IMG/VR virus record: IMGVR_UViG_3300030118_002829
Span: 1 to 64,000 of that record
Reading direction: 5' to 3' (one strand)
DNA length: 64,000 bases
Origin: an uncultured virus (IMG/VR IMGVR_UViG_3300030118_002829)
Lineage: Duplodnaviria > Heunggongvirae > Uroviricota > Caudoviricetes
The notes under the pieces: model-generated
What the model was told of the DNA's origin: nothing
Databases searched by the model: none
What the model saw: the letters and a program-made list of their open reading frames with translations, nothing else
Part shown: positions 1 to 64,000 of the stretch, one piece after another
Layout: every line of letters starts with the position of its first letter
Numbering within the stretch: the first letter of the stretch is position 1
Program-made: the position numbers and the translations under genes

Positions 1-52
1 TGGGCTATGATAGACGGGCAACTTACTCCATTAGTCCCAAAGGAGGAATAGA

Positions 53-370
53 ATGAAATTAAACGATTATCAGAATGAAGCAAGAAAGACTGCAATATAT
101 CCTATTGATGATGGGCTTACCTATACTGCATTAGGATTATGCGGTGAAGCGGGAGAAGTCGCTGAAAAGATTAAGAAGTTTATCAGAGGAGATAATAGTA
201 TTTCTCTTAAAGAAGATTTACTATATGAGTTAGGAGATGTTCTATGGTATCTTTCTAATCTAGCATTTGAATGTGGTTATACTCTACAAGAAGTTGCAGA
301 AGTTAATCTGAATAAACTGGGAGCAAGAATGCTAAGTGATACTATCAAAGGTAATGGTGATAGAAGATGA
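53..370 (+). CDS. mazG: MazG-like nucleotide pyrophosphohydrolase
   Basis: LGLCGEAGEVAEKIKK and ELGDVLWY, the ExxE...ExxD metal motif of the all-alpha NTP-PPase family. Confidence 0.9.
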   Translation: MKLNDYQNEARKTAIYPIDDGLTYTALGLCGEAGEVAEKIKKFIRGDNSISLKEDLLYELGDVLWYLSNLAFECGYTLQEVAEVNLNKLGARMLSDTIKGNGDRR

Positions 371-1296
371 AAATAGTTTATGCACATACTGATTCTCTTT
401 ATGTTCCTGTTCCCTCTATTGAGAAGGCTTTAGAGGTTAGAGAGATATTGAATGAACACATTCAAGAAAATGTATTTCCTAACATCATGGGTTTAGAAAA
501 TCATCCTATGGATTTAGAGTTTGAAAAATATTATTCGGTTCTAGGAGTAGGAGCAACAAAGAATAGAAATGCAGGTTTTATTTCTTGGAAAGATGGTGTG
601 CATTTACATCAACCAGAATTTTTCGCTACTGGCTTTTCATTGAAAAGAATCGCTGAATCTAAGATAGCGAAAGATACTCAAAAAGAAGTTATAGAAATGT
701 GGGTTAAACAGAAGACAGAAGAAGAAATAACCAAAAGAGTTAGAGATATTTACACTGATGTTTTAGAAGGTAGAGTTGAAAAACTAGACCTAGTTAAAAG
801 AAGTAGATACAAAGATGAAAGAAGAAAACTAAAATGTAGATGTAAAAGAAAATACGATGTAGAATATGTCAGAAAGTTACTTCGTATTGTCCCCGATGCT
901 TTGTGTGAAAATGACAATTGTAATGCTAAACTAACTGACCTCACAACCTTAGAAGGTAAAAGACCTTCTTTTGGTGGAGGTTTCGCAGGGGTATTATATT
1001 ACAATGAACATGTAAAACCCCAAGATAAAATTGATGATTCATTTTATCATATGAAATGTAAATTCAATGGTTTGGTTCAGCCAAATACCTTCACCAACAT
1101 AAAAGGTGAAATGAAACCTGCGGGATATATCGCAGTAAAAAATCTAAATGAACTAGAAAACTATGAACCCGATTGGCCATCGTTAGCCGAGTCGGAAGTT
1201 CTGAAAAAGGCCAAGCCCATCTATGATGCAATGGGTTGGGACATTAACGATATAAGAAAAGATGGAAAACAAAGAGAATTGGATGAGTGGTTTTGA
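367..1296 (+). CDS. polB: Family B DNA polymerase, C-terminal half (split PolB)
   Basis: Starts at motif C (IVYAHTDSLYV, cf. YGDTDS); LEFEK motif; Cys-rich insert; C-terminal PIP box QRELDEWF; no exonuclease domain or motifs A/B. Confidence 0.88.
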   Translation: MKIVYAHTDSLYVPVPSIEKALEVREILNEHIQENVFPNIMGLENHPMDLEFEKYYSVLGVGATKNRNAGFISWKDGVHLHQPEFFATGFSLKRIAESKIAKDTQKEVIEMWVKQKTEEEITKRVRDIYTDVLEGRVEKLDLVKRSRYKDERRKLKCRCKRKYDVEYVRKLLRIVPDALCENDNCNAKLTDLTTLEGKRPSFGGGFAGVLYYNEHVKPQDKIDDSFYHMKCKFNGLVQPNTFTNIKGEMKPAGYIAVKNLNELENYEPDWPSLAESEVLKKAKPIYDAMGWDINDIRKDGKQRELDEWF

Positions 1297-2174
1297 TGAC
1301 AGAATATACATATCAATGGAATGCTGAATGGATGGATGACCCTACTATGCCTTTATTGAAGGTTACAAAATCTTCACTGAATACTTTTGAGTTTTGTAAA
1401 AAGCAATATGAGTTTCAGTATATCGAAGGTAGAAAGTCAGAACCAAATGCGGCAATGGCTAGAGGTTCAATTGTTCACAATGCTTACGAGGATTTCTATA
1501 ATGAGTTTGAGTTAAAGAAAGCAGAGGGATTAGATGAGAATCTTTTGTATGAATATTGTATTGGTCTTTTCCCAATAGATGATTATGGTGAAGTGTATCA
1601 GAAAATGTCAGCATTTGAAACGGAGAGATTCCTCAAATCAAAATCAGCAAACACTTTGCCTACATATCTACCTGTTGGTAATGAAATTAAATGCAATGCT
1701 CAACTAGAGATTAGCAGTTATGTAGCCGCAGTAACGGCTTCGGGCAAACCTGCAAAGAGAGGCTTCCATCTTCAAAGAGATTATACTGTTCATATTCAAG
1801 GTATTATAGATAGAGTATTCCAAGAAGGAGAAGGTTACATACCCGTTGAATTGAAGACGGGAGTTTGGAAAGATAGGAAAGAATCGCATATGAGAAATGA
1901 AATGGCTTTCTACAAAGTATTGATGGATGCTGACCCCGATGTTACTATGAATCCTATTACTCATTGGGCGTGGTATTACCCCGATTCTAATTACTTCCAA
2001 TTGGAACCAGTTAGGGCATCCAATGAGAATAATATCCCAAAGAGGATTGCTAAACTCATTAAAGCATATGAGGACAACAGATTCCCTGCTTCGTATTTTC
2101 CTAATAAATGTCAGCATTGTTCATTTATAGGACTGTGCGATTCGGCTCAACAAGCGGAGTTATGGGATTGGTAA
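1287..2174 (+). CDS. Cas4-like PD-(D/E)XK exonuclease with 4-Cys Fe-S cluster
   Basis: N-terminal FC..Q and RGSIVH; GIIDR...VELKTG nuclease motif; C-terminal CQHCSFIGLC. Confidence 0.85.
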   Translation: MVLMTEYTYQWNAEWMDDPTMPLLKVTKSSLNTFEFCKKQYEFQYIEGRKSEPNAAMARGSIVHNAYEDFYNEFELKKAEGLDENLLYEYCIGLFPIDDYGEVYQKMSAFETERFLKSKSANTLPTYLPVGNEIKCNAQLEISSYVAAVTASGKPAKRGFHLQRDYTVHIQGIIDRVFQEGEGYIPVELKTGVWKDRKESHMRNEMAFYKVLMDADPDVTMNPITHWAWYYPDSNYFQLEPVRASNENNIPKRIAKLIKAYEDNRFPASYFPNKCQHCSFIGLCDSAQQAELWDW

Positions 2175-2176
2175 TT

Positions 2177-2413
2177 ATGAAAGATAGAGCGCAAAAAATT
2201 TGGTTATTAACAGTGGATGCTCTAACGATTATTGTATTGTTAGTTTGGAATGTCAGTATTATAGTAGTGTTGGGAGTGGCTTTGATTCCCGCACTAATAT
2301 GGAGATTCCTATTTGGAACCAAGAGAGAGATTACTAGATACACAAAGGAGGGATTGAAAATTGAAGGACAAGATACAAGCGAAGATAAACAAGAAGAATT
2401 GGAAGTTTCATGA
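2177..2413 (+). CDS. Small membrane protein
   Basis: ATG at 2177 just after the Cas4 stop; long hydrophobic stretch; 53-nt overlap with the next ORF lowers confidence. Confidence 0.5.
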   Translation: MKDRAQKIWLLTVDALTIIVLLVWNVSIIVVLGVALIPALIWRFLFGTKREITRYTKEGLKIEGQDTSEDKQEELEVS

Positions 2414-2876
2414 GTTATTGAAATTGAAAGATGTTGCAAAAAGCGTAGCAGACGAACTTTATCATGAGTTAAACTTGAAAGACCAACTTGAACTTGTATG
2501 GGAAGTCCAATTAGATAAGACAACTACATTCGGTTCTTTGTTTAAATCATTAGTAACCGAGAAACTAGAAGAACAAGTAATGATTGCCTTTCAAGATAAA
2601 TTTGAATCAGCAACAGTAAACTTTAGTGATGAAATATCTGATACCCCTTTAGTTCCAGTGGAGAAACCCGCATCATTAGCGGATAAGTATGGTTCTCTAC
2701 AAACAGATGTGAAAGAGGCGGCATTAGGTAAAGATTTAATGGAAGATTTAGTAAAAGGAAAAGATGTAGATATGCAAATCAAAAACAAATCACCATCATT
2801 AAAAGAAAAAGATGGTCAGGTGCAAACAAGACTAGGTAATGTGAAAGTAAAGAGAGTTGGTGGGAATGGTCTTTGA
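2361..2876 (+). CDS. Hypothetical protein
   Basis: 171-aa ORF, TTG start preceded by AGGAGGG SD. Confidence 0.7.
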   Translation: MKDKIQAKINKKNWKFHELLKLKDVAKSVADELYHELNLKDQLELVWEVQLDKTTTFGSLFKSLVTEKLEEQVMIAFQDKFESATVNFSDEISDTPLVPVEKPASLADKYGSLQTDVKEAALGKDLMEDLVKGKDVDMQIKNKSPSLKEKDGQVQTRLGNVKVKRVGGNGL

Positions 2877-3021
2877 TGAAATGTTAGAAGGACAAAAGAA
2901 ATTAACAGAAACAATGGAGGAGATTCATGCTACTCTAAAGTTTAGTAATAGAATAATTATGATGGTTAATGTCGTTAATATTCTTACCATTATCGTAGTC
3001 GGTTTGGTGTTATTCCAATGA
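2866..3021 (+). CDS. Small coiled-coil protein with C-terminal TM helix (not in ORF track)
   Basis: Read by hand: MVFDEMLEGQKKLTETMEEIHATLKFSNRIIMMVNVVNILTIIVVGLVLFQ; stop overlaps primase ATG (ATGA). Confidence 0.7.
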   Translation: MVFDEMLEGQKKLTETMEEIHATLKFSNRIIMMVNVVNILTIIVVGLVLFQ

Positions 3022-4127
3022 AGTTTCCTAGAGAAGTATGGCCAAGTGCTAACAAACAAACTAATACTTTTGCTAGTAAGAGAAAGTTGGTTCATAGTCA
3101 AGATGAGTTTAACAAATGGGTTAAGACTCATAATGGAAAGATGAATTGTTATACCTCAGTTTATGATTATGCTCAATACACTAACAAACAAGCCGTAACA
3201 GATACGGTTATTCTAGATAGAGTATTTCTTGACTTTGATGCACATCATGGTGAAGTGGATAATAGGACAGGAGCGCAAATAATTAGTGAATCTCAGATTC
3301 AATTATGCTTGGATGATTTGCTACAAGTTTCAGATTATTTAGAGAGACACGACTATCTGTATGATATTTCATTTTCGGGGAGAGGTTTTCATGTCTATGT
3401 ATATGGAACAACCATACCTGTTAGAGACATTCGTAGATTGACTGCTTTCTTTAATCAGATGAAAGCCCTTACTTCTAATGGGACTCTAGATAGTTCAGCG
3501 ATTTCTCCTAGAAGACTAAGGCGTATTCGTAATACTATGAATATGAAAGCGTCTTATGGAGATGGATGTTATTATTCAGTGCCTCTTACTAGAGAAGATA
3601 TTACTAGTAAATCAGTGAGTGAAATACTCACTTATTCTAAATACCCTAACCCGATGGGGAGTATTATGCATGGTTCGGTTCTTGTTGATTGGCCCGAAGT
3701 GCCACAAGTAGAAGAATCAGAAATTGAAGCAGAAGTTATCAATGCAGGTAACTTACCACTTCCCCCATGTATGTATAGTTCTATCATGGTTGAAAATCCA
3801 ACAGATGAAGCAAGAGCATATCTTGTTAGTTGGTATAAGGACCTATTACTATGGTCAGATTTTAATGTCGGCTTTACCGATACACAAGTTACTCCAAACA
3901 TGTCTACAAGATTGAATATGATTAATCAAATTACTGCTGAGATAAAACATTTACATGAAACTCATAACATATGGTTAGATTTTGATGAAGCAATAACAAA
4001 ATATAGGGTTGGTTTTGTAGTGAATGGAAATTATAACTTCCCCAACTGTGATAAACTAATTGCTAATGGTTATTGCGTTGGGACATGTTGGAGACTAAAA
4101 GATTACACAAAGGAGATGAAAAGATGA
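3018..4127 (+). CDS. Archaeo-eukaryotic primase, PriS-PriL fusion
   Basis: FLDFD and SGRGFH catalytic motifs; C-terminal PPCM...CDKLIANGYCVGTC, PriL-like Fe-S cysteines. Confidence 0.88.
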   Translation: MKFPREVWPSANKQTNTFASKRKLVHSQDEFNKWVKTHNGKMNCYTSVYDYAQYTNKQAVTDTVILDRVFLDFDAHHGEVDNRTGAQIISESQIQLCLDDLLQVSDYLERHDYLYDISFSGRGFHVYVYGTTIPVRDIRRLTAFFNQMKALTSNGTLDSSAISPRRLRRIRNTMNMKASYGDGCYYSVPLTREDITSKSVSEILTYSKYPNPMGSIMHGSVLVDWPEVPQVEESEIEAEVINAGNLPLPPCMYSSIMVENPTDEARAYLVSWYKDLLLWSDFNVGFTDTQVTPNMSTRLNMINQITAEIKHLHETHNIWLDFDEAITKYRVGFVVNGNYNFPNCDKLIANGYCVGTCWRLKDYTKEMKR

Positions 4128-4210
4128 AACAAACTACACTGTTTGAATTTGGATTAAGAATAGAAGGACAAACTACATTAGAAGATTTTGGATTAGTATT
4201 TGAGGAATAG
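4124..4210 (+). CDS. 28-aa micro-protein with two PIP boxes (not in ORF track)
   Basis: MKQTTLFEFGLRIEGQTTLEDFGLVFEE; AGGAGATG SD-like sequence upstream; ATGA overlap with primase stop; stop lies 2 nt before the next ATG. Confidence 0.7.
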   Translation: MKQTTLFEFGLRIEGQTTLEDFGLVFEE

Positions 4211-4212
4211 AC

Positions 4213-4908
4213 ATGAAGTTAATTATTGATAGTAGAGAAACTTCGGGTCTTACCAAAGAAGTAGAATCAAAAGCCGCTAAACTTAATTTGATTACCGAAA
4301 AGAAGTGGCTAGAGGTAGGAGATTATGTATTTGGAGATGTATGCTTTGAAGCAAAATCCACACATGATTTCTTATCATCTGTTATCAGTAAGAGACTTTG
4401 GACTCAATTAGACAACATGGATAGATGTTACAAGACTAATGTAGTAATTATTTACGGGACATTGAGAGATGCATTAAGTTATACTAGTTATTCTGCTAAG
4501 TATAACAACATGCCAAGACAAAGAAAGATGCAATTACTTACAAACAAATTCTATGGGGCAATAGGAAGAATTATTCTTGATTCTGATATTAAACCAATAT
4601 GGGTAATAGATGAATATGCGGCCTCGTCTATTATTTGTAGCGTTGCTAAAATGCAACCAGTAGAAAGGTCGCCAATTAAACCTCATCTGTTTAAGAGATT
4701 TACATCAGATGATATTAGAATAAACATGTTAGCATCAATAAAAGGTGTTAGCGAAAAGAAAGCAAAAATGTTGCTCAAGAAATATGGCTCTCTTATGGAG
4801 ATAGGAGATTGCGATAAAAGAGAGTTATGCTCTCTAGATGGTATTGGAGATACCACTGCTGATAGGATATTATCGGCTTTTAACTCAAATAAGGAGGTTA
4901 GACAATGA
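4213..4908 (+). CDS. ERCC4/XPF-family structure-specific nuclease with HhH motifs
   Basis: IIDSRE, LEVGDY, FEAKS nuclease motifs; IKGVSEKKA and LDGIGDTTA HhH motifs. Confidence 0.88.
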   Translation: MKLIIDSRETSGLTKEVESKAAKLNLITEKKWLEVGDYVFGDVCFEAKSTHDFLSSVISKRLWTQLDNMDRCYKTNVVIIYGTLRDALSYTSYSAKYNNMPRQRKMQLLTNKFYGAIGRIILDSDIKPIWVIDEYAASSIICSVAKMQPVERSPIKPHLFKRFTSDDIRINMLASIKGVSEKKAKMLLKKYGSLMEIGDCDKRELCSLDGIGDTTADRILSAFNSNKEVRQ

Positions 4909-6482
4909 ATGAATATGGATATGATGATGAAACTTTAGATGCTGAACAACAACAAGTTAGAGAAATAGATTTACCTGCGGTAGTTAGGAATTGGGAAAAG
5001 ACTGCAATTAGTTATTCAAGGCACAATAATATTCCTTCAATCATAGGATTCTATTCGATTTTAGGAGATTTGGTAAAGAGGTTCATTGAGATACCTTATG
5101 GTCAAACTACTACTGATACTCGCATTCATTATGTTTGGATTCAAACTGCTAGGTCGGGTAAGACTACATTGGTTATGTATGTCCTTACTCCCGTTGCTAA
5201 GAAAATCTTTGAGGAGTTAGAGAATGACCCCTATGTTGAATCAGCAGTTTTGAACCTTGCAGATTATACTACTGCGTCTTTAGTTGGCGACCATATCTTT
5301 AATGAAAATTTCAAGGAAGATGCAGGAGATATTCTTGAAAAAGAACTGAGAGCGATTGAAGGCGACCCAATGAACGGCATTGCTCCAACTAGAAATTTCA
5401 ACAATGATGATGAAAGAATACAGGCAGTAAACGAGGCATACGAAACCTATGAAATGTCGAAAGAAAGATGGATTATTGATTATGGACCTCTACACGGAGA
5501 AGGCATTTGGTTTGCTGATGAGTTTGAAGGAAGTGGAGTTTTCAAAGATAAGGCTCACAAAGAGAATATGAATATTTTATTCCAAACACTGATGAACAAT
5601 TTCCACAGTGGAGCAAATCAATATCCTAAAGCATTGAAAGGTAAACCCACTATTCATTTAGATTCAAAGCATACTATGATTGCTCTTACATTTCCTCCCG
5701 AACATCTATTGAAGACAGTAGCAGACAAGGGTATTCTCCAAAGATTCTTACCATTTATTTGGGATGTTCCCGATGATATTCTAACTGCTATGAGAAAAGA
5801 AGTCATTGGAGGTTTTGGGACTAGAGTAGAAAGGAGAGGACCTCCGCTACATTTAGCAAAGGGATTATTAGAAATCTACAAGGCAACTAAGGCTCAATTT
5901 GAAGCCAATGGAAAAGACCCTTTCAATACTATTACCTATCATCCATCGGCTAAAGATGCGTTAGATATGGCTCACGATTCTATCTTGAAATACATTAATG
6001 ATGTTCATCCTAAAATTCGTAATGTGGTTCGTTTGTTTGAAATGAATCTATTAGAATACATAGGTAAGTTAGCAGTTTTGAATACTTTGGCTATGGCTAA
6101 AAATATTACAGATGTAAATAAGAGGTTCGTGGTCTATCCACAAAATGTTAGACAGGGGGCATATATTGTTAGAAAGTGTTATGTTACTTTGGTTGAGTGG
6201 TTAGAAAATGCTATCAAGGCAGATAGAAGAACTATTATTACAAAAAGCAACTGGAAAGAGTTCCAACATGCTTATCAAGTGGCAACTGATAGGGCTAAAC
6301 CACAGGAAGTATTAGAAGGGGGTTTTGTTTGGAAAAAGTTAGTCTTGAATGAAGCGGCTAAAATTATCGGACAATCACCAAAGACAATCAATGATAAATT
6401 CAACAAGTTAAGTGAAATGTTTGAGGAAAAGAAAGTAGGAGTTAAACCTTATATCAGACCGAAAAAACAACAGGAGGAATAG
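4905..6482 (+). CDS. MCM-like AAA+ replicative helicase
   Basis: Walker A TARSGKT, Walker B FADEFE, arginine-finger GILQRF, C-terminal wHTH-like region. Confidence 0.72.
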   Translation: MNEYGYDDETLDAEQQQVREIDLPAVVRNWEKTAISYSRHNNIPSIIGFYSILGDLVKRFIEIPYGQTTTDTRIHYVWIQTARSGKTTLVMYVLTPVAKKIFEELENDPYVESAVLNLADYTTASLVGDHIFNENFKEDAGDILEKELRAIEGDPMNGIAPTRNFNNDDERIQAVNEAYETYEMSKERWIIDYGPLHGEGIWFADEFEGSGVFKDKAHKENMNILFQTLMNNFHSGANQYPKALKGKPTIHLDSKHTMIALTFPPEHLLKTVADKGILQRFLPFIWDVPDDILTAMRKEVIGGFGTRVERRGPPLHLAKGLLEIYKATKAQFEANGKDPFNTITYHPSAKDALDMAHDSILKYINDVHPKIRNVVRLFEMNLLEYIGKLAVLNTLAMAKNITDVNKRFVVYPQNVRQGAYIVRKCYVTLVEWLENAIKADRRTIITKSNWKEFQHAYQVATDRAKPQEVLEGGFVWKKLVLNEAAKIIGQSPKTINDKFNKLSEMFEEKKVGVKPYIRPKKQQEE

Positions 6483-6486
6483 AGAA

Positions 6487-6720
6487 ATGAAAGCAACATG
6501 GGAAAATAAGTATGTGGTTTTTGATGTTAATGATGGGCCTAAAACTATGATTGACGCACTGAACCTAGAGGGAGCAGAAGGATGGGAAGTAGCATCAATT
6601 GTTAGCGTAGCAGGTAACAAATTGTGTGCTTTCCTAAAGAGAGGTGACTACATTGTAGAGCCTTCCCCCGAACAGGAAAAGAGAGATGAAGTGCTGAAAT
6701 TGTGGGGCGGAAAAGAATGA
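6487..6720 (+). CDS. DUF4177-like small protein
   Basis: WENKY...LNLEGAEGWEVASI...FLKR pattern. Confidence 0.7.
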   Translation: MKATWENKYVVFDVNDGPKTMIDALNLEGAEGWEVASIVSVAGNKLCAFLKRGDYIVEPSPEQEKRDEVLKLWGGKE

Positions 6721-7316
6721 ATAATGTCCTAGCAATTGACCTAGAAACCAAAAATCTCTCCACAGACATAGGAGGGTGGGGTAATACCCATATGTTTCTT
6801 GTATCCACAGTAACTACTTGGAATGGAGATACTGGGACTGTCTATGTAGATGAACCAGTTTCGGATAACTTTTCTAAATCTGGAATACAGACTAAACCGA
6901 TTAGAGAATTAAAATTCGACTTAGATGAACATTTTAAGAAAGGCGGTGTTCTATTAGGACATAACATTGTAGCCTTTGATTTACCAGTCTTAAGGGATGC
7001 ACTCGACATTTACTGTATTCGTAAATACATGAGTAACAAACAATATATTGATACAAGTCAATACTTTGTAACGAATCATGGTGAAAGATATTCGCTAAAC
7101 AATCTAGTAGACCATACTTTAGGAAAACAAAAGACCCTAGATAGTATGGATGCTCCTAGACTTTGGAAAGCAGGTGAATACGATATAGTAGTAGATTATT
7201 GTTTGAAGGATTCACAATTAGTTTATGACTTGTGGAAACACGGTCAAAAGGAAGGAGTGGTAAAGGCATTCAATATTAACGAAGAAAAAGAAATAACAAT
7301 GGAGGTGGAATGGTAA
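6717..7316 (+). CDS. DEDD/DnaQ-like 3'-5' exonuclease (RNase H-like fold)
   Basis: AIDLET (ExoI), GHNIVAFD (ExoII), YCLKD (ExoIII); ATG at 6717 overlaps upstream stop. Confidence 0.85.
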   Translation: MNNVLAIDLETKNLSTDIGGWGNTHMFLVSTVTTWNGDTGTVYVDEPVSDNFSKSGIQTKPIRELKFDLDEHFKKGGVLLGHNIVAFDLPVLRDALDIYCIRKYMSNKQYIDTSQYFVTNHGERYSLNNLVDHTLGKQKTLDSMDAPRLWKAGEYDIVVDYCLKDSQLVYDLWKHGQKEGVVKAFNINEEKEITMEVEW

Positions 7317-7474
7317 TGCAAACTGGTGAAGTATTCGGTTGGCTACTATTCTTTATTTTTATTAGCGTTCTTTTCTTTGCGGCTTTTGGAGGAGCATCTG
7401 TAACAGAGGACACTGTTGAAGAATATATCCAAAATCTAATGCAAGAAGAAGCGGCTAATAAGGGTAGAAGATAA
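7316..7474 (+). CDS. Small single-TM protein (not in ORF track)
   Basis: MQTGEVFGWLLFFIFISVLFFAAFGG...; GGAGGTG SD; TAATG coupling. Confidence 0.7.
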   Translation: MQTGEVFGWLLFFIFISVLFFAAFGGASVTEDTVEEYIQNLMQEEAANKGRR

Positions 7475-7605
7475 TGGCATTAAAATATAGATGTAAAGAA
7501 TGTTCTAAGTATATCGTGCCTAGACGCATTAAAGGACACTATATTGGCGATAACGAAGTTATCAAAATATGGGAATGTCCTGCATGTTTAGCCCTTTGGA
7601 GATAG
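7474..7605 (+). CDS. Small zinc-ribbon protein (not in ORF track)
   Basis: MALKYRCKEC...WECPACLALWR, two CxxC motifs; TAATG coupling. Confidence 0.72.
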   Translation: MALKYRCKECSKYIVPRRIKGHYIGDNEVIKIWECPACLALWR

Positions 7606-7640
7606 AAAAAAATAAGTAGTTTACTTTCTACACTTTTACT

Positions 7641-7844
7641 ATGGTCAGCATAGTAGGCATAACAGTAGTCAGTGGCATTATTATTCTAGTAGGACTAGGA
7701 TGGTATGTAGAGAGACAATTATCAAAATCATTTGATATAGAAATATTTGAAGATGAAGCGGAATTGATTAATATGTTCAAGGACGGATTAAGAAATTCCT
7801 GTTGGGAAGATTCAATCTACAAAGAAGATAATGCTTCACGATAA
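7641..7844 (+). CDS. Small membrane protein
   Basis: N-terminal TM helix and acidic tail. Confidence 0.6.
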   Translation: MVSIVGITVVSGIIILVGLGWYVERQLSKSFDIEIFEDEAELINMFKDGLRNSCWEDSIYKEDNASR

Positions 7845-8194
7845 TCGTTTGGACTAAAATATCCAATAAAGGTATCTGAGTCATCTACTACCATTACCGA
7901 AGAAGGTTTCTTAGAGCGCATCTCTAATGAAATACTCTTTACATTATTTGTTGGACTCACAGAAATGAAATTAGAATCTAAATGATTACGACATATTTCA
8001 TTTCTACAATCAAGAGATTTAGAAAGTGCCAATAGAATATGGCTATCGGTTAGGATTCCTAGTGGGCTTCCATTTTCCAACACCACTAGGACTCCTCTCC
8101 CTAATTCTAGTATTTCTTTTGCCGCTACATCTAGAGTAGTATCGGGCGATATTGTTTTATGTTCATCATTGATTTGTAAATCAGATACCTGCAT
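7817..8194 (-). CDS. Stand-alone CBS-pair protein
   Basis: TISPDTTL...LVVLENGSPLGILTD and SVSPT...VVDDSDTFIGYFS, two CBS repeats. Confidence 0.85.
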   Translation of the reverse strand: MQVSDLQINDEHKTISPDTTLDVAAKEILELGRGVLVVLENGSPLGILTDSHILLALSKSLDCRNEICRNHLDSNFISVSPTNNVKSISLEMRSKKPSSVMVVDDSDTFIGYFSPNDYREALSSL

Positions 8195-8302
8195 AGATAA
8201 TCGTAGAGGTTTTCATTTATTTAGGTTGCTAGAAATTTGAGATTTGAAAAAAATTGAGCCAAGGGTTCTAACTTATTTCATTCAAGCGTGAAAAATGTGA
8301 AA

Positions 8303-8380
8303 ATGGGAGGGCGAAATCTCGCCTATCCCATAAAATTTTTTTTAAAAATTAAAGTGGGTGAGATTATTCTCGCCTATTTT
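8303..8380 (+). other. Two related stem-loops in AT-rich intergenic region
   Basis: ATGGGAGGGCGA/TCGCCTATCCCAT (8303-8331) and AAAGTGGGTGAGA/TCTCGCCTATTTT (8351-8380, 13 bp with 3 G-U pairs on + strand). Confidence 0.5.
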
Positions 8381-8445
8381 ATCTTCATTTAAATATTATT
8401 AACGCACTACTGAAACATATTTCGCCACTGATTTGAGATTAATTT

Positions 8446-8610
8446 CTAAAAAACCTTAATCCCAAGGTGTTCGGCCACTTTTTTCAACCAAGTATAGATA
8501 ATTGGCAACCACGCTATAATCATAGTTAATGCGATTACTGATAAACAAGCCAATGCGAGAGAATCTACTATTGAATGTGAAGATGAAATAATAACTTCGC
8601 TTTCATTCAT
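8446..8610 (-). CDS. Small single-TM protein at end of late operon (not in ORF track)
   Basis: MNESEVIISSSHSIVDSLALACLSVIALTMIIAWLPIIYTWLKKVAEHLGIKVF. Confidence 0.6.
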   Translation of the reverse strand: MNESEVIISSSHSIVDSLALACLSVIALTMIIAWLPIIYTWLKKVAEHLGIKVF

Positions 8611-8618
8611 AGGTATCA

Positions 8619-9308
8619 TCATGTTATTGTTATAGTAGAAGTAGCATTATTTGATAATCCGTTTGAATTCGTAACAGTTAAATTAAATCGTAATAGGGTG
8701 CCGCTAGCGATATGATTCGCATTAAAACCTCCCGCAGTAGAAATTCCCGCAGTTGTTTGCGCTCTATTTTGAAAGTTAAAATAAAATACATTTTGTGCGC
8801 TACCTGCACCACTGGCCGCAGTATTACTGGCTACAACATCAATTGTCGTATTAGGATTAGTAATACCAGCATAAACAACATCATTACCCGCAACTCCAAT
8901 CAAAAGTTGAAGAATATCAGAATTTCCCATCCATCCTAATGCATCACGACCACTTCTAAAAATAACCGCATTGGCGGCAGCATTTGGATTTGCTGCAAAT
9001 TCTAAATTACCTAAACCTGCATGAGCCTCCTCAATTGTCAAAAAGGCACTTGTGATTGTTCCACTACCCGCAGAAAAAGTAGTATTTACTTGAACTGTAT
9101 GTTCACCCTGCCCCGACCCGATAGTGAAACCTTGCGGAACAGAATCCACAGTAGGTTGCCCCGCACCAACTCCAAAAGAAGGAGATATAGACAAAGCATC
9201 TCCTAAGTTTGTAGCCGCAATACCAACAGTAGGAGGAGAAGCACCACCTCCACCAGTAGAGGCTTGTTGTTGAACTACTCCATAAGTCCAATGAAAACCA
9301 GTAGTCAC
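8619..9308 (-). CDS. Tail fibre-associated / receptor-binding protein
   Basis: G/S/T/A/N-rich beta-type protein directly downstream of the fibre; N-terminal xGVVQQQ...GGGG linker. Confidence 0.55.
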   Translation of the reverse strand: MTTGFHWTYGVVQQQASTGGGGASPPTVGIAATNLGDALSISPSFGVGAGQPTVDSVPQGFTIGSGQGEHTVQVNTTFSAGSGTITSAFLTIEEAHAGLGNLEFAANPNAAANAVIFRSGRDALGWMGNSDILQLLIGVAGNDVVYAGITNPNTTIDVVASNTAASGAGSAQNVFYFNFQNRAQTTAGISTAGGFNANHIASGTLLRFNLTVTNSNGLSNNATSTITIT

Positions 9309-9312
9309 TTAA

Positions 9313-11406
9313 TCACCCAATTACTTGCCAATTGTCTGCGGCCCAACAAATAAATGTTTTAGCCTTATCATCTTCAATATCTTGTGCGGCATAAGAACCT
9401 GCACCGTTGAATCTAGTATTTGTGGTATCAGCAGATACAATCTTTCCAGTAAGCGTTCCTCCCGAATTATTGATAATAGTGAATTGAACTCCTATTTCTG
9501 TTGCGGATACATCAGGTAGAGTAACAATAGATGAGGCATTAGTCATTATGATAACTGTTCCCGAATCGGCAATTGTTGGTGAATAAGTGACTGCTCCTAC
9601 TGTAGCAACTGCGGCTCTTGAAAATGCTCCTGCATAAACAGTGGCAGTTCCCGCAGTAGGATAACCTATCCTAGATAAAGTAGTAGAAGGTTGGTCATCA
9701 GCAGTTCCAGCAAGAGTTATTCCCATTTTGATTTCTCCACCTTTAGCGGTTGTTGAATGGGCTTCTGTTGCATAAGCGGCTATAAACGCAGATGCTTCAG
9801 TAATACTGCTTGGGACATTACCATCAGTAGAATCGAATCCTATTCCTCCTAGTATTTCACCTGCGGCAGTGTTAGAATCTTCTCTAACTACTTGGATACC
9901 ATCAAAAGAATCTCCACCTGTTACATTTATTTGTAATATATTTTGAGGAGCAGAAGTGTTTATTCCTATTCTGTCATCTCCTGCATCTATTTGTAACAAA
10001 TAATCTATATTATCACCATCTACTCTAAAGTTAATATCTTGATTAGATGCATTAAATATGGTCTGGTCAGTTTCTAACTGTATATTATTCATATAAGTTC
10101 CCGCACTTCTAGTTCTAAATAACATTCTACCTTTTTCTGAACCATTAGTAACAATATGAGCATCAGCAAAGATATGTGCATATTCAAAATCATTACCTGC
10201 CCCATCTTGACCTACGAATCTAATTGTGCCTATATCGTCACTATTAACTCCTACCCCACTACCTCCACTTCCTTGACTTCGATAAAGTTGTAATTCGGGA
10301 GCCTCATCTGAACTTGCTTGAGTAGATTCAATAGTAACTAAAGGCCCTGCCGTTGCTCCCTTAACATGTAATACAGGAGCAGTAGAAGCATCTGTTGAGC
10401 CATTAGTTGAATCACTTTCAACTTTTAGAGTTGTAGCATTTACGGCTGAAGCATGGTCATTTTTAATATACACTACATTTCTTGTTGAAGTAGAACTTGA
10501 ATCAGAAATAATGTTTAATGCCGAACCAGTAGTTAATCCATCAGCAGTAATATCAATTACTTTAGCAGTGGTAACTCCATCAGCAGTAATATCAAAAACA
10601 TCAGTAGTAGTAGCGGCAGAGGTAAGAGAGAGTAAACTTCCATCGAAGGTTAGATTGGCTTCACCATTAATTCCACCTGCACCAGTAGCAGTGGTTATTC
10701 TGTTATTACCATCGTTTGCTAAAGATGCTCCACCTGCTAATGCTACAATACTAGAAACGGTTACTGATTTAATTACATCAGAACTTCCAGTATCTTGAAT
10801 TAGAACTTTATCATCAGTAGCAACACTAGCGGTTCCAATACCAGTAATGAATAATCCACTTGATGTTCCCGAAATAGAACCTGCTTCCGTATAAGTATTA
10901 GAATTCTCATAACCAATTGATAATTTATTTTCTGTTTTACTAGTAGTAAATGTTTGGAAAGCAACAGTAGAATGAGTATCAGTGGATTGCACTTTAATTA
11001 GAGATATGGGCGTTAAAGTAACCGTTAAATCTGGAACAACACCATCACTTGAACCCATGATTACACTAATAGTTCCTGTTCCATCACCATCATCAGCAAA
11101 GGCAACCCAATGATACAAAGCACCCGAAGATGGTTTGTTAATTGTAGTAGCCGAAAGAGCATCAACGGCAATATATTGACCGTTAGAAAACCCTTTACCT
11201 GCGGTCAATGCTACTTGGATATTCGCACCGCTAGTTGTAAATGTGTGAGCAAATCCTAATGTCGCCCCATCTTTCAGAGCATAATTGCCTTGAGCCATTG
11301 AATGTAATCCTTTGAATAATCCCGAATGAGGAGAATCTATTTTGTCTATTAATTGGCTTGTAGGTGTTGCCGATAAACTGCTAAGTATTCCACTATTTGC
11401 TACCAT
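9313..11406 (-). CDS. Tail fibre protein
   Basis: Fibre-typical segments (NNRITTATGAGGINGEANLTFDG, DINFRVDGD, RIGINTSAP, VTLP...IGVQFTIIN); internal DITADG repeat. Confidence 0.78.
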   Translation of the reverse strand: MVANSGILSSLSATPTSQLIDKIDSPHSGLFKGLHSMAQGNYALKDGATLGFAHTFTTSGANIQVALTAGKGFSNGQYIAVDALSATTINKPSSGALYHWVAFADDGDGTGTISVIMGSSDGVVPDLTVTLTPISLIKVQSTDTHSTVAFQTFTTSKTENKLSIGYENSNTYTEAGSISGTSSGLFITGIGTASVATDDKVLIQDTGSSDVIKSVTVSSIVALAGGASLANDGNNRITTATGAGGINGEANLTFDGSLLSLTSAATTTDVFDITADGVTTAKVIDITADGLTTGSALNIISDSSSTSTRNVVYIKNDHASAVNATTLKVESDSTNGSTDASTAPVLHVKGATAGPLVTIESTQASSDEAPELQLYRSQGSGGSGVGVNSDDIGTIRFVGQDGAGNDFEYAHIFADAHIVTNGSEKGRMLFRTRSAGTYMNNIQLETDQTIFNASNQDINFRVDGDNIDYLLQIDAGDDRIGINTSAPQNILQINVTGGDSFDGIQVVREDSNTAAGEILGGIGFDSTDGNVPSSITEASAFIAAYATEAHSTTAKGGEIKMGITLAGTADDQPSTTLSRIGYPTAGTATVYAGAFSRAAVATVGAVTYSPTIADSGTVIIMTNASSIVTLPDVSATEIGVQFTIINNSGGTLTGKIVSADTTNTRFNGAGSYAAQDIEDDKAKTFICWAADNWQVIG

Positions 11407-11407
11407 T

Positions 11408-11833
11408 CTATTCTACCTCCAATGTATATATCACTTCAATCGTATCGGTTGTTGAAAAATTACCAATTGCGTCAAAATTAATTCTTGAGAGCATAATATT
11501 CTCTGTTGTATATTCAGGATTGCTAGTATTATTAGTATTCACTACTTCATCTATTTGGTCATCTTTGTAAATGTCTCCAAAGAATCCTACCTCTCTAATT
11601 GTATATCCTTGAAGTTCTGTTCCAGTAAATGTTCCTCTAAATTCTACGACCTTATCATCCGAAGAACTAGATGTTGTAGTTGCATCAGTTGATGCGGGTA
11701 ATGGAACATCGAGTGTAGTAGAGGTAGGATTTGTTCCGCCTCCTCCTGTTCCTAATTTCGTTTTTGAAGATGATGCTCCAAAAAAATCTCTCAATAGTAA
11801 TGCTACTTTCTTTTTTGTTGTATCTGTTATCAT
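11408..11833 (-). CDS. Tail tip/baseplate protein
   Basis: LGTG...T.L...IREVGFF...MLSRINF pattern typical of fibre-attachment domains; position in tail module. Confidence 0.6.
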   Translation of the reverse strand: MITDTTKKKVALLLRDFFGASSSKTKLGTGGGGTNPTSTTLDVPLPASTDATTTSSSSDDKVVEFRGTFTGTELQGYTIREVGFFGDIYKDDQIDEVVNTNNTSNPEYTTENIMLSRINFDAIGNFSTTDTIEVIYTLEVE

Positions 11834-14800
11834 GTCAAATCCTCCTCTCTAATTATCTCTGTTATTGTTTCTTGTGGCCCCATAGTTGCACCGAAATCTA
11901 ATTTTCTTGAAGTTGAAGTTTGGAACCCTAGTGTGAACGCATTGGTATCCGCTAAACCTATCCTTCTGATGACTAAACTTAATTCTTTCAGTTTTACAGA
12001 GTCAAAGAAATCTAATGGAGCAGTAGTAGCGGTAAACTGACTACCTCTTATTGAGGCCGCATTCGATTTGTTTAACATAGATAATTCAGCAAATCTATTG
12101 GCTAAATCTTTACGATAAGTTCCTACTTCTAATTCTATAAGTCCTTTCAATTCCCTCCTAATTTCATAGACTTTGTATGTATTCTTAGGAACTCCTTCAG
12201 ATGGGAAATCAAGAGTAACAATATCTCCCGCCTTGATGAATTCAATTCCTGTAACTGACATTCTTACAGTGAATCTATCATCACCTTCGGAGTGTGCCTT
12301 TAGTAACTTTTTTGCCTTTTCATCCACATCATCTTGTGAAATAAGTTCCATATTCACTTCTTCTAGCGTTTTCTTACCAAACTTGTCAATACTCTTGCGA
12401 TTTCTTTTAATTGATTTTACTCCATTACCATATACAATAACTTCATTGTAAAGGTCAAATGTAGATTTATTTCTCGTTACACTAATTATTTTCAAATCTT
12501 TATTTTCATAAGAGAGAGTAATATCTCTAAAGTCCAAATCATTACTTTGTCTAATTAATGATATTCCTTTTTCATCAATCCTTATTTCTTTTTGCTTATA
12601 TTTAGCAGCAAAATTAGAAGCATTAAACAAATCAACTCCTTGGAAATTAGGAGAAATATAATATGGATATTCTCGATTATCTGAAATATCATATGATATA
12701 CCTTCATCTGATAGAATATTATTTACTATATCCTCTACTTCACTACCAATCACTAATGTAGAACCTATTCTAGCAGAAGTTATATCTGATAGATTAACTG
12801 GAACATTACTTTTAATTGTAAAAATTTCACCAAAGGAGACTAGGCCCAAAAATGGATTTTCAATACTACCTATTGACAGTTTACATAAAGAAGATTCATC
12901 GTAATAATTTGTATTGACTCCCATAGATATTTTTTGTCTATTTATTCCGTCTGTTAAAAGCATATTATATGATGAACCATCCTTGAAAGTGTTACGATTA
13001 CCACTAGGATTAAACAAATGAGAATAGTTTCTTAAAACAGTATAGGTATTGTTACACACATAGGCAGTTTCATTTGTAAGATTACCTCCTCTATATTGTC
13101 CTGCTATGGTTAAACTATTTACACTCTCTATTGATTTAACGAAATACTTACTATGTTTTAATTTGATAACATCTCCTTCTTGTATTTTATCCGAAGTAAA
13201 TAGTCCACTACTAGTAACCGTAGAAGATTTATCATTAATATTAATGGCTCCGAGTGTTTGATATTGTGAATGTCTAGCATCCATATCTACGGCCAAATAC
13301 ATAGACATTGGAGGTTCATTATCACCCATAAATCCAGCAAAGTCACTTAAAATCTGTTCTTCATCAGGACCAGTAAAATTATTGTTAGAACTAATATTAG
13401 TAATACTTGGAACATAACCATACATTAATTCCGACTGCGGTTGTTTAGTTGTTGAACCTGACAATTTCCCAATAGATATTTCATTAGGAGAATTAGGCCA
13501 TAAACAGGTTTCAGCAGGGCGCATCACTCTATAATTATTGAAGAACTGAGCCTCCCCATTTTTATTGTATGGAATATTATCTATCAGTAATTCATGTGCT
13601 ACTTCTTTTCCTGTAACATTTCTTCTATGCTCATGAACATAAATAATATGGTCGGGGTCTACCATACAATTGTCTAAACCTGTTACGCCTCCTCCCGAAC
13701 CAATAAATCCTAAAGTGTTACTTCCAGCACTACCATCTGGTAATACAGGCCCCGCATTAGGAGTATGACTGAGCGTAAATTGAGTTGCGGAATCTACTGA
13801 ATTAATTACTACACCGCCAGCAACCATACCATACCCTTTAACTATCATTCCTGCTCTCAATATATTCCTAATATCTTCTTCTCCTGTATAGGTAACTATT
13901 GCATTACTAGTAGAGTATGAACAATTAGACAAAAAGAATTCTTCTTCAATAACTCTAGTTTTAGTAGAACGCTCGCCATCAGTGCCGAAAACGGGAGAAA
14001 CTAAAGCGGCAGGAATATCATAGGCTTCTATCGGCTGAACTTGCCCGTATGTATTTACAGTTAATTCTCCGCTAAATGGTGCGAAGTTTCTCCTTGTTGT
14101 TTTTTGTCCTTCTTCCGTTCCGAAATTAGCCACTAAATACATTCCAGTTAAATCTACAAAGTTAAGCCAAGAATTTTTATCATTATGGTTGAAATTTCTA
14201 GAAGCACCTGTTTCATTAGGAGAAATAGAACTTAATATTCTTAATACCCCTAAATCGGGTTTTAAATCAGTTATTGAGTTTCTACTCTGTTGGTTTATTG
14301 AATGAAAAGCAAAAAGTCCCTTATCGTTTTCTGCTTCGGATTGTGTCCCCGATGCCGCACCTAATGATACCTTTTCCATTCCTCCTAAAAATAATTCAGG
14401 ATGAAAAACTCCAAAAACCCCATTAGCAACATATCCTGTCCCTTGTCCCACATAACTAAATGAATTAGCATTTTGAGTTAAATCAGAATTAGAATTAGCA
14501 AAACCCGATTTAAAATTGCCTAAAGTCGTTAAGAAGTTAAACTCATTACTTTTGTTTGAGAAAGGAGTTTGAGTATTTAATTTGCCTGTGCCATCTCCAT
14601 AAATGGCTTCTGACCTGTCAGAATCACTACTAGCAGGAGAAGTTAATTTAGGTCTTGAATGACCAAAGTTTTTGGTTATCTTTTGTTGTAAATTTCTAAT
14701 GAATGTTCTTGCACCTACGGGTAAATTAGTTGGTAAAGAATCTTCAACGGTATATGAGGCTAAACTAATGACAGAACATCCCGCATAAGGATTACCACCA

Positions 14801-17800
14801 TGTTGTATAAATTCTAATACATTAGAGGGATGACAGTATTCAGTATCTATCGTATTATCCTCGGTGAAATGAAGTTCATCATTATTATCTAAATCCTTAG
14901 CGTTCCTTGAAAACAATGTAATTTGAGTAGCAGTAACGGCTTTAACTTTTCCTACGGGGTTATTAGAAGGGTCATAAACAACTGAATTAACTGGGAATTT
15001 AGTGGTGGCAAGTGAGTCTCCTCCCGAACCATCATCTACTGTTATTGTGAATTGACTTCCTGCGCTAAAGTCGCTTTCATTAACGAATACTCCACTGTTG
15101 ATGGGAGTTCTTGCCTTAGTTACTAAATATTTTTTCTCTTGCATATTGTTAATCGTTAAACCAGTAGAGATACGACTTGCAGAAGTAGCGTAAAAAGTTC
15201 TAAATGCAGGAGGTAGAGCGATTATAGGATTATATCTTGTAGTGGCTAAGTTAGTAAGATAATTTGTATCTCCCGTTGATGTATCAGTAGCATTACTAAC
15301 AGGGTCAATTATCGCTTGAGGACCCATTGCTTGAATAAAGTTTCTCGTGAAACTGCTAAGAAATTTTGGTGATGGGTCATCATTTGAAGGCTCACTAATA
15401 TTAACATCTATATCGGTATTATCTGGTCCTGCATCTGACTTTTGATAAGCATCATCGTTTACTGCTAATCCTATTGGATTATTTGTTGCCAAAGGACCAT
15501 GCGAATCATCATCTGCTTGTTCTACTACACCGTAAGGTATTTGGAAAAAGAAGTATGGTTTTACCCCATTAACAGGATGATAAGTATGGGGAATCAAATC
15601 ATATGTGGTATCTTGACTTGATGCATCATGAGATGCAGCATTCCACATTTGTTGAAGCATATGAGTTTCTACACTCTCCGTTGGAACAGTAAAAGTATTT
15701 TTTCCGCCTTTACCTTTAGTATGGAATCTAAAGAAAGAATCCCAATAGTCTTGTTCGGCTAAAGTAGAGGTTCCATCACTTACGATGTAAAGATAACCAT
15801 CGTATAATCCAGCACTGCCATCTGATTTTATTATTTTACGACTAGCCCCTTCAAGTTCTATATGATGCTCAAAAATTAAACTAACATTTGAAGTAGTGGA
15901 ACCTGTATAATTAGAACTGATTTCAAATGAAGTAACATTGGTTCCCTCTGTTCCAGTATTAATACTAGTAACAGAAACTTGACCGCTAGGCCATCCTGAT
16001 AACGAACCCGATGGCCTTACTTCCATTCCAACAAATACATTTGCGGAAGCATCACAGGTAATAGTAGCATCACCATTGGTAACATCACAAGTGGAATCAG
16101 TTACCGCATTAGCAGTTCTTTTTACTTTACCAATATAATGACCAGTATTGGTGAATAGTTGGTCGCCTTTTTGCAACAAAGAATTCGGATTGCCTGTTAA
16201 ATTGATAATAGTATTATTATCACCGTAAAAAGCAGGGAATAATTCACTTCCAGTTGTTCTTAAATGTATTTTTTTAAGACCTTGATACCTAGTGTATTCA
16301 AAATTAGGTGTAGTCATTTGTGTTATATCAGAAGGCAATCTTTCGGGGTCAATGAGATTAAAATGCCAATCATAAGTGCAATCAATTAGTCTCATTAAAC
16401 CAAATCTTTTCATTTGAGAGGGAGCAATAGAAGAATCACTAATAGGAACAGTTATGTAATTATCATCTATTTCTTCTTCGTTTTGTAAAGAACCCTCATA
16501 ATATTCATGCGGAGTATTACTATTTGAGAAAGAACTTTTAGATTTTAAAAGTAAACTATAATCAGAAAACCTTCTACTAATGGCAGTTTCGCTACTAGAG
16601 TCATAATTAACAATGCCTGAATATCCAATATGGTGTTTTCTTGACATGGAATCGGGATACATGTCAGCAGGAGAAAAAATAAACCATCTTAATGCTTTAG
16701 GGTCGGGTAATTCCCAATGGTCCTTTGCTCTAGTAATTCCATCAAATTTAGGACCAATAAAAGGGGAATGTAAAATAGTTATTTCCTCGAAACCTGTGGA
16801 GTTTTGCGCTGACCCCCCAACCGCACCTGTATCAGTATGAGTTCCTATCTTGGTAAATGGAGGCTTAGTTACATCCAATGTAAATTTACCAGAAACATCA
16901 GCACCCAACGCAGATAATTTAAATGTTCTATTATTATTTTTATCATTTTGACCACCAATTTTAACCCATTGACTATCCAAACTTTGTGTAATAGTATCAC
17001 TATTTCCAGCATTAGGGTCAATGTATGTAGGATTACCTGTTCCTGCATAATCAATATCATAATCAAAATCATTAGAATCCGTAGATAATGCTTTCCACTT
17101 TCTATACTTTAGAATCGTATGAGGAATTGTGCTATTTTCAGGAGCATCCAAATCTTCTTGCCAGTCACCTCCTCTGTGATTATCATGTAATCTAGCCATA
17201 AATCTAGGATAAATACCTACTCTATATCGTGGATGGTCAGGAGTTATTATAGCCGTTCCATATTTGTCAAAATCAGCAAAATTACTACCCATTACTGGTC
17301 TAAAATCTCTAGATTCGGGAGAGAGATATTCAAGGAAAGAAAGATTATGTTTTATTCCATTTGTAAATTCAGCAGTATAATAATCACTGGTTCCTAAACT
17401 CGTATCTGAGGAGGAAGTGTAAGTTGTTCTAAATACTCCCCAAGCAAAATCATTATTATGATAACCATAAGGAAATTTCATTAATTTATTTTTTCCATAT
17501 TTAGCATCAGATATTCTATATGCAGTAGCATAACCATTTACTTTACCTTTTTCTAAAGAATAAGTGGTTTTAATTTTACCATCTTTCAATCTTCTATTAA
17601 TATATGAAAGATATTTTCCTTTTTGTAATCCAAAGTATCTCCATTTAGTGTTACCATATCTATCAATCATATCAGAAAATATAGTAGGAGCAGATGCATT
17701 AGGATTATAGATTCCACCACTTGCATGTGCTAAACTAGTATCAGTAATATGATGATATAGACTTGAGGCCCATTTAATAGGTTTACAATTATTATCGGCT

Positions 17801-20800
17801 TCATTTGGACTAGATAATATAGGATTAGTTAAAGTTAAAACTCCTCCTTGACTTAATCCCTGTGTATTTAAGAAATATAATCCTTGAGTAAAATAATCAG
17901 TTAAAACTGTTATTCTAACTGTTTGGCCACTAGTATCATCTCTAAATGAACCTTGACTTTGAGTGGTTTTTTTACCGTTAGGATGTTTTCTAGTAAAGAG
18001 TATAACTTCAGAATCATTAGTATCATCTTCAAACACATGGGCTACGGAAAATATACCAATATTATCAAGTGTATTAGTGGGTCCTTCAATTTTAATTCTC
18101 ATACCTGCCTCTAAACTTTGTAAAAATGTCTGTGTAGCAGAATCACTGCTAAACAATCTAGCCACGGACCATCCTTGAGTTGAACCAAAAGAAGTCCCTG
18201 CAACAGAATTACCATCAAACTTTATTGTAGTTCCCGAAAAATATTGTGCGGGAGAAGCATTACCATAGTATTTCATAATTTTTTCAGTCGCAGATATTGT
18301 TTTAAATAGCGGTCTATCTAAAGTAAATGCTACTCTATCATTCAAAATTCCATCACTGGAACCTAAACTAATATCTATAATTTTACCAAAGAGTTCCCCG
18401 TTTTCATCAAAGATGAAATCCCCTTGTTTCAATTCTTCCATCCAACTAGCCTGAGCAATTTGAAATACTCCATTATATCCTAATATTTCTGAACTAGTAA
18501 ATGCTCCTATTTGTAATAAGTATTTATCTCTAGAATCTATGGGATTATTATCTACTCTAGCCAAAACTGCGGGACAAATAGGAGCCATTTCAATAACAGT
18601 CTCTCTTTCGTTAGATGATAAATTAATTACATCATATTCGGTCAATGAATTAACAGTATGTAAATTAACATAATTAACACCGTATTTATTACTAATTTCA
18701 TCTGCTACATTACAATAAAACGGGAAATCGAAATCTATACCTTCGGGACTATTGATACTATAACCCTTAGCCAAAGGATTAGAACTACTAGATGTTCCTA
18801 CTAAATTTGACCCGTCTTTAAATGGAGCATTATCGTCAGTTAGAGATAAAGATTTACCTCCTGTAAAAATAATGCCTTTATCTTTAGCCCCTAATAGAGA
18901 ATTAACTCTAGTGGTAGTATAGGGGTTAGAGGAAAGAGATTTAGCCAAACTAATTGTATTACCTCTAATAGGAATTCTAGTAGTAGATACTGTTGATGAA
19001 ACATCTAATTGGTCACTACTACTAAAATCAAATGTCTCAGTAGGAGTTTCATAAAAACTACACATGATGGCCTCGCCATCTTTTAATCTTGTAGGAATAC
19101 CTTCTTCAAATAAAATAACGGCAGGGGTAAAATTACCATCACCTGCAACATCAGTAATTTTATGCACTCTACCTAAAAATATGCCTTGAGAAGTGTATAA
19201 TAAATCGCCTTTTTGTATAGTAGGATTATCGGAAGAAGATGTGATACCACTGATTTGTATTTCAGTAGTTCCAACGGGGTAAACTCCATCATCAGTATAA
19301 GTTATACCGTGTGTAGCATGGTCAGTAACGGTAGTATCAACTTTAGTCACTCTAGCCATCCTCTCAACAGGACCAACAGTAGAGTAAACTATATCTTCTG
19401 TAAACTTAAAATCTTTATTTATAACGGGGCCTAGTAATTCAGAGGCAGTATTTCTACCTCTAATTTTTAATTTAAACATCCCATCTTCAATAACTTGTTC
19501 TACACTTTCAACTGTCCCTTTGAATACCGTCTTTTCAATATCAATAGTTCCAGAGAAATAATCTAAATAACTTAAAATCCCTCTTGCGTAAAAACGAGTA
19601 GATGTATTAGACCTAGCCAAATCGTAACGGGGATTTCCGTCAGCATCATTACCCGAATTTACTGGATAACTATACAAGGAGGTATGTGTTGTTTTCAAAC
19701 CCGAATAAAGACCAACTAAATCATCGGTTTTATTGAAATTCTCTAAGAGTCTTTCATCTTTAAGATGGGTTTGTAATTTAAGGAAACTGTTATGTTTATC
19801 TCCATACTCTACTTTGATACGATGCCCAGTTACCTGTCCTCCTTTTAGGACTAAATGAATATCATTATTTCTTGATTGAGATGCCCTTTCTAATTGCACT
19901 TCTCCTACATTTAAAGAAGGTCTAGTATTAGCCCCCGTTCCTGTAAGATTATCATTTATAGGATTAAGAGTCTGAGTTAATCTTTCAAAATTGGTGACAT
20001 TTCTATTCCACCCATCAGCATTTGAACTAAAGGCCCCAGTCAAAATATAATTATTTATTTTAGTGTCTATCGGTATGTTTGTAAGTAAGTTATCTGCTAA
20101 AAAAGAATATTTTCTTCTAAAAGCAGTAGCGTTAAAAGTTGGAACATTTGTCATAGGAGAAGCACTAGTTAGTGCATATTCTGTATCCGTAGCCTTTCTC
20201 CAACTACGAACTTTCATAAATTGCATAGTTCCATTTTGATTGGAATTAGATTTATTAAAAATAGTATCTATATTAAAATGATAAAGAGTCCCATCTACAT
20301 TTGTAGTAATAGTATCATAAAGCGGGTCATATCTACTAGTTGTTGAAGTGCTACTGTTAAGAATAACAGAGGATAAAAAGAATCTCATATCTTTTTCGTT
20401 TCCTAGATTGATAGCCTCTAATGTGTTCACTCCCGAACTAGCAGAAAAAGAGCCAGTGTTTCTGTCAATTTCAGCAATGGGAAAAGTTCTTTCTTTACCT
20501 ACAATTTCACTTTCAACAATTTGATTAATTAAGAGGGAATCCCCTTCTTTTATTTTCTTAGCAAGAATCTTTTGAGTATCAGCAAATACAATATCTACAT
20601 ATCCGCCAGTAGAGGTTACTGATTCATACTCTATCATTTCCATAGCGTTAGGAATAATAGTATTTGTTAATGGAGAATCACAATAATGCATGTATCTTGA
20701 GTATCCTGTTTTGGTAGAATAGAGCGCATCATCCGTTGTTCTATTAGCCATTCTAAATGAATTCTTTAAATGGTTTGAAGAATCAACAGGACAATACATT

Positions 20801-22359
20801 TTGTTATGGTCTAAATCAACAGAACATGAAAGCACATCTATTATCAAGAAAACTGCATCTAAAGCAGGGTCCGTTGAAGCCGCTTGGTCAGCCGCTAAAT
20901 CTCCTACATCTAAAGTCATAGTTGTTGCAGTAACATCAGTGGCACTATCAATACAATATGTATCATTATTAGAACCATTAGTGGCATTTCTTATTACTAT
21001 TCTAGTATCTCTTAAGATGCCATTTAGACCCCAAGCAGTCCTATCACCATCTAATGTTTCAGTTCCATTATTAGTAATAGTTGCCCCCGAAGCCCCTTGA
21101 AATGCTTCTCCGTTTACTGCGGCTAATGTGATGGTATCAGCACTACTTCCATTTTCATTTAATGCTATACCATTATCGGCAAATACAATATAATCCATTG
21201 CCGCAGGGTCATCTGCTTTATACATCATATCTACCAAAGTAGCCTCCATAGTAAATGGGCCATAATCTACAATGTGCGCTTCATGTTCTTGGTCAGTAAC
21301 GAAAGTAGAATAAGTGTAAGTATGGCTGGAACCATTCCATGATGAACTTCTAAGAATATATCTTGTAGCAGGTTCTAATCTATCCTTTCCGTTTAAGAAA
21401 AAGAAAAACGGTCTAGATACATGGGTGTTAATATGATGCCGTATGCTAGAATCAGAAGCCTGTAAACCATAAGCGCAAGCAACTAATGTTTGATTATCTG
21501 AATCTATTTTAGGTAAACTGGAATTTAAAGATGAGAAGATAGCAAATTTAGTATCTTTAGGAATATCTACGCCCAATGAAGGGCTAAATTCTATTTTATC
21601 TCCAAATATATCATCTTGTAATATCTCTGTTATTTTAGCAAAATGATGTTGATTAGCATCGTCAGAATAAACCAAGACCCATAAATGGTCAATATTATCT
21701 ATTTCATAAACTTGAGATTCATCAGCATGACTAGTAATAATAGAATTATTATGTCCTCTGATTACTTGTAATGTAGAACCAACTACTCTCATAACGAACA
21801 TCTGCTCATTTTCAATAATTATAACATCACCTGCGGCAATACTAGCGGTAGAATCAACCACTACTTGAGTAGTTGAATCGTCTATTGCGCCATTTAATGT
21901 AGTTCTTATATTAACAAATGATTGTCCTGTTAAAGTTAAATAATCAAATATTTTTAGTTGATTGCCTCTAGTTGATTCTAGATTAGATAGATGGTCACTA
22001 ATAGTAGTAGAATTAGGATACACTCGATTTACTGCCGAGTATGTCTGTGTTGAACTGTTTGATTGATTGATACCATTTACTGAATTAGTTAATACAGTAT
22101 TATCGGCCTTATGAATTTCATAACTATTTATTGTAGCATCAGCAGTAGCAGCAGTAAAATCATCAAAATTTTCTGTTACTGTTCCTCTTGTTAGTAGAGG
22201 ATTAAGTGGAGTTTTGTAAATTGCTTGTTGTAAAAAATTATTAGCGTAATTAGTATTTGAAGTAGGAGCAGTAGATATTTTAACTTGACCGCTAGTGCTT
22301 TCGGTAATTCCTTTACCCATAGCAAAGACACCAGTAAAATTACCCATGCCTTTGGTCAT
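11830..22359 (-). CDS. Giant tail hub/adsorption protein (3509 aa)
   Basis: VFKGTVESV...KIRGRN and C-terminal YNEVIVYG...SIDKFG...AGDIVTL hub-like segments separated by many inserted beta modules. Confidence 0.72.
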   Translation of the reverse strand: MTKGMGNFTGVFAMGKGITESTSGQVKISTAPTSNTNYANNFLQQAIYKTPLNPLLTRGTVTENFDDFTAATADATINSYEIHKADNTVLTNSVNGINQSNSSTQTYSAVNRVYPNSTTISDHLSNLESTRGNQLKIFDYLTLTGQSFVNIRTTLNGAIDDSTTQVVVDSTASIAAGDVIIIENEQMFVMRVVGSTLQVIRGHNNSIITSHADESQVYEIDNIDHLWVLVYSDDANQHHFAKITEILQDDIFGDKIEFSPSLGVDIPKDTKFAIFSSLNSSLPKIDSDNQTLVACAYGLQASDSSIRHHINTHVSRPFFFFLNGKDRLEPATRYILRSSSWNGSSHTYTYSTFVTDQEHEAHIVDYGPFTMEATLVDMMYKADDPAAMDYIVFADNGIALNENGSSADTITLAAVNGEAFQGASGATITNNGTETLDGDRTAWGLNGILRDTRIVIRNATNGSNNDTYCIDSATDVTATTMTLDVGDLAADQAASTDPALDAVFLIIDVLSCSVDLDHNKMYCPVDSSNHLKNSFRMANRTTDDALYSTKTGYSRYMHYCDSPLTNTIIPNAMEMIEYESVTSTGGYVDIVFADTQKILAKKIKEGDSLLINQIVESEIVGKERTFPIAEIDRNTGSFSASSGVNTLEAINLGNEKDMRFFLSSVILNSSTSTTSRYDPLYDTITTNVDGTLYHFNIDTIFNKSNSNQNGTMQFMKVRSWRKATDTEYALTSASPMTNVPTFNATAFRRKYSFLADNLLTNIPIDTKINNYILTGAFSSNADGWNRNVTNFERLTQTLNPINDNLTGTGANTRPSLNVGEVQLERASQSRNNDIHLVLKGGQVTGHRIKVEYGDKHNSFLKLQTHLKDERLLENFNKTDDLVGLYSGLKTTHTSLYSYPVNSGNDADGNPRYDLARSNTSTRFYARGILSYLDYFSGTIDIEKTVFKGTVESVEQVIEDGMFKLKIRGRNTASELLGPVINKDFKFTEDIVYSTVGPVERMARVTKVDTTVTDHATHGITYTDDGVYPVGTTEIQISGITSSSDNPTIQKGDLLYTSQGIFLGRVHKITDVAGDGNFTPAVILFEEGIPTRLKDGEAIMCSFYETPTETFDFSSSDQLDVSSTVSTTRIPIRGNTISLAKSLSSNPYTTTRVNSLLGAKDKGIIFTGGKSLSLTDDNAPFKDGSNLVGTSSSSNPLAKGYSINSPEGIDFDFPFYCNVADEISNKYGVNYVNLHTVNSLTEYDVINLSSNERETVIEMAPICPAVLARVDNNPIDSRDKYLLQIGAFTSSEILGYNGVFQIAQASWMEELKQGDFIFDENGELFGKIIDISLGSSDGILNDRVAFTLDRPLFKTISATEKIMKYYGNASPAQYFSGTTIKFDGNSVAGTSFGSTQGWSVARLFSSDSATQTFLQSLEAGMRIKIEGPTNTLDNIGIFSVAHVFEDDTNDSEVILFTRKHPNGKKTTQSQGSFRDDTSGQTVRITVLTDYFTQGLYFLNTQGLSQGGVLTLTNPILSSPNEADNNCKPIKWASSLYHHITDTSLAHASGGIYNPNASAPTIFSDMIDRYGNTKWRYFGLQKGKYLSYINRRLKDGKIKTTYSLEKGKVNGYATAYRISDAKYGKNKLMKFPYGYHNNDFAWGVFRTTYTSSSDTSLGTSDYYTAEFTNGIKHNLSFLEYLSPESRDFRPVMGSNFADFDKYGTAIITPDHPRYRVGIYPRFMARLHDNHRGGDWQEDLDAPENSTIPHTILKYRKWKALSTDSNDFDYDIDYAGTGNPTYIDPNAGNSDTITQSLDSQWVKIGGQNDKNNNRTFKLSALGADVSGKFTLDVTKPPFTKIGTHTDTGAVGGSAQNSTGFEEITILHSPFIGPKFDGITRAKDHWELPDPKALRWFIFSPADMYPDSMSRKHHIGYSGIVNYDSSSETAISRRFSDYSLLLKSKSSFSNSNTPHEYYEGSLQNEEEIDDNYITVPISDSSIAPSQMKRFGLMRLIDCTYDWHFNLIDPERLPSDITQMTTPNFEYTRYQGLKKIHLRTTGSELFPAFYGDNNTIINLTGNPNSLLQKGDQLFTNTGHYIGKVKRTANAVTDSTCDVTNGDATITCDASANVFVGMEVRPSGSLSGWPSGQVSVTSINTGTEGTNVTSFEISSNYTGSTTSNVSLIFEHHIELEGASRKIIKSDGSAGLYDGYLYIVSDGTSTLAEQDYWDSFFRFHTKGKGGKNTFTVPTESVETHMLQQMWNAASHDASSQDTTYDLIPHTYHPVNGVKPYFFFQIPYGVVEQADDDSHGPLATNNPIGLAVNDDAYQKSDAGPDNTDIDVNISEPSNDDPSPKFLSSFTRNFIQAMGPQAIIDPVSNATDTSTGDTNYLTNLATTRYNPIIALPPAFRTFYATSASRISTGLTINNMQEKKYLVTKARTPINSGVFVNESDFSAGSQFTITVDDGSGGDSLATTKFPVNSVVYDPSNNPVGKVKAVTATQITLFSRNAKDLDNNDELHFTEDNTIDTEYCHPSNVLEFIQHGGNPYAGCSVISLASYTVEDSLPTNLPVGARTFIRNLQQKITKNFGHSRPKLTSPASSDSDRSEAIYGDGTGKLNTQTPFSNKSNEFNFLTTLGNFKSGFANSNSDLTQNANSFSYVGQGTGYVANGVFGVFHPELFLGGMEKVSLGAASGTQSEAENDKGLFAFHSINQQSRNSITDLKPDLGVLRILSSISPNETGASRNFNHNDKNSWLNFVDLTGMYLVANFGTEEGQKTTRRNFAPFSGELTVNTYGQVQPIEAYDIPAALVSPVFGTDGERSTKTRVIEEEFFLSNCSYSTSNAIVTYTGEEDIRNILRAGMIVKGYGMVAGGVVINSVDSATQFTLSHTPNAGPVLPDGSAGSNTLGFIGSGGGVTGLDNCMVDPDHIIYVHEHRRNVTGKEVAHELLIDNIPYNKNGEAQFFNNYRVMRPAETCLWPNSPNEISIGKLSGSTTKQPQSELMYGYVPSITNISSNNNFTGPDEEQILSDFAGFMGDNEPPMSMYLAVDMDARHSQYQTLGAININDKSSTVTSSGLFTSDKIQEGDVIKLKHSKYFVKSIESVNSLTIAGQYRGGNLTNETAYVCNNTYTVLRNYSHLFNPSGNRNTFKDGSSYNMLLTDGINRQKISMGVNTNYYDESSLCKLSIGSIENPFLGLVSFGEIFTIKSNVPVNLSDITSARIGSTLVIGSEVEDIVNNILSDEGISYDISDNREYPYYISPNFQGVDLFNASNFAAKYKQKEIRIDEKGISLIRQSNDLDFRDITLSYENKDLKIISVTRNKSTFDLYNEVIVYGNGVKSIKRNRKSIDKFGKKTLEEVNMELISQDDVDEKAKKLLKAHSEGDDRFTVRMSVTGIEFIKAGDIVTLDFPSEGVPKNTYKVYEIRRELKGLIELEVGTYRKDLANRFAELSMLNKSNAASIRGSQFTATTAPLDFFDSVKLKELSLVIRRIGLADTNAFTLGFQTSTSRKLDFGATMGPQETITEIIREEDLT

Positions 22360-24845
22360 GACTTATCCCCCTCAAATCTAAAGTAGACTAGAGTATTTCT
22401 AAAGTTAGGAACAAGAGTATCAATACTGTTGAACCTATCTTTGTATCCTCTAGTAATAGCAAATTCATGCATTTCTCCCATAAACTGTGAACCTCTCCTA
22501 GTCTCTAAAGAGTCGTTACCGTTAGAACCTAAGAAACAATCGGTAGCACTTAATTCAAATTCAGAAAAGTTTACTGTTGTTCTAATTGTAACATCAGTTA
22601 AAGTTCCATTACTAGTATTGAAAGAAGAACCTCCATTGACCGCAGATATACAATCAATCAAGAAAGAGTTTCCAGTTACCTCTAATACTTTCCAAACACC
22701 ATCTAAGTTAGTAATACCTGTTCCTTCTAATTTAACGAAATCATTTACCGCTAAATTAGGATTATCATGAGTGCTGACGGTTACATCTTCTCCTCCATCT
22801 CCTTGAATTGAAGCAATCCTAATTTTACCTTCACTAAATATTTCAGTATCTAATTCCTTACCATCTAAGAATAAACTAATACGATTAGCATTATTATCAT
22901 AAGCCATAGCAAGATGGAATGGTCTTAAAACATACGATGCTTCTTTCCATGTATCTCCTAATAGATGTGCGCCATATTCATCTGAATCTGCTAAACTATT
23001 ACCGCTACCATCTACTATCTTTAGACCATTAGTAAATCCAGTATCGGGTAGGGAACAATATAATGTTCTAGAAAAATCAAATTCTTCATTTGGTGAAATA
23101 AGATAATTAGTGCTAGTAGCACCTGTTAATCCGTATGAATTGAGAGCAGTGGTTCTAGCAGCAGTGCCATTTGACCCTCTAAAAACAAGTAATTTATTTC
23201 CTTCTATTCTTCTAATTTCCATTTGTTCAGTAATATTCCAGAGCATTCCTCCAACACTTAACTTACTAGCATCATCAACATAAATGGTAGTTTCAGTAGT
23301 TGTTCTTATTGGTTTAGTTAATTTACATTTAGCCACATAAGCAATATCACTTTTATTGGATGAACTATTTACATTGATATTAGCAATATATCCTAGATAT
23401 GTAGGCTGTTTTCCATGCTCCAAAGAAGTAGAATGAACACCAGTAGAACTAACTTGAGCATATAGATTACATCCTTTCCAAATATGCGGAGACATATCTA
23501 GATTAGAAGTATCAACACTTGTCGAATCATATTGATAATATGCACCTGCACCATCATTAAATGATAATCCATAATGGTTATTCTGATAATGAATCGCTAC
23601 TGTATTACTACTAGCATCTACAACTTCAGCAGTAAATAGATTAACACCAGAAGTAAAAGGTTCTAATTCTATCTCAGTAGTGCTTGTTTTTGTCTTAACT
23701 TTATAGTGTCCGTCATTTTTAGTCGAACCTATTACTTTAATGTAATCTCCTGTTCTTAATCCACTCGCAAATGTAGTATTCTGTAAAGCAATTTTATTAC
23801 CATCCCCGCCCGATAAATCTCCAAATACTACCTTTTGTCCTCCACCACTAGCAACAATGATTGGATTATCATAAAATCTCTCGGCATATATCTGACTAGA
23901 ACTTGTATTGATTTTCTTATGATACCTAACTATATCTTCTATTCCAAAGTAAACAGGTCTACCAAATACCTCATCTACTGATTCACTTTGTTCTACGGTC
24001 TTTCCAAAATATTCTTCATTAGCAGTAATAACAGGAACAGTGCTTTGGACTGTAACTGTTCTAATATGGCCATATCTATCTTTACCCTTAATTACACAAC
24101 CCAACTTATATTCAGCAGGTTGATTCATTGTTGTTCTTGTCATATTCTTTAGATAGAATTGGCATGTCTCATTATGGAATATTGTCATTTTATGATTAAT
24201 ACGATTATCACCATAAACTTCAGCATCAACAGAATGACTAGTAGCAGTGGTCCCGTTTTCTCCTCTAGCAACTACAATAGTATTAGTTGTTGATATACTT
24301 ACAACTCGCATCTGTTCATTACCTATTCTAATATTCGTTCCACCAATTATGTTTTCTATATTAGATAATGTTAAAGTTGTAGCAGAATTATTTATTGCTA
24401 CCGCTAGATAAGCAATATGCTCATGAGAAAAATATGCTGATGTTCTAGAACTACTATTGGTTTCTAATTGTCCTCTAGGAGAATAAAATTTATTCAAAGG
24501 TAATTCTAGAGAATCACTTCGATATTTAGTAGCAAGAGTAGGCGTTCCTCCTCCTGAGATATAATGTGCCGTTAGACGATGACCAAATCCATTTACATCA
24601 AAGGGAGTTATGATTCCTTCCATTGTAAAAGAATCAGCCAATGACCAAAGACCATATTTTGCATCGTCATCATCAGCAGTTTCATCAATCTCAATACCAT
24701 GAGTTGATTCACTATAAGATGCACCATCAGGTCCTTTAGGAATATGCTTACTGTAATCTAGATGAACATAGCCATCTCCCATAATAGGAAAGACCAATGC
24801 TTTCTTGTTACCTGCATATATTCTATAATTTGACATCTTAATCAC
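22356..24845 (-). CDS. Tail protein with interrupted LamG/concanavalin-like domain
   Basis: FTMEGIITP ... FHLAMAYD...LFLDG ... FLGS...FMGEMHEFAI...LVYFRF; shares modules with the 3509-aa protein. Confidence 0.65.
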   Translation of the reverse strand: MIKMSNYRIYAGNKKALVFPIMGDGYVHLDYSKHIPKGPDGASYSESTHGIEIDETADDDDAKYGLWSLADSFTMEGIITPFDVNGFGHRLTAHYISGGGTPTLATKYRSDSLELPLNKFYSPRGQLETNSSSRTSAYFSHEHIAYLAVAINNSATTLTLSNIENIIGGTNIRIGNEQMRVVSISTTNTIVVARGENGTTATSHSVDAEVYGDNRINHKMTIFHNETCQFYLKNMTRTTMNQPAEYKLGCVIKGKDRYGHIRTVTVQSTVPVITANEEYFGKTVEQSESVDEVFGRPVYFGIEDIVRYHKKINTSSSQIYAERFYDNPIIVASGGGQKVVFGDLSGGDGNKIALQNTTFASGLRTGDYIKVIGSTKNDGHYKVKTKTSTTEIELEPFTSGVNLFTAEVVDASSNTVAIHYQNNHYGLSFNDGAGAYYQYDSTSVDTSNLDMSPHIWKGCNLYAQVSSTGVHSTSLEHGKQPTYLGYIANINVNSSSNKSDIAYVAKCKLTKPIRTTTETTIYVDDASKLSVGGMLWNITEQMEIRRIEGNKLLVFRGSNGTAARTTALNSYGLTGATSTNYLISPNEEFDFSRTLYCSLPDTGFTNGLKIVDGSGNSLADSDEYGAHLLGDTWKEASYVLRPFHLAMAYDNNANRISLFLDGKELDTEIFSEGKIRIASIQGDGGEDVTVSTHDNPNLAVNDFVKLEGTGITNLDGVWKVLEVTGNSFLIDCISAVNGGSSFNTSNGTLTDVTIRTTVNFSEFELSATDCFLGSNGNDSLETRRGSQFMGEMHEFAITRGYKDRFNSIDTLVPNFRNTLVYFRFEGDKS

Positions 24846-25636
24846 AAACTTGCAAAGGCTACTTCAAACTGCATATTAAATTCAACAAACGGTTGGCCTC
24901 CTACAAGTGTAGTATCAAAAGACCTAACGAATCCAGCAACTCCTTCTGTAATATTTACTGAGGTATTGATTGGCTTAGGAAATCTAGAAATTGGTAAACT
25001 AAATTTAGCATCTAGTTCTGATGCTCCTTTATCTCTAACTCCATAATTAAATGGCACTAAGGGAGCATCTTCTACGGAAGTCTTAGAACCAACAGTAAGT
25101 GATTCACCCGAAGCACTTTCATCATGATAGGTCCAATTAGGACCAACTCTAGAGGGAATTAGAATGTTTAATTTATTTAGATTCTGATTGGGTTGCATGA
25201 ATGATGAATCAACATAAGAGTGTATTAGTTGAGCAACTTCTTGTGCAGTCATAAAAACAGTGCATCTCTTTCCATCGGCATCTGTATATGTATTATTAGA
25301 ATCAGTTGGGTCTACTTCACTTTCGGGTAAATCGTTTGGAGAAAATTGTTTTGTGATATTCTGTTCAGTTATGATTCCACTAAGAGAAATTGATTTTGTT
25401 GCCATACCTAAATCAAGACCTAGAGATACTGATTCACCAGTAGCAATACCAACGGCAGGTGTAGGAAAAGACATAATATTCTTAGCAGTGGATATAGATA
25501 CATTATCACATTTAAGAGCAATACGATTTGAAGAAAACGATTCCTGTGTAGAAGAATTAGCATCATCACTAAATGAACTTCTAGAACTCAAATCAAGGAA
25601 AACATAGTGCGTATTATCGGGCGATTGAGTTACCAT
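24842..25636 (-). CDS. Putative distal tail protein
   Basis: Immediately after tape measure; DLGMATKSISLSGII and G.VRSF...F.MQF beta pattern. Confidence 0.55.
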   Translation of the reverse strand: MVTQSPDNTHYVFLDLSSRSSFSDDANSSTQESFSSNRIALKCDNVSISTAKNIMSFPTPAVGIATGESVSLGLDLGMATKSISLSGIITEQNITKQFSPNDLPESEVDPTDSNNTYTDADGKRCTVFMTAQEVAQLIHSYVDSSFMQPNQNLNKLNILIPSRVGPNWTYHDESASGESLTVGSKTSVEDAPLVPFNYGVRDKGASELDAKFSLPISRFPKPINTSVNITEGVAGFVRSFDTTLVGGQPFVEFNMQFEVAFASL

Positions 25637-25638
25637 AT

Positions 25639-27621
25639 CTAGAACCTCACATTAGTAGACGAAGAAGTGGTTCTATTTATTTCGGTGCTAACCATTCTAC
25701 CTATCTTCTTTGCAATATCTCTTAATTCAGTATCAGATGCGCCTAACCTTCCATTGACATTAACGCTAATATTGTTAGTAACATGACCTCCCATCATTGT
25801 TTTTGTAGTATCATTTGAATGCACACTCGTTCCTTTTGGAAGATTAATTAGTTCGGGTCCTCTTTCACCAACCATTGTCATTCCTCCTTGAGCAATACCT
25901 CCTGTTTGCATTCCAAAGAAACCTTTTATTTTGCCACCTATACTCTTTAATCTCTTTGAAGGACTTAAGGCGTTTTTGAGTGATTGAATTTTATCACTGA
26001 AATATTCTTTGACTGTTCCCCAAAAATCTTTAATTTTGTTAAACATAGCAGTTACCGCCATTCCTAGGTAATCTGGTATTTTTTTAATAAAACCTAATAC
26101 AGTGTCTTTCCAAAAACTAGGGTCAGTAACTTTGTCTATGATAGCAAGATAAATTTCAAACATCATAGAAAAGTAAGCAACTATTAAATTAACCGCTAAT
26201 TTAACTGCACCTTTGAGAACACTAAAGATTATTTTACCTAAGCCTTTATACAATCCTAATATTCCCTTAAACAGTTTTTCAAATCTTTCTTTGAGGGTTC
26301 CTCCACCAAAGAATGCTTCAAAGATTAGAATAGCCCCGCCAAACATTTCTTTAATTCCTTCAAATACTCCACTTAGCGTTTCCATAATTACAGACAATAC
26401 TTCTGCTTTCTCAAATATCTTTTTAATAAAGACAAAGGCGAGTAATGCTCCTACTAGGAATAAGACAAAATACATTGAATAGAGCATAGCCATTTTTGCT
26501 ACTTTACCCACAATGGAGAAAATAGGACCTACTCCTTTCCATATTGTTGCAATAAAACCGCCATTATTTCTAATAGTCGTTCTTAAATTTTTTAATTTAT
26601 TCGATAGATTCCCAAGTGCTTTTTTAGGGTTTTTTACAAATCTAATCACTCCTCTTGCTACTGCAACAAAGGGTTTCAAAGGCATAGTAAAGAACTTAGT
26701 TGCTAATTTTACCATAGGAAATATAGGTTTAAATGTCTGAGATAATGATTTTCCTATATCTGATTTTGCACCGCCTAAGTCCCCTTTAATTAATTTAGCA
26801 AGTCCCGTTAGTGTTCCTCTTTCTTGTTCCTTTAACTTATCAGCCATGCCTCCGCCTACTGATTTAGAGAATTGTCCCATTCTTCCTCTAGCACTTCTTT
26901 CCTCTTTTGTAGCCCTATCTAAAACGCTTTTGTCTACCTTGCCTTTAGCCTCCATTTTTCTTAATTTACGAACTAAAGATATTGCTCTTTTTTGGTCTTT
27001 AGCCAATTTTTTGTATTTAGCCATATCAGCCTTATCTCTTATTTTCTTTTCTGCTGCTAATGATTTTTGTAATTCTTTACCTTCAACTACTAAATTTCCC
27101 TTTAGTTTTTTAAGAGTCATATCATAAGCATTACGAGTCCTTGCTAATGCTAATTCTCTTGCCTCGGCTTCCTTTTTAGCGGCTTCTACCGCAGTATCCT
27201 TTGCACTTGCAGTAGCGGCTTTTAAGGCATCAAAAGTAATCTTATATTCTAAGTTAGATTCTATTAGTTCCTTATGAGTTCCCGCCTGTTTTAATAGTTT
27301 TAATTGACTTTCTACTTCATCTATATTATTGGTCAATTCTCCCATTGCTTTTGCTTGTTCATTAGCGGCCTTTGTTGCTTCTTCAGTTTTAGAATAATAA
27401 AAGTCCATTGCCTGTCCTACTGACCTAAGATAGTTCTGTAATCTCCATAGAGAACTTCCCGATAATACACGACTAAACATAGTCCATGCTTTACTGTATT
27501 TTCCTACACCGTTTGAGGCTTCAGCAAAACTTCTACGAAGGCTTTTGTTCGTGGTATTAACTGCTTCTTGTGCCTTAGCCAAAGAATACATATCAACAGT
27601 TAATTCCTTTGTTTTACTCAT
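25639..27621 (-). CDS. Tape measure protein
   Basis: Coiled coil, hydrophobic helices, periodic aromatic repeats, C-terminal GG...VGERGPELINLP motif; follows the chaperones. Confidence 0.85.
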   Translation of the reverse strand: MSKTKELTVDMYSLAKAQEAVNTTNKSLRRSFAEASNGVGKYSKAWTMFSRVLSGSSLWRLQNYLRSVGQAMDFYYSKTEEATKAANEQAKAMGELTNNIDEVESQLKLLKQAGTHKELIESNLEYKITFDALKAATASAKDTAVEAAKKEAEARELALARTRNAYDMTLKKLKGNLVVEGKELQKSLAAEKKIRDKADMAKYKKLAKDQKRAISLVRKLRKMEAKGKVDKSVLDRATKEERSARGRMGQFSKSVGGGMADKLKEQERGTLTGLAKLIKGDLGGAKSDIGKSLSQTFKPIFPMVKLATKFFTMPLKPFVAVARGVIRFVKNPKKALGNLSNKLKNLRTTIRNNGGFIATIWKGVGPIFSIVGKVAKMAMLYSMYFVLFLVGALLAFVFIKKIFEKAEVLSVIMETLSGVFEGIKEMFGGAILIFEAFFGGGTLKERFEKLFKGILGLYKGLGKIIFSVLKGAVKLAVNLIVAYFSMMFEIYLAIIDKVTDPSFWKDTVLGFIKKIPDYLGMAVTAMFNKIKDFWGTVKEYFSDKIQSLKNALSPSKRLKSIGGKIKGFFGMQTGGIAQGGMTMVGERGPELINLPKGTSVHSNDTTKTMMGGHVTNNISVNVNGRLGASDTELRDIAKKIGRMVSTEINRTTSSSTNVRF

Positions 27622-27625
27622 TTGA

Positions 27626-27847
27626 TTACCTCTTAACCTTCTTCATTTCCTTGTCTAATTCTTCGGCCTTATACGCTTCCACTTCAGCATGAACCATTAA
27701 CATATCTCTAACCAGCGAGGCTGGCATTTGATATACATCTAATGGACTTATTGCTAATGCTTTTGAAAGGCTATAAACGGTAATTAGAGATACCATTCGG
27801 GGGTCTGATGACTTCCCTCTTACTGCATCTCTGATTCTGCGTTTTTT
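27626..27847 (-). CDS. Tail assembly chaperone -1 frameshift extension (gpGT-like)
   Basis: Slippery A AAA AAC at 27847-27841; the -1 frame is open (RRIRDAVRGK...EMKKVKR) to TAA at 27626, 4 nt before the tape measure ATG. Confidence 0.8.
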   Translation of the reverse strand, partial: KKRRIRDAVRGKSSDPRMVSLITVYSLSKALAISPLDVYQMPASLVRDMLMVHAEVEAYKAEELDKEMKKVKR

Positions 27848-28206
27848 GTATCATCCCCTGTTAATTCTTGAAGGGGATTAGGTAGAATATCTTTTAACTG
27901 AGAACCAAGATAAGGACTTAATCTAATTAAGTCTACTTTACCCAAAGGAGGCTCAGTCTTTTCTACAAAGTTATCAATCATATAATGATACAGATTATTT
28001 AAATCAATATCCATATCACCTGTCTTTGGATTAACAGTCATAACAGAAGCCAATGCCGCTTCTACTTGTAACCATGTAGGTTCTTTAACCCATATCTTTA
28101 GGTATTCATTACTATTCTCAGCAATCTTGAGATAGTATTCTTTCGGTTCATTTGCTGCAAAGAGCAAACTCTTATCACTAACTATTTTCTTATTTTCTTC
28201 TAACAT
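27820..28206 (-). CDS. Tail assembly chaperone (gpG-like)
   Basis: Between tail tube and tape measure; ATG at 28206 with AAGGTGG SD; slippery site near the 3' end. Confidence 0.8.
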   Translation of the reverse strand: MLEENKKIVSDKSLLFAANEPKEYYLKIAENSNEYLKIWVKEPTWLQVEAALASVMTVNPKTGDMDIDLNNLYHYMIDNFVEKTEPPLGKVDLIRLSPYLGSQLKDILPNPLQELTGDDTKNAESEMQ

Positions 28207-28260
28207 CTTATCCACCTTTTTTACCAACAAACATACAAACGGTGTTGGTGGAATCTAATA

Positions 28261-28509
28261 TCATTCGGAAGTTTCTGAACTTTCTTCTTCCTCCAATGTT
28301 TCTTGGGCTTCAACTTCAGCCTTTCTTTGTTCTTTAGCGGCTTGTCTTTCGGCTTCTTCAGCCTTAGCCTTTTCTTCTGCCGCTTTAGCCTTGGCTTTAG
28401 CCGCTTTTTCTTGAGCCTTTTTCTCGGCTCTTGTTCTCTTAGCCTGTTCTTCTTCGGCTATTCTTTGAGCGTATAGTCTTCTTTTCTCATACTTATCCAT
28501 TCTAATCAC
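28261..28509 (-). CDS. Small Lys/Ala/Glu-rich coiled-coil protein
   Basis: 82-aa charged helical low-complexity ORF. Confidence 0.65.
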   Translation of the reverse strand: MIRMDKYEKRRLYAQRIAEEEQAKRTRAEKKAQEKAAKAKAKAAEEKAKAEEAERQAAKEQRKAEVEAQETLEEEESSETSE

Positions 28510-30137
28510 CCTTGTAGAACCCAGTGTGTTTTGACTTCACACTTACTCATTGTTCTTGGCATAACAGTCCCTTCAATTGTAATTGGTCCTTTATCATCGG
28601 GAACAGTAAGAGTAGCCGCACTTAGGAAATAGTCTTGGAAGTTTAGTAAGATTTGCTCTCCACTGTCTTTATCGAATTGTAGAACAATCTCATTTGTTGA
28701 ACCCAAATCTTCAGCATTATTCAACAATTCTTGGAATAACTTATCGTCAGTAACTAGAGCAGTAAAGGCGATTTCATATGTCCTTTGAGCAGGAATAGCA
28801 TTCTTGATTGCTTTGCTAGAAATACCAACATATCTCTTATCTTGTAGATTATTATTAATCGTTAAGGTTAGATTGGTAATCTTTAGGAAAGTTTGACCAA
28901 AGCAACTAAACAATCCACTAGAGAAAAAGAATGGTTCTAATCCACCATTTGCTCCTGTTCCTGATGGATAATTAAGTAGAGTTGTATCTACCCCTACATT
29001 GTTTCTAGGAGTGTAGACTTCAGTAGTGGTTAAATCATTGACATAATCAACTGTTCTAGTGTTAAGGTCTAATGTCATCTTAACTTCTTCATTCTCATTA
29101 GCAGTTAGAGTAAAGGTGTTTACTCGATTGCCTCTAGCAATTCTAACAAGAGTTTCTGTTTCAGTAGCAGTTCCTTGAGTAGCAGTTACATTTGATGTTT
29201 TAGCGATACTGTGTTCTAAAGTAAAAGAGGGTAAGTCGGTCCCGTTAGCCTCTGAAAATTCATAGGTAATTGGGTTTTGAATTACACCTGCCGCAGTAAA
29301 AGTAGGAACAGTCAATTTATTCAGATTTGCAGGAGTATCTACACTAATAACAACTGGGGGCATTAATTGAGTATCTTCTCTAGTCCTGTAAAAGATTGGT
29401 CCTTGGTCAAGATGAGCAGTTTCAAACGAACCATCGTGAGCAGTTGAAGCAGTATCTCCTGTATCAATGTAAATTTGTTGATTAGTTGCTGCTTGCGCTA
29501 AGAAATTAGATTGAGGAACGGTAGAACCCGAAGCAGAAGTGTATTTTGCACCAGTGCATTTACCTAATGCGTAATACAACCATGTTCCTTGATTAGCAAC
29601 CAATCCAATGTTACCTCCACTTGCAGTTTCAATTCCTTTGTATTGATAACTAAAGTTTCTACTTCCGCCAAGTGCAAGATTCATTTGCTTCATCTCTACT
29701 TCCGTATTAGGGAAAGTAGCAGTTTCTACAAGACCCATCCAGTTATCAGCGTTTAACTTCAAAGAGTTTGCACCTATTCTCGGAGCAGGACAAGGAGTTC
29801 CATAAGGGTGTATATGAAAAAAGTCAAGGTCAGAAGAATCAAATGTTCCGCTAGATGCTGATAGAGCAGGTGGTGGTGAAACTGTAAAAGTAGTAGTAGT
29901 GTTAGAGGTGATAGTGTGTAAGGAAGAACTATTACTATCAGAAGCATCAAAGATTTCTACTGTGCATCCTTTATACAAATTAGGAACCAATTCCATTGTT
30001 GTAAAAGGAGACAACGGAGCAATTATACCCGTTGCTTCTGTTGATGCGCTTTCGTCTATAAATCCACTTAGCAATAGTTCTGGAACAAATGCTAAGTTTG
30101 CTTGGCTTCCTACAAATATGTCTTCATTTACTGTCAT
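28506..30137 (-). CDS. Major tail tube protein
   Basis: LPSFTLE...G.RVNTFTLTA, LTINNNL...AQRTYEI, C-terminal tube pattern; canonical position. Confidence 0.8.
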   Translation of the reverse strand: MTVNEDIFVGSQANLAFVPELLLSGFIDESASTEATGIIAPLSPFTTMELVPNLYKGCTVEIFDASDSNSSSLHTITSNTTTTFTVSPPPALSASSGTFDSSDLDFFHIHPYGTPCPAPRIGANSLKLNADNWMGLVETATFPNTEVEMKQMNLALGGSRNFSYQYKGIETASGGNIGLVANQGTWLYYALGKCTGAKYTSASGSTVPQSNFLAQAATNQQIYIDTGDTASTAHDGSFETAHLDQGPIFYRTREDTQLMPPVVISVDTPANLNKLTVPTFTAAGVIQNPITYEFSEANGTDLPSFTLEHSIAKTSNVTATQGTATETETLVRIARGNRVNTFTLTANENEEVKMTLDLNTRTVDYVNDLTTTEVYTPRNNVGVDTTLLNYPSGTGANGGLEPFFFSSGLFSCFGQTFLKITNLTLTINNNLQDKRYVGISSKAIKNAIPAQRTYEIAFTALVTDDKLFQELLNNAEDLGSTNEIVLQFDKDSGEQILLNFQDYFLSAATLTVPDDKGPITIEGTVMPRTMSKCEVKTHWVLQG

Positions 30138-30166
30138 TTTTCTTTCACCTTTACCTACTTACTTAC

Positions 30167-30754
30167 TTATATGGCTACTGCGAATTTTTTCATTGTTACA
30201 TTTACTTTATACCCAAATAATCTCTTTGCTTTGTTATTGGATTCTGTTCTTCCTCCTAGTATAATATGATTCATTTTTAGTGAGTCTCCGTTAATTGTAA
30301 CTGTTGCTCCTTTCCTCTTTGATTCTAAGGTGTGCCTAAGCGACTTATAAAGTGATTCCAACCTATCATGTGCAAAGATATTATCTGCCGCCCTAGTGTC
30401 TCCTCCGCTAACAGTCCGTATATGACAAGTTATATTATATATTTCATTACGAACATCCCAAGAAATAGTAGGATATTCTATATCTTGTCCGTCTTCAAAT
30501 ACCACGATAAGGTCTGAAGAAGTAGCACCACCTATTGCGGGACTAGTTTGATTCAATAAACTGTATTGTCGAGCCTGTCCTCTACTTACTTTACCCGATG
30601 TTCCATCGGTTGAACCGCCCGAAGATAAATTACGAATATCTAGAATTGTAGGTTTAACTCTATGACTACTGGATATACCTAGTGTATTCTGCATAACAGA
30701 AGCCGAAGGCCAATTGTCTCTTAGCAGTTGAACTAGGTATGTTACTTCGTCCAT
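30167..30754 (-). CDS. Putative tail terminator/completion protein
   Basis: Position upstream of tail tube; LLRDNW N-terminus, alpha/beta pattern. Confidence 0.55.
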   Translation of the reverse strand: MDEVTYLVQLLRDNWPSASVMQNTLGISSSHRVKPTILDIRNLSSGGSTDGTSGKVSRGQARQYSLLNQTSPAIGGATSSDLIVVFEDGQDIEYPTISWDVRNEIYNITCHIRTVSGGDTRAADNIFAHDRLESLYKSLRHTLESKRKGATVTINGDSLKMNHIILGGRTESNNKAKRLFGYKVNVTMKKFAVAI

Positions 30755-30942
30755 TACAAGCCACTATCCTTAACTGCTTTTTCTAATCTTACAGATATTT
30801 CCTTTTCTATCGCTTCCGCCATATACTTTTCAATTTCTGCATCCGAATAAATATAATCTCCTAAGCCGCTTTCCTCAAACAATTTATTCCTTTCTTCATA
30901 CATTCTCTGTATTTGTTTAACCAATTTCATTACATCACTCAA
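30754..30942 (-). CDS. Hypothetical protein
   Basis: 62-aa translationally coupled ORF. Confidence 0.6.
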   Translation of the reverse strand: MSDVMKLVKQIQRMYEERNKLFEESGLGDYIYSDAEIEKYMAEAIEKEISVRLEKAVKDSGL

Positions 30943-32059
30943 TTAAGAACACCCCTTCTTTCTTTCCATCCACCATTGCCATTGCTTCTTTTCTCAGAAT
31001 ATCGTATTTCTCTTTTACAGATATTTGATTATCTGATTCTGTAATAAGAACAGTAGCATCATCAGAACGAAGAATTTCACATGCTACAAGTTTAGTAGCG
31101 GCATCGGTTATTTGAGCAGGAACAGTTCCACTACCCGCATAATAAGTGGCTCTTACAGAATTAAGATGAATATATGGGAATTTGTCTCTAAAGAAAATTC
31201 TACCTTCTCTATTTATTTTCCACCAATCATCCATTCTACCTGTGTCTTGTTTATCGGTAAATCCACTAACACTTATCCCGTGTTCATTTGTGGTAGCAGA
31301 ATTACCATTCAAGTAAATAGCACATTCAGCCCCATCATCACTAGGAAGTAGAGAAGAAATGAGAACCTTACTAGAGTCCTCTGAATCTAGACAAGCATAA
31401 AAGAAATCAGAAACTTGTTTTGCTCCCGTAGAATCTGTTTGCCCTTTTGCTTGAGTAGCACCTGTTAATGCCGCAGTTTTAGAAGGATATTTTTCATTGA
31501 TTAATGAAACAAGTTCCTCCGCAGCCGTTTTGTTCCCATAGGTAGTATCGAATCTCGAATTGGTAGTGCCAGCAAGTAAATTGAATACTAAACCATTATT
31601 CGGTAAACGAAGATTAATTGTAGTTGTTCCACTAATCATTGATGTATAATCATTCATCGTTACTGAGGCTTCAGCACCACAAATGTTAGTCCATTTGTTA
31701 CCCTCCCAAATATCTAAACGAATCATCTTTGAGATACTATGCCTGTCTAATTGAACAAATCCAATATAGTCACGGTATCTTCCAATAGCATAATGACCTA
31801 CGCCAAAAGTAAAATTATGATATTCCTTTTCATAAAGTAATCTTCTCCAAGATGTTTTGGTTTTACTATCAATAAAATCTTCTATTCTTTTGATAAATTC
31901 CCCTACCTCAGAATGCATGGGTGTAGTGCTGGCTGAAAATGGGGGAATCTGTAATAGTTCTGCTACCTTATCAGCAGTGGTATAATATCCTCTACCTACC
32001 GAATAATCGGGATTAATAGTAGTGGTATCAGAAGGCGATTTATACTGAGACATAATCAT
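30935..32059 (-). CDS. Head-tail adaptor protein with insertion
   Basis: YTTADKVAELL...IEDFIDSKT...W and SVRATYYAG..VPAQITDAATKLVA, gp6/gp15-like adaptor motifs. Confidence 0.75.
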   Translation of the reverse strand: MIMSQYKSPSDTTTINPDYSVGRGYYTTADKVAELLQIPPFSASTTPMHSEVGEFIKRIEDFIDSKTKTSWRRLLYEKEYHNFTFGVGHYAIGRYRDYIGFVQLDRHSISKMIRLDIWEGNKWTNICGAEASVTMNDYTSMISGTTTINLRLPNNGLVFNLLAGTTNSRFDTTYGNKTAAEELVSLINEKYPSKTAALTGATQAKGQTDSTGAKQVSDFFYACLDSEDSSKVLISSLLPSDDGAECAIYLNGNSATTNEHGISVSGFTDKQDTGRMDDWWKINREGRIFFRDKFPYIHLNSVRATYYAGSGTVPAQITDAATKLVACEILRSDDATVLITESDNQISVKEKYDILRKEAMAMVDGKKEGVFLIE

Positions 32060-33312
32060 GCCTCCGTAGCAGTTGGAATGTTTGAAATAGCATCTTCTAG
32101 TTTTTCTAATCTAGCCTTTATTAGATTAAGATAATACTTACGGGCCATATTGATTTTTTCTCCTCTAAATTCTCCTGCTCTACCCGCAGTCATTCCACCA
32201 CGACCCAAACCACGAATCCTTTCAGTTTGGCCACCAGTAGCAGACATTGTAGTTTTAGGTTTTAGAGTAGCCGTAGCAGTGGTTCTAAATCTCGTTTTAA
32301 TTTCAACTAGATTATCTAACTCATCTCCTTCAAATTTAGGAACTTTTTCATCGTCTTCATCCAACAAAAACTCTCCATAATTAGGATTAACCTGTTTTTC
32401 TCCATCCACCATTATTTCCCTTCTATTGTCTCTTTCATACAATTTGTTTTCGGGGATTTGTCTAAGACGAATAGTAAGTTCCATAGTAAAATCATAAAGA
32501 GTGTTACTGTCTAGCAATTTGTTAGGCATATTGCTTAATATAATTCTTTCAAAATCATTTCGATTATCAAAAAGACCGTCAATCAATGCTTTTTCAAAAT
32601 CCGTAGTATCTCCCTCTTTAGGTCTTAATGCTAAAACTCCTTTTAATTCATCAGAAATTGATATTATACTAGATTTACTTTCCATTGGGTCCCTATCATC
32701 TTCGGGTTTATGTAAAGCGACTTCTATTCCTAACGATTCATACCATCCTATTTTTCCATTTCTTTCTTCGGGAGTTTCTGATGGCATATCAAATTTAAGA
32801 ATTATTTTATCTTCGGGACTATCATCATCGAATCTAATAAAATCCGCTAAATCTTCTTTACTATTTATTGAATCTCTAAGTCTTTTTTCTAAATCGCTAA
32901 CAGTATAATTCTTTTCTAATGCTCCTTTTGTTTCAAAGGGAGTAATTAACTGCTCTGTTCTAGGAGTATTCCTTACATCTTTTATTTTGTAGTCATCGGG
33001 AAATTCATTTAGATTAATAGCCTTTAGATTACCTAAAGGAATATCTTTCACTAATTCTTTGAATGAAGCACTTTTGATTTTATCAAGTGTTTGCTTACTT
33101 TTAGTTTTTAGATATTCTTCTGTCTCTTTAGTATAAGTTTGACCTCTTTCTTCTAGTAACTCATCCTGTTCATCTAGAATCTCATCTTCTAATTCATCAA
33201 GATTATTTTTTCTATCGGCATCATATGGTATAAGCAGATAATCCTTAAAGGATTGATAGAATCTATTATCTTTGACCTCTTGGAGAGTGCCATCATACCA
33301 TACTAGTCTCAT
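32056..33312 (-). CDS. Hypothetical acidic protein
   Basis: 418-aa ORF, no recognised motif. Confidence 0.7.
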   Translation of the reverse strand: MRLVWYDGTLQEVKDNRFYQSFKDYLLIPYDADRKNNLDELEDEILDEQDELLEERGQTYTKETEEYLKTKSKQTLDKIKSASFKELVKDIPLGNLKAINLNEFPDDYKIKDVRNTPRTEQLITPFETKGALEKNYTVSDLEKRLRDSINSKEDLADFIRFDDDSPEDKIILKFDMPSETPEERNGKIGWYESLGIEVALHKPEDDRDPMESKSSIISISDELKGVLALRPKEGDTTDFEKALIDGLFDNRNDFERIILSNMPNKLLDSNTLYDFTMELTIRLRQIPENKLYERDNRREIMVDGEKQVNPNYGEFLLDEDDEKVPKFEGDELDNLVEIKTRFRTTATATLKPKTTMSATGGQTERIRGLGRGGMTAGRAGEFRGEKINMARKYYLNLIKARLEKLEDAISNIPTATEA

Positions 33313-33317
33313 TTAAA

Positions 33318-34001
33318 TCACGCAAGCCACTTAGCCCAAGCCGCACCTTTCTGAACTAATTTACTTAATCCTAATCCACTGTTAGGAGGAGTATAGGTCG
33401 CTTGACCAGTAGCGGGGTCAATCCAGTATGGGTTATTGTAATTATCATAACCACTTGGAGGAACAGGATAACCACTTTGGTTAGTCATAGCCCCTTGTCC
33501 CATAGCCATGTTTTGATTCATACCACCTGTTATTGGCGCACCTTGGATATTAGCAGGAACATTATTTTGCATTTGAGGTTGTCCTCCTGCTTGACCATCT
33601 CCAAATCCTTGAGCCTCCAAGTATTGATTCTTTGCCATTTGTCTTTGATATACGACTTCTTGATTGATTGACGATGCTAATATTTGTTGAATATCCAATT
33701 GAATATTTTCTTCTGTAATTCTCTCATACTCAGCAAGGCATCCCTTTTCTAGAGTAATATCTCCTTGAGTTGCTTCTAATTTAAAATGTAATTTAGTTAG
33801 CATTCTACTCATTACTCTTTCAATAACATCTTCCAATAATTTCTCATAAGAAGTAAAGAATGCTTCGCCATGATACAATAAAAATTCTTCAACATGGTTA
33901 TCTTGTAGAGTCAAAAGATTGTTCATAGCCTTGAAATTTTTATCGCTATTTTGATTCATTTGGCTTGCCAAAGCACTATTACTTGTCCCTAGTAATCCCA
34001 T
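33318..34001 (-). CDS. Helical protein with Q/G/P-rich tail, WW-like motif and C-terminal amphipathic helix
   Basis: PYWIDPATGQATYTPP; C-terminus GLGLSKLVQKGAAWAKWLA. Confidence 0.7.
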   Translation of the reverse strand: MGLLGTSNSALASQMNQNSDKNFKAMNNLLTLQDNHVEEFLLYHGEAFFTSYEKLLEDVIERVMSRMLTKLHFKLEATQGDITLEKGCLAEYERITEENIQLDIQQILASSINQEVVYQRQMAKNQYLEAQGFGDGQAGGQPQMQNNVPANIQGAPITGGMNQNMAMGQGAMTNQSGYPVPPSGYDNYNNPYWIDPATGQATYTPPNSGLGLSKLVQKGAAWAKWLA

Positions 34002-34624
34002 TATTCATCACCTATTAGTTCATCAATTTGTCCTATTTTACCTTTCAAATCCATTAGTAGTATCATCAGTTTTTCTTCTGCCGTTGTAGTATCCGCCTTC
34101 GGGGGTTGTATTTCCCATCCCTTAGAGGTTAATGAAATTATATCCTTCTCAGTTAAACTAGTTATTGGTCCCCTACTTATTACATTCGGTATTCTAGCCT
34201 TTGGGATATACTTTTTGAACTCTAATCCATGCTTTTCAGCAATCAATTGTTGCTCTAACATTTCCATTTGTTTAAACATAGAAGAATGTTTAGGACAGTA
34301 AGTTCCTCTTAACGGTCTACCTTTATGCACATAAGATAATGGAATAGGTGGTCTAAGAGTATCACCTGCTTCCCAAATGTGATGAACTCCACAAACTACA
34401 CATCTATCTTTAATGTTAAACTTGTAACCGTATTTTAATCCCAAAAGGCTTTTCTTTTCGGGCAATAATACCTTTGTTATCTCTTTCATTTGTTTCTTAG
34501 TATCAAGAGATTTGTATTCAAAATTAATTATAGGACCTGCGGCTCTCGCAGTGTTTTTTATTCTTAATGGGTTAATCATTGTATTATCATTACCAATTAT
34601 GTTTGGTGTATATATTGCGCTCAT
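34001..34624 (-). CDS. Putative Zn-binding protein in GTPase cassette
   Basis: CVVC...YCPKH (CxxC/CxxH) followed by a helical region. Confidence 0.7.
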   Translation of the reverse strand: MSAIYTPNIIGNDNTMINPLRIKNTARAAGPIINFEYKSLDTKKQMKEITKVLLPEKKSLLGLKYGYKFNIKDRCVVCGVHHIWEAGDTLRPPIPLSYVHKGRPLRGTYCPKHSSMFKQMEMLEQQLIAEKHGLEFKKYIPKARIPNVISRGPITSLTEKDIISLTSKGWEIQPPKADTTTAEEKLMILLMDLKGKIGQIDELIGDE

Positions 34625-34628
34625 TTTA

Positions 34629-35306
34629 TCAATACTCCTTTATCATTGTCATTATTCCTCGGTAGACCATTTCTGGGTCCGATTTGGCAGATACGATGTA
34701 TTTGAAACATGGTATGCCTCTATCCTGTAATCGTTGCATACCGAGTCTGAACGGTTCAAAAATTGGATGTTTCTCAATAGCCCCGTTGTGTTCATACTTA
34801 TCCTTCCACAAATCATACTTGTTGGCCCATATGCCTACTGCGATTGGGAAATCCTTGTCTTTCTTCTTTTTAGTTTTACCCTTTCCTAAACGCCAAAAGT
34901 TATCACAAATTGTATCAACTAAAAACTGCCAAGATAATTGATGTTCTAGATTGTATGCTTCTGATAAATGACGGTCATCTATCATGAATATGATGTATTT
35001 TACTTTCCTTTTCATCATATCTTTTTTCCATGCATCCCAGTAATATGATTGTCCTCCCACATCAGCAGTTTTGATGGTTCGACTATCCTTATCTATTTTT
35101 ACTGTTTTTCTACTTGCACGATGTAATCCCTTTGTTCTCTCTTTAACTACTGGGACTTCACCTCTAGTTCTCAATTGACGATGTAAAGTAGTTTTACCTG
35201 CTTTACTAGCACCATATACTCCAAAGTTTAACGCATGTATTCTTTGATACGCTTTAGCCATTGCTTCAGCCGCTAATATAGAGAAGCCCGTCAATAGTGT
35301 GGCCAT
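34629..35306 (-). CDS. Arf/Sar1/Ras-superfamily small GTPase
   Basis: G1 GASKAGKT, G2 Thr (ERTKG), G3 DVGGQ, IIFMID, G4 ANKYD, G5 VSAK; N-terminal hydrophobic/amphipathic helix. Confidence 0.9.
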   Translation of the reverse strand: MATLLTGFSILAAEAMAKAYQRIHALNFGVYGASKAGKTTLHRQLRTRGEVPVVKERTKGLHRASRKTVKIDKDSRTIKTADVGGQSYYWDAWKKDMMKRKVKYIIFMIDDRHLSEAYNLEHQLSWQFLVDTICDNFWRLGKGKTKKKKDKDFPIAVGIWANKYDLWKDKYEHNGAIEKHPIFEPFRLGMQRLQDRGIPCFKYIVSAKSDPEMVYRGIMTMIKEY

Positions 35307-35309
35307 ACA

Positions 35310-35528
35310 TCAGTCCCACCCTACTAACTCCTTTAAATTATCAATGGCCATTCCAATCAAATCTACGCCCATTGCACCCATTATGTTACCAATCAAAAAG
35401 AAAAATACAGTTGAGGTAATACCCCAAATCCAGTATCTAACCTTCAAAAAGAATATATCAGCAGAATGCGCCCTAGACAAATCATACGCTAAAGACTGTT
35501 CATCTACTCCTAAGAGTCTATCTAACAA
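35310..35528 (-). CDS. Single-TM membrane protein
   Basis: YWIWGITSTVFFFLIGNIMGAMGV hydrophobic helix; AGGTGAT SD. Confidence 0.72.
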   Translation of the reverse strand: MLDRLLGVDEQSLAYDLSRAHSADIFFLKVRYWIWGITSTVFFFLIGNIMGAMGVDLIGMAIDNLKELVGWD

Positions 35529-35540
35529 AAAGCATCACCT

Positions 35541-35945
35541 TCATTCTAATGCTTGAAGGAATGTTTCAGATACCTCATCATAGGATTGTTGTGGGCCACC
35601 GTAATAGTTTAGATTTCTACCTTTCATAGATTCTCTAATCTTTTGCTTTTGGTTTTCATCCCTTTGTTTCTTTTCCCAATACATGTCTATCTTTCTATTC
35701 AATAACCACATTTCAAATCTATCATTAATTGCTAAATCAAAAAGTGCTTTCTGTAACATGATTACACCTACTGTAATCAAGCCAAACAATACTGCGTGTG
35801 TAACTGCCGTAAATGGTAATTGACTACCATAGTTGGAATAGAAATAAACATTCATTCCACACATTGCACCTACATACATTATCGTCATTATCAGCCTAGT
35901 ATCTTTATTTATAGCCGCCATTATATCCCTCTCAAATAAATTCAA
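35541..35945 (-). CDS. Two-TM membrane protein with charged cytoplasmic tail
   Basis: LIMTIMYVGAMCGMNVYF and AVLFGLITVGVIML helices; likely start MAAINK. Confidence 0.72.
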   Translation of the reverse strand: MNLFERDIMAAINKDTRLIMTIMYVGAMCGMNVYFYSNYGSQLPFTAVTHAVLFGLITVGVIMLQKALFDLAINDRFEMWLLNRKIDMYWEKKQRDENQKQKIRESMKGRNLNYYGGPQQSYDEVSETFLQALE

Positions 35946-36249
35946 CGGTGAATGTAGCGGCTGAACCCGATGCCACAGTCACATCAGCATACAGTCCATT
36001 TTTGAAAAGAACTCCGTGCATATCTGCTTCTGCGTAAGGAAGAAGCCCAAAATCAACTACAAGTTGGCCAATCAATGTATCATTACTTGCACCTGCTGAT
36101 GAAGTAGCGTCATATACTTTGATATTAGTTAGGCCAGCCACTGTTGCCAATCCATGAATACTTGTTAGTTTACCTTGTCCTGTAACAATTTGAGTGTCAG
36201 CAGTTATGCCACCACTACTTCTACAACCACCTATTCCAGTCATCTGCAT
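35932..36249 (-). CDS. Small beta-rich virion protein
   Basis: G.L.SI...IKVYD...GVLFKNGLY pattern common in phage structural proteins. Confidence 0.6.
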   Translation of the reverse strand: MQMTGIGGCRSSGGITADTQIVTGQGKLTSIHGLATVAGLTNIKVYDATSSAGASNDTLIGQLVVDFGLLPYAEADMHGVLFKNGLYADVTVASGSAATFTVEFI

Positions 36250-36289
36250 TCCCTCGTTAAGAGATGCTAAATACTTTCAGCGTATAAGG

Positions 36290-36697
36290 TTACTCATCAG
36301 TAGAAGTTTCTTCTGATGTTTCCTCAACAGGGGTTTCAGTAGCAGGTTTAGAGGAAGTTAAAGTGGATTTAACTGCCGCTACTGTTTTCTTAGGAACCTC
36401 TGCCGCTTTCTTTGCTACTGTCTTTTTAGGTAACAAAGCAGTCTTTACGGCTTTAGGTTCAACGCTAAGTTTTTCTCCCATTTCAGTCAGCAATTCTTCG
36501 GGTAGTTCCTTGAAATCTGCATCAGTAAATTCGACTATAAAGTTAGGGTCTTTCATATACATAACTGCAACTTGCGAATTAACTTCTTGGGTTACTCCTG
36601 CTATGAACTCAATATTCTGAAAGATAAAGGAAGAAACACAAAGTCTTTCATCCTGTTCATGCCTAGGCAATAAAGTTACTTTAGCCAAAGGTATCAC
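36290..36697 (-). CDS. Hypothetical protein with K/A/E-rich tail
   Basis: 135-aa ORF downstream of capsid genes; PKKTV repeat. Confidence 0.6.
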   Translation of the reverse strand: MIPLAKVTLLPRHEQDERLCVSSFIFQNIEFIAGVTQEVNSQVAVMYMKDPNFIVEFTDADFKELPEELLTEMGEKLSVEPKAVKTALLPKKTVAKKAAEVPKKTVAAVKSTLTSSKPATETPVEETSEETSTDE

Positions 36698-36699
36698 CC

Positions 36700-37038
36700 T
36701 CAGATAAGACCGTATGCTCTCACTCTAACAGTTCCTTCATTTGAAGTTCCAGATTGTTCAGAACTACCAACATTTAGAAGAATAGCAAAGGTGGAGGAAG
36801 AAGCGTATGCTCCTGTTTCAGCAGTTACTACTGCTCTAGCGGAATGAGTTTCTTCCTCAACACCTGTTACTATTACACAATTAACTGTGGATAAACCTAA
36901 ATCAGAAGCGGAAATAACTTCACCGTTTTGAGTATATGCAGTAATATCAATTGCTGCATCCACAAAGTATTCATCACCCGAAACTCTAGGGGCAGTTGCT
37001 CCCTTATGGTCTGCGATTATAGTTATACTGTGAGTCAC
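36700..37038 (-). CDS. Putative capsid decoration/cement protein
   Basis: Directly downstream of MCP; Y..NGE.I...DLGL...VRVRAYG. Confidence 0.6.
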   Translation of the reverse strand: MTHSITIIADHKGATAPRVSGDEYFVDAAIDITAYTQNGEVISASDLGLSTVNCVIVTGVEEETHSARAVVTAETGAYASSSTFAILLNVGSSEQSGTSNEGTVRVRAYGLI

Positions 37039-37048
37039 TTAAATCACC

Positions 37049-38410
37049 TCACTTCAAGTTGGTGATTTTACCTTGTCCTCTGAAGAAGGTGCAACCAGTC
37101 TCTCCCATTGTTCTGTAAAGTCCTCTGTTACCTAGAACACCTACACCGAATGGGTTTCCATGAGAAATACCATCCTCAAAGTATTGGGTAGGCTTCATTG
37201 TAGCAAACCATAGATGGTCAGTGTCTAGCAATAGCATGTCGGATAGACCGCTTGTTGCCGCACCTGTCTTTGGCATGTCTTTACAAGGAATTAGTGGAAT
37301 ATCGTAGTATGTTGCGACTCTGAATCCGACTTCTTGACCTTTAACACCCTTTACACCGTTATGGGTTGGGATAACTTCTTTAGCATCCATGAATCTTTCT
37401 TGGCTTTGTAGCAAGTCAGACAATGCTTGGATGGTATCATATCCAGTTAGGATAACCTTTGGAGTTCCGCCATTCAATCTTAGATTCTGGATAACATCGT
37501 TAATGATGCTTAGTGTTAGAACACGACCCGCAGTAGCATAAGAAGCACCGTAGTTTACGACTGAATCCATGAAAGATGCGCCACTTGCTCTTGAGTTGTT
37601 ACCGTAAAGAGTTGTTACATCAGCGTCTAGGTCAGCAATAGCACTAGAAACACTTGAAAGTCTATCTAGTTCACCACCTGTATCTGACAACTCATCGTTA
37701 CTGCTAACAATCTTCAATAGAGAAGTATAGTTTTCACGAATTCTACCAGTTGAGGTATCATTACCTAGTGTGTCATAGTTTTCAAGAGGCATTACTAGCA
37801 TAACCGATTGAGATTCTGCGTGGAATTTACCCATATCTTCACGAATGAGTTTACGAATGTCTCCAACACCATCATCAATCTTAGCCATTTCAGCCGCAAG
37901 TTCTGAGTAATCGAACATATGAGCAACAATCTTTGGATTCATGTGTAGAGTTGTGTATTCGGGAGCAAGGGCTTTCAACTGTGTGCTATCCAATGCTTCG
38001 TTTTCTCCAACACCACCGAGCAAATCTCCATCGGGAGTTGCTGAACCTTGTGCGCCAGTTCCAGTAGTTGCGCCAACTGCGAAAGCAGCAGCACTACCAC
38101 CTTGAGGTCTGTTAATCATAACTCTCCAACCGCTAGAGGTATATGGCCTCTTAGGTAGAATAGATAGTGGATTAATTTCTTGGTTAATCATTGACCAAAC
38201 TTTTTGGCCGTAAACCATATTGTAAAGTGCGGTTAGGTTTGAACCTGCACTTCCGTTAAGAGTTAGTGCAGTATCAGACGAACCAGTAAAACCACTGTTG
38301 ATAGAACCAACAATACCAGCCGACTTCAATAGGTTGTTTCCACCCATGTTACCATAGGTTGCTCTTTCCAAATCTTGAATTGTGTTAATATATTTTGTCA
38401 TCTTCTTCAT
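37049..38410 (-). CDS. Major capsid protein (HK97 fold)
   Basis: YG.KVW..IN.E.N..SILPK.P...SGWRV N-terminus, GG.PKVILTG.DT, QGKITNLK C-terminus; follows protease. Confidence 0.9.
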   Translation of the reverse strand: MKKMTKYINTIQDLERATYGNMGGNNLLKSAGIVGSINSGFTGSSDTALTLNGSAGSNLTALYNMVYGQKVWSMINQEINPLSILPKRPYTSSGWRVMINRPQGGSAAAFAVGATTGTGAQGSATPDGDLLGGVGENEALDSTQLKALAPEYTTLHMNPKIVAHMFDYSELAAEMAKIDDGVGDIRKLIREDMGKFHAESQSVMLVMPLENYDTLGNDTSTGRIRENYTSLLKIVSSNDELSDTGGELDRLSSVSSAIADLDADVTTLYGNNSRASGASFMDSVVNYGASYATAGRVLTLSIINDVIQNLRLNGGTPKVILTGYDTIQALSDLLQSQERFMDAKEVIPTHNGVKGVKGQEVGFRVATYYDIPLIPCKDMPKTGAATSGLSDMLLLDTDHLWFATMKPTQYFEDGISHGNPFGVGVLGNRGLYRTMGETGCTFFRGQGKITNLK

Positions 38411-38434
38411 CTCCTTGTTATTTCTCTAATGGGT

Positions 38435-39967
38435 TTAGAGTTGTCCCTCCAATCTTTCAACTAGAGCGTTAATGTCACTCCAATCCATCTTTGCGATTTC
38501 ATCACCATTAGGAATGTTTAGTTCTGCAACTGCTTCTTCTTGCTTACGAATTACAGTTTCTTCTTCTGCCTTTAGGTTAGTAAGAAGGTCAGTAAATTGC
38601 TTTCTTAGTTCAGCGACTTCTGCTTTAGCATCATAGTTTGCTTTCTCGATTTCCTCAGTCTTAGCAACCATTTCAGCATCAAATCTTGCTTGGAATCCAG
38701 ACTTTACTTTCTCAAAAGCCATCTTCTCAAGTTGTTCTGCTTTAAATTCAGCGTAAGCCTTCTCCAAGTTTTCGGGAGATAGGTCAAGAGTAGATTGGTC
38801 TTCAAACTTAGCCATGTATTTACCATCCAATTGAGGATGAGGGTCATCTACATATTCACCTGCGTTACCTGCTTCTACTTGACCAGTAGCCAAATCTGGT
38901 CTTGACTTCTGTTCCATGTCATCAGCCATTTCCATGTCATCTTTCTTGTCACCAGTATCCATGTATTCTCCACCCATTCCTTTTTCTTCGGGGTGCATTC
39001 CTTTTTCATGCATACCTTTCTCATCTTCTTCCTTATCCATGTAAGTCTTTTCTTCTTCTTCTTTAGCGACCATTTCTGTTCCCTCGGATATTTTGTCATT
39101 TTTCTCTATGTTCTTTATAGTGTTTTCCGTAGATTTGTTCATTTGATTCATTCTATCACGATTAAACCTATCTACCATTCTTTGTAGTTCAGCCCTTTCA
39201 ATTATACCTCTACCTAATGCCTGTTCATACGGACCCATTGACACTTCGCCAGTGGTATTTTCCATATCGTCTTTCATAGCATCTATTACCTCTTTCTTTG
39301 TGTAATTCTTTCCGCTAGTCAATACTTCTAGGTATTGCATCTTTACTACGCTTTCATTATTGTATGCGGCATTTGCTTCATCCAATGTCTTGTTCAGTTC
39401 TTCTAGTGCTTTGCTTATTGCATCCATTTTATCACCTTTTTCCATTTTTAGTATGTCAAATTTGGCTTCGGGGTTAATTCCCTTTTCACAAATCGTTACT
39501 TCATGGAGTTCTAATTTGGAGATTTCATTATATTCTCCGTATTCTTTGTGGGTCTTCTTTCTCTTTTCTAAGGCTTGACCCCCAATACTAAATGAGCGTA
39601 GAGAACCATCTCTAATTTCTCTACCAACCTCTTTTGCTTTTTCTATGTCTTCTCTCATCTTAATGACAACAAAGAATCCAACATCATCTACTTCGGTCTT
39701 GTATAGTTTACCTGTTTTATCTCTATAACTAGGAATAACCTCTCCAACTTGAACATTAGAATGATTAGTCATTACATTTCTAAACTTGGTAATCTTCATG
39801 TATTTCTCTACTGCTTCTTGTAGAGCATCAAGGGTAATAAGGTCGTTCTGCTTATCTACCATTTCAATAGAAGCATATCCTCCAATGACTAAATTATTGG
39901 ATTTAAGAATAGTAAACGGGTCATTTCTAATTGCATTAATAGAAGGACTGGCAACTAAAGAACCCAT
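38435..39967 (-). CDS. Prohead protease fused to scaffolding domain
   Basis: IGGYAS.E.VDKQND, NH, SFSIGG, LHEVTICEKGINPEAKF (HK97-type protease); acidic coiled-coil C-terminal part. Confidence 0.9.
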   Translation of the reverse strand: MGSLVASPSINAIRNDPFTILKSNNLVIGGYASIEMVDKQNDLITLDALQEAVEKYMKITKFRNVMTNHSNVQVGEVIPSYRDKTGKLYKTEVDDVGFFVVIKMREDIEKAKEVGREIRDGSLRSFSIGGQALEKRKKTHKEYGEYNEISKLELHEVTICEKGINPEAKFDILKMEKGDKMDAISKALEELNKTLDEANAAYNNESVVKMQYLEVLTSGKNYTKKEVIDAMKDDMENTTGEVSMGPYEQALGRGIIERAELQRMVDRFNRDRMNQMNKSTENTIKNIEKNDKISEGTEMVAKEEEEKTYMDKEEDEKGMHEKGMHPEEKGMGGEYMDTGDKKDDMEMADDMEQKSRPDLATGQVEAGNAGEYVDDPHPQLDGKYMAKFEDQSTLDLSPENLEKAYAEFKAEQLEKMAFEKVKSGFQARFDAEMVAKTEEIEKANYDAKAEVAELRKQFTDLLTNLKAEEETVIRKQEEAVAELNIPNGDEIAKMDWSDINALVERLEGQL

Positions 39968-40004
39968 AACTATTCTTTTTTTACAATTTCTATATTACCT
40001 TTTC

Positions 40005-42488
40005 CTAAATTTTTAATTTAAAATCCTTATCTTCTCTAATGTCCCAAAGGCCATCGTCTGTTTCGGGGTCTACGGGTTTTTGTTCTATACCAGTCCAAGC
40101 GAGCCACCTATCCTTTCCTTCTACTGGTATAACTCTAACATGAAACTTAGTATCAAATTTATTTCCAGTTAATATGTATTCATGATAACCATGTCTCTGA
40201 ACTCCTAATTCTACTTTACCAGAATCTATGAGTTTACCAACTTCTATTTTCCTTACAACTTGTGCAGGGTATTTACCCGATTTACCAAATAGAGTAAAAA
40301 TATCATCTTCATTTTCTATTGCTATGTCCCAACCAATAGTTTCGTCTGATAATTTGAATAAGATAGAAAGATTACCATCGTCTTTATAATAAATTTTGAA
40401 ATCACCATTGCGATATTTATCGGGAGTTTTGTATTTAGATTTTAGAACATCCTTTTCTAGAATATCGGGTTCAGCAAAAAATAAATTCTTTTCTTTATCA
40501 TAACCAATATCTTCTAGATTTTTTAGATAATTCATTAATGCTTTAGGTTTACTATCAAAGATATTATTGTAAGGTTTCTTCTGTTTTTCATTGACAAAAT
40601 CTTCTATTTTAGAAAATGGAGATTCACCGTTCTCTAAAAGATAATTCCTAATTGATACTCTGAATGCTCCCTTTTCTCTTTTTATCAATTCTTCTATTTC
40701 TGTCTTCCAAACATCAATATCTAGTAAAGCATTCTTAGCCATCAGATTATTTTCTTCAAATCCATAAAATGTAAATCCATCTAAATCTGATTTGATAATG
40801 GCAGTAGCATTACCGTGAATAGTATCACTTATGCGAAATCCCTTCTCTAATGCTTCTATATCATAGTTGAGTGATTTCTTAGTATCTTGAGATAATAGGT
40901 CTAATGTAATCAGTTTTTCGGGAAGTTCGACTTCGGGTATTTCTATAACTTTAGCGGAAAATAAAGTATAGCCTTCATCATTTTTCTTTACTTCATCTAT
41001 CTTAACACGAATAATAGTTCCAACTTCAACATCTATTTTTGTGTTCAATGCTTTACCAACATTAAGATATTCTCTATCATTAATTGTCTTAGTATTAGAG
41101 TAAGTATCCTTATCTGTTAATGGACCTGCCCCTAGAGTATAGGTAAACATATTTGATTTAGTGGTTTTCTTATCTAAAACCATCATATCCAAATCTACAA
41201 ACTTTTTCCACTTAACCCATTTAGGATTTTTCTTAGTTCCTATAAAGTAAGTAGAAGTTACATCTTTTATCACTACTCCTTCAGCAGTAGGAATTTTCAT
41301 AATTTCTTTTGAGTATTCTTCGACTTCTTTCACAGAATCAGCATAGCGAGTATCTTTCTTAGAAGGGAACGCTAACTTCTCATGAGAATGGGTAGAATAA
41401 TTATTGAATAAAATAGTCATTCTTTCTATGAGTTCTTTCTCATGTAATTCTTCACTTTCATGTCTCATTATGTCGAATACATGCGCTCTCAATTCCGTAT
41501 CTGATTCTTTGTCTTTGAAGATTCTAGCAACTACCTCTGCTCGATGTAATGCTTCTTTACCCTTGAATAGTAAAAGTTCAGCATCTAAAATACAATCTCC
41601 GAAATGTTTGGCTTTCATTACCTTAACTTGTTCGGGACATTTCTTTGTAATGTCTTTGCCATTAAACGAGAATATCTTAACTTGGTTATCTATCTTATGA
41701 ATCTGAATTCGCATCCCATCGTATTTTTCTTGGACTACCCACTTTCCAGTGAATCCTCTTAATTGTTCTAAATCATCAATCTCAAATATTCGATACATTG
41801 GTTTGTTAGGAACCAAAAAATGTTCTTCGGCTTTCATAGCCTTTTCCAAACTAACAGTCTTATCCCAATTTTTACGACTGTGATGATTAACAAATACTTC
41901 CTCTAATAATTTTCTAGCACCTAGATATTTACCTTTGATTCTTTTTGTATCTTTATCATCACCATAATGCTCAACAATAAAATCTAAAATATCTTTTTCA
42001 GCAAGATTTAATCCCTTGAATCCTTCTGTAATATCATCGGGTTTCAAATCGTTTTTTTCCCATGCTTCATCACTAAGGGATTTGTCATGGTTTCTCATAG
42101 CCCAGTGTATAAACTTAGCAAACAAAGATTCGTTTTCCAACAACTCATCTAATACATCTTCTCCATATTTTACAGAGAACGGGTCCTTTACTATACCCGA
42201 TGAATATCTTAATTCCTTAACTTGAGAATATATCTTTCTAGCACTATCACTTTCTACATCTTCGGCTTCATCAGAAAATAATTCTTTTTCATTGATTATC
42301 TGTTTAATCTCTTTGCTAAATTCATCAATGTCATCCCATTGTTCTCTAAGAGTTTTAACTTCACTCGCCCATTTACTACCATATCTTTTCTTATCAGAAA
42401 GAGCAGATAAGTAAGACATTCTCATTTTTTCAAAGAATTGAATTACTCTAACAGTTAGAGGGTCATCTTTGATAACTGAGACAGGCAC
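40005..42488 (-). CDS. lig: ATP-dependent DNA ligase with N- and C-terminal extensions
   Basis: Motif I EKYDG, ILDAE, VFDI, EGVVIK, WVKWK, OB fold. Confidence 0.92.
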   Translation of the reverse strand: MPVSVIKDDPLTVRVIQFFEKMRMSYLSALSDKKRYGSKWASEVKTLREQWDDIDEFSKEIKQIINEKELFSDEAEDVESDSARKIYSQVKELRYSSGIVKDPFSVKYGEDVLDELLENESLFAKFIHWAMRNHDKSLSDEAWEKNDLKPDDITEGFKGLNLAEKDILDFIVEHYGDDKDTKRIKGKYLGARKLLEEVFVNHHSRKNWDKTVSLEKAMKAEEHFLVPNKPMYRIFEIDDLEQLRGFTGKWVVQEKYDGMRIQIHKIDNQVKIFSFNGKDITKKCPEQVKVMKAKHFGDCILDAELLLFKGKEALHRAEVVARIFKDKESDTELRAHVFDIMRHESEELHEKELIERMTILFNNYSTHSHEKLAFPSKKDTRYADSVKEVEEYSKEIMKIPTAEGVVIKDVTSTYFIGTKKNPKWVKWKKFVDLDMMVLDKKTTKSNMFTYTLGAGPLTDKDTYSNTKTINDREYLNVGKALNTKIDVEVGTIIRVKIDEVKKNDEGYTLFSAKVIEIPEVELPEKLITLDLLSQDTKKSLNYDIEALEKGFRISDTIHGNATAIIKSDLDGFTFYGFEENNLMAKNALLDIDVWKTEIEELIKREKGAFRVSIRNYLLENGESPFSKIEDFVNEKQKKPYNNIFDSKPKALMNYLKNLEDIGYDKEKNLFFAEPDILEKDVLKSKYKTPDKYRNGDFKIYYKDDGNLSILFKLSDETIGWDIAIENEDDIFTLFGKSGKYPAQVVRKIEVGKLIDSGKVELGVQRHGYHEYILTGNKFDTKFHVRVIPVEGKDRWLAWTGIEQKPVDPETDDGLWDIREDKDFKLKI

Positions 42489-42498
42489 ACATAATCAC

Positions 42499-42693
42499 CT
42501 ATTTCTTTTTGTTAGCACTAGCATAAACTCTTTCGCCAGCCTTTACATCTTGTCCTTTTGCTTCTTCAGCAAGATGACCAACTCCAAGTTCTTTGGTTAC
42601 TACCTTTTCGCCTTTTGTTCTTTTTAGTTTGACTTCTTCACCAACAACAAATTTCAGCAATTCATCCATGTATTCTTGTGTATATTTACTCAT
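42499..42693 (-). CDS. Hypothetical protein
   Basis: 64-aa ORF in head module. Confidence 0.6.
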   Translation of the reverse strand: MSKYTQEYMDELLKFVVGEEVKLKRTKGEKVVTKELGVGHLAEEAKGQDVKAGERVYASANKKK

Positions 42694-42694
42694 T

Positions 42695-42931
42695 TCATTC
42701 TCCTCCTAGTCTATCTACTAAATCGTTAATCTCATCCCAACTCATCTTAGCAATTGTATCCGAATCAGGAACATCACTATGAGGTCTGATTGCGGGAGTT
42801 GGAGAATCAACAGTGACAATACCCGACTTCATTAGGATATTGTCGTTACTGTAAACCGTGTTTTCTATTTTCTTTATTCTACTTACTAACTCTTTTAGCA
42901 AGTCTACCATTTCATTATTTTCTTCTGTCAT
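42695..42931 (-). CDS. Small protein sharing the scaffold C-terminal motif
   Basis: C-terminus IAKMSWDEINDLVDRL matches protease-scaffold IAKMDWSDINALVERL. Confidence 0.7.
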   Translation of the reverse strand: MTEENNEMVDLLKELVSRIKKIENTVYSNDNILMKSGIVTVDSPTPAIRPHSDVPDSDTIAKMSWDEINDLVDRLGGE

Positions 42932-43272
42932 TATTCATCATCCCTTAAACTTCTAGCACTTTTTGGATATACAACTTTTCTTACTTGGCGATACAACTGT
43001 TCGTATTGCTTACGAAGTTTGCTCGCAGTAGCGACCATATCAATATTCTGTTCGCTAATTGACTTTACTTTCTTTTTCATTTTAGAATCATCTTTGACCA
43101 AATCTAATTCACTCATCATGTCAATGAGTTCTCCTAACTTGGTAAAATCTTGACCGAAATATTCTGTGGGTTCAGCCGCTTGAAGTGTCTTTTTGAGTTG
43201 TTTCTTCTTTTTAGAATCAAGAGCATTGAGGATTTTACTTTCCTCTTTAATCAGCATATCTTCCCATGTCAT
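42931..43272 (-). CDS. Hypothetical coiled-coil protein with MTWEDMLIK N-terminus
   Basis: ATG at 43272 after AGGTGA SD. Confidence 0.7.
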   Translation of the reverse strand: MTWEDMLIKEESKILNALDSKKKKQLKKTLQAAEPTEYFGQDFTKLGELIDMMSELDLVKDDSKMKKKVKSISEQNIDMVATASKLRKQYEQLYRQVRKVVYPKSARSLRDDE

Positions 43273-43284
43273 ATTATTCACCTA

Positions 43285-43653
43285 TTAATACATAAAATCA
43301 GAAGCATCTTCTATTGTTATACTAGGACCCGTTTGTGAAGTAGAGTCTGTGACCTTAATTGAAACATCCTTTTCTAGTAGTTGTTTTACAGATTGCATGA
43401 CTTGGTTTGGGTCATTTTCTCCCAATAAATCTTTACCTAAAACTAATACCTTATTATCATAAATAGTGCTTTTAGATGGGTCTGCCAATATTATAAAATT
43501 ACCACCTTGTCTAATGTCTCTCATGCCTTGAGCCATACCCTTTTTGAAAATCTTCAGAGCGTTTCTAGATTCTTTAGGTAATCGCATAGTTCTAAACACA
43601 TCCATTATGCCCTTTTCAATAGTATCTAATTTTAATACATCTTCCCATGTCAT
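43285..43653 (-). CDS. Hypothetical protein with MTWEDVLK N-terminus
   Basis: 122-aa ORF. Confidence 0.7.
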   Translation of the reverse strand: MTWEDVLKLDTIEKGIMDVFRTMRLPKESRNALKIFKKGMAQGMRDIRQGGNFIILADPSKSTIYDNKVLVLGKDLLGENDPNQVMQSVKQLLEKDVSIKVTDSTSQTGPSITIEDASDFMY

Positions 43654-43657
43654 CTTA

Positions 43658-44731
43658 TCATCTCCTAACAGTTCTTCCTGCTCTCAAATCAGCCATCATC
43701 TCATCCACTCTTTCAGCCTCGGCTTCTCTTTCTTCAAAGGTTGGACCTTCTTCTTGTCTTGTAGGTCTTTCCGCTTCTCTTGCCTCAATAGCCCTTCTCA
43801 TAGCAGCATCTTCATCTGTTGCTAAACTCATCAATACATCCCTTCCATATGCATTAACCATATCCCAAATTTGATTTCTAGCATTTAGGATTTCTTTTTG
43901 TTGTTTAAGGTCGGCTAAAGTAACACCAGTGTTTTGTGAATATGCATAAAGTAAAGCATCAATAAAAGGTTCCTTGATTCTACCTTTTGTATGATGGTTG
44001 AATTCAGTAGGTTCATTGAGAAGATTGTAAACTTTTTCTCTTAATCTCTTAATATCAGACTGTTGCATTTCAGCAGTTTTCTCAGCATATTGAGTTCCTG
44101 CTAATCTTCTAAGTTGTGCAATATCGTATTTGTCTTTCATTACCCTTGATAAATTTATTTCAAAGTTATCATCGTGAATATAATCCCCATCAAAGTCTAA
44201 CTTAGCATCTTCAAGTGATTCTTTTAATCTAGTCAAAAGACCAATACCTTCCTTGAGTTGTTTATCCTCTTGGACTCTAGAAAAGGTAGTAGTTCCTCTT
44301 GGTTGAGTAGTCTTTTGTCTAGGTGTTTTCTGAGAAGCCATAATGTCTGTAAGTAAATCTTGGAGTCCAGTCATAATTGGTTTCATAATTGTAGGCTCGA
44401 TTTCACTACCTTTGATAGCGTTGATTAAAGCCCGAACATTTGTCTCTCTTACACTTCTAAGATAAGGGTCATCACTTTGTTTACCATCGGCAAATCCTAA
44501 CATCAAACTCTTTGGCGAACCTAGTTTATTCATATCAGTTTCACTATCTAATAGGTTTTGAATAGCAGTAAATAACTGATTAGACATTTTAGGCTGATTA
44601 GTCCTTTGCATACTTTCAAGAAGTTCTTTCCAAGTAGCACCATCTTGTTTTAGAATATCTTCTAAATAACACTTTAACATAATGAACGGGTCATTAGTTT
44701 TCAAAAGTTTTGCTTTTAGAAGTGTTCCCAT
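43658..44731 (-). CDS. Hypothetical protein, possible internal head protein
   Basis: 357-aa ORF; N-terminal LLKA/LLKT/ILKQ sites. Confidence 0.7.
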   Translation of the reverse strand: MGTLLKAKLLKTNDPFIMLKCYLEDILKQDGATWKELLESMQRTNQPKMSNQLFTAIQNLLDSETDMNKLGSPKSLMLGFADGKQSDDPYLRSVRETNVRALINAIKGSEIEPTIMKPIMTGLQDLLTDIMASQKTPRQKTTQPRGTTTFSRVQEDKQLKEGIGLLTRLKESLEDAKLDFDGDYIHDDNFEINLSRVMKDKYDIAQLRRLAGTQYAEKTAEMQQSDIKRLREKVYNLLNEPTEFNHHTKGRIKEPFIDALLYAYSQNTGVTLADLKQQKEILNARNQIWDMVNAYGRDVLMSLATDEDAAMRRAIEAREAERPTRQEEGPTFEEREAEAERVDEMMADLRAGRTVRR

Positions 44732-44740
44732 GTTATCGCC

Positions 44741-44962
44741 TCAAAAGAATGGAATGTTTTCTTTCTTTAGTTTCTTTCTTTTAGGATTATGAATAACATT
44801 AGGAACATCAGCAGTTTTAGGTTCGGGCCTATCCTTTTCCTTCTTTAGTTGCATAGGAGTTAAAATAGGTCTTGACTCTCTTGCTTTTTCTTTCTGTGCT
44901 AGAATCCTTTCGGCCCTAACAAGTTCTTTTCTCATTTTATTTGTTTCTTCTCTTGTTACCAT
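44741..44962 (-). CDS. Small basic protein
   Basis: ATG at 44962 next to portal stop. Confidence 0.6.
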   Translation of the reverse strand: MVTREETNKMRKELVRAERILAQKEKARESRPILTPMQLKKEKDRPEPKTADVPNVIHNPKRKKLKKENIPFF

Positions 44963-44963
44963 A

Positions 44964-46622
44964 TTAACCAACTCTCCTTTCTGTTCTTCTATCTACATTA
45001 TTATTAGCCGCTTCTTTGGGTAAACCTGTCGCCCGATTAGGAGGGCCTACGCTCATCCTAGGTTTAGGAGTTGCGCCTTTCACTTTAGCAGGTTGTCCTG
45101 CTTGTTCCATTGTAGGTTTAGTGCCAGCCTCCATCATTTGACCTAATTGTGATTGGTCAATATCAGTTCCCGCATAAGGGTCAGACTCAAACTTTTCATC
45201 CTCAGTTTCTTCTCCACCTTCTCCTTCGGGTTTAGGTTCGGGTTTGGAATAAATGAATTTGCCATTTTCATCCATATCAACCTCAAATCCTAAATTTTTA
45301 ATTTGACCAGCAATATTAACTTCAATCTCTCTCTTTCTCATTTTAGCGATTTCATCTTCTTCTTCAGATGGTGGTAGAATAATATCCCAATCAGTAATAC
45401 CAAATTGCCTAACTACAAATGGGAATACATATTTATTCCAAACATTTTGAGCCATTTCTACTGCTCTATTCGTAACAAGTATTTGCATACCCTCATTGTT
45501 TAATCCACCACTAGTAGAATTATCAGCCATGAAAATTTTACTTACACCATAGAAAGCAGCAACTCTGTCTCTCAAATCTTCCTTAACAGAAATGTAATCC
45601 ATTTCCTTTAGACTATCCATGAATTTAACCCACTCAACAGAACCTCTACCATTCTCAGCCTCTATTCCCATAACTGGAATAAAGTGAGCATCCTGTTCCA
45701 TCTTTTCTTTTACTCCTCTCCAAAAAGTTTTCATTGAATCTATATTTCTTGTTTGAACTGCTAATAGACCTCTAGGCATTCTAGCCTTCGTATATGCTTG
45801 ATTGATATAATTCTCCATAGCAATCAAAGTCGTTAGATGATTAAACATTGTAATGATAGGACTTGTTCCATAAAGTCTACTTGGTTTGTATTTACTAAAG
45901 TGTAAAACTTCTCCCTTGATAAAATTCTGAACATCTCCATGTCCTCTATTTACATAATGAACAGGATACAAGTCTCCACCACATTCACCACATTTCTCAT
46001 GAGGATTATCTGCAACTACATGTCTATGATGCAAACAGGTAAAGGATGAGGAACCTTTGTTACCATCATCGTCACAAACAATAGCCATAGTAACTGGGTC
46101 GCCACGATACATTTCTTTGATTCTATGCGCTCTAATATTGCCATTTCCATCAATGAAATATTCTTTGACCAATACTAGATATGCATCGTCCATAATATTA
46201 AGGTCATCTTCTAATTCTTTTAGAACATCAATAAACATCTGTTCAGATTGGTTAGCATAACTACTTCCCATGAATTTATCAGCATACATTTTTTGTTTTG
46301 CGTCAGGTTTTCTTAAATCGGTAGATTCACAATCTGCACATTGCATTGTTGTTTCTTCATGTTCCTTACCACAAGCATTACATTTTACCGCAAATCTAGG
46401 GGTCCACTGATAACCCCTTCTGAAGATTTCATTCTTCAATTGAGTAATACAGGTTCTAAGAATAACTGAACTATCAGCAATATGATAGATAATAGGACCA
46501 GTCATCTGTAATGGATGATGCCTCTCTTGTATTCCCATCTGGTAAACTTCTCTATCTTTGGGAACAGGAGTTGTTCTTCTAAAGAAATTAGTAATAGAAA
46601 ATCTTCTTCTTTCCTCCGTCAT
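44964..46622 (-). CDS. Portal protein with zinc-finger insertions
   Basis: DL..MDDAYL, EVLHF....PS..YGTSP, PRGLL, VAAFYGV portal motifs; CNAC..CADC and CLHH..CGEC inserts. Confidence 0.88.
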   Translation of the reverse strand: MTEERRRFSITNFFRRTTPVPKDREVYQMGIQERHHPLQMTGPIIYHIADSSVILRTCITQLKNEIFRRGYQWTPRFAVKCNACGKEHEETTMQCADCESTDLRKPDAKQKMYADKFMGSSYANQSEQMFIDVLKELEDDLNIMDDAYLVLVKEYFIDGNGNIRAHRIKEMYRGDPVTMAIVCDDDGNKGSSSFTCLHHRHVVADNPHEKCGECGGDLYPVHYVNRGHGDVQNFIKGEVLHFSKYKPSRLYGTSPIITMFNHLTTLIAMENYINQAYTKARMPRGLLAVQTRNIDSMKTFWRGVKEKMEQDAHFIPVMGIEAENGRGSVEWVKFMDSLKEMDYISVKEDLRDRVAAFYGVSKIFMADNSTSGGLNNEGMQILVTNRAVEMAQNVWNKYVFPFVVRQFGITDWDIILPPSEEEDEIAKMRKREIEVNIAGQIKNLGFEVDMDENGKFIYSKPEPKPEGEGGEETEDEKFESDPYAGTDIDQSQLGQMMEAGTKPTMEQAGQPAKVKGATPKPRMSVGPPNRATGLPKEAANNNVDRRTERRVG

Positions 46623-48106
46623 TCTTCCTCACTCCCTTGTGGCCCTTGATGTTCAAATAAATAATCACTGGCATCATCAAGGCTATCCCATTCATCATCA
46701 CTTAATTGATAAGATTCTACTATACCTTCTAGTTCATCTATTGCATCATCTACATCTGATTTAACAATATTTTCTAATTCATCCATAACACTCATTTTAT
46801 TATTCTCCTTATACTTCGCAATATTCTCTACATCAATATTGTCTTTTGTGAAATCATAATTTACATGGTCTGCATGATTAGCCCATTTCATCAACTTGAA
46901 CAATTCAGCCATTCTTTCTTTAGCCCACGGTTCCTTTTTATGATTCTTTTTGATTCTAATTAATTCAGTTAGAATATCAGCATTCTCACCTTTCATTCTA
47001 AAATAAGGGCGACACTTACTCAACAATTTAGTAATATCATCTTGTGAATAAAAATTTAATCTTTGAACGGCTCTAGTTGCTTGTGGAGATTTTTGGTCTA
47101 GATGTAGTTTACCACAACCTAATTCCTTGTGAAGTTCAGTAACGAATGCTTTACCTCTATTACCAGTAGCAATAATTCCAATTCTAGGATTATAATTTCT
47201 ATCCATTGTAATATATCCATCCGAATCAATAAATGCCGCAGTATAGGCATGAAGGTCTTTGATAATAGCATTAGGTAATTTATACAATTCACCATCAATA
47301 TTTGTTATTCCTAACTTTTGCGCTCTCTTAGCAATAATTTGAGGAGAAGCCCTACGATGTAATTTAGTAGGCAACTTATCATAAATTAATCTAGAAGAAA
47401 TACTCGGATTATCACAGACTTGTTTTAGGATATTATCATCCAATTGTTTAGAAATATTATACTTGATAACTTGACTTGGAATCTCAGTGACTATTTTCCT
47501 AAACTCTTTCTTTGCATTAGTCATTGTTTTCGTCAAAGACGAATATTCAGAATCATAAGTATTTCCTCTATGTAAATCGGCTTCCCAGTATTTACAAAGA
47601 ACATCTATAACTTCTCTCCTAGTATCTACATCTTTAATTGAATGAAGTTTCTTTAAGTCGTTTTCAGTATATCTCATATTTCTTAGTGGTATTTCATATG
47701 GAGATAACCAGTAAATAGATTTAATACAATTACTTAGATGATTACCATATTGAACAATTAAATTATCAATACCTTTTGTGAAACTTATTTTTTCTTCACC
47801 TTTCAAAGTTCTTCTATGTTTCTTTAACTGCTTAACAATATCAGGAATAGTCTTATTTTCAATCATGTATTGTTTTGGAAAAACATCTAACTTTGCTTTA
47901 GCCTCAGTAATATTAAGATTATATTTCTTTGATACGCTCATAGCCGCATCATAATCACTCATAATTGGGAGAGTGGATACCCATTTTTGCGCTTCCATTT
48001 GTTCTTTGATAGATTGTTTACGGTCTTCTAATTCGGCTAACTCCTCATGTTGTCTTGCCTTTTCTCGGAGTTTATCTCCTTCTTCACTTTTAGAAATTAA
48101 GCCCAA
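46619..48106 (-). CDS. Protein with C-terminal LAGLIDADG endonuclease-like domain
   Basis: YTAAFIDSDGYI motif, LGCG.L, L....PYFRMK; likely TTG start at 48106 after GGAGGTGG SD. Confidence 0.75.
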   Translation of the reverse strand: MGLISKSEEGDKLREKARQHEELAELEDRKQSIKEQMEAQKWVSTLPIMSDYDAAMSVSKKYNLNITEAKAKLDVFPKQYMIENKTIPDIVKQLKKHRRTLKGEEKISFTKGIDNLIVQYGNHLSNCIKSIYWLSPYEIPLRNMRYTENDLKKLHSIKDVDTRREVIDVLCKYWEADLHRGNTYDSEYSSLTKTMTNAKKEFRKIVTEIPSQVIKYNISKQLDDNILKQVCDNPSISSRLIYDKLPTKLHRRASPQIIAKRAQKLGITNIDGELYKLPNAIIKDLHAYTAAFIDSDGYITMDRNYNPRIGIIATGNRGKAFVTELHKELGCGKLHLDQKSPQATRAVQRLNFYSQDDITKLLSKCRPYFRMKGENADILTELIRIKKNHKKEPWAKERMAELFKLMKWANHADHVNYDFTKDNIDVENIAKYKENNKMSVMDELENIVKSDVDDAIDELEGIVESYQLSDDEWDSLDDASDYLFEHQGPQGSEEE

Positions 48107-49541
48107 ACATTCCACCTCCCATAAATTGCGCCTGTGGTTGCTCGTTATCAAATATTTCCATGTCATCCAATAATACGAATGATTCAAGCATATCATGAGT
48201 CGCAGAATTAGCAAGAGCAAGTCCCATGACCAAATCATCGTGTGCGCCTACACCTTCAAATTTGCCTTTATCAGTAATACTAAACATAGATAATTCTTCA
48301 ATAATATTATCCGTCACCTTTCTTGATTCATCATTTCCTCTAGGGAAAATAATCTTCGTATTTTCAATGTTCATTTGTAGGTTCAAGATAATTTCTTCTT
48401 TCTTTCTACGGGTCATAGTAACATCTTTGATATTCAAATCTGTTTCATTCCTTAGTTCTTGAGTAAATGATTTAGCAAAGGTATTTGTTTCAAAGTAAAT
48501 AGCATCGGGGTCAAACAATTTACCTATCATTTTTATTTTATTGATATTATCTCTAAATTCAACATTCTTTTGTCTATCAACATAAATGATTGATTTGTTT
48601 CTATTTTCATCAACTTCTAAAACAATAATTACATTGAAATCTCCATCGGTAGAAATAGCAGGGTCCACTCCTACATAGTAGGTATAGCCCGAATCCTTTC
48701 TATGTCTTAATCTAAGAATAGAATCCTTTCCTAACTTTTTACATGCTTCGATATGCTCTTGGCCAAAGAGAGCAGTTCCAGTTGAAATTGGAATACAAAG
48801 ATATTCTCTTGTAAATTTTAGTGAACCTACTTCCTTCTTTCTTTGCATTAGTGAATCGTAATCCCAACGGCTAGGCCATAATGGTTCATTGTTTTGATTG
48901 AGGCAAGGATAATTTCTAACTGTATAAACTTCTGAATATTCATCACTTGCTAACAAGGCAAAAATGTCAGTGTAGGTAAATGGAGTGCCAATCATTCTCA
49001 ATGTAGCAGTATGATGAAGTGTAGGAATCATATCTCCAAAGAACCAATCAGTTACTTTTTTGATAGCAGTCAAACTGAATTCCTTTAATGGGTCATCAAT
49101 AATAATTTCTTGAGGATGTAAACCACGAATCTGAGAACCAACTGAACGCTCAAGAATTGAATTACCATTGGTAAGAGTAATATTTCCTACCGCCCATCCT
49201 CTTGACGGTCTAAAATGAGCAATAGTGGGATTATTGAATATCTTATCTATTTCTCTCATGTGAACCATTGTCTGTTTATGGTTAGATGAAATGTAAAGCA
49301 TTTGATAGGGAGGAGGTTGAAAACATAATTGCCATACGGCCCATGAATGCATAAATACAGATTTACCGTGGTCCCTACTACAAATGATAACTGTTCTATC
49401 AGTTCCTTGCATAAGGTCTAGCCATTCTTGATGAAAAGAAGTAAATTCAAAACCTAAAACTTCAGTGAAGAAATATGGAAAGGAAGTTTTGGATAACTCC
49501 AAATCCATTTGCTTACTAAAGTCCAAATCATCTAACATCAC
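48090..49541 (-). CDS. terL: Terminase large subunit
   Basis: SRDHGKS Walker A, IIIDD Walker B, IGTP, FTREYLC, GVDPA and HDDLVM nuclease motifs. Confidence 0.95.
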   Translation of the reverse strand: MMLDDLDFSKQMDLELSKTSFPYFFTEVLGFEFTSFHQEWLDLMQGTDRTVIICSRDHGKSVFMHSWAVWQLCFQPPPYQMLYISSNHKQTMVHMREIDKIFNNPTIAHFRPSRGWAVGNITLTNGNSILERSVGSQIRGLHPQEIIIDDPLKEFSLTAIKKVTDWFFGDMIPTLHHTATLRMIGTPFTYTDIFALLASDEYSEVYTVRNYPCLNQNNEPLWPSRWDYDSLMQRKKEVGSLKFTREYLCIPISTGTALFGQEHIEACKKLGKDSILRLRHRKDSGYTYYVGVDPAISTDGDFNVIIVLEVDENRNKSIIYVDRQKNVEFRDNINKIKMIGKLFDPDAIYFETNTFAKSFTQELRNETDLNIKDVTMTRRKKEEIILNLQMNIENTKIIFPRGNDESRKVTDNIIEELSMFSITDKGKFEGVGAHDDLVMGLALANSATHDMLESFVLLDDMEIFDNEQPQAQFMGGGMFGLNF

Positions 49542-50152
49542 AAATCACACTTATGCACATACTTAGCCCAAATATAGGCAAACGATTTTTTCATCTCCCC
49601 ACTATCTCTATAATAAATAGGATACTTAGCCGATTTTAATTTCTGCTTAACAGGTTCGGGAAGATTTGCTTTTTCTTCATCGTAAGGGACAAATCCTAAA
49701 CCTCTCCATTGTGGTATTAGACTCTTATTTGCTATACTAAGAATCATAGGTTTATCCGTATATTTTCCTATGACCTCTTGATAAATTTCTGACCATCCAC
49801 GATTCACCTTTATTCCGTCTACTTCTCTTGTTGGGGCAACATCTCTAGAAAATAAGGATGGATTAGCGATTGACCTTGCTCCGCCACCTGCATAAAAATC
49901 TCCGTAATCCGTAACCGCTTGAACTGCTACTGGCTTATCACCTTCACCAGTTTTACTTGAACGAATATTTACATGAAAGTCAGTATTACCTGCCCCAAAC
50001 AATCTAAAGAAGGTAGTATTCCTATTTGCCCTTGTTGGAAATATATCACTAGGACTTGGTTTCTTCTCAAATAATTCTTCAAATGATTCAGACCAAGCAT
50101 CAAAAAATAATTTTTGAACCGCCTGTTCATTTGTCATTACTTGAATAGCCAA
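49538..50152 (-). CDS. Hypothetical protein, possibly GNAT-fold
   Basis: V..PVAV strand and ANKSLIPQWRGLGF resembling GNAT motif B. Confidence 0.4.
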   Translation of the reverse strand: MAIQVMTNEQAVQKLFFDAWSESFEELFEKKPSPSDIFPTRANRNTTFFRLFGAGNTDFHVNIRSSKTGEGDKPVAVQAVTDYGDFYAGGGARSIANPSLFSRDVAPTREVDGIKVNRGWSEIYQEVIGKYTDKPMILSIANKSLIPQWRGLGFVPYDEEKANLPEPVKQKLKSAKYPIYYRDSGEMKKSFAYIWAKYVHKCDL

Positions 50153-50157
50153 TTACA

Positions 50158-50445
50158 TCACCATAGTTTCTTACAGGCTAAACATTTAGGTGTAGTAATT
50201 CTCCCTTTGCATTGGTCGCAATTGTGTCTTGCTCTAAAGTTGGCTCTCCTTTTAGGATTCTTATGTGTGCCACCTCCACGATTTTTACCCTTGCGTTTGT
50301 AATTACCATATCCCTTAGCACCCGCATGAATCTTTTTACCCTCATGCGTTAGCATCATAATTTTCTTGCCAGCCCTATCACTAGGATATACACGACCTAC
50401 ACGCATATCCTTCTTATCTTTCTTTAGGACTTCTTCCCAACTCAT
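50158..50445 (-). CDS. Basic small protein, MSWEEVLK N-terminus
   Basis: KIHAGAKGY...KRRANFRARHNC motif of the kind seen in phage and giant-virus basic proteins. Confidence 0.7.
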   Translation of the reverse strand: MSWEEVLKKDKKDMRVGRVYPSDRAGKKIMMLTHEGKKIHAGAKGYGNYKRKGKNRGGGTHKNPKRRANFRARHNCDQCKGRITTPKCLACKKLW

Positions 50446-50450
50446 GCAAA

Positions 50451-50804
50451 TCACTTTCTTGGTTTATGAGTATAAATATCTCCATCACTGTGCATGAAAA
50501 TTACTTTCTTTCTTTTCATAGCATCTAAGACTCTTTTCAAATCTTTAGGAGGGCAAATTGCTTTTAGGTTCTTCATACCTAATGCACCTCCTTCTTTTTT
50601 GATTTCAGCAAGGATTTCCTTTTCAATGTCAGAATCGCTCTTTACTGCTTTCTTTTCATCTCTAAGCATCTTGAAATCCTTTCCGCTTATTTTTCCGTCA
50701 CCATCAGCATCAATTCTTTTTTGATTACCAGTTAGTGTCTTTTCTTCATCATCTGTCTTTTCATGCGTTCCACAATGTATTTTCAATATATCTTGCCATG
50801 TCAT
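50451..50804 (-). CDS. Small protein with EF-hand-like motif, MTWQDILK N-terminus
   Basis: IDADGDGKISGKDF followed by a wHTH-like C-terminus. Confidence 0.7.
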   Translation of the reverse strand: MTWQDILKIHCGTHEKTDDEEKTLTGNQKRIDADGDGKISGKDFKMLRDEKKAVKSDSDIEKEILAEIKKEGGALGMKNLKAICPPKDLKRVLDAMKRKKVIFMHSDGDIYTHKPRK

Positions 50805-51205
50805 TATTGTTCACCTCTTTGTTGGTTTTCCTTCGACCTTTTATCGTCTGTTATTGGGCCACCCTTAGCCCAAGTATAACAAGTTCTCGCTGAATGACAT
50901 TTGAAATGATGCATCCAACAATAACCTAAACGACCATCATCATCTAATTCTAGGGGCATACATTTTTCCATTCTAGGAGAAATGTCGAATGCTACACAAT
51001 TACTACAATTAGATTTCTTTGCTACTTCAGGAGTGGTATTCCATCTATCAGCATACCTTTTCCAATAATCTTCATCACTTAAGTTAAGGGGACCATATTG
51101 AATATGTTCGGCTTTAACCGCACTGTCTCTATTTTTAGTGTTTAACTCTAAATCCTGCGTTGCTCTAGGACAAGCCATTTCTTTTAGGATAATTTGCCAA
51201 CTCAT
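50804..51205 (-). CDS. Cys-rich protein, HiPIP-like, MSWQIILK N-terminus
   Basis: CSNCVAF...GYC...C....TCYTW pattern. Confidence 0.6.
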   Translation of the reverse strand: MSWQIILKEMACPRATQDLELNTKNRDSAVKAEHIQYGPLNLSDEDYWKRYADRWNTTPEVAKKSNCSNCVAFDISPRMEKCMPLELDDDGRLGYCWMHHFKCHSARTCYTWAKGGPITDDKRSKENQQRGEQ

Positions 51206-51657
51206 GTTTTCATCCTCTGTGTTTTCCTCTTACTGGCTTCCTTTCTAGATAACGCATAAGCATGTGCCGCTTTCAGTCTTTTCTTCGCTTCGGGGTCTTT
51301 AGCCCTGTCTGCCGCAACTCTCGCTCGTTGTTCCACTAAATTAATTATTTGAGATTGTCTCTTATGAGATTTTGATTTAAAGGAAGCACTTGAAAAGGTT
51401 TCTTGCACATCTTTTCTTGTTCTAAATTTAACAGGAACAGTATCTTTTGGATTTTCATCAGTGTATAATCTTCTAGTAGAATCCTTTGGTTTTTTTCCTG
51501 TTCCTTTTCTTGGTTCCTTTTTTAGAATATCTTGCCAACCCTTCTTTACATAACCACTAGCATAAGCCGCTTGAGCGACTTGTTGTGCTTTTTTCTTAGT
51601 CTTGAAAGGACCTCTGGAACCCCAGTAGTAACCATCCTTTCTTTTTGTTATTGGCAT
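51202..51657 (-). CDS. Basic two-module protein with internal GWQDILK
   Basis: YYWGSRG...KKKA..AAYASGY module, then LYTDENPKDT module. Confidence 0.7.
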   Translation of the reverse strand: MPITKRKDGYYWGSRGPFKTKKKAQQVAQAAYASGYVKKGWQDILKKEPRKGTGKKPKDSTRRLYTDENPKDTVPVKFRTRKDVQETFSSASFKSKSHKRQSQIINLVEQRARVAADRAKDPEAKKRLKAAHAYALSRKEASKRKTQRMKT

Positions 51658-51662
51658 AATAA

Positions 51663-51935
51663 TCACTTTTGACTAAACTTCTTTCCAGTCTTTACATGTT
51701 GAATGCCTTTCTTTCGACCTTTCTTTTTCTTCCTATCTTGATAATCCAATCGAGATTTAGGAGTCCTTTGATAAGTTGCTTTAGGCATATATCTTCCTTT
51801 AGTTTTAGATTTAGGAGTTTTTCCCTTTGCTTTCGCTCGATGTTGTTCTTGGCTACCCCACTCCTCATCAGTCCAAGTGGATAAGTCCTGTTGCCTTTTC
51901 GTTTTGGCTTTTAGAACATTCCACCATCTAGTCAC
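51663..51935 (-). CDS. Basic protein (DUF5872-like C-terminal half)
   Basis: Likely GTG start at 51935 (MTRWWNVLKAK); QQDLSTWTDEEW...GRYMPKA. Confidence 0.6.
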   Translation of the reverse strand: MTRWWNVLKAKTKRQQDLSTWTDEEWGSQEQHRAKAKGKTPKSKTKGRYMPKATYQRTPKSRLDYQDRKKKKGRKKGIQHVKTGKKFSQK

Positions 51936-52131
51936 GATAGCCGCCACCTGCTTTCTTATATCTTTGAGCAAGCATTTGTGCTTTTCTAGCAGACCATTGA
52001 CCTGCCGCACCGCCTTTTGTTCCTCTTTTTATTTCATTGAATAACCTTCTACGAAGTTTAGGTTTCGTATAGTTACCTGCTTGGTTTACAGTAGACTTTC
52101 TTTTCTTTTTTAGTATTTCTTCCCATGTCAT
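51928..52131 (-). CDS. Basic protein (DUF5872-like N-terminal half), MTWEEILK N-terminus
   Basis: NYTKPKLR...GQWSARKAQMLAQRYKKAGGGY. Confidence 0.7.
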   Translation of the reverse strand: MTWEEILKKKRKSTVNQAGNYTKPKLRRRLFNEIKRGTKGGAAGQWSARKAQMLAQRYKKAGGGYRD

Positions 52132-52132
52132 A

Positions 52133-52303
52133 TTATTCACCTTTTTTACGACCTTTCATTTCATGCTCATGAAGATAGCCCATTTCTTTCATTCTTAAAT
52201 GGTCAGCCATCTCATTGGCCATAAAGCCCTTACCTGTTTTTGGGTCAAACATCATATGTGGTTTGAACTCTTTATCTTTCTTTATTATATTTCTCCAACT
52301 CAT
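52133..52303 (-). CDS. Small protein with MSWRNIIK N-terminus (not in ORF track)
   Basis: MSWRNIIKKDKEFKPHMMFDPKTGKG...HLRMKEMGYLH; AGGTGAT SD. Confidence 0.75.
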   Translation of the reverse strand: MSWRNIIKKDKEFKPHMMFDPKTGKGFMANEMADHLRMKEMGYLHEHEMKGRKKGE

Positions 52304-52308
52304 TTTAA

Positions 52309-54864
52309 TCACCTAAATAATGCTTTAATCGTATAAACCGTATCTTCATTTATTCCATAATCTCTAGAAATAGATTGATAGGATGCTACGGCCTTTACTA
52401 TCCTATCAATTTCAGTAGCAGTAATATCTGTTCTTTGCTCAGTATGGATTTTATTGATTACTAAATCCATATGTTCGATAGAGTCTAATGATAATCTAGC
52501 ATAAGTAATTGGCTTATCCTTCATCTTTCTAATAGTATCATGAGCCTCTAGTAAAGAAGCATTTATTTTATCCATCTTGTGAAAGGTATCAAACTCTTGG
52601 TCTAATTCTCTTACTGCATCTACTAAAGCAGGGTCGGTATATCTTACCGTTTTCGTTTCAAAATCTGGATTGTCTTTTATTCCAATCCATGCCTTAAACT
52701 CAGGAGTGTTAAGAGCATACCTTAGCATAGTAATTGGATATTTGTCTTTATCTGACTCTTTGTATCTATCATGAAGTTCTCTCAAATTAGACCAATAAGG
52801 CGTAGATAAATCTCCAACATTTTCAACATTTAATTTTCTAGCCATATCATAAATGATAAAACCGATTGATTCCTTATTTTTAGAATTGTAATCTTTACCA
52901 AATAGCCTATTTAATGCCGTAACTGCTTTTTTACCTGTTCTAAATATCTCTTTGGTAAATGACCTAGCACCCGTTCTTCTAGCCTCTCTGATGAAGGCAG
53001 TTATATCTTTTAGATTCTTAGGGGATACTAAATGAATAGAATCAGTAACCATTCTATCTAACATTGCACCAATAGCATTTTCTTTGGCATTTTTAATTGA
53101 AAGAACCATTGCTGAATTACCTGTGGCCCAAGTTGGTTTCTCCTTTGCTTGCACAAAGTTTCTTCCTTGTAGTGGAACAAGATAATATTCGTTAATGGCC
53201 TTTAGTAAATCATTCCAAGGCTTATCCACCATTGCAGGAATGTCTCTTTCTTTTCCTTTTTCTCCCGCCCAAACAGTCTCAATCGCTGAACCAACTTCTT
53301 CTTTGTCGGCACCTGCTCCCCTTTTTGGCTGATAAGTAGATAGGCTTGTTTTGTATGCTTCGGCTATTTTAGCAATATTATCTAGGAATCTAGTAGTGTC
53401 ATCTGTAATCTTATCATAATTGGTTTCCCCCATCTTTTGATATTTCTCAACAAATTTAGAAAGAGGAAGATGGAAAATCTTGTTATCTTGAATATCATCA
53501 ATATTAGCCTCAAACTTATTGAACCAATCATCAAATTCATTCAATGCCTGTCTATCCAAAATAAATTCTTCACCTTGTCTTTTACCCATAAATCTGTATT
53601 TTAGACCTATGGTAGAAGGTATAACTCTAACTTCTCCGCCTTCTTCTATTGGTTGAAGTGTCCTTTCTCTAACACCATTGATGATACCTTTGATTTGATT
53701 CAGTTGTCTTTTAGGGATTCTTATCTTTGAGAAATCATCACTGAATTTATACCAAAAGATAGGGTCTACATTCATTAGATTCTTACTTGTAACAACTTGT
53801 GGTTCTTTTGCCCTTCCCGACATATCGGGCAATGAAGCATCGTAAGTTGTTTTTGCCCCAACATCTGTCATATAGTCTTCTTCTAATGCTTCTCTACCCG
53901 TTGCTCCTGCCGCACCTTCTGAAACTTCATCATCACTTACTCTTGTTTGCATACCCATATCTGCTTCGGATTCTCCCTTTTGTGGTATTGCTCCTCTTAA
54001 ATCATTAAAAGCATCCATAATATATAGAGCGTTATTGAATGCATTATCCACTGGTAATTCAAACGGTGGCAGTTTCAAAATGTAATTAGGAATACCTGCT
54101 TTGTAATCCGCAATAAAATTATTAGATGCATCAATAAAAGGTTTTAGATATTTTTTTCGTTCCTCGCCTTCCATAGTTTCTTTCATTATGAATTTTAAAC
54201 TAACAAGTAATTCATAAAAATCTTCTGCGGCTTTTACTACATCCTTATGTTTAGCATCAATGCCTTTCCAATAATCATAAACTCTTTCTCTAGAAGATAA
54301 TTTACCTAATTGTAAATCCCCAATGTCTTCCGCCCAAGCAACATCAATTCTAGTTTTCTTGGTCGGTTGTTTTGTTTCAGCCTGTTCAGTTCTACGATGA
54401 TATTGAATCAATTTGTTTACATTATTGATTACTGTCTCATCATTTGTTTTCTTAGCAAATTCGCCTAATTGAGTTAGTATTTGTCCTATATCGCTAGGCG
54501 CAGATGCTCTTTGGAACCTTAGTGATTCAACATTTATTGGGCCTTCTTCTAATTTAGAATAAGTCAAAGGTCTTGCTTGATACCTAAATGATGCCCTTAA
54601 TTGAGTGTTAAACTTTTTTGATTCAGATATTTCTTCTTGAGTTTCTGATTCTCTCATCTCTTGACCTTCAGGCATAGCACTTATGCCTCTTAGCATCCTA
54701 ACGGCATTGGAAATAGCGGAGGATTTAGAAGATGGGAATTGTTCTTTGAGTTTATCTTTCAATTCATTTCTTATCTGAGAATAAGTATTATCTTCTGCGG
54801 CTTGTCTAGCCATCTGTTTTATTTCATCACTAATCATGTTCATTGTTATTTTATCAACCATCAT
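52309..54864 (-). CDS. Large helical protein, possible internal/ejection protein
   Basis: 851-aa ORF, no recognised catalytic motif. Confidence 0.7.
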   Translation of the reverse strand: MMVDKITMNMISDEIKQMARQAAEDNTYSQIRNELKDKLKEQFPSSKSSAISNAVRMLRGISAMPEGQEMRESETQEEISESKKFNTQLRASFRYQARPLTYSKLEEGPINVESLRFQRASAPSDIGQILTQLGEFAKKTNDETVINNVNKLIQYHRRTEQAETKQPTKKTRIDVAWAEDIGDLQLGKLSSRERVYDYWKGIDAKHKDVVKAAEDFYELLVSLKFIMKETMEGEERKKYLKPFIDASNNFIADYKAGIPNYILKLPPFELPVDNAFNNALYIMDAFNDLRGAIPQKGESEADMGMQTRVSDDEVSEGAAGATGREALEEDYMTDVGAKTTYDASLPDMSGRAKEPQVVTSKNLMNVDPIFWYKFSDDFSKIRIPKRQLNQIKGIINGVRERTLQPIEEGGEVRVIPSTIGLKYRFMGKRQGEEFILDRQALNEFDDWFNKFEANIDDIQDNKIFHLPLSKFVEKYQKMGETNYDKITDDTTRFLDNIAKIAEAYKTSLSTYQPKRGAGADKEEVGSAIETVWAGEKGKERDIPAMVDKPWNDLLKAINEYYLVPLQGRNFVQAKEKPTWATGNSAMVLSIKNAKENAIGAMLDRMVTDSIHLVSPKNLKDITAFIREARRTGARSFTKEIFRTGKKAVTALNRLFGKDYNSKNKESIGFIIYDMARKLNVENVGDLSTPYWSNLRELHDRYKESDKDKYPITMLRYALNTPEFKAWIGIKDNPDFETKTVRYTDPALVDAVRELDQEFDTFHKMDKINASLLEAHDTIRKMKDKPITYARLSLDSIEHMDLVINKIHTEQRTDITATEIDRIVKAVASYQSISRDYGINEDTVYTIKALFR

Positions 54865-57124
54865 TTTCCACCGCCCGTATTATTCCTTGGTTTTCTAAAG
54901 TTTTGAGGAAATTTCTCTTTGAAGTTTTTGCTCTCCTTTTTTGGTATGTTAGCGACTCAGAAACAATTTCTTCTATTTTGCTCTTAATATCTTCAGTAAT
55001 CGCTTGTCTTAGTTTAGGTATCATCTCTTTGATAATCTTTGCTAATTCTTTAATGTCTTCAGCGAAGGGTGATTCTTGGAAATTTAAATCTTCACTGGGT
55101 TGTATCTTTTTAGCCAAAGAATCTAATTTCTGTTGTTCACTAGAAAAATATATTCTACCTGCACCAATAATGACATTGTATAAATTATCTAAATCATCTA
55201 TTTGGTCTTTAACAACATTACCCGATAGAACTTCATCTAAACCATGTCCCGATGCTAATCCTTTGTAGGTTATTTCGGCAATATCTTGTTCATGACCTTC
55301 TGAGAACTTAGATTCGTCAAATTCTATTTCAAATATTTTTCCATATACCTGTAACACTCTATCAAATTCTTCTATTTCTTCTTGATTGTCATCTTTCAAA
55401 TCATCTGAAGCAAATTTAAGTTCCGTTCCTTCGGGTTCGATACTTGCTAAATACAGTAGTTTTGTAATCTTTTCAAAAACAGATTTGATAGCAACAACAA
55501 ATACTGTAATTTTCTTATCACCATAATCTAATTCTTTTTCTCTTATACCTAATTCTTTATCTCTAAGGTCTTGTATAATATCTAAAATTTCTTTTTGATT
55601 AGTAGAGCGTTCTGATTCCTTGTCGGGAATATCCTGTAAGAACTCCTCAGAATCTTCTCCTAGTAAATTATCAATAAATTCTTTTTGAGAGGGACTAATA
55701 GATTTTTCAAGAAATTTCAAATTAGATTGTAATCTATTTTTTTCTTTATCGTAAGAATCCTTCAAAGAACCCCTACCCTTTAACTGGCTAATAATTTCCT
55801 TTTTGTATTTATCAAAATCAGGATTAGTGTCATCTCTCATTCGATTTTCTAATGCAGATGAATAAAATTCACTTTCTGTTTTACCTTTAACAGATGCATC
55901 AAAAACTGTTCTAGCGTAATAATTCAAACGGTATTTTTCATTAGCAAACTTCATTGTTTGCATATTTAGAATAAAATTATCAGCCATAGTTCCATCTTCT
56001 AAAGCAGATTCATATTTACCATCTAATATTTTTAACAGACTCCTATGAATGAAATCGCTTCTTTGTCTAATTGCATCTAATTTTTTTGTAGAGAGTTTTT
56101 TGAACTCGCTATCAACCATGACCTTTTCTAAAAAATATTGAGCCTTTTCTGAAGTGAAAGGTTCTACTACCTCATATTTTGTAAAAATCATACCTTTGGT
56201 GTCCTCTTTTGAATATTCAACTAAATCTAATTGGCCAAATAACTGATAAACGGGTTTTGCTCTAAATTTAGGTCTTTTACCCGATAACTCAACTACTTCT
56301 TTTACAAGTTCTTTTCTATCACCAGTGAATGATTCAATGATTTGATATTGTCCTTTCCTCTTAAAGCCTAAACTTGACAAATCCTCTTTAGCATCAGTAA
56401 CAGTTACTCTCAAGTCTCTGTTCCATCCCCATTGATTTAGTAACGGTATCATTTTTCTACCATACTTTTGAGTAAAATATGGTTTCAATTTAGTAATTTT
56501 ATTAGTATCTTTGAATAGTAATCTATCAAGATTATTCAAATATCTTTTTTGTTGGTCTTCATTCCAAGTATCAAAATTTTCTTGTAGAACTGAATCAATT
56601 TTCTCCTTGGTAACATCCCGCATTTCTACATTAATACGGGCTAATCCTGATGCAGTAGCCCCCGATTGTTTACCTGTTTTCTTTTTACCTTCTAAGAATG
56701 GTAACAATTCATTAACGACCTTTGTAACTCTATTCGTAATTTTGGTTCCAGAGATTCTATCGGGTTTAGGTCTTAGAGTTAAATCATCAATAGCATCTAT
56801 TTTTTCCCATCCTTGAAAATTATCCTGTTGATAAAATCGTAATCGGTCAATAGTTGCTATCATTCCCTCTGTAACGAAAGGTAAATTTTTAATTTGCTCT
56901 ATAAATTCTTCAGTAGCAATATCACTCTCAAATATTTCAGCCCACTCATTGTCTATCTGATTTGCTCTTTTAAAATCGGGATGATGTGGTAATTTTCTTT
57001 TTCCTTGTTTAAACTTATTTACTGCTTTCTCAATCGTTTCTGATGAAGCATAAGTTACACCTTCATGAATTATAACCTTCTTAGATTTCCTAAGAGATAA
57101 TATCCATGCGGGTGCTTGACTCAT
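54854..57124 (-). CDS. Large helical protein, possible internal/ejection protein
   Basis: 756-aa ORF; N-terminal AWILSLRKS variant motif. Confidence 0.7.
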   Translation of the reverse strand: MSQAPAWILSLRKSKKVIIHEGVTYASSETIEKAVNKFKQGKRKLPHHPDFKRANQIDNEWAEIFESDIATEEFIEQIKNLPFVTEGMIATIDRLRFYQQDNFQGWEKIDAIDDLTLRPKPDRISGTKITNRVTKVVNELLPFLEGKKKTGKQSGATASGLARINVEMRDVTKEKIDSVLQENFDTWNEDQQKRYLNNLDRLLFKDTNKITKLKPYFTQKYGRKMIPLLNQWGWNRDLRVTVTDAKEDLSSLGFKRKGQYQIIESFTGDRKELVKEVVELSGKRPKFRAKPVYQLFGQLDLVEYSKEDTKGMIFTKYEVVEPFTSEKAQYFLEKVMVDSEFKKLSTKKLDAIRQRSDFIHRSLLKILDGKYESALEDGTMADNFILNMQTMKFANEKYRLNYYARTVFDASVKGKTESEFYSSALENRMRDDTNPDFDKYKKEIISQLKGRGSLKDSYDKEKNRLQSNLKFLEKSISPSQKEFIDNLLGEDSEEFLQDIPDKESERSTNQKEILDIIQDLRDKELGIREKELDYGDKKITVFVVAIKSVFEKITKLLYLASIEPEGTELKFASDDLKDDNQEEIEEFDRVLQVYGKIFEIEFDESKFSEGHEQDIAEITYKGLASGHGLDEVLSGNVVKDQIDDLDNLYNVIIGAGRIYFSSEQQKLDSLAKKIQPSEDLNFQESPFAEDIKELAKIIKEMIPKLRQAITEDIKSKIEEIVSESLTYQKRRAKTSKRNFLKTLENQGIIRAVENDG

Positions 57125-57162
57125 TGTAATTCCTCTTGTATTTTCTTTTAATCACCTTTTGG

Positions 57163-57462
57163 CTACAGTCTTGAAACTTCTAATCCCATCTTTTCTGCTC
57201 TTTCCATTTCATCCATTGACATTTCGGAAGGGTCTTTTAATCCATCAAACCACTTTTTTAATTTTTCAGGCATAGGTATTTCTCCTGATACTAACTCTTG
57301 ATTATCATTATTATAATCCCTAGATAAGTAAGCAAAACCATGTTCATACGGTTGTCTTACATAATATTCTAAATAGGTATTATGTTCTTGAATTCTAATT
57401 ATGTCTTTTTCCTCAAAGTGTTCTTCATAATCATAATATTTTAGTATATCTTGCCAACTCAT
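57163..57462 (-). CDS. Hypothetical protein, MSWQDILK N-terminus
   Basis: 99-aa ORF. Confidence 0.7.
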   Translation of the reverse strand: MSWQDILKYYDYEEHFEEKDIIRIQEHNTYLEYYVRQPYEHGFAYLSRDYNNDNQELVSGEIPMPEKLKKWFDGLKDPSEMSMDEMERAEKMGLEVSRL

Positions 57463-57752
57463 TGCAATTCCTCCTGTCTGTATTTATCTAAAGCATCAGT
57501 TTCTTGATACTCTTGTAAAAATTCCATAACTGCTTGAACACAATGATAAGTTAGCATATATTCTGCACCTTCTAATTCTTCTTCTTCTGTTACTTTTATA
57601 ATATCTTCAATTTCTCTCATTACAGGAGAAAGAACTGCTTTCACTTTGGCTAGCCCTTCTTTAGAAGTAGGTGTTGATGTAAGAGCCTGTCCTTTTAATG
57701 GTAGTAAAAAGGAACTTGGACTCAAGTTCTTTAAAATATCTCCCCAACTCAT
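57459..57752 (-). CDS. Hypothetical protein, MSWGDILK N-terminus
   Basis: 97-aa ORF. Confidence 0.7.
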   Translation of the reverse strand: MSWGDILKNLSPSSFLLPLKGQALTSTPTSKEGLAKVKAVLSPVMREIEDIIKVTEEEELEGAEYMLTYHCVQAVMEFLQEYQETDALDKYRQEELQ

Positions 57753-58411
57753 TGTAATTTCTCCTGCATTTGTTTCTTAATATCTAACCAAACTTGAGGA
57801 TGTTGTTGAGCCAACACCTCTTGGACTACTTGCATCTGATGAACAATAATCGTATCTTGTCTCTTGTGAACCAGTTGTCCTTTGAACTCCAACATATACT
57901 TCAATGATTCACGAATCTCTTTTGCAAGTTTCGTTAAACTATCAATGTATTTTGGATTAAGGTCATCTTCAGCAAACAATAACTCAATCTTTTCTTCTAG
58001 ACGATGAATGTTTACTGACAACAAATCAATTTCATTCAAATCTCTTTTCATGATTTCCATTGCCGCAGATTGTTGAACAAGTGGTTTCAAGTGTTTATTC
58101 ATGTGTTTCATGACTTGCTGACGACTAATCCCTAAATCAGCCGCAACTGTTGAAGGTGAAATCTCTCCTTCATGGATAGCCATCTCTAGAACTTTTCTTT
58201 CGGGACTAACACATAATGCACATTTAGGATTTGATTGGTCAGTATAATCAGTATCCATGTGATTTCTCAAATGTCTAGCAGAAACTCCACTAGTCCATCC
58301 CATTTCTTCATCTAGTTCATCGGGCGTAACTTGTTTTGAAGAAAGCCTTTCCTCTAATTGGTCCCTATCGGGATGCTGACAGAGTTTACAGTGCTTTCTT
58401 GTTTTAGCCAT
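57749..58411 (-). CDS. Zn-finger/HTH DNA-binding protein, candidate terminase small subunit
   Basis: Two CxxC...HTH...HxxxH repeats followed by coiled coil. Confidence 0.55.
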   Translation of the reverse strand: MAKTRKHCKLCQHPDRDQLEERLSSKQVTPDELDEEMGWTSGVSARHLRNHMDTDYTDQSNPKCALCVSPERKVLEMAIHEGEISPSTVAADLGISRQQVMKHMNKHLKPLVQQSAAMEIMKRDLNEIDLLSVNIHRLEEKIELLFAEDDLNPKYIDSLTKLAKEIRESLKYMLEFKGQLVHKRQDTIIVHQMQVVQEVLAQQHPQVWLDIKKQMQEKLQ

Positions 58412-58972
58412 TTAATCACCTAATTCTTTTATCATCAATAAATTCCATTCTATCTTCAAAAGTTCCATCTCTCTTTAATTGGGCATAAATAGATTCTATT
58501 GTATATGGGCCTCTCCCACTACTATATTCATCACTTACCCAAGCCATTAGTTTCTTATCACTTAGAAAATGAATTCTAACTGGTTCCTTTTTTACTATTT
58601 TTTGGCCCCACAAACCATCTGACCAACTTTTCTTAATTTTTGAATTAGCCACTGCCTGTTCATACGCTGACGACCAAGGAAAACCCGTAACCTTTCTTCC
58701 ACCACCTGCTNNNNNNNNNNGTCTAGCAGAAACTCCGCTAGTCCATCCCATTTCTTCATCTAGTTCATCGGGCGTAACTTGTTTTGAAGAAAGCCTTTCC
58801 TCTAATTGGTCCCTATCGGGATGCTGACAGAGTTTACAGTGCTTTCTTGTTTTAGCCATTTAATCAACCCCACAAACCATCTGACCAACTTTTCTTAATT
58901 TTTGAATTAGCCAATGCCTGTTCATACGCTGACGACCAAGGAAAACCCGTAACCTTTCTTCCACCACCTGCT
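58273..58972. repeat. Duplicated segments around a 10-N scaffold gap (two alleles assembled in tandem)
   Basis: 58273-58418 = 58721-58866 (1 SNP seen); 58606-58710 = 58868-58972 (1 SNP seen); N-run at 58711-58720. Confidence 0.85.
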
Positions 58973-60099
58973 GATGAAAGTAATAGTGGTTTACCGTTAG
59001 CCCCCAAATGAGGAGGAACAATAAAGTCTTGACGAACAAATCTGTTAATTAGACGATTAACCGTAGCATCAGTAAATTTAATCTTAAACTCCTTTACATC
59101 ATCCATTCCACTAATATCTTTTAGATATGGAGCAATTGAAGTCAAATATCTTTGAGTTTGTTTTTGTTGGCCCTTGAATGTAAAATTATTCAATCTAGCA
59201 GTAATACCTCTAGTCCCACCATACATCAATTGATGACCACCACCACGATATGAATTTCTGTCGCCCAAAATCTTTCTAATCTCTCTCAACAACTGAGGTA
59301 GTTTAGATAATGCTTCTACCTTATTGGCAAAATCTCCTTTATCATTAATGATAATCTCTTTGATGAATGCCCCTTCCATAGCCTTTTGGAAATCTTGAAG
59401 GATAGCCAAGAGTCCTTTTTCAATAGTATCTCCTTTTCCTCCTCCGCTAATCCCATCGGCCCCTGCGAATATTGCTTGCCAAAATGGAGGTTTTGCTTCA
59501 TTCTTATCGTTACTATACCAACTAGAAGAAACTGCGCTTTGTTCATTTTCACTACCATGAACCTTTTCTCTAGACCTAACATAAATCGGAGTTCGATAAT
59601 GACCATAAACAATTTGTTCTCCAATATCAGCCATTTTACCTTTTACTGGCGCAACATCTTGTGGTTGAGTAAACGGAATATTTCTTGGGTCTTCATCTCC
59701 TCCCGACATTTCTTGTAAATTCTTAATCAATCGAAGAATATCTTTTTCATCATCTTCTTCCAATATTGACTGCTCATCTAGAATTAAAGAATCTAATAGT
59801 TTAACGACCCTATCTCCTCCCCTTCTAGCGGTTTGGTTAGGTCTTACTACTCTACTGGAAATATGGTCTTGCACATGCAGTAACAGTGTATCGCTACCTG
59901 CTCCATCTCTGTGTCCATTACCAGTAACTCCAATATCGGCCAATGATAATCCTTGACAATCACTTTTCCATTTTGTATATTGTCTTTGAATGGTCCCAAT
60001 CTCTTGACCTAATTCTTGGTCAATTAGAGCATTCTTAACTTGAACCATTCTCTTTTTCTTAACAGGTGGGGCCTTTAATAGCAAACTAGCCCAATTCAT
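58864..60099 (-). CDS. Hypothetical protein, MNWASLLLK N-terminus
   Basis: 411-aa ORF. Confidence 0.72.
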   Translation of the reverse strand: MNWASLLLKAPPVKKKRMVQVKNALIDQELGQEIGTIQRQYTKWKSDCQGLSLADIGVTGNGHRDGAGSDTLLLHVQDHISSRVVRPNQTARRGGDRVVKLLDSLILDEQSILEEDDEKDILRLIKNLQEMSGGDEDPRNIPFTQPQDVAPVKGKMADIGEQIVYGHYRTPIYVRSREKVHGSENEQSAVSSSWYSNDKNEAKPPFWQAIFAGADGISGGGKGDTIEKGLLAILQDFQKAMEGAFIKEIIINDKGDFANKVEALSKLPQLLREIRKILGDRNSYRGGGHQLMYGGTRGITARLNNFTFKGQQKQTQRYLTSIAPYLKDISGMDDVKEFKIKFTDATVNRLINRFVRQDFIVPPHLGANGKPLLLSSAGGGRKVTGFPWSSAYEQALANSKIKKSWSDGLWG

Positions 60100-60374
60100 T
60101 CTTCATCTTCCTCCTTTTTCTTTTTCTTTTTTCCATAAAGAGGTCTAGGTTCAAGACCTGCGGTAGTAGTAGTAACGGCTCCTGCTAGTTTAAGCATCTT
60201 AACCCATCTACCGTGGGCTTGCCCCACTGATGGTAGCCTTAGATTATTCCTCCTAGCCACCCTTCTTTCGGCTTCCGCCTGTAACATATTTCCAAATCTC
60301 ATCATATCTTCTACATCTTTACGATATTGTGGATATTGTTGAATAAATTCTGTTTGAATGATAGCCATGAACAA
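60096..60374 (-). CDS. Small protein with internal WVKMLK motif
   Basis: UBA-like helix pattern, then GAVTTTTAG and a charged tail. Confidence 0.6.
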   Translation of the reverse strand: MFMAIIQTEFIQQYPQYRKDVEDMMRFGNMLQAEAERRVARRNNLRLPSVGQAHGRWVKMLKLAGAVTTTTAGLEPRPLYGKKKKKKEEDEE

Positions 60375-60422
60375 ACCCGCTTTTTCAACCGTAGATAATC
60401 CCCGTTTATTTCCTTTGTTATT

Positions 60423-61277
60423 TTAAACCGATAACTCTAATCTATTGTTCATATTCCTCATCCACTCAGTAACAAAGGATAATTCCTCTAGATTTACACC
60501 AGTTTCATATCCCCTATTATCCAAATAATGCACCAACTGATTAGTTGAAATATTTCTTCCACTTTGAGGAATAAAAGGGCATCCACCAAGACCAGCAATA
60601 CTCGCATCAAACTTCGTTATTCCCCAATCTAAAGCCGCATCAACATTAGCAAAAATATCAGTTTCTCCATTTTTTCTCTCATGTAAGTGTAAAGTTACAT
60701 CCGAATCAAATTTTCTAGTCATTTCAAGTGTTTGAAGCAACTTTGTAGGAAAAGCCGAACCAATTGTGTCACAGAGGACTATCTCACTAGCAATTTCACT
60801 TGCCATTTCAAAGGATTTTAACAAATCATACTCAGAAATGTTGCCTGTAAGGGGACAACCAAACGCACAAGAGATATATGCACGAACATTTTCTCTTTTT
60901 TCCTCCTCTAACATGTTTTTTATCTCTGGAAATGCCTCATTTAAGGTCCTTCCAAGATTTCTCATGTTAAATTCATCCGAAGGAGAAAAATATACATTAA
61001 ATCTCGATACTCCAACCGCTTTTGCCCTATCATAACCCCTTTGATTAGGCACCAAAGCCGCAAAATTCGCCAAATCCTTAGTTTGACTAAATACATCTTC
61101 CGCATCTGACATATGAGGGACCATTTTTGGATGAACAAATGATGCAACTTCAATATCTTCTAGTCCACCACGATATAATTCGTTTATCATCTTGACTTTT
61201 TCACTGGTATCTAAACTAAATTTACTGTTTTGCAAGCCATCTCTAGGTCCTACTTCATAAATCTCAATATCCTTCAT
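60423..61277 (-). CDS. hmgL: Hydroxymethylglutaryl-CoA lyase (DRE-TIM metallolyase)
   Basis: EVGPRDGLQN, SFVHPK.VP.M.DA, LCDTIG, HLH, GLGGCPF with catalytic Cys. Confidence 0.9.
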   Translation of the reverse strand: MKDIEIYEVGPRDGLQNSKFSLDTSEKVKMINELYRGGLEDIEVASFVHPKMVPHMSDAEDVFSQTKDLANFAALVPNQRGYDRAKAVGVSRFNVYFSPSDEFNMRNLGRTLNEAFPEIKNMLEEEKRENVRAYISCAFGCPLTGNISEYDLLKSFEMASEIASEIVLCDTIGSAFPTKLLQTLEMTRKFDSDVTLHLHERKNGETDIFANVDAALDWGITKFDASIAGLGGCPFIPQSGRNISTNQLVHYLDNRGYETGVNLEELSFVTEWMRNMNNRLELSV

Positions 61278-61344
61278 CTTAAAACCCCATTACTAGCGAT
61301 AATTTACCTAGTAATATATCCAATTTAAAGATGCCTCTGATTTT

Positions 61345-62148
61345 TTATCTAATATCCTTTCTATTATTTATTTCACTCAAAGTCAGTTCCTTATACTCAT
61401 AGAAATTTTTGTTTACTTCGGGCAATTCCCAATCATCTTCTTTCCATTCTTTTTTGAATTCATCATAGAGTTCAAACGCTTTTTTACGATTTTCATTCGC
61501 TTTATTTATCCAAGATTCTAGGTATTGTTTCTTTTGTTCTTGTAGAATATCTCTACTATATTTCAATTTAGGAACTTTTGCGCTTTCCATATATTGTTTT
61601 AATTCCTCATATGATTCTGTTAGGTTAGGATATTGGTTTGTTTTTTTGAAATAATTGTAATCAAGTTCGGCTTCTTTCAATACTTCTTTTATTCCTATTG
61701 GCTCACCTACAACTGCCATAAATTTCATTTCTGATTCATCGAAGAACGGTCTATATCCCATCGTGTTTGCTTTTGGTCTACCAAGTGTTGCTCCCTTACT
61801 TTTGAATATTTTATTAGCCTCAAACAATGTATATCCCGCATTTAATGGAGGGATTTCTTTTACATTTTTATCTAACCATTGGGCTTCTTTTTTATATCCA
61901 CCATATCTATCGGGTTCTCCTTTGATAAACCAATAAACGGAACTATTCCAATAAGTAAAACCAAAGAAAGGAGCAAAACTACCTGCTTGAGCATCACCTT
62001 CTTTTCCTTCTCCACCACTACCTGTTCTTTTGTAGAATAAGACCTTCTCATCTCCTAAGTCTGCAAGTAAAATTGGCCTACCATCTATCTCCATTAGCCA
62101 CTCATAAGAAATATCTTGTTTAAGAATAACCATCCATTTGGGTAGCAT
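61345..62148 (-). CDS. Hypothetical protein with KWMVILK N-terminal motif
   Basis: ATG at 62148 after AGGTGAG SD; LFYKRTG...FAPFFG core. Confidence 0.7.
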   Translation of the reverse strand: MLPKWMVILKQDISYEWLMEIDGRPILLADLGDEKVLFYKRTGSGGEGKEGDAQAGSFAPFFGFTYWNSSVYWFIKGEPDRYGGYKKEAQWLDKNVKEIPPLNAGYTLFEANKIFKSKGATLGRPKANTMGYRPFFDESEMKFMAVVGEPIGIKEVLKEAELDYNYFKKTNQYPNLTESYEELKQYMESAKVPKLKYSRDILQEQKKQYLESWINKANENRKKAFELYDEFKKEWKEDDWELPEVNKNFYEYKELTLSEINNRKDIR

Positions 62149-62243
62149 ATTTCTCACCTAACTTTTTCAAAAAATGACCTGTAATTTGTGTGGGACTAGC
62201 AAAAATTTTTTGGGGCTTATCGTCTATTTCCAGCCAAATGCCT

Positions 62244-62540
62244 TTAATCCTCCAATAACATTTTACTTATATCGTCTAACGATAACAGTTCGCTTATTCT
62301 TTTATGAGCAACAGTTTGGCGTTTAGCGACAGGCACATTCAATCCGTTATCGCTACTCGATTTAGTAGCAAAATCATCTAAGGAAGTCTGTGTAGTCTTT
62401 TTCCTTGTTGCATCTAACAATTCTTTTAGCAATCCTTCAGCGTCCTTTAACGCTTTATTGGCAATATCCGTTTTTACCTTTGCTTCGTGCATTAATTTAT
62501 TGATTTCCCTTACGGCCTCAAAAACATCATCATCATCCAT
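62244..62540 (-). CDS. Coiled-coil protein with PIP box
   Basis: QTSLDDF motif after a coiled coil. Confidence 0.65.
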   Translation of the reverse strand: MDDDDVFEAVREINKLMHEAKVKTDIANKALKDAEGLLKELLDATRKKTTQTSLDDFATKSSSDNGLNVPVAKRQTVAHKRISELLSLDDISKMLLED

Positions 62541-62721
62541 TGGAAACGCCTACTGATGCAAGCCTACTGTCGTTTAACTAATGAAGATATTGTTTATTCA
62601 TTAAATTTTAATGGTGTAAGGCTTATCGTTTAACGACTATCAAATAAAAAATTTTTTCACAAAGCCATATGGTTGTAGGCTTTGCAAACAACCTTGATAG
62701 GTAATCCGCAAACCTACTATC

Positions 62722-62922
62722 ATGAATGCAGAGGATATAGCAAGCCACATCGTTAATCTTACTATGAGATTAGATAACCAAAAAGAATTGAAAAAGGCAT
62801 GGCAGGTTATTAGTAAAGCACTATTATATCTAAGTGCTAAAGATGACTTCTTTACAAGAGAACAAGAGTCATTAGAAATAATAGGTAGAATGAAAGAAGA
62901 ACGATTGGAGGATTTAGTATGA
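62722..62922 (+). CDS. Hypothetical small protein, probably early
   Basis: 66-aa ORF starting the + strand cluster. Confidence 0.65.
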   Translation: MNAEDIASHIVNLTMRLDNQKELKKAWQVISKALLYLSAKDDFFTREQESLEIIGRMKEERLEDLV

Positions 62923-63170
62923 GTGATGAAGTAGCGGAATGGTGTGGTTATAATTCTACATGGGATATGCTCACATATCATCTTGACAAAGAAGAATTAA
63001 TGAACCTTCTTCAAGAGTTTGTCTATGAAGATAAGCAAGGTTGGATAGCAGAAATCATTGAAGATTTAGCAAAACAACATTATGAATGGGTAGACCATGA
63101 AAGGATTAAAGCAGACCATGAAGATAGAATGTATCAAGAATACAAAGACAAGATAAGAGGGATAGAATGA
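62919..63170 (+). CDS. Hypothetical small acidic protein
   Basis: 83-aa ORF, GGAGG SD. Confidence 0.68.
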   Translation: MSDEVAEWCGYNSTWDMLTYHLDKEELMNLLQEFVYEDKQGWIAEIIEDLAKQHYEWVDHERIKADHEDRMYQEYKDKIRGIE

Positions 63171-63274
63171 CACAAGCAGGGATAATTAGATGTTTCAACT
63201 GCAAACGCTCAATAGGATATTGTGTATCCTTTGGGTGTGAACCAATAGAGGATAATCCTCGCCCTTCGGGGTAG
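63167..63274 (+). CDS. Tiny Cys-rich peptide (not in ORF track)
   Basis: MTQAGIIRCFNCKRSIGYCVSFGC...; ATGA coupling. Confidence 0.45.
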   Translation: MTQAGIIRCFNCKRSIGYCVSFGCEPIEDNPRPSG

Positions 63275-63352
63275 TTTACAAAGCACTACCATATGGTGAG
63301 GCAACTTTGAGATGACACGAACCTCATAACGAATTAGTGTTTACTACTATTG

Positions 63353-63478
63353 ATGGTAACTACTAGTTATTCGGATGATTGTGCATGTTGTGGAAAAGAA
63401 ATACACATTGACATGGATGGAGGATACCTTTGGGAAGGTTCTTTCGCTTGTGAGGAATGTATTGAGGAGATGGATTAA
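63353..63478 (+). CDS. Tiny zinc-finger protein (not in ORF track)
   Basis: CACCGKEI...FACEEC, two CxxC motifs. Confidence 0.6.
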   Translation: MVTTSYSDDCACCGKEIHIDMDGGYLWEGSFACEECIEEMD

Positions 63479-63553
63479 TGGAATTAGTAATTAGGATAGA
63501 AACGGAAGAATGGATATACGAGGAGTGGATTGAAGATGAAAGCAAGTGAATTA

Positions 63554-63667
63554 ATGACAATGACATATAAACAAGTAGAAGAAATTGAACAACAATTATG
63601 GAAAGATTGGGAAATCGCAAGTAATGTTTTGAAAGTATTGAAGGCAATGAATAAGGAGGAAGAATGA
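63554..63667 (+). CDS. Tiny helical protein (not in ORF track)
   Basis: MTMTYKQVEEIEQQLWKDWEIASNVLKVLKAMNKEEE; coupled to next ORF. Confidence 0.45.
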   Translation: MTMTYKQVEEIEQQLWKDWEIASNVLKVLKAMNKEEE

Positions 63668-63840
63668 TGTTTCAAAGAAGACATATGCAAGCCGTAGCAG
63701 ACGAGGTAATGACATGGGACAAAACCATGAGCAAGAAACAGATAGTGGATAACCTCTGTTCGCTTTTTGCTTATTACAACCCAAATTTCAAGCCTGACAG
63801 ATTTAGAAAAGCCTGTTCAGCGTTTGAAGGGGAGTTGTGA
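63664..63840 (+). CDS. Small phage protein (not in ORF track)
   Basis: MMFQRRHMQAVA...YNPNFKPDRFRKAC, the NP.F...RF..AC motif common in small phage proteins; AGGAGG SD. Confidence 0.65.
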   Translation: MMFQRRHMQAVADEVMTWDKTMSKKQIVDNLCSLFAYYNPNFKPDRFRKACSAFEGEL

Positions 63841-63847
63841 GGCGGTT

Positions 63848-63869
63848 GGAGTGGGGTAACGCCCACTCC
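63848..63869 (+). terminator. GC-rich stem-loop after small-gene cluster
   Basis: GGAGTGGG-gtaacg-CCCACTCC, perfect 8-bp stem. Confidence 0.5.
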
Positions 63870-64000
63870 TTCTGCTATTCCTCAAAGTTAGCGAAGGAGT
63901 TCTAGCATTACCATATGGTTTTGAAATATGTGGGTATTCCTGAAGAAAAAAGACAGGATTTCTTCGGAAGCGTTAATTAATCTCAAATCTCTAGCAAGTT

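Follow-up and report, generated by a model that had tools for sequence, protein, structure and literature searches.

An uncultured, magrovirus-like tailed virus carries five adjacent genes that we interpret, with a probability of roughly 0.4, as a single module, conserved and specific to viruses, with a small-GTPase switch at its center that would act, late in infection, on the cytoplasmic side of the host membrane and time or trigger a late membrane event for progeny release. The genes are kept as a set and in a constant order, are strongly conserved and have been transferred as a block between genome positions. They encode a GTPase with intact nucleotide-binding motifs and two integral membrane proteins.

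Organization of the gene cassette

The window comprises 64,000 nucleotides (positions 1 to 64,000 of the IMG/VR record IMGVR_UViG_3300030118_002829) and belongs to a complete genome of 94 kb. Within it, the cassette occupies positions 33318-35945 (ORF coordinates) and consists of the following genes:

35541-35945, minus strand: 2-TM protein, 134 aa from a TTG start
35310-35528, minus strand: 1-TM protein, 72 aa
34629-35306, minus strand: small GTPase, 225 aa
34001-34624, minus strand: Cys/His protein, 207 aa
33318-34001, minus strand: helical tail protein, 227 aa

The five genes are co-directional and tightly packed, with gaps or overlaps of 1-12 nt between neighbors, and lie in a string of late structural genes, 1.1 kb downstream of the MCP gene. 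The coordinates were verified as given in the earlier note, which had placed the cassette between capsid genes and a head-tail adaptor. The upstream genes for MCP and the S78 protease were confirmed, whereas the adaptor was not: the downstream gene (30935-32059) matched solely phrog_17057, of unknown function, and gene 117 of the halovirus HCTV-1, a hypothetical protein. One run of a marine metatranscriptome, in which 6% of the sampled words were present, had four contigs; all of these lay on the MCP/protease region (36725-38580) and none on the cassette, and the run is uninformative for expression.

The small GTPase

The third protein is a Ras-superfamily small GTPase (TRAFAC class) as judged from the order of its motifs and its modeled G-domain fold, with binding and hydrolysis of GTP as predicted activities. 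The motifs G1 (GASKAGKT), G3 (DVGGQ), G4 (NKYD) and G5 (SAK) are intact as first reported, and an alignment of 27 relatives shows no variation at K38, T39, D82, G84, G85, N162, K163, D165, S206, A207 and K208. Among 105 distinct GTPases from three virus lineages, G1 (GxxxxGK[ST]) and G4 (NKxD) were found in every sequence and DxGGx in 100. The residue following GG, presumed to be catalytic, varies between Q, E, D and H, and GTP hydrolysis may hence be slow or dependent on a partner. Two Trp residues after G3, invariant in the 27 aligned relatives, are reminiscent of switch II of Arf, Sar1 and G-alpha, while the G5 motif SAK is one that we take to be Ras/Rab-like.

The protein is basic, with 43 K+R versus 25 D+E residues and a net charge of about +18. 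A polybasic loop precedes G4, and its basic character is kept in all three lineages. The hydrophobic N-terminal helix claimed in the earlier note was recovered at residues 2-25 of the AlphaFold2 model, at low confidence (block pLDDT about 51-53). The segment is hydrophobic (H 0.45-0.76) with no more than moderate amphipathicity (muH 0.25-0.54), and resembles a hydrophobic anchor more closely than it does an amphipathic helix of the classic type.

The AlphaFold2 model has a mean pLDDT of 63.2, with a poor switch region (pLDDT below 50 at residues 33-87). Foldseek returned 17 matches at E<=0.001, including G-alpha, Rab and Arf, and VIA-align returned 32 chains at Z>=8, all GTPases among the matches listed. 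The Z scores for an Asgard Rag-like protein (10.3), Arf6 (9.8), SR-beta (9.7), Arl15 (9.5), Sar1 (9.2) and G-alpha (9.5-9.8) are tied to within 1 Z, ahead of Rab and Ras proteins at 7.5-7.9 and the mimivirus Rab (5xc5) at 7.7. Within the Ras superfamily, the protein is broadly placed, on the basis of its modeled fold, as a divergent member of the Arf/SR-beta/G-alpha-like part. Among the nearest folds are those of the membrane-acting Arf6, SR-beta, Sar1 and Arl proteins, a point in favor of a role at the membrane.

At the level of sequence the affiliation is faint. The Pfam family Arf (PF00025) matched the window GTPase with 22.7 bits at a cut-off of 22.3, over profile positions 19-93 only. For the 27 relatives, matches at E<=0.01 were distributed over MMR_HSR1 (23), Roc (21), SRPRB (17), Arf (17) and Ras (12), all about equally weak. 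The best PDB match had an E value of 0.02, and NCBIfam returned for the cassette TIGR00231 (small_GTP) alone, with 19.3 bits, below its cut-off of 42.5 bits. The earlier designation as Arf/Sar1-like is a broad placement: the modeled fold is near Arf, Sar1, SR-beta, G-alpha and Rag and scores above Rab and Ras, and in the sequence the Arf match is marginal and other families do about equally well. In a profile search, 84 of 1.84 billion proteins reached an E value of 0.001; the only named ones were a Heimdallarchaeal 'Rab family GTPase' and an 'SRP receptor subunit beta'. Some homologs carry the automatic JGI label 'GTPase SAR1 family protein'.

The viral protein shares with eukaryotic Arf, Sar1, SR-beta and Arl the G1-G5 motifs, a G3 of the DxGGQ type, a predicted N-terminal helix and, by its model, fold scores of Z 9.2-9.8, and differs from them in its polybasic insert, the varying residue after GG and the marginal sequence match. 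Arf itself is not singled out by fold, as G-alpha and Rag score equally well. Small GTPases of the Ras superfamily are also encoded by giant viruses, e.g. the mimivirus Rab. These are clear Rab homologs from eukaryotic hosts, whereas the protein described here stems from a prokaryotic tailed virus, has an orphan-like sequence and is accompanied by its own conserved partners.

Membrane proteins

The first two genes encode proteins with genuine membrane segments, as the earlier note had proposed. Their highest Kyte-Doolittle means over 19 residues are 2.07 (2-TM protein) and 1.84 (1-TM protein), compared with at most 1.37 for the other 13 genes of the region. The 2-TM protein ends in a charged, K/R/E/D-rich and coiled-coil-like tail with a conserved F-L at the end. 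Its alignment has 31 invariant columns, and the relatives start at an internal M at about 35921, which is probably the true start (about 126 aa). The predicted topology is probably N-in, C-in. In PHROG, a tail terminator was matched (E 0.0026) by the charged tail only, and the match was rejected; matches in NCBIfam were noise. No homology to any PHROG holin was detected, and the small size, TM segments and charged hydrophilic C-terminus expected of a holin, all present in this protein, are generic features. In the 1-TM protein, an invariant R-A-H-S-A motif precedes the TM segment. The external loops of the membrane proteins are tiny, so that nothing here would be able to attack an S-layer.

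The Cys/His protein and the helical tail protein

The fourth protein contains a CxxC and a CxxH motif about 31 residues apart, with helices on the flanks. In 18 close relatives, none of the motif residues C75, C78, C110 and H113 varies, in agreement with the earlier description. Across 49 sequences from two lineages, C75, C110 and H113 remain invariant and the second Cys shifts to give CxxxxC. The protein probably binds Zn. Its AlphaFold2 model has a mean pLDDT of 72.7, with about 77-92 in the core (residues 40-135). The modeled fold matched none that is known: Foldseek against the PDB gave nothing at E<=0.001, the best Z of a wide VIA-align search was 4.1 and the best E value of a PDB profile search 0.11, all at chance level. 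Helical hairpins, among them Rab-binding domains, reached Z 3.2-3.8 within these chance-level rows and are not taken as a sign of a GTPase-effector fold. No Pfam family matched at E<=0.1, and the best ESM Atlas score (0.82) was under the level that shuffled proteins often reach. A complex prediction of the GTPase with the Cys/His protein scored 0.00, a value that counts neither for nor against contact.

The fifth protein consists of a helical N-terminal domain, a variable linker rich in Q/G/P/M/N, a conserved segment rich in Y/P/W and a Trp-rich amphipathic C-terminal helix (muH about 0.35-0.51), in which AAWAKWL is invariant in the alignment of relatives. The Q/G/P-rich stretch and terminal amphipathic helix named in the earlier note were both found. 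A search of the ESM Atlas with this protein gave no usable match, and affiliation with the Mo25 family (Pfam, E 0.04) was rejected as being at chance level.

Conservation in three virus lineages

The order of the cassette genes is kept in all 43 related IMG/VR loci as far as the locus DNA extends, and none of the related viruses examined departs from the co-occurrence of the five genes. The 2-TM and 1-TM proteins were each found in 43 loci, the Cys/His protein in 41 and the tail protein in 34; the missing genes lie past the end of the locus, nine loci stopping before the position of the tail protein. Conservation in the region is highest for the GTPase, with a mean identity of 84% in the 29 nearer and 62% in the 14 farther loci (MCP: 82 and 59%, respectively), and the other cassette genes are also among the best conserved. 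GTDB genomes yielded two loci only, both in one MAG labeled Maricaulis, where viral contigs were probably included by binning; no clue to the host follows from them.

The same module occurs in two more distant virus lineages (lineages 2 and 3). In lineage 2, the GTPase is present in all 80 loci and is followed by a homolog of the Cys/His protein in 75. In hhalign comparisons of the window lineage with lineage 2, the Cys/His protein matched at 96.7% (E 4e-10) and the helical domain of the tail protein at 89.4% (E 2e-6, 94 columns). HMMs of the window lineage detected no TM protein of either kind and one tail protein in the 80 lineage-2 loci. In hhalign comparisons with lineages 2 and 3, homology was likewise not detected for the 2-TM protein (0.7 and 1.2%, respectively) or the 1-TM protein (1.1 and 0.6%), i.e. 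at values of 0.6-1.2% overall. Lineages 2 and 3 have, at the corresponding position, a protein with two TM segments and a coiled coil, which is homologous between these two lineages (hhalign 98.6%), and mutually homologous one-TM positional analogs (93.1%). The inclusion of the two TM proteins in the same module across lineages is accordingly suggested by position and topology. Between lineages 3 and 2 all six components match at 93-99.9%, versus at most 0.7% for mismatched controls. Lineage 3 was found in metagenome contigs, and its query P0130 had no match in IMG/VR. Conservation across three lineages excludes that the cassette is a chance arrangement. Neither the GTPase nor the Cys/His protein had a tblastn match at E<=0.1 in the GenBank phage collection.

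In three complete lineage-2 genomes the block is located 21-23 kb upstream of MCP, beside a homolog of the window gene 57749-58411. From this it follows that the block is mobile as a unit and does not belong to the order of the neck genes. The description of the cassette as lying inside the virion operon therefore holds for the lineage of the window only, and the argument that its genes are late by position is weakened. The related halovirus HCTV-1 is collinear with the genome of the window for the protease, MCP, gene 117 and the tail tube, and has no counterpart of the cassette genes.

Proposed function and alternative explanations

A role in egress or membrane remodelling is inferred; the most likely one, in progeny release, was reached by elimination and not from direct evidence. 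The cell exit, vesicle packaging and membrane-tethered virion assembly proposed in the earlier note are candidate roles. In the proposed mechanism, the basic GTPase would dock next to the 2-TM and 1-TM proteins, with its hydrophobic N-terminal helix and polybasic loop making the contact to the membrane. The GTPase may have the Cys/His protein as its regulator or effector, and the helical protein would tether the assembly to the membrane by means of its long flexible linker and its terminal helix rich in Trp. The GTPase switch would then time or trigger a late membrane event needed for progeny release, with the 2-TM protein and its charged cytoplasmic tail as a putative holin-like membrane-disrupting element. 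The link to the membrane is drawn from the two TM proteins, the hydrophobic helix of the GTPase, its K+R excess and the conserved basic loop. Against a holin stand the generic nature of the small size, TM segments and charged tail, and the lack of an endolysin partner.

The earlier note had drawn attention to the lack of a recognizable endolysin. This extends to the whole 94-kb genome: no lysis enzyme was recognizable by Pfam among the 72 ORFs scanned, no endolysin lies beside the cassette, and neither the cassette nor these ORFs matched a hydrolase family. As an argument it is nonetheless weak, because the hosts of these viruses lack murein according to the review PMC10791045, and a missing endolysin consequently carries little weight. 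That review calls the players in the egress of tailed archaeal viruses 'completely uncharacterized', and describes holin features to which the cassette bears a likeness, namely small membrane proteins of which one has two TM segments and a charged cytoplasmic tail. The cassette differs from phage holin/antiholin cassettes in that its genome has no recognizable endolysin and its 2-TM protein no homology to PHROG holins. We know of no lysis cassette that has a GTPase. Tentatively, the cassette could represent the missing release machinery of archaeal tailed viruses, in which an Arf-like GTPase, and not holin concentration alone, would time rupture by dedicated small membrane proteins.

That the five proteins are ordinary head-completion or neck proteins of unusual look is very improbable and was already disfavored: the location between MCP and the homolog of HCTV-1 gene 117 and the weak tail-terminator match of the 2-TM protein would fit, but two of the proteins have TM segments, a third is a GTPase, HCTV-1 genes 113-116 match none of the five, and in lineage 2 the block is far from the head genes. 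The neighbors proposed in the earlier note as membrane partners are very probably not ordinary neck proteins. A spatial organizer, in which GTPase and tether would localize procapsids, packaging or the assembly of tails at a site on the membrane without disrupting it, by analogy with the MinD/ParA-type or FtsA/ZipA-type tethers of other assemblies, is doubtful yet fits several observations. In the lineage of the window the block sits with head genes on one side and neck genes on the other, its conservation equals that of MCP, and the tail protein is laid out as a tether (folded domain, long low-complexity linker, terminal amphipathic helix), a layout that we take to resemble ZipA/FtsA linkers and MinD-type membrane-targeting helices. 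No need for a membrane is known for the assembly of tailed viruses, however. HCTV-1 builds the same set of head and neck genes without the cassette, and the distance of 21-23 kb to the head genes in lineage 2 also argues against such a role.

Mobility of the block as a unit, in the manner of an accessory module, and its absence from the nearest cultured relatives would fit a complex that serves to block superinfection, alter host division or transport, or counter a host defense, with release uninvolved; small viral membrane proteins often act in exclusion. We consider this unlikely, as no related genome region examined lacks the cassette, four complete or near-complete genomes of two lineages included, and as it is co-oriented with late genes and conserved at the level of the capsid, which is unusual for accessory or arms-race genes. 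Host membranes could also be addressed through budding, if the virus had captured an ArvA/ArvB/ArvC-type vesiculation system (OapABC of Haloferax volcanii and other archaea) that has since diverged strongly and would yield, for instance, vesicles carrying virions or genomes, or decoys. PMC10927574 describes ArvA as an Arf-like GTPase with an N-terminal amphipathic helix, in an operon that continues with ArvB and then the Zn-ribbon protein ArvC and for which no TM proteins are reported there. The parallel is that a GTPase with a predicted N-terminal helix adjoins a small Cys-rich, putative Zn protein and a third cytoplasmic protein, and in that the proposed site of action is the membrane. In contrast, the module described here is virus-encoded, adds two or three small TM proteins and has a GTPase far from all cellular families, its profile reaching only the 84 proteins mentioned above. 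OapC (PF09845, DUF2072) was not found at E<=0.01 in a six-frame family search of the whole 94-kb genome, although the control was positive in 3 of 14 genomes, those of Haloferax volcanii and two other archaea. When the five proteins were scanned with Pfam at E<=0.1, neither DUF2073, the SepF-like family of ArvB, nor OapC appeared, and only GTPase families and the chance match to Mo25 were returned; the Cys/His protein had no family and the tail protein none beyond Mo25. A link to the partners of OapA/ArvA, the GTPase cited in the earlier note, was not found, and we regard such a capture as quite unlikely.

Significance

A literature search found no paper that describes the module or links magroviruses to a GTPase; Zhou et al. 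2023 (Environ Microbiol) lay outside the search and may hold annotation. The word GTPase is absent from the main texts of PMC5434244, PMC10160649, PMC11706807 and PMC8651126 and from the available supplements of PMC5434244 and PMC10160649, while those of PMC11706807 may hold annotation. By titles and the beginnings of abstracts, the papers found on Poseidoniales, GTPases and viruses concern Asgard archaea and eukaryote origins. As far as these searches show, a prokaryotic tailed virus that encodes its own small GTPase together with dedicated partners is undescribed.

If GTPase-timed release proved true, it would be a viral exit system of a kind new to every domain. The module is a candidate for how an abundant group of marine archaeal tailed viruses acts on the host membrane late in infection, and a concrete, conserved and compact one that could be expressed in model archaea. 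It also bears on the origin and spread of Arf-like membrane switches outside eukaryotes. Even if its role were to lie in assembly or in control of the host, conservation at the level of the capsid in an abundant virus group merits a function.

The cassette and its genomic setting

The cassette consists of five consecutive minus-strand ORFs at intervals (gap or overlap) of 1–12 nt. It stands among morphogenetic genes as follows.

Cassette and neighbouring genes, in order of transcription
38435–39967: prohead protease of family S78 carrying a long acidic tail as a fusion (upstream)
37049–38410: HK97-type major capsid protein, MCP (PF17236, E 4.9e-8; phrog_24667, E 1.8e-24; upstream)
three small genes after the MCP gene (upstream)
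35541–35945, minus: 2-TM protein
35310–35528, minus: 1-TM protein
34629–35306, minus: small GTPase
34001–34624, minus: Cys/His protein
33318–34001, minus: tail protein
32056–33312, minus: variable acidic gene, 418 aa (directly downstream)
30935–32059: 374-aa gene, phrog_17057, function unknown (downstream)
28506–30137: tail-tube-like gene (downstream)

The 2-TM protein contains two hydrophobic segments (maximum 19-residue hydropathy 2.07) and a tail rich in lysine, arginine and glutamate; 31 alignment columns are invariant among its 17 relatives, which begin at an internal methionine. An invariant R-A-H-S-A motif lies N-terminal to the single hydrophobic segment (1.84) of the 1-TM protein. In the Cys/His protein, CxxC and CxxH are separated by about 31 residues, and of its four ligands three never vary across 49 sequences from two lineages, the remaining one being displaced by two positions. 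The tail protein begins with a helical domain that is conserved and continues through a Q/G/P/M/N-rich linker of variable length into a conserved Y/P/W-rich stretch; its C-terminal AAWAKWL is invariant. The earlier note described these genes correctly at every checkable point, except that its 'head-tail adaptor' downstream of the cassette is a label without support.

The source record (94,290 bp, 100% complete according to CheckV) encodes a split family B DNA polymerase, a Cas4-like nuclease, an ERCC4 nuclease, RFC, two ATP-dependent ligase-domain proteins, ribonucleotide reductase, ThiF, JAB, a group II chaperonin, an HMG-CoA-lyase-like protein, portal and large terminase. This content agrees with the description of magroviruses, order Magrovirales (PMC10768690). 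Named relatives of the MCP are exclusively haloarchaeal and methanogen tailed viruses (26–29% identity). The two polymerase pieces, at window 367–1296 (plus) and L126:8293–9960 (plus; L125 and L126 are stretches of the same genome), lie at opposite ends of the linear record, which fits a circularly permuted genome, and match the split PolB-NTD/CTD that a legend of the ICTV profile mentions (PMC10768690). One ligase is canonical (509 aa) and belongs to the replication module (L126:33–1562); the other domain (PF01068, E 4e-27) is part of an 827-aa protein (window 40005–42488, minus) encoded within the morphogenetic string, between portal-side genes and the prohead protease. The tail region holds a single ORF of 3,509 aa (11830–22359, minus), which may encode a giant fibre or adhesin; ORFs of 829 and 697 aa without Pfam matches come next. 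Adjoining ThiF-like (E1-like) and JAB-domain genes (L125:14562–15661, genome 78562–79661, plus), with the chaperonin gene nearby, could form a viral ubiquitin-like modification pair.

Affiliation of the GTPase

None of the G motifs varies among 27 relatives, and the protein is a true, very divergent small GTPase. Residues 2–25 are predicted as a helix, hydrophobic more than strongly amphipathic, in the AlphaFold2 model; a polybasic loop precedes G4, and basic residues predominate (K+R 43 vs D+E 25). The Pfam Arf profile scored 22.7 bits (cut-off 22.3) with under half of its length covered, and weak Pfam matches among the 27 relatives were spread over MMR_HSR1 (23), Roc (21), SRPRB (17), Arf (17) and Ras (12). 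A family profile retrieved only 84 of 1.84 billion representative proteins at E ≤ 0.001, most of them fragments of the same family; the most distant full-length matches had clearer Pfam Arf scores (up to 57 bits), and the label of one reads Heimdallarchaeal Rab-family GTPase. Automatic annotation at JGI names some homologues 'GTPase SAR1 family protein'. In a profile search of the PDB the best E-value was 0.02 (Arl8, KRas).

The structural model is mediocre (mean pLDDT 63, below 50 in the switch region), yet its best matches are consistent. The highest fold Z-scores were obtained with Asgard Rag-like (10.3), G-alpha-s (9.8), Arf6 (9.8), SR-beta (9.7), Arl15 (9.5) and Sar1 (9.2) proteins, compared with 7.5–8.1 for Rab, Ras and Miro; Foldseek matched G-alpha, Rab and Arf. 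Given these fold ties and the spread of weak Pfam matches, the earlier designation 'Arf/Sar1-like' is acceptable only as 'Arf/SR-beta/G-alpha-like clade', and these results do not suffice to assign the protein to the Arf family proper.

Among GTDB genomes the viral GTPase (63–64% identity) occurs in just one, a MAG that bears the name of the bacterium Maricaulis; its two contigs, NZMJ01000024.1 and NZMJ01000101.1, are probably misbinned magrovirus contigs.

Conservation and relocation of the module

In IMG/VR, 43 loci of lineage 1, the window's own virus group, encode the GTPase (58–93% identity to that of the window). The gene order is kept in all of them as far as the DNA reaches: the 2-TM and 1-TM genes are present in 43/43, the Cys/His gene in 41 and the tail protein gene in 34, all absences falling at the ends of the DNA examined. 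Mean identity to the window over the 29 nearer and 14 farther loci was 84% and 62% for the GTPase, which thus exceeds the MCP (82% and 59%). The remaining cassette genes averaged 70–75% and 47–55%, and the three small genes that follow the MCP gene, where detected, 44–53% and 36–45%. The 418-aa gene downstream is hypervariable (25–65% identity in the 12 loci where it was detected) next to well-conserved adjoining genes, and was not detected in the farther lineage-1 loci.

Two more distant virus groups possess the module. For lineage 2, 145 GTPase loci were found and 80 kept. Its GTPase (240 aa), which matches the lineage-1 profile at E 1e-30 to 1e-43, is followed by a Cys/His homologue in 75 of the 80. 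Profile-profile comparison confirms that two further components are homologous between lineages 1 and 2: the Cys/His protein scored 96.7% (E 4e-10) and, within the tail protein, the helical domain scored 89.4% (E 2e-6). No homology was detected for the membrane proteins (0.7% and 1.1%), although their positions are filled in lineage 2 by a 1-TM protein and by a 2-TM protein whose tail is a coiled coil. An extra 2-TM gene ends the block. Lineage 3 (11 metagenome loci, GTPase of 252 aa) contains all six of these genes and, in addition, inserts, each of the six being homologous to their lineage-2 counterparts (93.1–99.9%, with mismatched controls at ≤0.7%). One insert, between the 1-TM and GTPase genes, encodes an acidic protein of 250–260 aa. 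Just upstream of the lineage-3 cassette lie genes for a family 2 glycosyltransferase (lineage-3 locus L139:3257–4117, plus; PF00535, E 1e-13) and an additional TM protein with a very basic tail.

The cassette moves as a unit. In the window it begins 1.1 kb downstream of the MCP gene; three complete lineage-2 genomes, which measure 107–118 kb (terminal repeats in one), encode an MCP homologue (45–46% identity) on the strand of the GTPase, 21–23 kb downstream of it. There the cassette is directly followed by a homologue of the HTH gene at window 57749–58411. The window has an adjacent paralogue of this gene (58416–58859, both minus), and the pair has this single homologue in lineage 2, which could be a late regulator or small terminase. 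HCTV-1, a related halovirus, shares four genes with the window in collinear order: protease, MCP, gene 117 (E 1.8e-9 to the gene at 30935–32059) and gene 121, which is tail-tube-like (E 6e-6). In HCTV-1 the MCP gene and gene 117 are separated by four small genes only, none resembling the cassette and one barely exceeding the 1.6 hydropathy mark (1.71). The GTPase and Cys/His protein had no match in the GenBank phage collection. Relocation and these absences identify the cassette as an autonomous module of magrovirus-like viruses, outside the ancestral head and neck gene order; that it encodes ordinary neck proteins is practically excluded. The earlier observation is thus confirmed, and strengthened by three lineages, relocation and top-ranked conservation.

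Putative role

The earlier interpretation is supported in part: two TM proteins, and a GTPase that is basic and has a hydrophobic helix at its N-terminus, support the proposed membrane-linked module, with egress as a candidate role. The parts list points to the cytoplasmic membrane face as the probable site of action. Two integral membrane proteins would have their bulk on the cytoplasmic side, the GTPase would act there through its helix, and the tail protein, through its long flexible linker, may present a terminal amphipathic helix of Trp/Lys type. The cassette shares its orientation with the morphogenetic genes and is tightly packed with them, which suggests that it is expressed late, and a degree of conservation equal to the MCP's speaks for an essential step. 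The earlier remark that the window has no recognisable endolysin extends to the complete genome, where no lysis enzyme was recognisable. In the available part of PMC10791045, release machinery of tailed archaeal viruses is described as not known; in that of PMC11706807, holin-like genes are proposed among these viruses only for the unrelated Adrikavirales.

On these grounds we rank first, at a probability of about 0.38, a GTPase-controlled late membrane event for virus release, in which the GTPase would set the timing and the 2-TM protein would disrupt the membrane. A membrane-tethered organiser of assembly ranks next and seems unlikely, followed by a still less likely module for host manipulation or exclusion. 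Judging from the available part of its description, the vesiculation operon ArvABC (OapABC) of haloarchaea is the closest system by layout; its partner families were looked for and not found, and we regard a diverged ArvABC-type system as improbable, ahead only of neck proteins.

Arf, Sar1, SR-beta and G-alpha are closest by fold and phage holins by presumed role, and by the tests applied the cassette could be assigned to none of these, nor to ArvABC. No mention of the module was found in the published literature, although it may be annotated in the supplements of PMC11706807 or in Zhou et al. 2023. As read from sequence, the cassette would represent a virus-encoded Arf-like membrane switch with orphan partners and a putative role in egress.
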